The notes beneath the pieces were generated by a model, which worked only from the letters and a program-made list of their open reading frames with translations, did no database searches and was not told where the DNA came from. A DNA stretch of 24,000 nt from NCBI RefSeq assembly GCF_026898155.1, contig NZ_CP114029.1, forward strand, positions 5,349,072 through 5,373,071, in the 5' to 3' direction. The number at the start of each line of letters is the position of its first letter. Positions within the stretch are counted from its first letter, which is position 1. A program made the translations under genes and the position numbers. This document shows positions 1 through 24,000 of the stretch, piece by piece. This DNA comes from Jiella pelagia (lineage in GTDB: Bacteria > Pseudomonadota > Alphaproteobacteria > Rhizobiales > Rhizobiaceae).

Positions 1-309
1 CTGGCCAACGATCCGAAGCTTCTCCTGATGGATGAGCCGGCCGCCGGCATGGCGCCGCTGGAGCGGGTGGAGCTGATGGGGCTGACGGCCCGGATCGCCA
101 AGGAACGACAGATCGGCGTCCTCTTCACCGAGCACGACATGGACGTCGTCTTCGCCCATGCCGACCGGATGATGGTGCTCAATCGCGGCCAGCTGATCGC
201 CGAAGGAAAGCCGGAAGACGTGCGCCAGGATCCGCAGGTGCGGGCCGTCTATCTCGGCGAAGGCCTCGTCTACGACCAGGCGGCCGCGGCAAGGAGGGCG
301 AACGCGTGA
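1..309 (+). CDS. LivG-like (branched-chain amino acid type) ABC transporter ATP-binding protein, C-terminal fragment; the 5' end lies outside the window
   Basis: Frame 1 is open from base 1. The translation LANDPKLLLMDEPAAGM carries Walker B and the D-loop, VLFTEHDM is the H-loop, and the tail is DPQVRAVYLGE. The TGA at 307-309 overlaps the GTG start of the next gene (GTGA). Confidence 0.85.
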   Translation: MANDPKLLLMDEPAAGMAPLERVELMGLTARIAKERQIGVLFTEHDMDVVFAHADRMMVLNRGQLIAEGKPEDVRQDPQVRAVYLGEGLVYDQAAAARRANA

Positions 310-1026
310 CGAATGCAGCGACAAAGCTCGACGTCGCCCGGATGAACGCCTTCTACGGGCCGATCCAGATCCTCTTTGATGTCGGCTTCTCCGTCGGTCG
401 CGGCGAGGTGGTCGCCCTTCTCGGCCGCAACGGCGCCGGCAAGTCGACCACCTTCAAGTCGCTGATGGGCCTCGTCGACCGGCGCGAGGGCAAGATCCGC
501 TTCGAGGATGCCGAGATCTCCCGCCAGCCGACCTACGAGATCGCCCGGCGCGGCCTCGGCTACGTGCCGGAGGACCGGCGGGTGTTCGGCGAGCCTCACC
601 GTCGAGGAAAACCTTGAGGTCGGCCGCCAGCCGGCTCGCGACGGCGTCACCTCCTGGACGCCGGAACGCCTCTACGCGCTATTCCCCAACCTTGCCGAGA
701 TGCGCCGGCGGCCGGGCGGCCAGATGAGCGGCGGCGAGCAGCAGATGCTGACGATCTCGCGCACGCTGATGGGCAACCCTTCGCTGGTGCTTCTTGACGA
801 GCCGTCGGAAGGTCTCGCGCCGAAGATCATCGAGCAGATGGCCGAGGCGATCCTCGCCATGAAGCGCGAGGGTCTCAGCATTCTTCTGTCCGAGCAGAAC
901 CTCCACTTCGCCCGGCTGATCTCCGACCGTGCCTATATCCTTGAAAAAGGGCGCATCCGCTTTTCCGGGACGATCGCCGAACTCGAGGCGAACACGGCGG
1001 TGCGCGACCAGTATCTTGCCGTCTGA
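306..1026 (+). pseudogene. LivF-like ABC transporter ATP-binding protein, interrupted by a +1 frame break near 591 (real pseudogene or assembly indel)
   Basis: The ORF at 306-617 carries Walker A (GRNGAGKST) and ...GYVPEDRRVFG. The ORF at 508-1026 in the next frame carries SLTVEENL, the ABC signature MSGGEQQML, Walker B LVLLDEPSEGLAP and the tail RDQYLAV. Skipping one nt at about 591-596 joins them into one roughly 240-aa protein with the same spacing as E. coli LivF (VPEGRRVFSRMTVEENL). Confidence 0.85.
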
Positions 1027-1035
1027 CGGGACACC

Positions 1036-1545
1036 ATGACGCACTCCCCGGACGCCGAGATCACCCTCACCGTCAACGGCGCGAGCCATCGCCTTGCCGT
1101 TCCCGCCACGGCGCCGCTCTTGGCTGTCCTGCGCAACGATCTTCACCTGAACGGCTCGAAATACGGCTGTGGCCTCGGCCAGTGCGGCGCCTGCACCGTC
1201 CTGATCGACGGCATCGCGGCGCGCGCCTGCACGATCCCGGCGGGTTCCGTCGCCGGCCGCAGCATCGTCACCCTCGAAGGCCTTTCCAAAGACGACAGGC
1301 TTGATCCGGTCCAAGAGGCCTTCGTCGCCGAACAGGCTGCCCAATGCGGCTACTGTCTGAACGGCATGATCATGGCGCTGAAGGCGCTGACTCTCCGCGA
1401 GGTCGCCCCGGACGAGGAGATGATCCGCGAGGCACTGCGCTACAATCTCTGCCGCTGCGGGACGCATCTGGAGATCCTCGCCGCCGCGCGGCGGGCCTGT
1501 GGTCTTTTGCCGGGCGGAGAACCGGCCCCGAGGCCGGCCCGATGA
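1036..1545 (+). CDS. (2Fe-2S)-binding small subunit of a molybdenum hydroxylase (IorA/NicA-like)
   Basis: 169 aa. Cys patterns of two 2Fe-2S clusters are present: CGLGQCGACTV...C and QCGYCLNG...CRCGTH. There is no twin-arginine signal. The stop overlaps the start of the next gene (ATGA at 1542-1545). Confidence 0.9.
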   Translation: MTHSPDAEITLTVNGASHRLAVPATAPLLAVLRNDLHLNGSKYGCGLGQCGACTVLIDGIAARACTIPAGSVAGRSIVTLEGLSKDDRLDPVQEAFVAEQAAQCGYCLNGMIMALKALTLREVAPDEEMIREALRYNLCRCGTHLEILAAARRACGLLPGGEPAPRPAR

Positions 1546-4500
1546 CGCAGGAGCGGGAGCCTGTTTCGACGGATGGCGGACTCGTCGTCGAGCGCATCTC
1601 TGCTGGCGGCTTCATGGAGACATTCCTCGTCATCCACGCCGACGGCCACGCCACCGGCTACAACGGCCATGTCGATCTCGGCACCGGCATCCGCACCGCC
1701 CTCGCCCAGATCGTCGCCGAGGAACTCGACGTCTCGGCCGATTCCGTCGCGATGGTGCTCGGCGACACCGCCCGCACGCCCGACCAGGGTCCGACGATCG
1801 CCAGCGAAACGATCCAGGTCGCGGCCGTCCCGCTGCGCCAGGCGGCAGCGACGGCACGGCGGGTTATCCTCGCCCGCGCCGCTGCGGTTCTCGACGTGTC
1901 GCCAGAAGAACTGCAGATCGACGACGGCCTCGTCTACGCGCCCGCCAGCAATCGCCGCCTCGGTTTCGGCGAACTTCTCGCCGGCGAGACGATCCGCGTG
2001 GCTCTCGACGAGAACGCCCCGGTCAAGGCGCCGGAGAGCTACCGGCTCGTCGGGACGTCACAGCCCCGCGTCGACATTCCGGACAAGGCGACCGGCCGTG
2101 CGATCTACATCCACGACGTCCGCGTGCCGGGCATGCTGCATGGCCGGGTCGTGCGCCCGCCCTATGCCGGGCGTGACAGCGGCGACTTCATCGGCAAGAG
2201 CCTGATCGCCGTCGACCGCGGCTCCGTCGCCGCGCTGCCGGGTTTCGTCGATCTCGTCGTCATCGGCGATTTTGTCGGCGTGATCTGCGAGCGCGAGGAA
2301 CAGGCGGCCGAAGCAGCCCGCCGGTTGAGGATCGAATGGACCGTCCCGCCGCCGCTGCCGGACATGGACGATCTCGCCGAAACACTGAAGAATCATCCCG
2401 GCGAGCCCCGAACCCTGTCGGAGAGCGGCGACGTCGACGCCGCCCTCGAAGGCGCAGCAAACCGGCTGACCAGGCGCTATGTCTGGCCCTATCAGATGCA
2501 TGGCTCGATCGGGCCTTCCTGTGCGGTGGCCGATTTTAGCGACGGCTTCCTGACGCTGTGGTCCGGCACCCAGAACCCCCACATGCTGCGCGGCAACCTT
2601 GCGACGCTTCTCCAGCTTCGGCCGGAATCGATCGATATCCGCCGACATGAGGCCGCCGGCTGCTACGGCCGCAACTGCGCCGACGACGTCAGCGCCGATG
2701 CCGCGCTCCTGTCCCGGGCCGTCGCCCGTCCCGTGCGGGTGCAACTTACCCGAGAGCAGGAGCACGCCTGGGAGCCGAAGGGCGCGGCGCAGCTGATCGA
2801 GATCGATGGTGGTCTTGGTGAGGACGGCGACCTCGCCGCCTACGACTTCCAGACCCGCTATCCCTCCAATCGCGGGCCCAACCTTGCTCTGCTTCTCACT
2901 GGCGCGATCCCGCCGGACCCGCAACCGTCCGACATGGGCGACCGCACCGCGATCCCGCCCTACCATTACGAGGCCGAGCGAATCCGCGTCCACGACATGG
3001 CGCCGATCGTCCGCGCCTCCTGGATGCGCGGCGTCTCGGCCATGCCGAATTGCTTCGCCCATGAGAGCTACATCGACGAGCTTGCCACCGAGGCCGGCGC
3101 CGATCCCGTCGACTTCCGGCTGAAGCACCTGAAGGACCCGCGCGCCGCCGAACTCGTGCGGGCGACGGCAGAGCGCGGCAACTGGGTCGAGCGCAGCGGG
3201 CCGCGACGCACGAGCGACGGCAGGGGCGACGGCGAGACGCTCTACGGCCAGGGCTTCGCCTATGCCGTCTATGTGCACGGGCCCTTTCCCGGCACGGCCG
3301 CCGCCCATGCCGCCTGGATCGCCGAGGTCGCGGTCGACAGGCGCACTGGCGAGGTGGCGCTGGAACGGGTCGTCGTCGGGCACGACGCCGGCATGATGAT
3401 CAATCCTGCCGGCGTCCAGCACCAGATCCACGGCAACGTCGTCCAGTCGGCGAGCCGGGTGCTGAAGGAAGAGGTGACGTTCCAGAACTCCACCGTCGAA
3501 AGCCGCGACTGGGGCAGTTATCCGATCGCCAACTTCCCGGAGGTGCCGGACGTCGACGTGTTGATGCTGCCCCGCCCGGCCGAGCCGCCGCTCGGCGTCG
3601 GCGAATCCGCCTCGGTGCCGAGCGCCGCGGCGATCGCCAATGCCATTTTCGACGCGACGGGCGTGCGGTTTCGCGAGCTGCCCTTCACGCCGGAGCGGAT
3701 CAAGGCCGGCCTCGATGCGGCGGCGGGGGTGGGCTCCGGTCCATCCAGGCTGAGCGAGGCTTCCCCCGAAGGGGCGAAACCCTCGGCCCCCGACCGCCCA
3801 AAGCTCTGGCGCCGGCTGGCAGCGCCGCTCGCCGCCGGCCTCGCGGCCACGATCGGCACCGCAGCCGTTGGCCTGACGCTGCGGGCGCCGATCGCCCCGG
3901 TCGCGCCGTCAAACCCGTCAGTCTATTCCGCCGAGACCCTCGAACGCGGCCGCATCCTCGCCGCCCTCGGCGACTGCGCCGTCTGCCACACCGCCCCCGG
4001 CAGCGCGACCAACGCCGGCGGGCGGGCGATCGAGACGCCCTTCGGCACGGTCTTCTCCACCAACATCACGCCGGACCCGGAGACCGGCATCGGCGGCTGG
4101 TCCTATCCGGCCTTCGCCCGGGCGATGCGCGAGGGCGTCTCCCGCGACGGCCGGCACCTTTATCCCGCCTTTCCCTATACGTCCTTCGCCAAGGCCACCG
4201 AGGCGGACCTCCAGGCGCTCTACGCCCATCTGATGGGGCAGCCGCCGGTGCGCGCCGAAACGCCGGTGACGGCCCTCGCCTTCCCGTTCAATATCCGCGC
4301 ATTGATGGCCGGCTGGAACACGCTGTTCCACAAGGCCCAGCCTTTCGCCCCCGACCCCGCACGGGGTGCTGCTTGGAACCGCGGCGCCTATCTCGTCGAA
4401 GGGCTCGGCCACTGCAGCGCCTGCCACTCGCCGCGCAATGCGCTTGGAGCGGAACAGCGCGGCGCAGCCCATCTTGCCGGCGGCCTCGTCGACGGCTGGC

Positions 4501-5126
4501 AGGCGCCGGCTCTCGGCAGGGCGAGCGACGCGCCGGTACCGTGGACCGAGGACGCGCTCTACGCCTATCTCAGGACCGGCCGTTCCGCCGAACATGGCGC
4601 CGCCGCCGGGCCGATGGCGCCCGTCGTCGCGTCCCTGGCAGAACTTTCCGACGAAGACATCCGCGCAATGGCGGTCTATCTTTCAGCCGATGGCGAGACT
4701 GCGCCGCGGACCGATGGCAGAGCGTTGGCGGAAAAGCTCGTTGCACAGAGCGAGGCGGACATCCGCCCGGCCCGCAGCCTCGGCGCCCGCCTCTATGACG
4801 GGGCCTGCTCCGTTTGCCACCGCGGCGAAGCGCAAGGCGTGCTGTTCAACGCTGGAACGCCGCTGGCCCTCACAACCGCCATTCATGCCGAGCGGCCGGA
4901 CAATCTGATCCAGGTGATTCTCACCGGCGTTGAGCCAGCGCAGAGCGGCGTGCACAGCGCCATGCCGGCCTTTTCCGAGACATTCACCGACCGGCAGATT
5001 ACCGAACTCGTGCGCTACCTCCGCAGCCAGTTCGCCCGTGACCGTCCCGCCTGGCGGGACGTCGAGACGACCGTGGCAAGCGTTCGCCATTCGAAGACCC
5101 GGCCTGCGCAGAGCAGCGGACAATAG
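1542..5126 (+). CDS. Molybdopterin-binding large subunit fused to a tri-haem cytochrome c domain (NicB-type architecture); substrate unknown
   Basis: The ATG at 1542 is in frame with the long ORF 1344-5126 and is translationally coupled to the upstream gene. Aa 1 to about 725 resemble an IorB/aldehyde-oxidase Moco subunit (GTGIRTALAQIVAEELDV, MHGSIGPSCAVA, GHDAGMMINPAGVQHQIHGNVVQ, EPPLGVGESASVP). A hydrophobic helix KLWRRLAAPLAAGLAATIGTAAVGLTL lies at about 3801-3881. Three CxxCH motifs are in frame: CAVCH 3975-3989, CSACH 4413-4427 and CSVCH 4806-4820. Confidence 0.85.
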   Translation: MTQEREPVSTDGGLVVERISAGGFMETFLVIHADGHATGYNGHVDLGTGIRTALAQIVAEELDVSADSVAMVLGDTARTPDQGPTIASETIQVAAVPLRQAAATARRVILARAAAVLDVSPEELQIDDGLVYAPASNRRLGFGELLAGETIRVALDENAPVKAPESYRLVGTSQPRVDIPDKATGRAIYIHDVRVPGMLHGRVVRPPYAGRDSGDFIGKSLIAVDRGSVAALPGFVDLVVIGDFVGVICEREEQAAEAARRLRIEWTVPPPLPDMDDLAETLKNHPGEPRTLSESGDVDAALEGAANRLTRRYVWPYQMHGSIGPSCAVADFSDGFLTLWSGTQNPHMLRGNLATLLQLRPESIDIRRHEAAGCYGRNCADDVSADAALLSRAVARPVRVQLTREQEHAWEPKGAAQLIEIDGGLGEDGDLAAYDFQTRYPSNRGPNLALLLTGAIPPDPQPSDMGDRTAIPPYHYEAERIRVHDMAPIVRASWMRGVSAMPNCFAHESYIDELATEAGADPVDFRLKHLKDPRAAELVRATAERGNWVERSGPRRTSDGRGDGETLYGQGFAYAVYVHGPFPGTAAAHAAWIAEVAVDRRTGEVALERVVVGHDAGMMINPAGVQHQIHGNVVQSASRVLKEEVTFQNSTVESRDWGSYPIANFPEVPDVDVLMLPRPAEPPLGVGESASVPSAAAIANAIFDATGVRFRELPFTPERIKAGLDAAAGVGSGPSRLSEASPEGAKPSAPDRPKLWRRLAAPLAAGLAATIGTAAVGLTLRAPIAPVAPSNPSVYSAETLERGRILAALGDCAVCHTAPGSATNAGGRAIETPFGTVFSTNITPDPETGIGGWSYPAFARAMREGVSRDGRHLYPAFPYTSFAKATEADLQALYAHLMGQPPVRAETPVTALAFPFNIRALMAGWNTLFHKAQPFAPDPARGAAWNRGAYLVEGLGHCSACHSPRNALGAEQRGAAHLAGGLVDGWQAPALGRASDAPVPWTEDALYAYLRTGRSAEHGAAAGPMAPVVASLAELSDEDIRAMAVYLSADGETAPRTDGRALAEKLVAQSEADIRPARSLGARLYDGACSVCHRGEAQGVLFNAGTPLALTTAIHAERPDNLIQVILTGVEPAQSGVHSAMPAFSETFTDRQITELVRYLRSQFARDRPAWRDVETTVASVRHSKTRPAQSSGQ

Positions 5127-5490
5127 GAATACTGCCGGATCGCCCTTCTAAGCAGATGCCGCCGGGGATCGGTTCGGAAGGGCGATGGTGTCCGCTTGCA
5201 AGAATGGTCGCAAAGCCCGGAGCTTCGTCATCCCGGCCTCCTAGCCAAAATCCATTTTTCGGCGTCGAAGTGGTCTTTCGCTACGAGAACGATTTGCTGG
5301 CAACGACCTGAGAAACGACGTCGCGGATTTGCAATGGCTCCCGGGTCAAGCACGGGATGGCAAAGCGGTGAGGCTTCCACACAGTCTGCAACGTCGATGC
5401 GCCGCCGTCTGCGCGGGTCGGGGACGTGATGTGTGAATGCGGCAGGGCCGTACGCCGCAAGCCTAATGACCGCTGCGCACCTTTGCCCGA

Positions 5491-6072
5491 TCAGATCTGC
5501 TCAAGCGTCCAGCTGACGATTTCGCCGGAAATCTGGTCGAACGCCCTGTTGAGCGCCGCGACATAGACGTCGCTGCCGGTACCGCTGACCGGAGAGGAGG
5601 CTGAGAATATCTGCGTCTGCCGGACGGTGCCGTTGCGGTCGTTGAGCGTCTTCACCGAAATGTCGATCCGCGCCGTCGCAGCGCCCGACGTGTCGATCTC
5701 GAAGCGGCGGATCTCAGTGATCAGTTGATAATCGATTGCCAGCCCCTGACCCGGCACGCCGACGGCGCCGATCTGGCCGGTGTTCTCGAAGGCCTGCAGC
5801 AGCCGCAGCTGCACCATGCGCGGCAGCCGATCGCTCCATTGGCTCTGGGCAAGATACTGAATGGCATAGGGAGAGGTCTTGACGACGATCTTTTCGCTAT
5901 CGAGCGTCTTGATCGCGGTCGGTTCGGGGATGAGCAACTGTGCGCGGCTGCTGCTCTGCACCGAAACGTTGGTCGGCGAGGCGATCTCGAACGTGTCCGG
6001 CGGCACAGAGCTGCAGCCGGCGAGGAGACCCGCCACGAGTGCGGCAATCATTGGTAGCTTCACGCCGGTCAT
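5491..6072 (-). CDS. ABC-type transport auxiliary lipoprotein (DUF330 / PqiC-like)
   Basis: 193 aa from the ATG at 6072. The lipoprotein signal MTGVKLPMIAALVAGLLAGC has the lipobox LAGC, and a purine-rich GAGGGGA lies upstream. Size, and position directly after the MCE gene, fit the auxiliary lipoprotein family. The ORF-track extension to 6315 is Arg/Gly-rich and looks non-coding. Confidence 0.75.
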   Translation of the reverse strand: MTGVKLPMIAALVAGLLAGCSSVPPDTFEIASPTNVSVQSSSRAQLLIPEPTAIKTLDSEKIVVKTSPYAIQYLAQSQWSDRLPRMVQLRLLQAFENTGQIGAVGVPGQGLAIDYQLITEIRRFEIDTSGAATARIDISVKTLNDRNGTVRQTQIFSASSPVSGTGSDVYVAALNRAFDQISGEIVSWTLEQI

Positions 6073-6331
6073 CGTCGCGGTCGTCCCCTCTTCCAGCGGC
6101 GCGCGGACAGCATCGCCCGTCATGCGCCTGGAAGCCCGCCGGTTCGGCAGGCTGCCCCGTTGCTTGCACCCGCAACCGAGCCTGTCAATTGCACCGAAGG
6201 CCGCGCCCCTGCGCGCGCCCACACAAACTTCCGCGGCGGGACGAGATTGCCACAAGACAGCCGTCCAACCCGGCGTTTGTCGCGGCCTCTTGGCCGCGTT
6301 CGAGCCCGGAGCCAAGGCGGCGTGACGGCGA

Positions 6332-9145
6332 CTAACGCCGCGTCCGCCCGTCGTACTGCTTCACGTCGTCGCCGCCATAAAGAATGCGGCTTGGGTTGGT
6401 GGAGAAGTCGGCGACCGCGTCGTCGATCCGGTCGACCGTCCGGGAGAGGCTGCGCATCAGCGACTGGAAGTCCTGCAGACCCTGGCTGGAGAAGCGCTGC
6501 AGGTTGGCCGAGATCGGCGTCACCTGCTCCTGGATCGACTGCGCCGCCCCGCGGACCGACTGCAGGGCGCCCGCGAGGTCGGAACCCAGCTGGGTGCCAT
6601 TGCCGGCTCCTGCGAAGACGCCGTCGATCGACGTCAACACGCCGTCGATCTTCGCCGATGCGGTTTTCAGGCTGTCGCTGGTCGCCTGGACGTTTTCGAT
6701 GATGCTGTCGATCTGCGGCCGCTTGGCGCCGATGTCGGTGGCGACGCCGGCGATCGAGTCTGCTGCCCGGGCGACGTTGTCCGTCGCCGCCGAGACGTTC
6801 TCCACCGCCTGGTTCACCTTGCCGGGGTCGATGCTGGCGAGCAGCGTGTCGAGCTGCGCGCGCGTCTCGGAAAAGCCCTTGACCGCGCCGTCAATGGTCA
6901 GGACGGCGGAATTGACCCGTTCGACGATCGACTGGATTTCCGGGGTCTTCTCGCGCACGGCGTCGGTGATCGCGCCGACATTGTCGATCGACTTGTTGAT
7001 CATCGCCGTATCGAGAGAATCGACCACGCCCTTGGCGCTGTCGAGAGTCGAGTTCAGCTTGGTCGAGGCCTGGCTGACATTGGTGCTGATCGGGCCGAGG
7101 CTGGCGAGCAGCTGGTCGATGGCGTCGACGCGCTGGGCAACCGTCGTGGTGATCTGGTTGACGTTCTGCGCCGAGTTGGCGAAGCCGCTGATCGCCGAAG
7201 AGATCGCCTCCTTCTGCTGGTTCACCGTCTCGCTCACCGACGCGACGTTGGCCGCGGCGGAGGAGAAGGAGTCCACCGCCGTCGCGACCTTTTCCGGGTC
7301 CACCGCCGCCACCACGCGGTCGGCGTTCTGCAGCGTCGTGTCGAGGCTGTTGGCGACGCGGTTGGCCGTCTCCGTCAGCGGCGCGATGTTGGCGATCGCC
7401 TGGTCGATGTCCTGGCGGCGATCCGCCACCGTCTTCGTCACCTGCTCGACATTGGTCACGGCGTTCGACGCGCCCTGCACAATGGTATCGATCGCTTCGG
7501 ACTGGTCGCTCAGCTTCTGGCTGAGTGCTGCGGCATTGGTCGCCGTCGTCGACGCCCCGTCGAGGGTCGTCTGCACCTTCGCCGGATCGATCGCCGCAAC
7601 GACCTGGCGGGCCGAGCCGAGGGTCTCGTTCAGCGACGTCGCAGCCTGGCCGACCTGGTCCGAGATCGGACCGAGATTGGCCAGCGCCTGGTCGATCTCG
7701 CCGGAGCGCTGCGCCACGGTGGTGGTCAGCCGGTTGACGTTCTGCGCCGAGTTGGCAAAGCCGCTGATCGCCGACGAAATCGCTTCCTTCTGCTGGTCCA
7801 CCGCCTCGGTCAACGAGGCGACGTTCGTCGCTGCAGCCGTAACCTGGTCGAGCGTCTGCGACACCTTGGCCGGATCCACCGCCGCGACCACACGGTCGGC
7901 ATTCTGCAGCGTCACGTCGAGGCGGTTGGCCACCCGGTTCGCGGTGTCGGAAAGCGGCGCGAGATTGGCGAGCGTCTGGTCGATTTCCTCGCGCCGGTCG
8001 GCAACGGCCTTGGTGACGGTTTCAACGTTGGCGACGGCGTTGGACGCGCCCTGAACGATGGTGTCGATCGCTTCGGACTGGTCGTTGAGCCTCTGGCTGA
8101 GGGCCGCGACATTCGTCGCCGTTTGCGACACGCCGTCGAGCGTCGTGGAGACCTTCGCGGGATCGACGGCGGCGATCACCTGATCAGCGCCTTGTAGCGT
8201 CGTGCCGAGTTGGGTGGCGACGCTCGTCGCGGTGTCGGCGAATGGGCCGAGGGCCCCGATGAAGCGGTCGATCCCGTCGGCATTCTGATTGATCACGTCA
8301 CCGATCTTGCCGACGCCGTTCGCCGCCGACTGAACCGAATCCATGACGCTGCCGATCCGCTCCGAGCCTTCTCGGACATTCGCAGTCACCTGCGTGACGT
8401 TGCCGACGATCTGGCCGATTTCGTCGGTGTCGACTGCGGCAAGGATGTCCTGCGCTTGCTGGATCGCGCTCGGCAAGGCGTCTGCGACGTTGCGTGCGCT
8501 GACGGTCAGCGCCGACAGGCTGTCGACGAAGGAATCGATGTTGTCGGTGTTGCGGGCCAGCGCGGCGGTGAAGGTCTCGACGTTCTCCGACGTCTTGGCG
8601 ACGTTGGCGACGGTGGTCTGAACGCCGGGGCCGGCATCCTTCACAATGCTCTCGAATTCGCCGAGGATCGTGTTCGCCCGGTCGGCGATGTCGCGGGCCG
8701 TCGCCAGGATGTCGGTGACGTCCGAGGGATTGGCGCGGATGACGGGAGTGACACCCTGCTGCCGGGCCTCGTCGATGAGATTTTCACCTGTGGGATCGCC
8801 GCCCTTCAGTTCGACGAAGGCATAGCCCGTCAGGCCCTGGAAGCCGATATTGGCCTGGGTGTTCTCCTTGATGGGGATTGTGGGATCCACCATCGTCGTG
8901 GCGATGACCACGCCGGGATTGTTGTTGTCGATCCTCAGCGCAGTCACCTGGCCGACCGGCAGGCCGTTGAACAGCACCTGGCTGCCCTGCTGCAGGCCGG
9001 TCACCGATCCTTCGATTCGCACGAGAAGCGGCACGCGGTTGTCACCGCTCGACGAGAACACGCTCCAATAGGTGAAGCCGACCGCAAGGGCGAGGACGAC
9101 GAGCGTGAAGATGCCGACGCGGACGTAATTGGCTCTGGTTTCCAT
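6332..9145 (-). CDS. MCE/MlaD-family protein, 937 aa, with a very long repeat-built helical C-terminal extension
   Basis: N-terminal TM helix (VRVGIFTLVVLALAVGFTYWSVF). One MCE domain (VRIEGSVTGLQQGSQVLFNGLPVGQVTAL...GFQGLTGYAFVELKGG). About 780 aa of Ala/Val/Thr/Gln/Asn/Asp-rich sequence follow, then the conserved tail FSTNPSRILYGG. The start ATG overlaps the stop of the upstream ATPase gene (TGATG at 9143-9147). Confidence 0.9.
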   Translation of the reverse strand: METRANYVRVGIFTLVVLALAVGFTYWSVFSSSGDNRVPLLVRIEGSVTGLQQGSQVLFNGLPVGQVTALRIDNNNPGVVIATTMVDPTIPIKENTQANIGFQGLTGYAFVELKGGDPTGENLIDEARQQGVTPVIRANPSDVTDILATARDIADRANTILGEFESIVKDAGPGVQTTVANVAKTSENVETFTAALARNTDNIDSFVDSLSALTVSARNVADALPSAIQQAQDILAAVDTDEIGQIVGNVTQVTANVREGSERIGSVMDSVQSAANGVGKIGDVINQNADGIDRFIGALGPFADTATSVATQLGTTLQGADQVIAAVDPAKVSTTLDGVSQTATNVAALSQRLNDQSEAIDTIVQGASNAVANVETVTKAVADRREEIDQTLANLAPLSDTANRVANRLDVTLQNADRVVAAVDPAKVSQTLDQVTAAATNVASLTEAVDQQKEAISSAISGFANSAQNVNRLTTTVAQRSGEIDQALANLGPISDQVGQAATSLNETLGSARQVVAAIDPAKVQTTLDGASTTATNAAALSQKLSDQSEAIDTIVQGASNAVTNVEQVTKTVADRRQDIDQAIANIAPLTETANRVANSLDTTLQNADRVVAAVDPEKVATAVDSFSSAAANVASVSETVNQQKEAISSAISGFANSAQNVNQITTTVAQRVDAIDQLLASLGPISTNVSQASTKLNSTLDSAKGVVDSLDTAMINKSIDNVGAITDAVREKTPEIQSIVERVNSAVLTIDGAVKGFSETRAQLDTLLASIDPGKVNQAVENVSAATDNVARAADSIAGVATDIGAKRPQIDSIIENVQATSDSLKTASAKIDGVLTSIDGVFAGAGNGTQLGSDLAGALQSVRGAAQSIQEQVTPISANLQRFSSQGLQDFQSLMRSLSRTVDRIDDAVADFSTNPSRILYGGDDVKQYDGRTRR
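6836..8269. repeat. In-frame tandem repeat inside the MCE gene: a 288-bp (96-aa) unit organised as two 576-bp super-repeats (7694-8269 and 7118-7693), plus one further degenerate unit
   Basis: The landmark IDxxLAxLxP recurs at aa 293/389/485/581/677, and AAVDPxKV recurs at aa 325/421/517/613; each pair is exactly 96 aa apart. DQSEAIDTIVQGASNAV occurs at aa 355 and 547, and QQKEAISSAISGFANSAQNVN at aa 451 and 643, both 192 aa apart. The 65-nt stretch 8037-8101 differs from 7461-7525 at 7 positions. Confidence 0.85.
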
Positions 9146-10050
9146 CAGGCGGCTCCATCGGAGGGCATCGGCTGCGCTGCGGTTCCATGGTCGGTGACGA
9201 CCGTGCGGGCGCGCTTGCCGTGGAAATAGGATCTCACCCAGGGGTGATCGGATTGCAGCATGGTCGACAACGGGCCCTCGATCAGCACCTTGCGGTCGCC
9301 GAGAACGGCGATGCGGTCGCAGGCCTGGAAGAGGCTGTCGAGGTCGTGCGTCACCATGTAGACGCTGAGGCCCAGCGTATCGCGCAGCGTCATGATCAGC
9401 TGGTCGAAATCGGCGGCGCCGATCGGGTCGAGACCGGACGTCGGCTCATCGAGGAAGACGATCTCCGGATCGAGGGCGAGCGCCCTGGCGAGGGCGGCGC
9501 GCTTGATCATGCCGCCGGAGAGTTCGGACGGGTACTTGTCCGCCGCGTCCGGGGCAAGGCCGACGAGATCGATCTTGAGTCGGGTCAATTCGCGCATCAG
9601 CTTCGGCGACAGATCGAGATATTCGCGCATCGGCACCTCGATGTTCTCGGCGACCGTCAGCGCCGAGAACAGCGCGCCCTGCTGGAACAGAACGCCCCAG
9701 CGGCGCTCGACCGACAGCTTCTCTCGCTCGCTCGCCTGGTGGTAGTCGATGCCGAAGACCTCGATCTTGCCGCCCTGCTTGGGATTGAGGCCGAGAATGG
9801 TGCGAAGCAGCACCGACTTTCCCGCGCCGGACGGACCGACGAAACCGAGGATCTCGCCGCGACGCACGTCGAGCGAGAGGTTTTCGAGGATCTTCTTGGC
9901 TCCAAAGGCGACGTTCACGCCGCGCGCACGGATCAGCACCTCGCCCTGTGCCTGCGCTTGGGCGGCGTTCGCCGCAGAGCCTCCGTTGAGAGCCGTTCCG
10001 TTCTGGGCCGCAGGGTCGTGTGCCACTGTCTCAGAGCCCCATCGAGGCAT
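9145..10050 (-). CDS. MlaF-like ABC transporter ATP-binding protein
   Basis: Walker A GPSGAGKSV, Q-loop GVLFQQGALF, signature LSGGMIKRAALARAL, Walker B IVFLDEPTSGLDP and H-loop MVTHDLDS are all present. The start is uncertain: ATG 10050 overlaps the permease 3' end, TTG 10062 and GTG 10026 are alternatives. The N-terminal roughly 40 aa are low complexity (AAQNGTALNGGSAANAAQAQAQ). Confidence 0.88.
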   Translation of the reverse strand: MPRWGSETVAHDPAAQNGTALNGGSAANAAQAQAQGEVLIRARGVNVAFGAKKILENLSLDVRRGEILGFVGPSGAGKSVLLRTILGLNPKQGGKIEVFGIDYHQASEREKLSVERRWGVLFQQGALFSALTVAENIEVPMREYLDLSPKLMRELTRLKIDLVGLAPDAADKYPSELSGGMIKRAALARALALDPEIVFLDEPTSGLDPIGAADFDQLIMTLRDTLGLSVYMVTHDLDSLFQACDRIAVLGDRKVLIEGPLSTMLQSDHPWVRSYFHGKRARTVVTDHGTAAQPMPSDGAA

Positions 10051-11219
10051 AGAAGATCGCAAACAGGCCGTCCATGACGATGACGAGGAAGATCGATTTT
10101 ACCACGGACGCGGTGACGCGAAGGCCGAGGCTTTCGGCGCTGCCGCCGACCTTCATCCCCTCCAGCGCCCCGACGACGCCGATGACGATTGCCATGAAGG
10201 GCGCCTTGATCACGCCGGAGAAGACCGTGAACAGGTCGACGCTGGTTTGAATACCCTGCAGGAAGTTGGCGAAAGAGATGTCGGAATAGAGCTTCAGCGT
10301 CAGCATGCCGCCGAGCAGCGCCGCAAGATTGGCAAGAACCGTCAGGAGCGGCAGCGCGATGGTCAGCGCCAGGAGGCGCGGAAACACCAGGACGCTGATC
10401 GGGTTGAGGCCGATGACATGTAGCGCGTCGATTTCCTCGCGCATCTTCATCGAGCCGATCTCGGCGGTGATGGCGCTTCCCGAACGGCCGGCGATCATGA
10501 TCGCGGCAAGAAGCACGCCGATCTCGCGCAGCACCAGGATGCCGACGAGATTGACGGCATAGACCTCGCCCCCGAAGCGCCGCAGCTGGAAGGCCCCCTG
10601 CTGGGCGATGATGCCGCCGATCAGGAAGGTGATCAGGACGATGATGGGGATCGCCTTCACGCCCATCTGGTCGAGCTGGTTGAAGACCGCGGCCGGGCGC
10701 CCTCGGGTGCGACCGGTCAGGCGATTGCCGGCGCCGTAGATCGCCCCGCCGAGGACGTTGAGGGCGGCCACCAATTCGTCTCGGACGGCGTAGACGCCGC
10801 TGCCGACCGCGTTGGGAAAGGCAATCAGCGGGTTCGGACGCGTCTTCTCGGCTGCGGGAACATCCTTGTCCATCGCCCCGCGAACAGCCTCAAACAGCGC
10901 CTCGTCGCGCTTTGACACGCCGGCGAGCCTCGACCTTGCGGCGCCCATTGTCGAGATCGCGCGACAGACGTTCGAGGACGAAGGCCCCGGCGGTGTCGAT
11001 TCGGCCAACATTCGAGCAATCCACGGTGATCCGCTCGCCGAGATCGGAACGGGCGGTTTCCGACAGAAGGCTCTCGATGTCGCCGACGGTGCGCGCCAGC
11101 CAGTCGCCGCTGGCGACAAGCCGAACCCCGCCATCCCGCTTCTCGCCTTCGAGAACAGGTTTGACGGCAGACAGGCGACCGCGCTCGGCGGCCTCGTCGG
11201 GCTTCACAGCCTCCAGCAT
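10031..11219 (-). pseudogene. MlaE-family permease with an N-terminal MlaB-like STAS domain, interrupted by a +1 frame break near 10925-10931 (real pseudogene or assembly indel)
   Basis: The ORF at 10890-11312 encodes a STAS-like segment (GGVRLVASGDWLARTVGDIESLL...ITVDCSNVGRIDTAGAFVLERLSRDL). The ORF at 10031-11134 in the next frame encodes LAGVSKRDEALFEAV... followed by the MlaE core (REIGVLLAAIMIAGRSGSAITAEIGSMKMREEIDAL). Skipping one nt in GTCGAGGCTCGCC (minus strand) joins them. The start is uncertain: ATG 11219 is preferred, ATG 11282 and TTG 11312 are alternatives. Confidence 0.8.
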
Positions 11220-11387
11220 CGTCCCTCGATCCGCATCCGGCCCGCTTCTGGCTGCCGCCAAGTCCTGCCGACCATGGGTCATCCCGACGGTCGGCGGCGA
11301 TCGGTCGGCCAATCGGTTGCCACCCCCTTCACTGGCACAGGGCTTCGTGGGAATAAACCAAAGCCGTTTCCAGGGAGATCATTTACC

Positions 11388-12368
11388 ATGCCGCGTCGTC
11401 TTTCGGTCACAGTGGAACATTTTCCGCTTCGCGAGCCCTTTCGGATCGCGCGGGGCGTCAAGACCGAGGCGGCGGTGGTCACCTGTGAGATCGCCGACGA
11501 ATACGGCAGGGGCTGGGCGGAATGCGTGCCCTATCCGCGCTATGGCGAGAGCATGGACAGCGTTCTTGCCCAGATCGAGGGCGTCCGTCCGCTGATCGAG
11601 CGCGGCGGCTCGCGCGACAGCCTGGCCGCGGCGCTGGGCGCTGGCGCCGCGCGGAACGCCGTCGATTGTGCCCTCTGGGACCTCGAGGGAAAGTCGACCG
11701 GTGTGCCGGTCGCCTCGATCGTCTGCGGCGATACGCCTCGGCCGATCGAGACCGCCTACACGATCAGCCTCGACAGTGCCGCGGCAATGGCGGACGCCGC
11801 GCGAGCCTCCGGCCGCAAACTTCTGAAGATCAAGCTCGGCACCGACGACGATCGCGAGCGCATCCGCGCCGTCCACAGTGCGGCACGCGGGGCCCGGCTC
11901 ATCCTCGACGCCAATGAAGGATGGACCGAAGCCAATGTCGGGGACCATCTCCTGGCCGCTGCGGCTGCCGGTGCCATCCTGGTCGAGCAACCGCTGCCCG
12001 CCGGAAAGGACGCCATCCTCGGCAAGATTCCCCATCCGGTCCCGGTCTGCGCCGATGAATCCCTGCATGTCGGCGAAGACCTCGACAAACTCCTCGGCCT
12101 CTACGACTTCGTGAATATCAAGCTCGACAAGACCGGCGGCCTGACCGAAGCGGTCCGGCTGATGCGCGAGGCGCGCCAGCGGGGATTTGGCGTGATGGTC
12201 GGCTGCATGGTCGGCTCGTCGCTTGCCATGGCCCCCGCCATCCTGCTCGCCCAGACCGCCGACATCGTCGATCTCGACGGCCCGCTGCTCCTGGCGAAGG
12301 ATCGGCCGCATCCGCTCACCTATACCGGCTCGATGGTCTCGCCGCCCGATCCGCGCTTGTGGGGGTGA
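11388..12368 (+). CDS. Enolase-superfamily dipeptide epimerase (L-Ala-D/L-Glu epimerase-like)
   Basis: 326 aa from the ATG at 11388, with GGGAGA 8 nt upstream. Family motifs are present: KIKLG, ILDANEGW, VEQPLP, ADESL and NIKLDKTGGLTEA. The ORF-track extension back to 10812 is antisense to the permease gene and was rejected. Confidence 0.85.
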   Translation: MPRRLSVTVEHFPLREPFRIARGVKTEAAVVTCEIADEYGRGWAECVPYPRYGESMDSVLAQIEGVRPLIERGGSRDSLAAALGAGAARNAVDCALWDLEGKSTGVPVASIVCGDTPRPIETAYTISLDSAAAMADAARASGRKLLKIKLGTDDDRERIRAVHSAARGARLILDANEGWTEANVGDHLLAAAAAGAILVEQPLPAGKDAILGKIPHPVPVCADESLHVGEDLDKLLGLYDFVNIKLDKTGGLTEAVRLMREARQRGFGVMVGCMVGSSLAMAPAILLAQTADIVDLDGPLLLAKDRPHPLTYTGSMVSPPDPRLWG

Positions 12369-12462
12369 GGGTCGGCTACGCCACTGAGATTTGCGGCTCC
12401 ACGTCCGGCGGAAGCGCCCGGCGCCCCCCTCCCCAAGAGACTCGACCTCAGGCCGCAGCCCC

Positions 12463-14524
12463 TCAGATCGCCCCGATCTTCTCCCGCAGCCGTGCCTCGA
12501 CCTCCTCGCGCTGGCTTTTCAACGACGCGATCTCCCGATCGATCGCCCCGAGTTGGTCTTCCTGGTCACGCATCGCGTCGAGATACCTGTCGCGCAGATC
12601 CCCGGAATCCACGGCCTTGATGTTCTCGCGGATCCGATCCTGAGCGGCATAAATGTCCTGCTTCTGGCTGGTCAGAGTATCGATCTTGCGGTCGAGATCG
12701 GTCTTTTCGGCCTGGATCGCGGCAATCGCCTTCAACGCGGCCGAAAGCTCCGGATCGCCCGCCTGGCTGGAGAAGCGCAGGAGTTCGGACTGGCTGGCAT
12801 CGACCAGCGCAAAACCCTCGTCGCGCACGAAGCGGTAGGTGGCTTCGATGTCGCGGGTGCCGCCGGCCGGGATCACCGCCTCGAGCCGATAGGCGTCGGT
12901 GGTCTCGGCGACCCGGTCTTCCGAAATCAGCTGCCAGCCGGAAAGCTTCGGGTGATCGATGACGAGCTTGCGCTCCTCCGCCGCGGCATTTTCCGCCGTA
13001 TAGACCGTGTGGCGCTCCTGGATCGACTTGAAGCGGAGCACGCCGTCGACGACGCGCAGTTCGCTGATAAGCTCCTGTGGCTCTTCGGTGGTGTTCACCG
13101 TCACCTTGCGGTCGAGGGCGAACTGCACCTGCCGCTCCTGGCCCGCCGGCACCGGCAGAAGCGTCGAATCGCCGACATAGCCGGAGGCGTCGTAGACCGT
13201 GACGATCCCCGCCGGCAGGGCCGAGCCGGTCTCGTTGTCGAGCTGGACGGCGGCCGTCGGATGGATCTCGCCGCGCCCCGGCGTGAACACAGCGATCCGC
13301 TCGGCGGGCACATCCGCGTCGACCACCGGCACGGACAGCGTCGAGCCGGCATCGAGCGTCACCGGCTGCGGCAGCGGATAGGTGACGGAGACGTCGCCCT
13401 CGACCGCCTCGCCGACCTCGCTCGCCTCGCCGATCGAGAACTCGGCGGCCTCCGGCATGGGCGCGGCGGCCATCAGATTGTCGGCGAAAGCGGCGGCGCC
13501 GCTGACCGAGCGACTGGCCTTGGCACTCCGCGACGATGGGCTCGGCAGCGCTCCGCGGTCAGGTTCCGGAATCGATTGCCTGTCAACGAAGACAGGCACT
13601 TCCGGCCGTTCCTTGAAAAACGGGTCGAAGAGGTTCTGGCGCAGCGTCACCGGCGAGCCTGACGACAGCGCGACCTTCACGTCGTTCCAGTTCTCGCCGG
13701 TAGCGTTCTCGATCACCGCCCAGCTTTGCAGCCGGCCCTTGCCGTCCTTGCCGAGCACCAGACGGTGCGAGGACTTCCAGACGGGCGCTGCGACCACGTA
13801 GTCGAACTCGACGTTCCGCTCTCCCGTCCCGTCGACCTTCACCGAGACGAGGCGGCTGTCGTCGGACAGGCTGCGCGACAGCGACTGGACGGCCTTCTGC
13901 AATTCTTCGGCGGTCTTTTCGTCGAGGATCTCGACCGATGTGTCGGCGAAGACCGGCAGCGAACGGACCGAGCCGGTCTCGTCGAGGATCGCCACGATGG
14001 CGAGCGGCCTCTGCGCCTTCTCGGCACTATCGCCTGCAGGGGGCTGCGAGGTGCCGAGCACGGTTCCGGTCACCGAGCGGTCGCCCTCGATGCGCACCCG
14101 CGCGCCCTTCAGCTTGTTGAGGAGGAGCGGCAGCGAGATCGAGATCGGCCGGCGTGAACAAAGCGGCGCGCGACAGCTCCTGGGCATTGACCGAGCCTTC
14201 CAGCGTCACCTGCCCGACACCGCCACCCGGATTGCGCACGACGAGGCTCTTCAGGACGTCGTTGACCTGGTCGAGCGGCACCTCCATGCCGACCGTCGCA
14301 TCGCCTGAGACTTCGGCCGACCGGATGATCTCCGCGACGCCCCCCGAAAACAGCACGATCGAGCGGATGTCGCCGGTGCGCGTCGGCTCGGCGGAGGTCG
14401 CAACGGGCATATCCGCAGACTGGGCAGCCGGAGCGGCCGGATCGGACGTCTGAGCCCCGGCGAGCGCCGTGCTGGCCAGAAGCGCCGCGAAGGTGGCCGA
14501 GGCGATGAGATGGATGTTTCGCAT
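12463..14524 (-). pseudogene. Exported DUF4139-like protein with a C-terminal coiled coil, interrupted by a +1 frame break at about 14125-14155 (real pseudogene or assembly indel)
   Basis: The ORF at 14027-14542 gives the signal peptide MRNIHLIASATFAALLASTALAGA (ATG 14524, GGAGA upstream) and about 128 aa. The ORF at 12463-14187 in the next frame continues with LPLLLNKLKGARVRIEG... for about 560 aa and ends in a heptad-like region (DLDRKIDTLTSQKQDIYAAQDRIRENI...REIASLKSQREEVEARLREKI). The DUF4139 assignment is from memory of the family, not a search. Confidence 0.65.
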
Positions 14525-14738
14525 GTGATCTCCGAAAGACATGACTGTGACGCCAAACGCGCAACCGTCGAGAACTGCCCGATCCTCGCCGAAGACGTCG
14601 TAAGCCCCGAAGCCTCTTGCCTATGATTCATGGCGAGTTGAAGAAGGCGGCGGTCCCGGGACCAAGATCGTTTCCCGGCCAAACGCCCATGCCTTCGCGA
14701 CGCTTGCCTTCCGGGCGCGCTTGTTCGAATGTGCGGCG

Positions 14739-14990
14739 ATGGAGACCACCGACGCAACGAACCCCGCCCTGCCGGGCAACATCCTTGAGCGGGCGAAGGC
14801 TGCGGCAGATGCCCTGAACGCCGCGCTGCGCGAGGCGGCCCGCGAGGATGTCGCGCTGACGGTCGCCATTTCGACCGAGCCGCTGGAGCACGGCCAGCCG
14901 GGCCCGGAGGTGAGCGTCGTCGAAGTCATCCATCACGCCCATCAGGAAGGCACGCGGCCGGAGGATCTTTCCTCTGCCAACGACGACTGA
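14739..14990 (+). CDS. Hypothetical small acidic protein (83 aa)
   Basis: The ORF has strong third-position G/C bias like the neighbouring genes and a balanced, acidic composition (METTDATNPALPGNILERAKAAADALNAALREAARED...). The overlapping minus-strand ORF is Arg/Gly-rich junk. There is no clear SD and I recognise no family. Confidence 0.5.
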   Translation: METTDATNPALPGNILERAKAAADALNAALREAAREDVALTVAISTEPLEHGQPGPEVSVVEVIHHAHQEGTRPEDLSSANDD

Positions 14991-15173
14991 ACCGCAGCCC
15001 GGCGACGCGCAGGCTCCGGACGGCGTCCCCACCGACAGAGCGCCAGCCGGCCTCAAGCGCGACCACCCATTCCGCCGTGGCGACACCATCACGGGCAATT
15101 GACCCGGCGGGAGGTTTCCGCGCCGACGAGATGAGCGATTCTCTTCCCGGTCGAGACAACCGGAGAATTGCCG

Positions 15174-15590
15174 ATGAAAGCCGCGTCCACCCTCGTTCTA
15201 TGCGCCGCCCTCTTCTTCGCGAGCCCGCTTGCCGCCCGGGCCGACGATGCTGGCGACATCCAGGCGACCATCTCCGCCCAGCTCCAAGCCTTATACGCCG
15301 GCAACGGAGCCGAAGCCTATTCCCATGCCGCGCCGAACATCCAGGCGATATTTCCAAGCCCCGGGCAGTTCATGGGCATGGTCCAGTCGGCCTACGATCC
15401 CGTCTACCATTCGCAAAGCGCCGTCTTCGGCGCGCTGAGGCCGGAAGGGAGCGGGTTTCGGCAGGAGGTCCATCTCACCGACCGCAACGGCAAGAGCTGG
15501 GTCGCCAGCTACACGCTGCAGCGCCAGCCGGACGGATCGATGAAGATCACCGGCTGCAGCCTGCGAAAAGGCGACGACGTCGCGGTCTGA
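15174..15590 (+). CDS. Secreted DUF4864-like (NTF2-fold-like) protein of unknown function
   Basis: The ATG at 15174 lies 7 nt after GGAGA (15162-15166). The signal peptide is MKAASTLVLCAALFFASPLAARA. The mature part reads DDAGDIQATISAQLQALYAGNGAEAYSHAAPNIQ...YTLQRQPDGSMKITGC. Family assignment is from memory. Confidence 0.7.
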   Translation: MKAASTLVLCAALFFASPLAARADDAGDIQATISAQLQALYAGNGAEAYSHAAPNIQAIFPSPGQFMGMVQSAYDPVYHSQSAVFGALRPEGSGFRQEVHLTDRNGKSWVASYTLQRQPDGSMKITGCSLRKGDDVAV

Positions 15591-15629
15591 CGATCCCGGC
15601 CGCTATCAGTCGAGGCCGGAAAATTGGCG

Positions 15630-16764
15630 TCAGCCGAGCGGCGGCAGGTCGCCCTTCGCCCAGGCTTCCCGCGTTTCCGCCATGAAATCCCCAAACCGTC
15701 CCGCCGCGATCGCGGCGCGGATGCCGGCCATCAGCTGCTGGTAATAGGCGAGATTGTTCCAGGTGAGCAGCATGCCGCCGAGGGATTCGTCGGACCGGAC
15801 CAGGTGGTGCAGATAGGCGCGCGAATAATCGCGCGCCGCCGGACAGTCGGATTCCTCGTCGAGCGGACGATGGTCCTCGGCATGCCGGGCATTCTTCAGG
15901 TTGATCTTGCCGCGCCGCGTATAGGCGAGCCCGTGCCGCCCCGCCCGCGTCGGCATCACGCAGTCGAACATGTCGATCCCGCGCGCCACCGACTGGATGA
16001 TGTCGTCGGGGGTGCCGACGCCCATCAGGTAGCGTGGCTTGTCCCGCGGCAGGACGGGAAGCGTCTCGTCGAGGGTGGCCAGCATGACGTCCTGCGGCTC
16101 GCCGACCGCCAGCCCGCCGACGGCGTAGCCCTTCAGGTCCATCGCCGAAAGGCCTGCGGCCGAGCGCTGGCGCAGGTCGATCTCTGTGCCGCCCTGGACG
16201 ATGCCGAACATCGCCTTGCCCGGCTGATTGCCGAAGGCAATCTTGCAGCGCTCCGCCCAGCGCAGCGACAGCTCCATCGCCCGCTCGATCTCTGCCCGCT
16301 CCGCCGGCAGGCGGATGCACTCGTCGAGCTGCATCTGGATGTCCGAATCGAGCAGCCCCTGGATCTCGATCGAACGTTCCGGCGTCAGCGAATGGACCGA
16401 GCCGTCCACATGCGAGCGAAACGTCACGCCCTTTTCGTCGAGTTTTCGGAGATCGGCGAGCGACATCACCTGGAAGCCGCCGGAATCGGTGAGGATGGGA
16501 TGGGGCCAGCGGGCAAATTCATGCAGGCCGCCGAGCCGCGCCACCCGCTCGGCGCCGGGCCGCAGCATCAGGTGGTAGACGTTGCCGAGGATGATGTCGG
16601 CGCCGAGGCTCGCGCACCTGATCGAGATACATCGCCTTGACCGTGCCGGCGGTGCCGACCGGCATGAAGGCGGGCGTGCGCACCGTCCCACGAGGCATGG
16701 TGATATCGCCGCGGCGGGCTTTGCCGTCGGTGGCGGAAAGGCGGAAGGAAAATTGTTCTGTCAT
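15630..16764 (-). pseudogene. tgt: tRNA-guanine transglycosylase (queuine tRNA-ribosyltransferase), interrupted by a +1 frame break at 16605-16611 (real pseudogene or assembly indel)
   Basis: The ORF from ATG 16764 gives [52 protein letters not shown]. The next frame (ORF 15630-16691) gives [18 protein letters not shown]...[12 protein letters not shown]...GIVQGG...[11 protein letters not shown]...[11 protein letters not shown], which are the canonical Tgt motifs. Skipping one nt gives about 377 aa. Confidence 0.92.
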
Positions 16765-16828
16765 GATGGCGCTCCGGTAGCGCGGCCGGCGCGCGGTGGC
16801 AACGCGAGAAGCGCGCCAAACGTTCGCA

Positions 16829-17923
16829 TCAGCCGCCGGCACGCTCCAACAGGCAGGCGTCGCCATAGGAATAGAACCGATACCCGGTGGCGATCGCATG
16901 GGCGTAGGCGGCCTGCATCGTGTCCAGGCCCGAAAAGGCCGAGACCAGCATGAACAGCGTCGAGCGCGGTAGGTGGAAATTGGTCAGAAGCCGGTCGACG
17001 GCCCGGAAACGATAGCCCGGCGTGATGAAAATGTCGGTCGGCCCGGAAAACGGACGGATCACGCCGTCCTCGCCCGTGGCGCTTTCGAGGAGCCGCAGCG
17101 ACGTCGTTCCGACGGCGACGATCCGGCCGCCCTCGCGCCGCACGGCATTCAGCCGCTCGGCCGTCGCCTCGTCTACATGGCCGATCTCGGCATGCATCCT
17201 GTGGGCGCCGGTATCCTCCGCCTTCACTGGCAGGAAGGTGCCCGCCCCGACATGCAGCGTCAGGAAGGCCGTGCGGACGCCGCGCGAGGCAAACCGCTCT
17301 ATCAGCTCCGGCGTGAAGTGCAGCCCCGCGGTCGGGGCCGCGACGGCACCGCTCTCTTTGGCGAAGATCGTCTGATAGTCGTGCCTGTCGGCCTCGTCCT
17401 CCGGCCGCTTCGAGGCGATGTAGGGCGGCAGCGGGATGTGGCCGACGGCGGCGATCGCCTCGTCCAGCGCCGGTCCCGAGAGCTCGAAGCAGAGCGTCGC
17501 CTCGCCGCCCTCGCCGCGCTCTTCCACGACGCCGACGAGGCTCGCCATCGCGCAAGCCGTCTCCCGCTCGGCGCCGAAGACGATCCGATCGCCGACCCTG
17601 ACCCGCTTGGCCGGTCTGACGAAGGCCTTCCACCGTTCGGGCGAAAGCCGCATGTGCAGCGTCGCCTCGATCCGCGCGACGCCCTCGCCGTCGGCTGCGC
17701 CCTCGCGGCGACGCAAGCCGGAAAGCCGCGCCGGAATCACCTTGGTGTCGTTGAACACAAGCACGTCGCCGGGCTGAAGCATCTCCGGCAGGTCGCGGAC
17801 GTGGCGATCCGCCAACCCGCCGCCATCCCCAACGTGCAAAAGCCGCGCCGCTTCACGCGGCACGGCCGGCCGGAGGGCGATGCGCTCCTCCGGCAGTTCG
17901 AAATCGAAGAGATCGACGCGCAT
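16829..17923 (-). CDS. queA: S-adenosylmethionine:tRNA ribosyltransferase-isomerase
   Basis: 364 aa from the ATG at 17923. Motifs: [48 protein letters not shown]...[31 protein letters not shown] and [12 protein letters not shown]. The ORF-track extension to 18118 was rejected. Confidence 0.93.
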
Positions 17924-18009
17924 CGTTTGGCGCCCGTCCTGTTCGTCACCCGTGTCGCCGACCGACGCCGTGCGGCGACACTCGGCGATTGCGGTGAGCG
18001 ACGACGACC

Positions 18010-18480
18010 TCAGAGGTCGGCGGCGACGCGCATGGTGGTGATGGAATCGGGATCTCGCACCGGCTCGCCGCGCTTGATCGTGTCGACGACATCCATGCCC
18101 TCGATGACCTCGCCCCACACCGAATACTGCTTGTTCAGCCAGGGTGCGTCCTCGAAGCAGATGAAGAACTGCGAGTTCGCCGAGTTCGGATTGGCGGTGC
18201 GCGCCGCCGAGACCGTGCCGCGCTTGTGCGACTCCTCGGAGAACTCGGCCTTCAGGTCGGGCTTGTCCGAGCCGCCGCTGCCGGTGCCCGTCGGATCGCC
18301 GGTCTGCGCCATGAAGCCGTCGATCACCCGGTGGAAGACGACGCCGTCGTAGAAGCCCTCGCGAGCGAGTTCCTTGACCCGCGCCACGTGGTTCGGGGCG
18401 AGGTCCGGCCTGAGCTTGATCACCACCTTGCCCTTGGTGGTTTCCAGAACGAGCGTGTCTTCAGGGTTTTCGTATGCCAA
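18010..18480 (-). CDS. ppiB: Cytoplasmic cyclophilin-type peptidyl-prolyl cis-trans isomerase
   Basis: 156 aa. Motifs: [26 protein letters not shown] and [13 protein letters not shown]. There is no signal peptide. The start is TTG at 18480, 7 nt after GAGGA; no in-frame ATG is available upstream of the conserved core. Confidence 0.9.
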
Positions 18481-18640
18481 TTTGACGTCCTCTTTGCCGT
18501 TGCAATCGCGGGCCTCGACGCGGCCCGGCTGTCATGGCGGCTGTTTGATCGTTTTCGCCCCGACGCGCAAGGGCATGGGCGGATCGGGCCTGCGACGCCT
18601 CGCCCCAGGGCAATGCGCGGCAGGCCATCCGATGCTTCGC

Positions 18641-19231
18641 CTATTTTTCGTCAGCCGCGACGCGGACGCTCAGCATCTTGTCGGGATTTTCGACGGCGCC
18701 GTTCGCCTGAGAGTCGCCCTTCTTGATCTTGTCGACCACGTCCATGCCTTCGACGACGTCACCGACGATGGTGTACTGCCCGTCGAGAAAGTCGCCGTCG
18801 GCGAGCATGATGAAGAACTGCGAATTGGCCGAATTCGGGTCCTGCGACCGGGCCATGCCGACCGTGCCGCGATCGAAGGTCTCCTGCGAGAACTCCGCCT
18901 TGAGGTCCGGCTTGTCGGACCCGCCCATGCCGGCGCGGCCGGGAGCGTACTGTGGGCCACCTTCCTTGCCGAAGGCGACGTCGCCGGTCTGCGCCATGAA
19001 GCCGTCGATCACCCGGTGGAAGACGACGTTGTCATAGGCATTCTCGCGGGCGAGTTCCTTGATCCGCTCGACATGCTCCGGCGCCAGATCCGGTCGCAGC
19101 TGGATGTCGATCTCGCCGTTCTTGGTCGTGATCACGAGCGTGTTCTCGGGATCGGCCGAGCCTTGCGAAAAGGCCGGCATGGCGGCAAGCGAGATCGCGG
19201 CCGCAAGGCCGAGCGTTGCGAAGAGTTTCAT
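18641..19231 (-). CDS. ppiA: Periplasmic cyclophilin-type peptidyl-prolyl cis-trans isomerase
   Basis: 196 aa from the ATG at 19231. Signal peptide MKLFATLGLAAAISLAAMPAFS. Motifs: [25 protein letters not shown] and IVGDVVEGMDVVDKI. It is a paralogue of the adjacent ppiB. Confidence 0.9.
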   Translation of the reverse strand: MKLFATLGLAAAISLAAMPAFSQGSADPENTLVITTKNGEIDIQLRPDLAPEHVERIKELARENAYDNVVFHRVIDGFMAQTGDVAFGKEGGPQYAPGRAGMGGSDKPDLKAEFSQETFDRGTVGMARSQDPNSANSQFFIMLADGDFLDGQYTIVGDVVEGMDVVDKIKKGDSQANGAVENPDKMLSVRVAADEK

Positions 19232-19259
19232 TCTGTCACCCCAATCGATGTCCGGTCCG

Positions 19260-19754
19260 CTAGCGCGGACTGCGTTTCCCCCTGATCGCCGTCGCGACAT
19301 GGGCCGGAACGAAACGCGAAACATCCCCGCCCATGGCCGCGATCTGGCGAACCAATGTGGCGGTAATAGGCCTTGTGTCCGGCGGGGCCGGGAAAAACAG
19401 CGTCACGATCTCCGGCCGCATCGCGCCATTCATCCCGGCCATCTGCATCTCGTAGTCGAGATCGGTGCCGTCGCGCACGCCCCGCACCAGGGCCACTGCC
19501 CCCGCCTCGTGCGCCGCCTCGACGACGAGCCCGTCGAAAGAGACGACCGTGACGGCAGCCCTGCTCTCCAGCTCCGCGACCATCTGGCGAATCAGCGCCG
19601 CCCGCTCGTCGAAGGAAAACAGCGGCGTCTTGCCCGGGTGGACACCGATCGCCACGACGATCTCGTCGAACAGCCGCATCGCCTGGTCCAAGACCGCCAG
19701 ATGGCCGTTGGTCAGCGGGTCGAAAGAGCCGGGATAGAAGGCCCGTCTTGTCAT
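19260..19754 (-). CDS. coaD: Phosphopantetheine adenylyltransferase
   Basis: 164 aa from the ATG at 19754. Motifs: [17 protein letters not shown] (nucleotidyltransferase T/HxGH), [20 protein letters not shown] and [15 protein letters not shown]. Confidence 0.93.
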
Positions 19755-19963
19755 GATCCGTTCCTCATCACGCCGATTTGCGCGCTCCATATGAAAGTTC
19801 ATTGGCAACCGGCGCAGCGGATATACACTTTAGCGACGTCCACTCCCGAATGATGAGACGTCCGCGCGCCGAAAAAATTGCAACCCCATCATGACGCGCA
19901 GTCGCTAAAACTTGGAACGAATTACATCCTTCGGCAGTTTGAAGTCGAAATGGAGATGCGCAA

Positions 19964-20104
19964 ATGCTGATGATCGCCTTGTCGATGACCATGATCGTGA
20001 CCCTCGTGACGGCGACCGCAATCGCTCTCAACGAAGAACGCCAGGATGCCCGCGTCAAGGTTCTGGCGAAGAACCGCTCCGGTTTCGGCGTCGGCCGCCG
20101 CTGA
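19964..20104 (+). CDS. Candidate small membrane protein (46 aa), below the ORF-track length cut-off
   Basis: The ATG at 19964 lies 7 nt after GGAGA (19952-19956). The translation is MLMIALSMTMIVTLVTATAIALNEERQDARVKVLAKNRSGFGVGRR: one hydrophobic helix followed by a basic tail. 40 of 46 codons end in G/C although the surrounding spacer is comparatively AT-rich. I recognise no homologue. Confidence 0.45.
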   Translation: MLMIALSMTMIVTLVTATAIALNEERQDARVKVLAKNRSGFGVGRR

Positions 20105-20415
20105 GGCCTCGCAGCCTCCGATGGTCAGCCGAGCCCATTGGCTTGGGGATGAAGAGTGCATCCCCGTCAGGGCGCCGTCCGTGGCGATCAGACGAATTAC
20201 CAGCGGTGCCGAGGCCGCTGTCACGTTCGTCGACACCATGCACCATATTTGCCAACGACTTTCGGAAGATCTCTAGCCATTGCGTGCCGGTGCTCCCTGC
20301 TATCCATGCGCCCACACGCTCGGCCCGTTATCTTGAAAAGCATCGGTTCGTAGCCGCAAGCGTGACCCAGCGAGCCTGCCGGCGATAGGCGCGCAACAAC
20401 CACAGTCTGATAACC

Positions 20416-20451
20416 AAAAGGCCATTCCGCATTGCTGCGGAATGGCCTTTT
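20416..20451. terminator. Bidirectional intrinsic terminator downstream of gyrA
   Basis: AAAA-GGCCATTCCGC-attgct-GCGGAATGGCC-TTTT. The stem is a perfect 11 bp (20420-20430 / 20437-20447). It is flanked by an A-run and a T-run, so a U-tract follows the hairpin on either strand. It sits 41 nt past the gyrA stop. Confidence 0.75.
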
Positions 20452-20491
20452 GTCGTTTCGAGCCTGCCGTCTTCGGATCGGCCGTGCTTGA

Positions 20492-23365
<2,874 letters not shown>

Positions 23366-23643
23366 GAAGATGTCCTGATCAGCGGGAATTTCAGCCCTCG
23401 CTATAGCCCGACGGGGCCGTAAGCGCAAATTTCAGCGCCATGCAACGACGATAAATTCGTCAGTTACATCAGAGCCTTGCAGGACAGTGCAAAGAAAGTC
23501 TCCGCACCGGGTGCGACATTCCCGTGTCGCGGGCCGAAGAAGCGCGAATCGGTGCCGGAAAAGCCGGTAAATCGCCGCGTCGGCTTGTGCCGGCGGCCGA
23601 ACCTGTTACCCATCGAAGCTCACTCGCGCTTCGAGCCGGAACG

Positions 23644-24000
23644 ATGTTCGACGTCCTCCTCAACGGTTTCACCACGCTCTTCGTCATTCTCGATCCGCTC
23701 GGGCTGGTTCCGCTGTTCCTGGCGCTGACGCCCGGCGCCGGAGCCGCGGATCGGCGCATGATCGCCCTCAGGGCGTCGGTGATCACCTTCGGCATCCTCG
23801 CGCTGTTCGCGCTCACCGGCCTCGCCCTTCTCGAGGTCCTCGGCATCACCCTCGGCGCCTTCCGTCTCGCCGGTGGGCTGTTCCTGTTCTGGATCGGCTT
23901 CGAACTCGTCTTCGAACGGCGGCGGGAGCGCAAGGAGCAGAGCGCCAGCCGCGCCATGGACGATGCCGAAACCGTCGACGTCGCCGCGTTCCCCCTCGCC
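23644..24000 (+). CDS. MarC-family (UPF0056) integral membrane protein, N-terminal fragment; the 3' end lies outside the window
   Basis: The ATG at 23644 opens a frame that stays open to base 24000 (119 codons): MFDVLLNGFTTLFVILDPLGLVPLFLALT...ITFGILALFALTGLALLEVLGITLGAFRLAGGLFLFWIGFELVF. It is absent from the ORF track only because no stop falls inside the window. The antisense ORF 23469-23957 was rejected. Confidence 0.85.
   Translation, partial: MFDVLLNGFTTLFVILDPLGLVPLFLALTPGAGAADRRMIALRASVITFGILALFALTGLALLEVLGITLGAFRLAGGLFLFWIGFELVFERRRERKEQSASRAMDDAETVDVAAFPLA

Follow-up and report, generated by a model that had tools for sequence, protein, structure and literature searches.

Four genes in a 24,000-nucleotide stretch of the Jiella pelagia assembly (the window) have reading frames that are broken by one base, and three of the four breaks fall on the heptamer GAGCCTC or its complement GAGGCTC (together GAGSCTC). 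We asked whether the surplus base is present in the DNA of the organism, where it would be either a mutation or a site of recoding, or whether it was added when this DNA was sequenced and assembled.

Frame breaks and heptamers in the window

A word search of the window located GAGSCTC at eight sites (591, 8087, 9977, 10925, 11803, 14243, 16605 and 17537) and GAGCTC at a single one (17480), which matches exactly the positions given in the initial annotation. The number of heptamers is ordinary (8 versus 7.1 expected). GAGCTC was expected 13.4 times, and a count as low as the observed one occurred in 0 of 100 shuffles. The four breaks are the following:

591..597, plus strand: livF-like ABC ATPase gene; GAGCCTC with one surplus central base; ORF pieces 306-617 and 508-1026
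10925..10931, minus strand: STAS-MlaE gene; GAGCCTC on the plus strand, GAGGCTC in the sense strand, with one surplus central base; ORF pieces 10031-11134 and 10890-11312
16605..16611, minus strand: tgt; GAGGCTC on the plus strand, GAGCCTC in the sense strand, with one surplus central base; ORF pieces 15630-16691 and 16519-16899
14135..14140, minus strand: DUF4139-like gene (fourth break); GAGATC in the window versus GAATC (a GANTC site) in relatives; ORF pieces 12463-14187 and 14027-14542

With about 0.23% of the window made up of heptamers, the probability that three of four breaks land on them is about 5e-8. The earlier judgement that so rare a word would seldom collect three of four breaks by chance is thus borne out, and the genome-wide tests described below agree with it.

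We compared these sites with those of relatives, all of them other strains at no more than 98% identity (84-98%): seven same-genus genomes at tgt, two of which, G002 and G006, were also compared over 234 kb. An orthologue comparison of this kind had been proposed in the initial annotation, and it revealed that the extra base is absent from relatives at the broken sites, which read GAGCTC or a six-mer one base off. Aligned to same-genus genomes, the breaks at 591, 10925 and 16605 are +1 insertions; comparison with L130, an independent contig of 98.1% identity from a short-read metagenome, gives the same result for 10925 and 16605. Relatives have GAGCTC at 16605 and 10925 and GAACTC, still encoding Glu-Leu, at 591. 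At the latter site G002 and G006 read GA-ACTC, one base shorter, with the translation Gly-Glu-Leu-Thr, and full-length homologues of the livF-like protein have 234-239 amino acids. L130 carries GAGCTC at window positions 10929 and 16608, and its tgt, STAS-MlaE and DUF4139 genes are intact. At the former position its flanks are identical to those of the window and a single STAS+MlaE protein of 395 amino acids is encoded. At the tgt site all seven same-genus genomes are one base shorter, with GAGCTC in the two closest; L130 and L131 also have GAGCTC there and encode a Tgt of 377 amino acids.

The fourth break likewise contains a genuine extra base relative to relatives, located off the heptamer, and the corresponding DUF4139-like protein of L130 is intact (686 amino acids). 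The nearest relative has a GANTC at this place, and the density of GANTC in the Jiella assembly equals that of its relatives. An artefact tied to CcrM/GANTC was considered and rejected, as neither GAGATC nor any other GANTC+1 word showed frame-shift enrichment genome-wide. We regard the fourth break as sporadic, either an error or a difference of one base, and as distinct from the GAGCTC class.

The remaining heptamers, and the only GAGCTC, are listed here without strand:

8087..8093: in-frame GAGCCTC within a 937-aa MCE-type gene; no indel versus L130; gene of 937 aa in both
9977..9983: in-frame GAGCCTC within the ABC ATPase gene 9145-10062; no indel versus L130
11803..11809: in-frame GAGCCTC in the extended word GCGAGCCTC, as at broken sites; GAGCCTC kept in G006; no indel versus L130
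14243..14249: in-frame GAGGCTC; GAGGCTC kept in G002 and G006
17537..17543: in-frame GAGGCTC in the reverse complement of GCGAGCCTC; GAGGCTC kept in G002 and G006
17480..17485: correctly written GAGCTC, the sole one in the window; GAACTC of equal length in relatives

All five in-frame heptamers are free of indels relative to the 98%-identical contig, consistent with the undisturbed frames first ascribed to them. Judged by this sequence comparison, the copies at 8087, 9977, 11803, 14243 and 17537 are genuine.

Genome-wide association of +1 shifts with GAGSCTC

The assembly comprises 5.95 Mb in 3 contigs (a chromosome and two plasmids). It contains 355 copies of GAGCTC versus 1,385 expected, so that the depletion suspected from the window extends to the whole genome, and no other 6-bp palindrome is depleted as strongly. 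Per 100 kb, GAGCTC occurs 6.0 times in the Jiella pelagia assembly compared with 22-33 times in two same-genus genomes, and GAGSCTC 36.8 times compared with about 20. The shortfall of the former matches the surplus of the latter at about 1,000 sites.

The enrichment of frame breaks at GAGSCTC, also anticipated in the initial annotation, was observed in each of the frame tests. Two unbiased scans of 7-mers ranked GAGCCTC and GAGGCTC first (z = 17/13 and 54/53), and no motif emerged for -1 shifts in these scans. At GAGSCTC, deletion of the central base gave a longer spanning ORF in 18% of cases, compared with 5.5-8% at 11 control heptamers, defined as words that do not fit GAG-N-CTC; the corresponding values for GAGACTC and GAGTCTC, 15% and 12%, represent the effect itself and are not controls. 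Of 876 GAGSCTC sites in strongly coding sequence, 554 (63%) were shifted by +1 in a GC3-phase test, against a background of 5.4%. When all sites were taken as denominator, the figures were 25% for GAGSCTC and 1-3% for control words. Alignment to G002 and G006 placed 55 of 109 isolated one-base insertions, and none of 57 deletions, within GAG-N-CTC, and extrapolation of the 45 unique insertions at the motif in the 234 kb aligned gives about 1,140 genome-wide. The link between frame breaks and GAGSCTC exceeds chance beyond doubt. We estimate that about 1,000-1,400 sites are affected, roughly three quarters of the true GAGCTC sites.

The effect is narrowly defined. All six bases of GAGCTC are needed, each variant at one position remaining at background (4-6%). 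Broader motifs of the BanII type (GRGCYC) and the HgiAI type (GWGCWC) were rejected because their other members stay at background. Enrichment is limited to insertions at the dyad centre, with no deletions enriched, and is strand-symmetric, the sense strand of shifted sites reading GAGCCTC in 272 cases and GAGGCTC in 237. About 94% of the central bases N in the miswritten form GAG-N-CTC are C or G, and the others are A or T (C≈G≫A≈T). Chromosome bins and both plasmids are affected evenly. About a quarter of GAGCTC sites are written correctly, and a search for a flank rule that divides them from the miswritten ones found none. Among structural RNA genes, 23S rRNA has three GAGTCTC, all genuine and kept in seven relatives, GAGCTC is absent from the rRNA operon here and in relatives, and no tRNA was gained or lost when the central base was taken out of each of the 2,380 GAG-N-CTC sites.

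Origin of the extra base

The extra base is, with high confidence, an assembly artefact that is absent from the organism's DNA. The explanation favoured at the outset, in which sequencing or basecalling inserts a base specifically at GAGCTC, perhaps as a modified SacI-type palindrome, is supported by the genome-wide link, the matching counts, the relatives, the state of rpoB and rpoC (below), the symmetry of the effect and its restriction to the dyad centre. We propose that one base is systematically inserted at the dyad centre of GAGCTC, so that the site would be output as GAG-N-CTC; where such a site lies within a gene, its reading frame appears broken. The livF-like, STAS-mlaE and tgt genes are probably intact in the cell.

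The cause of the artefact is probably linked to DNA modification. On this view an enzyme of the Jiella strain would modify GAGCTC, and the basecaller or consensus step for long reads, untrained on the modified signal, may then add a base at the modified centre. Indirect hints (three closed-looking contigs, a completeness of 85% and additional sporadic indels) may point to native long reads assembled without short-read polishing; a literature search on the sequencing platform of this genome returned nothing. Motif-bound consensus errors mediated by modification are documented for nanopore assemblies (Chiou et al. 2023, PMC10687267; Lohde et al. 2024, PMC11610573). As in those Oxford Nanopore cases, the errors in Jiella recur at one strain-specific short motif; the published ones number thousands per genome, persist through consensus, are associated with methyltransferase systems particular to a lineage and do not appear in orthogonal data (PMC10687267, PMC11610573). 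They differ in that the errors of those two studies are substitutions (purine for purine or pyrimidine for pyrimidine) at GCAGC, GCTGG or unnamed motifs, whereas the Jiella errors insert a single base exactly into the dyad of a palindrome of 6 bp.

An artefact could also arise on unmodified GAGCTC, through a failure of the basecaller, the polisher or a flow-based chemistry in this sequence context. Such a failure predicts the same genome-wide pattern, and the quarter of sites that escape would fit errors occurring at a rate close to the consensus threshold; the RE_SacI search and a homologue-bearing genome (both described below) did not link a methyltransferase to the motif, which also speaks in its favour. 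However, the need for six bases with a sharp drop for neighbouring words resembles recognition by an enzyme rather than a graded k-mer effect, and a strand-symmetric insertion centred on the dyad fits a symmetric modification. GAGCTC is a common word, and a chemistry-wide failure on it would affect every genome and be widely known; our literature search found no report of one. We consider this explanation rather unlikely.

That the insertions are real, with GAGCTC acting as a mutational hotspot (for example through faulty SacI-like nicking and repair) and about 1,000 frameshift pseudogenes as the outcome, is very improbable. The extra base is specific to the lineage of the Jiella assembly, as a recent mutational burst would give. 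However, the essential genes rpoB and rpoC are each broken into four frame pieces in the assembly, with junctions on GAGCCTC at 3968974, 3970667, 3972183, 3974938 and 3975707, and about 15% of marker genes are missing from a genome that otherwise looks closed (completeness of 84.97% for the 3-contig assembly versus 93-100% in nine congeners), a load that a culturable bacterium could not bear. Moreover, the codon-phase signal is fully kept on both sides of the breaks, so that there is no decay after the supposed inactivation.

Recoding of a real extra base at GAGSCUC, by +1 ribosomal frameshifting, a four-base codon or RNA editing, has a negligible probability. In its favour, 470 of 509 shifted sites share one phase (GAG, N, CTC) and a +1 skip always gives Glu-Leu, but the shared phase is no more than the one that a high-GC3 genome favours for GAG-CTC. 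The near-equal use of GAGCCTC and GAGGCTC in the sense strand, together with the A and T forms, leaves no single mRNA signal, and 66 strongly coding heptamers are in frame despite having this phase. In relatives (84-98% identity) the base is missing from each of the broken sites that were compared, so that it is unconserved. The initial annotation had disfavoured programmed frameshifting on the ground that GCGAGCCTC, a 9-mer, stands in an undisturbed frame at 11801 and, as its reverse complement, at 17537, and this argument gains from the conservation of both copies in relatives. The sites resemble prfB-type +1 frameshifting and four-base decoding in that skipping one base yields a full-length protein; unlike them, they carry no strand-specific signal, have identical words in frame, are not conserved in orthologues and are scattered over hundreds of unrelated genes.

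A candidate modification and its consequences

Taken with the preferred reading of a modification-linked artefact, the specificity of the effect suggests that the Jiella strain modifies GAGCTC. The candidate modification is m5C at the central C of each strand, which would be made by a C5 methyltransferase encoded in an MTaX1-Dcm cassette. Of the methyltransferase or restriction-modification system that the initial annotation had proposed to look for, a candidate for the first part was recovered: the genome encodes a single C5 methyltransferase (C1:1356649-1357947), located within an MTaX1-Dcm(-Vsr) cassette. For the second part, the Pfam model RE_SacI for a SacI-type endonuclease has no match in the genome; as this model matched none of the control genomes either, the negative carries little weight. 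The one homologue-bearing genome covered, from Sphingomonas (84% homologue), has a normal GAGCTC count, although it was possibly sequenced differently. C5 methyltransferases that act on GAGCTC are documented (M.Sgr13350I), and m5C has been detected in a GAGCTC context, with an example from Patulibacter (PMC11954522). Jiella shares with the m5C systems of the M.Sgr13350I/SacI type the exact 6-bp palindrome and has one predicted C5 methyltransferase gene; unlike them, its enzyme belongs to an MTaX1-Dcm(-Vsr) cassette rather than to a classical restriction-modification pair. The assignment of the modification to this single enzyme is accordingly tentative, and we hold it to be possible rather than probable.

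A public, closed-looking genome contains about 1,000-1,400 false frameshifts, rpoB and rpoC included, which lower its completeness to 85% and will enter protein databases as truncated proteins. The error is fully predictable from GAG-N-CTC combined with a +1 phase shift, which allows it to be flagged or, with reads at hand, corrected. The livF-like, mlaE and tgt genes, together with about 1,000 others, should be treated as intact, and the Jiella record offers no basis for pseudogenes, for split STAS and MlaE modules or for a loss of queuosine. A further reading, distinctly unlikely, is that GAGCTC carries a modification whose signal leads the sequencer to insert rather than substitute a base at the dyad; it would point either to an unusual chemistry (beyond plain m5C, m4C or m6A) or to MTaX1-Dcm(-Vsr) being a GAGCTC-specific system. 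If this were true, the artefact would provide a free read-out of the specificity of MTaX1-Dcm(-Vsr), a cassette that is widespread in Alphaproteobacteria.

Frame breaks and word usage

A search of the window (G000:C1:5349072-5373071; G000 is the deposited Jiella pelagia assembly of 5.95 Mb, 65% G+C and three contigs, and C1 one of these contigs) returned exactly the eight GAGSCTC heptamers (GAGCCTC or GAGGCTC) and the single GAGCTC at 17480 listed in the initial annotation. Local sequences at 591, 10925 and 16605 also matched its description. The frame breaks under study are:

591, livF-like gene, on a heptamer
10925, STAS-mlaE, on a heptamer
14135-14140, DUF4139-like gene, off the heptamer
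16605, tgt, on a heptamer

Heptamers occur in the window as often as composition predicts (8, with 7.1 expected). GAGCTC occurs once against 13.4 expected, and no shuffle gave so low a count. In the whole assembly it is the most depleted of the 64 six-base palindromes (355 observed versus 1,385 expected under a maximal-order Markov model), and the heptamers are abundant (GAGCCTC, 1,086; GAGGCTC, 1,103).

Three kinds of test were applied genome-wide. Deletion of the central base gave a best spanning ORF >300 nt longer at 18.0% of 2,187 GAGSCTC sites, compared with 5.5-8% for 11 control heptamers not fitting GAG-N-CTC (GAGCTC with one extra central base). GAGACTC (14.8%) and GAGTCTC (12.0%) behaved like GAGSCTC, in agreement with an error spectrum in which A and T are also inserted at the centre. 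The GC3-phase test takes 180 nt to the left and right of a site and compares the codon phase in which the third position is G+C-rich. Among 876 strongly coding GAGSCTC sites, 554 were shifted +1, 286 were unshifted and 36 were shifted +2; the +1-shifted share of all 2,189 sites was 25%, versus 1-3% for control words counted likewise. Unbiased k-mer scans placed GAGCCTC and GAGGCTC on top by ORF span (z = 16.7 and 13.0) and by GC3 phase (z = 52.6 and 54.1; 63% shifted versus 5.4% background), the remaining top words all being overlaps of these two. For -1 shifts, the scans gave no outstanding word except gene-boundary motifs. The heptamer-bound breaks noticed in the window were confirmed there and extended genome-wide, where enrichment of breaks at GAGSCTC and depletion of GAGCTC were both found.

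Anatomy and extent of the insertion

Any one-position change in the flanking GAG...CTC lowered the +1-shifted fraction to 4-6%, indicating that all six bases are required. A broader motif, of BanII type (GRGCYC) or HgiAI type (GWGCWC), was rejected because its other members were 4-6% +1-shifted. Among all 7-mers made by one insertion into GAGCTC, enrichment was confined to the four central-insertion words:

GAGGCTC, 63% +1-shifted
GAGCCTC, 63% +1-shifted
GAGACTC, 60% +1-shifted
GAGTCTC, 49% +1-shifted

Every non-central insertion position was at background. The 5-mers made by deleting one base of GAGCTC showed no -1-shift excess (3.5-5.9% versus 3.9% background), and overlap with the heptamer accounts for their raised +1 values. 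The sense strand of shifted sites read GAGCCTC 272 times and GAGGCTC 237 times, indicating strand symmetry. The effect was uniform, being present in each 500-kb bin and on both plasmids, and no flank rule was found that tells miswritten sites apart from the 355 GAGCTC written correctly. Three estimates of the number of affected sites agree:

~1,030, from the Markov shortfall of GAGCTC
~1,000, from density versus two congeners (GAGCTC, 6.0 versus 22-33 per 100 kb; GAGSCTC, 36.8 versus ~20)
~1,140, extrapolated from 45 unique motif insertions found on aligning 234 kb with relatives

A coding-biased GC3 mixture gave an upper estimate of ~1,400-1,500. By these estimates, about three quarters of true GAGCTC sites are miswritten.

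Relatives and the fourth break

The closest named genomes to this Jiella (Aurantimonadaceae) are J. pacifica and J. avicenniae. An alignment of 234 kb with two same-genus genomes (G002 and G006) showed 109 isolated one-base insertions in the assembly, 55 of them within GAG-N-CTC; none of 57 isolated deletions corresponded to GAG-N-CTC in a relative, and motif sites made up 17 of the 23 clear frame breaks. Relatives read GA-ACTC at 591 and GA-GCTC at 16605; this tgt site has one base fewer in all seven aligned same-genus genomes, the two closest having GAGCTC. Relatives keep the 7-mer at 11803, 14243 and 17537, where the heptamers are in frame. The best comparator is a short-read metagenome scaffold of independent origin, represented both in ENA (ERZ23495598) and as a Logan contig of SRR15221253, with 98.1% identity over 18.4 kb. 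It has GAGCTC with identical flanks at 10929 and 16608, and GATTC at 14137. Its Tgt (377 aa) and DUF4139 protein (686 aa) are encoded intact, and STAS and MlaE are fused in one protein of 395 aa. Homologues of LivF measure 234-239 aa.

Compared with this contig, the window also lacks 3 nt (GGC) at 17139, with the frame kept, and, at a poly-G tract (12424), 2 nt whose absence may be a homopolymer length error. A 937-aa MCE-type protein (6332-9145, minus strand) has internal repeats of ~576 bp, in agreement with a 96-aa periodicity remarked on earlier; offset by one such repeat, the contig is 78% identical to itself (secondary BLAST hits).

At the fourth break (14135-14140) the window has GAGATC where all relatives have GAATC, a GANTC (CcrM-type) site. 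The extra base lies in the first copy of a GAGATC-GAGATC tandem (14135-14146). A GANTC insertion artefact was rejected, since neither GAGATC nor any of 39 GANTC+1 words was enriched for +1 shifts in the whole genome and GANTC density equals that of relatives; the break therefore counts as sporadic, a one-base error or difference. In rpoB, a comparable junction off the motif (3967890-3967925, word CTGGCTC) indicates that the assembly also carries sporadic indels.

Status and likely cause of the extra base

Recoding, against which the initial annotation had argued, is excluded on three grounds: 1) both sense-strand versions occur, plus A and T insertions; 2) 66 strongly coding same-phase heptamers are read normally; and 3) the 9-mer GCGAGCCTC of broken sites 591 and 10925 stands in frame at 11801 and 17537, conserved there in relatives, so that the instruction to skip a base does not reside in the local sequence. 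The rpoB and rpoC genes, which are outside the window (G000:C1:3967602-3975941), each lie in four pieces in successive +1 frames, with five junctions on GAGCCTC (3968974, 3970667, 3972183, 3974938 and 3975707). Marker completeness is 84.97% in the three-contig assembly versus 93-100% in nine same-genus draft genomes. Codon-phase constraint is undiminished on either side of each break, which is why the GC3 test works. Cumulatively, broken essential genes, low completeness, intact constraint and the exclusion of recoding argue strongly that the extra base is not real. The heptamer frame breaks are almost certainly a systematic assembly artefact, not biological; the genome-wide link, relatives without the base and broken rpoB and rpoC support the proposed motif-specific sequencing or basecalling insertion at GAGCTC.

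We infer that DNA modification of GAGCTC probably causes the insertions. Exact six-base recognition, symmetry between the strands and a position at the dyad centre are all expected of a Type II modification of GAGCTC. Enzymes with this target exist among the C5 methyltransferases (M.Sgr13350I), and a Patulibacter genome was found to carry m5C in the GAGCTC context (PMC11954522). The only C5 methyltransferase gene of the J. pelagia genome (412 aa, C1:1356649-1357947) lies within an MTaX1-Dcm cassette and is a candidate for GAGCTC specificity. Upstream of it, in the same locus (L031), the MTaX1 gene (L031:2546-3875) is two overlapping ORFs with GAGCCTC in the overlap (L031:3108), and MTaX1 is ~400 aa in four other Alphaproteobacteria; the candidate cassette is itself struck by the artefact. 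The cassette is conserved and patchily distributed (Xanthobacter, Methylobacterium, Sphingosinithalassobacter and Sphingomonas); a Vsr gene often accompanies it in other Alphaproteobacteria, being present at two of these four loci. The nearest homologues of the cassette share 67-84% identity and come from scattered alphaproteobacterial genera, none from Jiella, which suggests horizontal transfer.

In nanopore-only assemblies, strain-specific modified motifs lead to thousands of consensus errors (PMC10687267; PMC11610573). Those published errors are substitutions, whereas that in J. pelagia is a dyad-centred insertion; the artefact type is already known in principle, and is here unusually clean. 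Both 23S rRNA copies (G000:C1:450-3368 and 2146213-2149131) are identical and contain three genuine GAGTCTC each, conserved in seven relatives, so not every GAG-N-CTC is to be corrected. In practice, frameshifts at GAG-N-CTC in the J. pelagia record should be ignored or corrected.

Follow-up and report, generated by a model that had tools for sequence, protein, structure and literature searches.

A four-gene operon on the minus strand

The window is the whole stretch of DNA analysed here, 24,000 nucleotides from the genome of Jiella pelagia. [quoted passage not shown] The leading gene, mpcE (11219-10031, minus strand), encodes an MlaE permease to whose N terminus a STAS (MlaB-like) domain is fused. 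Its MlaE part is matched by Pfam with an E-value of 1e-68, and the MlaE family model TIGR00056 scores 218.6, exceeding the cut-off of 212.2. As given, the STAS piece (11219-10929) and the MlaE piece (10927-10031) lie on the minus strand in different frames. Once the extra base is removed, both domains fall in one gene, STAS_2 reaching 33.1 bits against 29.2 and STAS 32.3 against 22.6, with both Pfam cut-offs passed. The next gene, mpcF (10050-9145, minus strand), encodes an MlaF-like ABC ATPase (ABC_tran, E-value 3e-31), whose start codon is uncertain, being either ATG 10050 or TTG 10062. Identity to the Jiella orthologues amounts to 84-89%, and its top NCBIfam match is MlaF, which stays below the equivalog cut-off (174.8 against 441). 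Its stop overlaps the start of mpcD (9145-6332, minus strand) in a TGATG. The last gene, mpcA (6072-5491, minus strand), encodes a 193-aa lipoprotein of the outer membrane, PqiC-like, in which the lipobox reads LLAG-C (MTGVKLPMIAALVAGLLAGC). The assignment to PqiC, and not to MlaA, is based on Pfam (PF03886, ABC_trans_aux, E-value 1e-29) and on homologues in the PDB, namely 2iqi (XCC0632, E-value 2e-21) and 13hr_A (8.5e-15). A start of mpcA at TTG 6315 was set aside, with 6072 being preferred on start codon and Shine-Dalgarno.

As for the setting, the same four-gene order is found in Jiella and Agrobacterium loci, where the lipoprotein is matched only in three Jiella loci (L001-L003) and in L007, and also in Aureimonas and Acuticoccus loci. 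A gene for an MR_MLE epimerase adjoins the operon in the window as well as at the orthologous loci of Aureimonas, Jiella and Acuticoccus. Among the window's open reading frames of at least 150 aa that were scanned, none matches the MlaC or MlaA families; Rfam has no match anywhere in the window, and promoter-like or terminator-like sites are not found in 5100-6400. These results agree with an earlier note on this DNA, which had described four co-directional genes, the TGATG overlap, a lipobox lipoprotein of the DUF330/PqiC kind and the absence of mlaC and mlaA nearby. Overall, judged from sequence comparison, the locus is very probably the Aurantimonadaceae (Jiella-like) orthologue of the Mpc trans-envelope lipid transporter.

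The frame break in mpcE, which had also been pointed out in that note, is real in the given sequence. Aligned as DNA to the three Jiella loci (L001-L003), mpcE has a single-base insertion at 10928/10929, where the plus strand reads GAGCCTC and the orthologues imply one base fewer; the orthologous mpcE genes are single open reading frames. The extra base sits within the STAS domain, which would be truncated if the break were genuine, and one may suppose that the operon is inactivated by a true mutation. We consider this unlikely, since two more conserved genes in the same 24 kb also carry single-base insertions, a livF-like gene (~591) and a DUF4139 gene (~14137), and the mpcE break (10928) shares the identical 11-nt context CGGCGAGCCTC with the livF-like break near nt 591. 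Three insertions in 24 kb, two of them in one context, suggest an assembly error. It also speaks against a true mutation that GAGCTC occurs only once in the window, against 3-5 times per 14.5 kb at the Jiella loci, and that the remaining three genes of the operon, including the 2.8-kb open reading frame, are intact and conserved. Even after a genuine break, the operon might remain functional with MlaE alone as one product and the STAS fragment as another, as is the case for MlaE and MlaB in E. coli. The break is probably an error of assembly or sequencing, with the operon not being dead.

Domains and repeats of MpcD

Along the 937 aa of MpcD, Pfam and TIGR00996 together with the analyses below delimit four parts: a TM anchor is followed by the single MCE domain, then by an array of helical repeats, and a C-terminal tail closes the protein. 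These parts, with the homology to Brucella abortus MpcD, identify the protein as an MpcD. Pfam finds MlaD with an E-value of 9.5e-13 and Mce4_CUP1 with 65 bits, and TIGR00996 scores 159.6, exceeding its cut-off of 140.5. The MCE domain spans aa 35-120 (8786-9043, minus strand; PF02470 at aa 46-116), and in the AF2 model it is predicted as a beta barrel with strands at aa 38-139 and pLDDT above 90. Searched by Foldseek, the full MpcD model recovers MCE domains only, those of Mce1 (8fed) and MlaD (6xbd, 5uw8). In the extension at aa 126-905, Pro makes up 2.2% and Gly 5.5% of the residues, and the hydrophobic periodicity lies at 3.5-3.56, heptad-like, with a power of 552 against a shuffle maximum of 85. 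Repeat-region matches to coronavirus spike HR1, SMC, Rad50 and spectrin-type proteins are dismissed as generic coiled-coil composition. The tail at aa 917-937 (NPSRILYGGDDVKQYDGRTRR; 6335-6397, minus strand), which reads NPSRILYGG..VKQYDGRTRR here, is conserved in 74 homologues, P918 and G924 being invariant among them, and also in Brucella MpcD. Thus the single TM anchor and single MCE domain (by Pfam and AF2), the Pro/Gly-poor, helix-favouring extension and the short conserved tail (NPSRILYGG), all proposed earlier, are borne out.

Most of the extension is built of repeats. By self-BLAST, an identity matrix and DNA repeats, six in-register units of 96 aa, in the order N, A, B, A', B', C, are identified at aa 226-801 (6743-8470, minus strand), with identities of 79% between A and A' and 70% between B and B'. 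Degenerate repeat-like helix flanks the array on both sides, at aa ~142-225 and 802-916. At the DNA level, the repeats in mpcD have periods of 288 and 576 nt with 77% identity, outside the range or threshold of Tandem Repeats Finder, which for this reason missed them, while protein self-comparison and a DNA repeat search found them. Each unit contains about 12-13 unbroken heptads and then, at a D-P motif, a single discontinuity; over 156 units, the core positions keep the 3-4 heptad spacing from unit position 18 to 95, and the spacing is exactly 96 aa in 80 of 91 consecutive unit pairs. The duplicated units of MpcD have dN/dS values of 0.15 and 0.47, and the repeats are under purifying selection. 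The regular array had been missed in the earlier reading of the extension; this repeat anatomy is the new element at the locus.

The length of the protein tracks the repeat count across homologues. Among 103 full-length relatives, 72 fall within 8 aa of 457+96k, and the orthologues at the same locus form a 96-aa ladder of 555, 649, 745, 841, 937 and 1330 aa. By genus, the syntenic proteins have 555 aa in Aureimonas, 745 and 841 aa in Jiella, 937 aa in the window and 1330 aa in Acuticoccus, and related proteins reach 1620 aa. The array orders in the series are N-C, N-B-C, N-A-B-C, N-A-B-B-C and N-A-B-A-B-C, followed by far longer arrays. These comparisons indicate that the needle region of MpcD has been enlarged by tandem duplication of 96-residue units, to N-A-B-A-B-C in the window.

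Comparison with known lipid transport systems

The closest system studied by experiment is MpcEFDA of Brucella abortus, in which Lannoy et al. [quoted passage not shown] In the window, the same four genes follow one another as in Brucella; STAS is likewise fused to MlaE, MpcD likewise carries one MCE domain ahead of a helical C-terminal extension, and a PqiC-like lipoprotein completes the set. Compared with the Brucella MpcD sequence, taken from the source data of PMC12436622, aa 1-239 of the window protein are 46.5% identical to aa 1-235 (E-value 7e-59) and aa 738-937 align to aa 151-331, and both proteins end in a tail of the form ..NPxR(I/L)(I/L)(F/Y)GG..QYDGR. However, Brucella MpcD has 331 aa and the 96-aa unit is not detected in it, whereas the window protein has 937 aa and six to eight units. 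The second system is PA3211-PA3214 of P. aeruginosa, where, by cryo-EM, an octamer of the lipoprotein encircles a hexameric needle of ~170 Å (Giacometti et al., JBC 2026, PMC13631591). The PDB entries 13hq/13hr/13hs are taken to be the deposits of this system, from their molecule names, chain counts and a 312-aa MCE chain; this chain (13hr_I) matches the window MpcD with an E-value of 1e-27, the chain 13hr_A matched by MpcA is taken to be PA3214, and the lipoproteins in 2iqi and in 13hq/13hr/13hs are octameric. Both have an ABC engine, a PqiC-like lipoprotein and a needle protein with a single MCE domain, while PA3213 has 312 aa, a rod of ~170 Å and a different tail sequence, against 937 aa in the window MpcD. 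In the Pseudomonas system the MCE protein attaches by its C-terminal peptide to the outer-membrane face of the octameric ring, and the window MpcD has a conserved tail at the corresponding end. Deletion of the last 17 residues abolishes ring binding in both PA3213 and PqiB (PMC13631591), and on this ground the MpcD tail is presumed to be the docking peptide for the lipoprotein ring.

The other relatives share fewer parts. In E. coli MlaFEDB, as here, the permease is of the MlaE type and the ATPase of the MlaF type, a STAS partner is present and an MCE ring sits on the ABC transporter, but the E. coli MlaD of 183 aa has no needle and works with soluble MlaC and outer-membrane MlaA. Given that the MlaE, MlaF and STAS parts of the window resemble MlaFEB, and that an MlaD-like protein coexists with an MpcD-like one in Caulobacter, the operon might be a canonical Mla shuttle whose MlaC and MlaA genes lie in another part of the genome. 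We regard this as highly improbable: besides the low MlaF score (NF008809) given above, the equivalog models for MlaD (TIGR04430, 35.5 against 135) and MlaE (the exception model NF033619, 129.6 against 315) stay below their cut-offs, the last gene encodes a PqiC-like lipoprotein, the window has no match to MlaC or MlaA, and Brucella does without MlaC. E. coli PqiABC has in common the PF03886 lipoprotein ring around the C-terminal coiled-coil needle of an MCE protein, yet PqiB has three MCE domains and a PqiA partner without an ABC transporter, while the window has a single MCE stretch and an ABC permease with ATPase. The mycobacterial Mce1 and Mce4 systems (8fed/8fee) also combine an ABC engine (YrbE/MceG) with a long helical needle; their structures are the best Foldseek matches of the MpcD model, and Mce4_CUP1 as well as the paralog model TIGR00996 is matched. 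Nevertheless, in mycobacteria six paralogous Mce proteins build a heterohexamer that has a C-terminal portal, and a PqiC-like lipoprotein is absent, whereas the window has one mce gene. In addition, a trans-envelope bridge has been proposed for Veillonella parvula, whose long MlaD carries one MCE domain and a helical extension (Grasekamp et al. 2023, PMC10665443). This 419-aa protein terminates in a beta barrel of the outer membrane, and the long form averages 374 aa (PMC10665443), while the window MpcD has 937 aa and, in place of a barrel, a lipoprotein cap.

By homology, two MpcE (STAS-MlaE) and two MpcF (MlaF-like) would form the inner-membrane ABC engine, with six MpcD placed on it as an MCE ring. 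The C-terminal helices of MpcD would come together as a coiled-coil needle, hollow inside and with hydrophobic walls; its tip may thread a ring of PqiC-like MpcA beneath the outer membrane and be held there by the conserved tail of MpcD, and lipids would pass through the needle. The homology to the two experimentally studied systems, Brucella Mpc and PA3211-PA3214, supports the view that a bridge, not a shuttle, is made by the Mla-type ABC engine, the PqiC-like lipoprotein and the single-MCE protein with its long helical part, as the earlier note had argued for this Mla engine and its Pqi-type partner. The reading in that note hinged on length and architecture together being uncharacterised; the architecture turns out to be described already, in Brucella and Pseudomonas, and this length is not.

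Possible layouts of the needle in the envelope

At ~1.0-1.2 Å per helical residue, as estimated from the Pseudomonas rod, a single-pass needle of ~775 helical residues would be ~80-90 nm long by our estimate, three to four times a periplasm. The model of a simple bridge perpendicular to the membranes does not explain this length. Structure prediction gives little guidance. The AF2 monomer of full MpcD, built with a 74-sequence alignment, has a pLDDT of 57.8, with the repeat region mostly below 50 and only the TM and MCE parts usable; a two-unit fragment, with a 22-row in-register alignment, has a pLDDT of 45.9 and is all helix with inconsistent breaks, and this model does not settle between a hairpin and a continuous helix.

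Two layouts are then to be weighed. The needle may be a single-pass hexamer of ~80-90 nm, segmented at the D-P motifs like a jointed hose and running obliquely or curved, with a length that is not matched to the width of the envelope; we give this somewhat less than even odds. The heptad register is unbroken through each unit with one break per 96 aa, and the AF2 helices 425-518 and 535-614 end at D-P motifs. Close relatives differ freely in unit number (N-A-B-C, N-A-B-B-C, N-A-B-A-B-C), which implies tolerance to needle length. In the cryo-EM map of the Pseudomonas system the needle appears curved (PMC13631591), and Lannoy et al. suggest differing angles or periplasm widths (PMC12436622). On the other hand, such a rod, ~3.5 nm thick and ~90 nm long, must still cross the peptidoglycan, and the AF2 confidence for this geometry is low.

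Alternatively, the units or groups of units may fold back as hairpins or as a three-helix, spectrin-like bundle, by which extra units would thicken or decorate a needle whose length stays roughly constant. The width of the periplasm, from which the earlier reading had argued, speaks for such folding, as do possible breaks within the unit at G45 and P76 (of 156 units, 52% have Pro at the latter position), faint matches of some homologues to Spectrin, Apolipoprotein or MCPsignal-type families, breaks at residues 47-52 and 170 in the AF2 fragment model, and an AF3 run of the whole complex that folded the Brucella helices over themselves (PMC12436622). However, the a/d pattern crosses unit positions 45 and 76 without phase shift, Gly45 is not conserved across the family, and neither AF2 model contains a confident intrachain bundle. 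If one unit made one pass, each single-unit step would send the tail out at the opposite end; since odd and even unit numbers both occur, a strict up-down hairpin stack is disallowed, provided that the tail must always reach the outer membrane. Fold-back is in our view only slightly less likely than the jointed hose. If anything, heptads that continue through each unit and unit numbers that vary freely speak against a simple stack of hairpins.

Meaning of the length series

The Mpc class itself is already known from Brucella genetics and partial Pseudomonas cryo-EM, published in 2025-2026. The locus mainly contributes an annotated orthologue, and its unusual feature is the needle protein of 937 residues with 96-residue helical repeats. 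Whether an MCE needle is matched to the periplasm is a question that Lannoy et al. raised and left open (PMC12436622). We suggest, as a speculation that may well fail, that needle length is not set by periplasm width: MpcD changes in steps of 96 residues at one locus, and the long forms would work as segmented conduits that exceed the distance from inner to outer membrane several-fold. If this is true, a new model of needle layout in the envelope is needed, whether oblique, curved, lateral or multi-pass. The natural length series in one syntenic operon lets the match of MCE needle to periplasm be asked directly.

The mpc operon and its surroundings

[quoted passage not shown] The mpcE gene (11219-10031, minus) encodes an N-terminal STAS domain and a MlaE permease (Pfam MlaE, E 1e-68), which lie in different frames, while mpcF (10050-9145, minus) encodes an ABC ATPase with MlaF as its best named relative; its stop overlaps the mpcD start in the expected TGATG. 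The 937-aa product of mpcD (9145-6332, minus) has the single TM helix and single MCE domain described before, the latter placed at aa 46-116 by Pfam, modelled by AlphaFold2 as a beta barrel with pLDDT above 90, and matched by Foldseek to Mce1 and MlaD. Its long remainder is helix-favouring and Pro/Gly-poor, as had been noted, with 2.2% Pro, 5.5% Gly and a hydrophobic periodicity of 3.5-3.56 (power 552, against a maximum of 85 in shuffled controls). The lipoprotein encoded by mpcA (6072-5491, minus) is indeed DUF330-like (PF03886, ABC_trans_aux/DUF330, E 1e-29), and resembles octameric lipoproteins in PDB (2iqi, E 2e-21; 13hr_A, E 8.5e-15). The mpcA start is best read as the ATG at 6072, with Shine-Dalgarno-like AGAGGGGA on its 5' side and a signal MTGVKLPMIAALVAGLLAG-C in the product. 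The mpcD stop and mpcA start are separated by a 259-nt gap (6073-6331), in which searches for Rfam families, promoter-like sites and terminator-like sites were all negative; Jiella retains a gap of about 240 nt, and in Agrobacterium the two genes overlap. Antisense to mpcD, the plus strand carries long ORFs at 6384-8054 (556 aa) and 8210-9229 (339 aa), which most likely arise from the high G+C content and the repeat codon pattern and are not genes.

The neighbours of the operon in the window are a livF-like ATPase, a molybdenum hydroxylase, an MR_MLE epimerase, a DUF4139 protein, tgt, queA, a cyclophilin and gyrA. As the earlier note had it, no mlaC or mlaA lies nearby: neither family matched any scanned ORF of the window. 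A 2Fe-2S subunit gene (1036-1545) precedes an IorB-like molybdopterin hydroxylase subunit (1539-5126, plus) that continues in frame into a C-terminal cytochrome c of multi-haem type. This fusion is a single ORF of 1220-1226 aa in J. avicenniae and J. pacifica, and is therefore real, not an error.

Frame breaks

Compared with three Jiella orthologues, mpcE carries a single surplus base at 10928/10929, within the STAS domain, and two further single-base insertions are found in conserved genes of the window, near nt 591 and near 14137. The former splits a livF-like branched-chain amino-acid ABC ATPase (about 320-1026, plus; break at about 585-600) into a frame 3 piece (nt about 320-595, with Walker A GRNGAGKST) and a frame 1 piece (598-1026), through a surplus base in GGCGAGCCTCACC; to encode LTVEENL the site would have to read GAGCTC. 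The latter affects the DUF4139 gene (12463 to about 14554, minus), with CGATCTCGC in the window against CGAT-TCGC in all three Jiella orthologues, so that the 574-aa ORF covers just the C-terminal portion of a product of some 700-830 aa. In the orthologues this site reads GATTC, fitting GANTC, the CcrM methylation motif.

The livF-like and mpcE breaks share the 11-nt plus-strand context CGGCGAGCCTC, and the window is almost devoid of GAGCTC, with a single copy in 24 kb (17480) where the Jiella loci have 3-5 per 14.5 kb. We infer from these two features that the three insertions point to systematic errors of assembly or base calling, not to three pseudogenes. GAGCCTC and GAGGCTC together occur eight times in the window, and with the scarcity of GAGCTC this may betray base-calling errors tied to one motif, as could happen where the DNA is methylated. 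The mpc operon is probably intact.

A member of the Mpc class

The reading of the locus as a bridge-type Mla/Pqi hybrid proves right by homology to Mpc and to PA3211-PA3214 of P. aeruginosa, but it is already in the literature and the class is a known one. The B. abortus operon consists of mpcE (STAS-MlaE), mpcF, mpcD (single-MCE with a helical extension) and mpcA (PqiC-like) in an organism lacking MlaC; deletion of any of the four genes causes deoxycholate sensitivity, MpcA co-purifies with MpcE, MpcF and MpcD, and an AlphaFold3 model has a hexameric needle of ~250 Å capped by an MpcA octamer (PMC12436622). Against B. abortus MpcD, taken from the source data of that paper, aa 1-239 of the window protein align with 46.5% identity (E 7e-59), and its last 200 residues also align, including the tail NPxR..GG..QYDGR.

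The analogous PA3211-PA3214 system was studied by cryo-EM in 2026: an octameric lipoprotein ring encircles a rod of ~170 Å, 35 Å thick, in a periplasmic subcomplex of ~230 Å overall, the MCE protein binds with its final residues in a groove of the ring's outer-membrane face, and removal of the last 17 abolishes ring binding (PMC13631591). PDB entries 13hq, 13hr and 13hs match the window MCE protein (E 1e-27) and lipoprotein, and are taken to come from that work, judging by their molecule names, chain counts and the 312-aa length. The window proteins fall outside the NCBIfam equivalog models of MlaD, MlaE and MlaF and within the MlaE-family and Mce-paralog models, which makes the system an Mla paralogue rather than Mla itself.

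Repeat units and length of MpcD

About 600 residues of the window protein, absent from Brucella MpcD, form a regular repeat array. The units are exactly 96 aa, starting at aa 226, 322, 418, 514, 610 and 706 in the order N-A-B-A'-B'-C, with 79% identity for A/A' and 70% for B/B'; at the DNA level, periods of 288 and 576 nt appear with 77% identity. Between the duplicated units, dS is 0.5-0.8 and dN/dS 0.15 and 0.47, which indicates an old duplication with purifying selection on its copies. Among 156 distinct homologue units, core hydrophobic positions keep the 3-4 spacing of a heptad without a break between about 18 and 95, each unit has one register slip near a D-P motif at positions 7-8, and the sole frequent helix-breaker is Pro76 (52%). 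This anatomy, as deduced from sequence, is new here.

Homologues come mainly from Aurantimonadaceae (Jiella, Fulvimarina, Aurantimonas, Aureimonas), plus other Hyphomicrobiales, the nearest genomes found being J. avicenniae and J. pacifica (63-65% identity). The survey of orthologue lengths and repeat numbers proposed earlier gives clusters at 555, 649, 745, 841 and 937 aa, with repeat content rising and falling with length. Neighbouring units are spaced exactly 96 aa apart in 80 of 91 pairs, and of 103 full-length relatives, which are phylogenetically non-independent, 72 have a length that differs from 457+96k by at most 8 aa. Typing gives N-C (555), N-B-C (649), N-A-B-C (745), N-A-B-B-C (841) and N-A-B-A-B-C (window), and these differing orders imply at least two different duplications among close relatives. 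The lengths thus indicate that the needle changes by 96-residue steps in this family.

An exhaustive representative search yields 237 clusters with E values no higher than 1e-30, and 12 of the best 150 representatives have at least 900 aa, up to 1620 aa. The mpcD genes for 555 aa in Aureimonas and 1330 aa in Acuticoccus sp. (4001-7993 of the CP094828.1 locus) lie in the same four-gene operon adjoining the same MR_MLE epimerase gene as in the window, so that a single orthologous locus carries a needle gene of widely varying length. A family named Helical_needle (PF28544) is among the precomputed Pfam assignments of these proteins. The 1330-aa orthologues and related representatives to 1620 aa form the extreme end of the ladder.

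Proposed mechanism and needle geometry

By homology, an MpcE2F2 ABC engine would bear an MpcD6 MCE ring, whose helices would continue as a hollow coiled-coil needle; the tip would thread the MpcA ring beneath the outer membrane, with the conserved MpcD tail as tether, and lipids would travel in the lumen. At ~1.0-1.2 Å of rod per helical residue, our own estimate from the Pseudomonas complex, about 775 helical residues in a single pass would make a needle of ~80-90 nm, three to four times the periplasm. This length itself counts against a straight perpendicular bridge. The repeat array might instead fold back on itself, yet a simple hairpin stack sits poorly with a heptad register continuous through each unit, with unit numbers changing by one at a time, and with the occurrence of both odd and even counts. 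We therefore slightly favour a hose-like needle, segmented, curved or oblique, over fold-back models. In two AlphaFold2 monomer runs the repeats were modelled at low confidence, as likewise reported for Brucella (PMC12436622) and Pseudomonas (PMC13631591).

The 1330-aa MpcD orthologues and their relatives of up to 1620 aa are the best material for the length question. The window adds an Mpc orthologue expanded by repeats and shows that needles of this family differ in length by steps of 96 residues. This is a modest but testable contribution to a question that the Mpc authors left open.

Follow-up and report, generated by a model that had tools for sequence, protein, structure and literature searches.

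The 24,000-nucleotide stretch of the Jiella pelagia genome analysed here (the window, in whose coordinates all positions are given) encodes a 937-residue MCE protein whose very long helical tail is built from a 96-residue unit. We show that this unit is an unbroken run of 13 heptads (91 residues) with a closing five-residue V-D-P-x-K joint, a design that is new here and that explains the length of 96 residues. It also makes 96 residues equal to 27 turns of a hydrophobic stripe, and in this way the gain or loss of a whole unit keeps the register along some 780 residues. In our preferred reading, to which we give a probability of about 70%, the protein is an MpcD-type subunit of an Mpc lipid transporter: a modular needle whose units recombine in register, stand end to end as a tube and finish in a tail that docks on a lipoprotein. 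Its orthology to MpcD of Brucella rests on the layout of the operon. In the part of the literature that our search covered we found no description of the 96-residue unit.

Four Mpc-type genes, for a permease, an ATPase, the MCE needle and a lipoprotein, all lie on the minus strand between 5491 and 11134, overlapping or abutting one another, in the operon layout of the four-gene systems of the Mpc/PA3211-PA3214 type. The features of the locus are the following:

10890..11312, minus strand: open reading frame with a STAS domain, in another frame than the permease (PF13466 and PF01740 at aa 65-128)
10031..11134, minus strand: MlaE-family permease, mpcE-like (PF02405, E 9.7e-69)
9145..10062, minus strand: MlaF-like ABC ATPase, mpcF-like (PF00005), overlapping the start of the MCE gene
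6332..9145, minus strand: mpcD-like gene for the single-MCE protein of 937 aa with a very long helical tail (open reading frame and translation)
9053..9136, minus strand: N-terminal transmembrane helix, aa 4-31 (AlphaFold2 helix of high pLDDT; hydrophobic sequence)
8798..9010, minus strand: MCE/MlaD beta-barrel domain, aa 46-116 (PF02470, E 9.5e-13; MlaD structural matches)
6335..6394, minus strand: conserved C-terminal tail, aa 918-937, a peptide that may dock on the PqiC-like lipoprotein
5491..6315, minus strand: PqiC-like outer-membrane lipoprotein, mpcA-like (PF03886 ABC_trans_aux, E 1e-29)

The 937-residue protein has the build of the MCE/MlaD superfamily, with an MCE beta-barrel after an N-terminal membrane helix, and continues with about 800 residues of helix. 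The AlphaFold2 model of the MCE domain has a pLDDT above 90 for aa 40-140, with strands at 38-114, and a Foldseek search with the model of the protein gave Mce1 and MlaD as best matches (TMt up to 0.78 for MlaD). TIGR00996 of NCBIfam gives 159.6 bits (cutoff 140.5), and the Pfam search adds a match to PF11887 (Mce4_CUP1); PF28544, PF26039 and PF28019 are listed for homologues of the protein. By homology to MlaD, PqiB, Mce1 and PA3213, the MCE domain would form a hexameric ring on an ABC transporter of the MlaFE type. The top NCBIfam match of the ATPase is MlaF (E 2.2e-51, under the equivalog cutoff), and the permease reaches 217.7 bits with TIGR00056 (cutoff 212.2). The STAS-MlaE fusion is split in this assembly by a frame break near 10925, which is either an assembly error or a real split; if it is real, the function of the transporter may be impaired. 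At the other end of the operon, the lipoprotein domain is contained in 5491-6072, where a shorter open reading frame scores E 4e-30 with PF03886, and the true start of this gene may lie downstream of 6315. In the tail of the needle protein, P918, G924, G925, G933, R934, R936 and R937 show little or no variation across 63 homologues. By analogy with PA3213, whose C-terminal peptide is bound by the octameric PqiC-like lipoprotein PA3214 (PMC13631591), this tail should dock on the neighbouring lipoprotein; the two peptides are unlike in sequence.

The closest layout is that of MpcEFDA of Brucella abortus, with the same STAS-MlaE permease, MlaF-like ATPase, single-MCE protein with a helical extension and PqiC-like lipoprotein (PMC12436622). 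Both bacteria belong to the Hyphomicrobiales, and the layout is related to that of PA3211-PA3214 in Pseudomonas aeruginosa. Brucella MpcD has 331 residues and was modelled at ~25 nm, whereas the Jiella protein has 937. The same work already remarked on “repeat coiled-coil” helices and on channels of widely differing length among the Hyphomicrobiales, a length that “varies greatly”, perhaps through differing periplasm widths or angles, but it gives no defined unit, heptad make-up or exact-step variation in copy number between species (PMC12436622). The best PDB sequence match of the Jiella protein is 13hr (E 1e-27 over aa 1-261), which we take to be PA3213 from its length of 312 aa, the same as that of the protein in PMC13631591. 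PA3213 also joins a single MCE domain to a helical needle; unlike the Jiella protein, it makes with its 312 residues a rod of ~17 nm that matches the periplasm (PMC13631591), and it has no 96-residue modules. The mycobacterial Mce1 heterohexamer (PDB 8FED/8FEF), the top structural match, to which the TIGR00996 and PF11887 matches also point, likewise continues its MCE ring in a long needle of helices that encloses a hydrophobic tunnel, but it comprises six different subunits and a portal domain, lacks a PqiC-like partner, and its needle is of fixed length with no repeated module. The periplasm-spanning PqiB and LetB of Escherichia coli offer further parallels, since PqiB ends in a six-helix coiled-coil needle threading PqiC and LetB gains length by repeating modules; what these proteins repeat, however, is the MCE domain (3 and 7 copies), where the Jiella protein repeats the helical part, and their partner is PqiA or LetA instead of an ABC transporter.

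The 96-residue periodicity is far beyond chance. Comparison of the protein with itself gives top offsets of 192 residues (29% identity) and 96 residues (24%), the gene compared with itself gives offsets of 576 and 288 nt, and a repeat search recovered the 576- and 288-nt spacings independently. These self-offsets bear out the period of 96 aa (288 bp) and the A/B super-period of 192 aa (576 bp) that a preliminary description of this DNA had proposed. Tandem Repeats Finder, with a longest period of 500, returned no array on the gene, since the divergence of the copies is too great and their period lies above that limit. Most landmarks of the preliminary description also stand at the residues it gave: AAVDP.KV at aa 325, 421, 517 and 613, the A-type word at 355 and 547, the B-type word at 451 and 643, and VVDSLDT at 707. 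The motif ID..LA.L.P does recur every 96 residues, at 292, 388, 484, 580 and 676, one residue below the series starting at 293 that had been reported. Degenerate units flank the core on either side, as had been described, and the full array reads:

8267..8554, minus strand: U0, degenerate, aa 198-293, in register with the core, with an AAVD-type joint at aa 239
7979..8266, minus strand: A1, core unit, aa 294-389, N-half of type x and C-half of type A
7691..7978, minus strand: B1, core unit, aa 390-485, type y/B
7403..7690, minus strand: A2, core unit, aa 486-581, type z/A
7115..7402, minus strand: B2, core unit, aa 582-677, type y/B
6827..7114, minus strand: U5, degenerate, aa 678-773, with an N-half still 52% identical to that of A2

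A1 and A2 share 68% of their amino acids and 66% of their nucleotides, and B1 and B2 share 73% and 79%, respectively; A and B units are 44-50% identical in amino acids, and U0 is 12-20% identical to the core units.

The heptad design of the unit is seen in the hydrophobicity of the tail, where a continuous amphipathic pattern of the coiled-coil needle type follows the MCE domain. Over aa 140-920, the spectrum of hydrophobicity has its maximum, a power of 651, at 3.556 residues per turn (96/27); shuffled sequences reach at most 92. With the sequence set out seven residues to a row, starting at the DP joint, all 14 rows have a hydrophobic column 5 across 30 units. The local phase drifts smoothly, as a 3.5-residue period does, and jumps solely at AAVDP, which makes the AAVDPxKV joint the only heptad phase break within a unit. 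The helix breaks of the AlphaFold2 model in the units likewise fall solely at the joints, one per unit:

8150..8173, minus strand: joint 1, AAVDPxKV, aa 325-332 (regular expression; at aa 329 the phase jumps and the amplitude collapses)
7862..7885, minus strand: joint 2, aa 421-428 (regular expression and phase; AlphaFold2 break at 421-425; repeat family D10)
7574..7597, minus strand: joint 3, aa 517-524 (regular expression and phase; AlphaFold2 break at 517-521; repeat family D10)
7286..7309, minus strand: joint 4, aa 613-620 (regular expression and phase; AlphaFold2 break at 612-617)

At joint 1 the model breaks the helix at aa 326-329, in a low-confidence stretch, and in the model of a fragment the first helix begins at the equivalent residue. 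The presence of two prolines per unit had prompted a reading as spectrin-like three-helix repeats, which have ~100-106 residues, two helix breaks and an up-down-up bundle. We rejected it because the phase breaks just once in 96 residues, at V-D-P; the proline of L-x-P leaves the heptad phase uninterrupted. PDB sequence matches to HR1 constructs of the coronavirus spike were also set aside, as they reflect heptad composition and not homology.

Among the relatives, the number of units varies. The ten Jiella orthologues have 745 aa (three proteins), 841 (five), 937 (this genome) and 1033 (one), differing in exact 96-residue steps with no other change of length across the whole protein, so that the four core units found here (A-B-A-B) become two, three or five in other species. 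The idea of a modular ruler of variable copy number holds to this extent, but the steps are single units and not the 192-residue modules that had been supposed. The A/B alternation, for its part, is present in this genome and is not conserved: the orders observed in Jiella are A-B, A-B-B (that of the sister species), B-A-B, A-B-A-B and A-B-B-B-B, with half-units shuffled, and the half-unit types form clades (among C-halves A against B, among N-halves z against x/y, with support of 100/97 and 100/99). In related genera, lengths cluster near 457, 555, 648 and 745 aa, and among the 54 closest homologues, 44 deviate from 457+96k by no more than 5 residues. Two Acuticoccus homologues of 1330 and 1620 aa keep the 96-residue period, and the larger, that of Acuticoccus mangrovi, has five units that are 80-98% identical. 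At the other extreme are homologues of 321-564 aa, which occur in further genera of this GTDB family; their matches cover aa 1-207/290 and the last 140-175 residues. The family thus ranges from 321 to 1620 aa and from no extra blocks to about 12. The number of units probably changes through in-register unequal recombination at the conserved junctions. Trimeric autotransporter adhesins are a parallel for this evolutionary mechanism, as their coiled-coil stalks vary in length between strains by whole repeats through recombination; the analogy goes no further, since they are surface adhesins with no tunnel or transporter. Exact multiples of 96 follow from unequal crossing-over alone and are no proof of a function in setting length.

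Other explanations of the copies were weighed as well. The preliminary description had taken them for the product of a recent duplication, in tandem and within this lineage, of a 576-bp module of two units, which would be an active substrate for recombination and an assembly hazard. The A/B/A/B order and the 576-bp spacing suit this idea, as does one local 65-nt window, the best between the two copies, with just 4 mismatches; an AU test did not reject the B-type units of this protein as sisters (p 0.09), and its A units form a clade with weak support (34/79). However, 7694-8269 and 7118-7693 are 72.4% identical (159 of 576 positions differ), and dS between them is ~0.89-0.9 (1.0-1.5 for A1/A2, 0.55 for B1/B2), against 0.38-0.44 to the sister species. 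The order A-B-B in the sister species and the other architectures, all single-unit variants, also speak against a two-unit event. In the unit trees the protein's own copies are as distant as orthologous units of other species, with path lengths of 0.28-0.34 that equal or exceed those to the latter; these trees are star-like and built from sequences too short to date the duplications, so the timing argument rests on dS and path lengths only. A recent duplication is therefore very unlikely, and with a longest exact run of 25 nt the copies here are poor recombination substrates today and not prone to collapse during assembly, contrary to what had been proposed. They have persisted over a span comparable with that of the genus radiation, and dN/dS between like units is 0.18-0.30; such old copies would be under purifying selection (dN/dS 0.2-0.3), with a sequence probably retained for its function. 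That the unit count is itself wrong, through collapse or expansion of the repeat, might be feared from the base-level frame breaks elsewhere in the window and from the 85% marker completeness and 3 contigs, which suggest an error-prone long-read assembly. This is scarcely credible for copies whose identity is 66-79% and whose longest exact match is 25 nt, each unit being unique to any assembler, in a frame that stays open over 2.8 kb; each of the units finds a nearest orthologue of its own in other genomes, and long-read contigs span repeats of such size. Neutral drift, in which extra units are tolerated filler with no ruler role and the heptad register alone matters for assembly, draws on the wide range of lengths in the family, the lack of a conserved unit order and a recombination mechanism that by itself yields exact multiples. 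We regard it as unlikely given the low dN/dS, the strong conservation of the unit motifs across species, the lack of partial or decayed core units in ten species and the long retention of the old copies.

The geometry of the needle is less settled. Most likely the units lie end to end and would form a hexameric tube, segmented and with an unbroken hydrophobic lining, at ~11-14 nm per unit. If they do, the needle of this protein would measure ~90-115 nm, far more than the width of the periplasm, which conflicts with a straight bridge; periplasm widths and needles of ~17-30 nm were reported for PA3213 and MpcD (PMC12436622, PMC13631591). An end-to-end tube would need bending, tilt or a superhelix within the periplasm, the least certain step of the proposal. 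We advance as a tentative possibility that the needles are jointed, bent or superhelical hoses of ~85-130 nm in Jiella and >200 nm in Acuticoccus, with lengths in 13-heptad steps. The clash of a 90-115 nm rod with a ~30 nm periplasm would disappear if the 91-residue helices reversed at V-D-P and packed antiparallel, so that extra units thicken or decorate a needle of near-constant length, with ~13 nm per layer. The AlphaFold2 model of a three-unit fragment as a monomer is indeed a long antiparallel bundle of three helices whose joints are loops of 10-16 residues; it resembles elongated three-helix bundles of the PDB (5jdo, TMq 0.54; 4tql) and has the trypanosome haptoglobin-haemoglobin receptor as its best TM match; the AlphaFold3 models of the Brucella authors also show helices folding over themselves (PMC12436622). 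Nevertheless, a monomer prediction is expected to fold lone amphipathic helices into a bundle, and the confidence of the fragment model is low (pLDDT 57.2, pTM 0.39), as is that of the helical part of the full 937-residue model (pLDDT 57.6). Moreover, one-unit steps between close species would flip the C-terminus between the ends of the bundle, whereas conservation of the C-terminal tail and of the lipoprotein gene holds throughout, whatever the number of units, and all units carry one hydrophobic stripe, with no inner and outer classes. On balance, we find the folded-back arrangement doubtful.

Needle-type MCE transporters are thought to join both membranes by a tube as long as the periplasm is wide. 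This locus makes the length variation of Mpc systems measurable, in a defined block of 13 heptads and a V-D-P joint, and close orthologues that differ by exactly one, two or three blocks offer a natural series on needle length, tube straightness and the role of the joint. The variable Jiella needle, with two to five units, is in this sense a natural series for how needles span the space between the membranes. If the end-to-end reading is true, the lipid tunnels of MCE proteins need not be straight perpendicular bridges, and such hoses could link inner- and outer-membrane sites that do not lie opposite each other.

The gene at 6332-9145 on the reverse strand is a single open frame of 937 codons, whose product carries, behind an N-terminal membrane helix and an MCE domain, about 800 residues predicted to be helical and a conserved C-terminal tail. 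The MCE domain is modelled by AlphaFold2 with pLDDT >90, and its Foldseek matches are Mce1 and MlaD. When the protein was compared with itself, the best offsets were 192 and 96 residues, and in the DNA 576 and 288 nt, the same spacings that a separate repeat search of the DNA returned; the 96-residue periodicity of the preliminary description is thus borne out, and all its sequence landmarks were found, one of them off by a single residue. In the in-register layout, degenerate units stand on either side of four core units, as had also been stated. Residue identity is 68% for A1/A2 and 73% for B1/B2, versus 44-50% between A and B.

Features of the 937-aa protein
aa 4-31: membrane helix, N-terminal start of the product
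aa 46-116: MCE/MlaD domain (PF02470; TIGR00996 score above cutoff)
aa 294-389: unit A1, well kept
aa 390-485: unit B1, well kept
aa 486-581: unit A2, well kept
aa 582-677: unit B2, well kept

Between aa 140 and 920 the hydrophobicity spectrum is dominated by a lone peak, at 3.556 residues per turn, or 96/27; this peak has a power of 651, whereas none of 300 shuffles exceeded 92, and the sub-regions sum to it almost coherently. Sliding phase analysis resolves a steady drift within each unit, equivalent to the local period of 3.5 of a canonical heptad, together with one sharp phase jump and loss of amplitude per unit, every time at A-A-V-D-P, where the helix breaks of the AlphaFold2 model also fall; the second proline motif, L-x-P, leaves the phase undisturbed. 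In a consensus of 30 units set out in rows of seven from the Asp of D-P, one column is V/I/L/A in 14/14 rows, a second column is hydrophobic, and small residues run alongside. Heptad layout and phase jumps therefore describe a unit made up of 13 heptads (91 residues) and a joint of 5 residues, and the gain or loss of a whole unit leaves the hydrophobic stripe in register. The periods of other lineages (89, 103, 82, 75, 68 and 61) are all 7n+5; a few, with periods of 93 and 112, fall outside this rule.

Each of ten Jiella genomes holds one orthologue, whose unit order can be written with N-half types x, y and z and C-half types A and B.

Length and unit order of the Jiella orthologues
745 aa, three genomes: xA-yB
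841 aa, four genomes: xA-yB-zB
841 aa, one genome: xB-zA-yB
937 aa, the Jiella pelagia genome under study: xA-yB-zA-yB
1033 aa, one genome: A-B-B-B-B

The lengths follow exact 96-residue steps, with zero other net length change in the protein. Copy number, for which variation between strains had been suggested, does vary between Jiella species, but by single units rather than 192-aa modules, and the proposed A/B alternation, present in this genome, is peculiar to it among the ten. The free combination of N-half and C-half types points to crossovers placed at conserved junctions. The sister species of Jiella pelagia have three units, so that a single 96-aa unit was gained or lost inside this small clade; given how far A1 and A2 have diverged, the more likely event is a loss in the sisters or an exchange with a diverged allele by recombination. 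Outside Jiella, 44 of the 54 closest homologues have a length no more than 5 residues away from 457+96k, a purely descriptive count of related, not independent, proteins, with length classes near 555, 648, 745, 841 and 937; Rhizobium and Agrobacterium-type relatives have 456-457 aa, and in Acuticoccus the homologues, with 1330 and 1620 aa, keep the same period of 96 aa.

The recent duplication previously proposed for these repeats finds no support in their divergence. Identity between the two 576-bp modules is 72.4% (159 differences, 86 at third codon positions), with a longest identical run of 25 nt, and their dS is ~0.89 (A1/A2 1.0-1.5; B1/B2 0.55), versus 0.38-0.44 to two sister species, J. 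avicenniae and J. pacifica, and 0.5-0.8 to the remainder of the genus (553 non-repeat codons in both cases). In path length, the genome's own copies are as distant from one another (0.28-0.34) as from orthologous units in other species. Judged by dS and path lengths, the copies are old, dating back roughly to the main radiation of Jiella, and copies this diverged could not plausibly cause the assembly collapse that had been feared. They are under purifying selection, with dN/dS of 0.18-0.30 between like units. Half-unit trees split A from B C-halves (support 100/97) and z from x/y N-halves (100/99) and are star-like within these clades; by the AU test, a sister relationship of the own B units is not rejected (p 0.09), and a grouping of the own A units is weakly supported. 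The most alike stretch of the two modules, 7156-7221 versus 7732-7797 (61/65 nt, including the 25-nt exact run), codes for the B-type word EAISSAISGF...NV; its likeness, of marginal significance by a rough estimate, could reflect a small gene-conversion patch or codon-level constraint. A truly recent amplification is found in a distant family member, the 1620-aa protein of Acuticoccus mangrovi, where five consecutive units (aa 478-957) share 80-98% protein identity. Here the recombination and assembly concerns really apply. The relatives' draft assemblies are short-read based, and near-identical Acuticoccus units could be miscounted.

The MCE gene is the third of a co-directional operon.

Other genes of the operon
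10890-11312, reverse strand: STAS domain ORF, directly upstream of the permease in another frame
10031-11134, reverse strand: MlaE-family permease (Pfam/NCBIfam profile matches)
9145-10062, reverse strand: MlaF-like ATPase (Pfam/NCBIfam profile matches)
5491-6315, reverse strand: PqiC-like lipoprotein (PF03886)

This is the layout of the Mpc (Mla-Pqi chimeric) system published for Brucella abortus (PMC12436622) and of PA3211-PA3214 of Pseudomonas aeruginosa (PMC13631591), and the Jiella transport system itself belongs to this known kind. The top PDB sequence match of the 937-aa protein, 13hr (E 1e-27), is entitled merely "Mce/MlaD domain-containing protein"; it appears to be PA3213, the MCE protein of the Pseudomonas system, because its 312-aa length agrees. 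"Repeat" helices and large length variation have already been noted for Mpc (PMC12436622); the literature searched contained no description of the 96-aa unit, its heptad structure or its stepwise variation among close species. Residues 212-359 also match PDB constructs of coronavirus spike S2 HR1 (E down to 7e-12), a likeness in composition between Asn/Gln/Ser/Ala-rich heptads and not homology.

The STAS domain and the MlaE core occupy different, overlapping frames, so that an MpcE-type STAS-MlaE fusion is split in this assembly. Frame breaks occur elsewhere in the window, and the genome reaches 85% marker completeness despite having 3 contigs, one of ~5.6 Mb, which together suggests systematic single-base long-read errors rather than missing DNA. 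The PF03886 domain lies wholly inside a shorter ORF, 5491-6072 (E 4e-30); the 824-nt lipoprotein ORF from 6315 is probably over-extended, with a gap of ~260 nt after the MCE gene (6073-6331). The 556-codon open frame antisense to the repeat region (6384-8054, forward strand) is what G+C-rich DNA typically shows, and there is no sign of a gene there.

Both the PA3213 rod (~17 nm; PMC13631591) and the MpcD model (~25 nm; PMC12436622) fit the periplasm. With an assumed rise of 1.15-1.5 Å per residue, an end-to-end helical part would here measure ~90-115 nm, at 11-14 nm per unit. Successive units might instead fold back on one another, and AlphaFold2 does model a monomeric three-unit fragment as a long three-helix bundle, with low confidence; this geometry is hard to reconcile with a hydrophobic pattern that is uniform in all units, and with the one-unit differences between species, which would make the C-terminus flip ends. 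We favour, only weakly, a tube of segments joined end to end, with a bent, tilted or superhelical course.

The needle is modular and heptad-built, with conserved joints, and its unit number differs between species. By analogy with PA3213-PA3214 and MpcD-MpcA, it would form a hexameric tube around a hydrophobic lumen, and its C-terminal tail would dock on a lipoprotein ring at the outer membrane. Judging from the unit architectures, in-register unequal recombination may alter the number of units.
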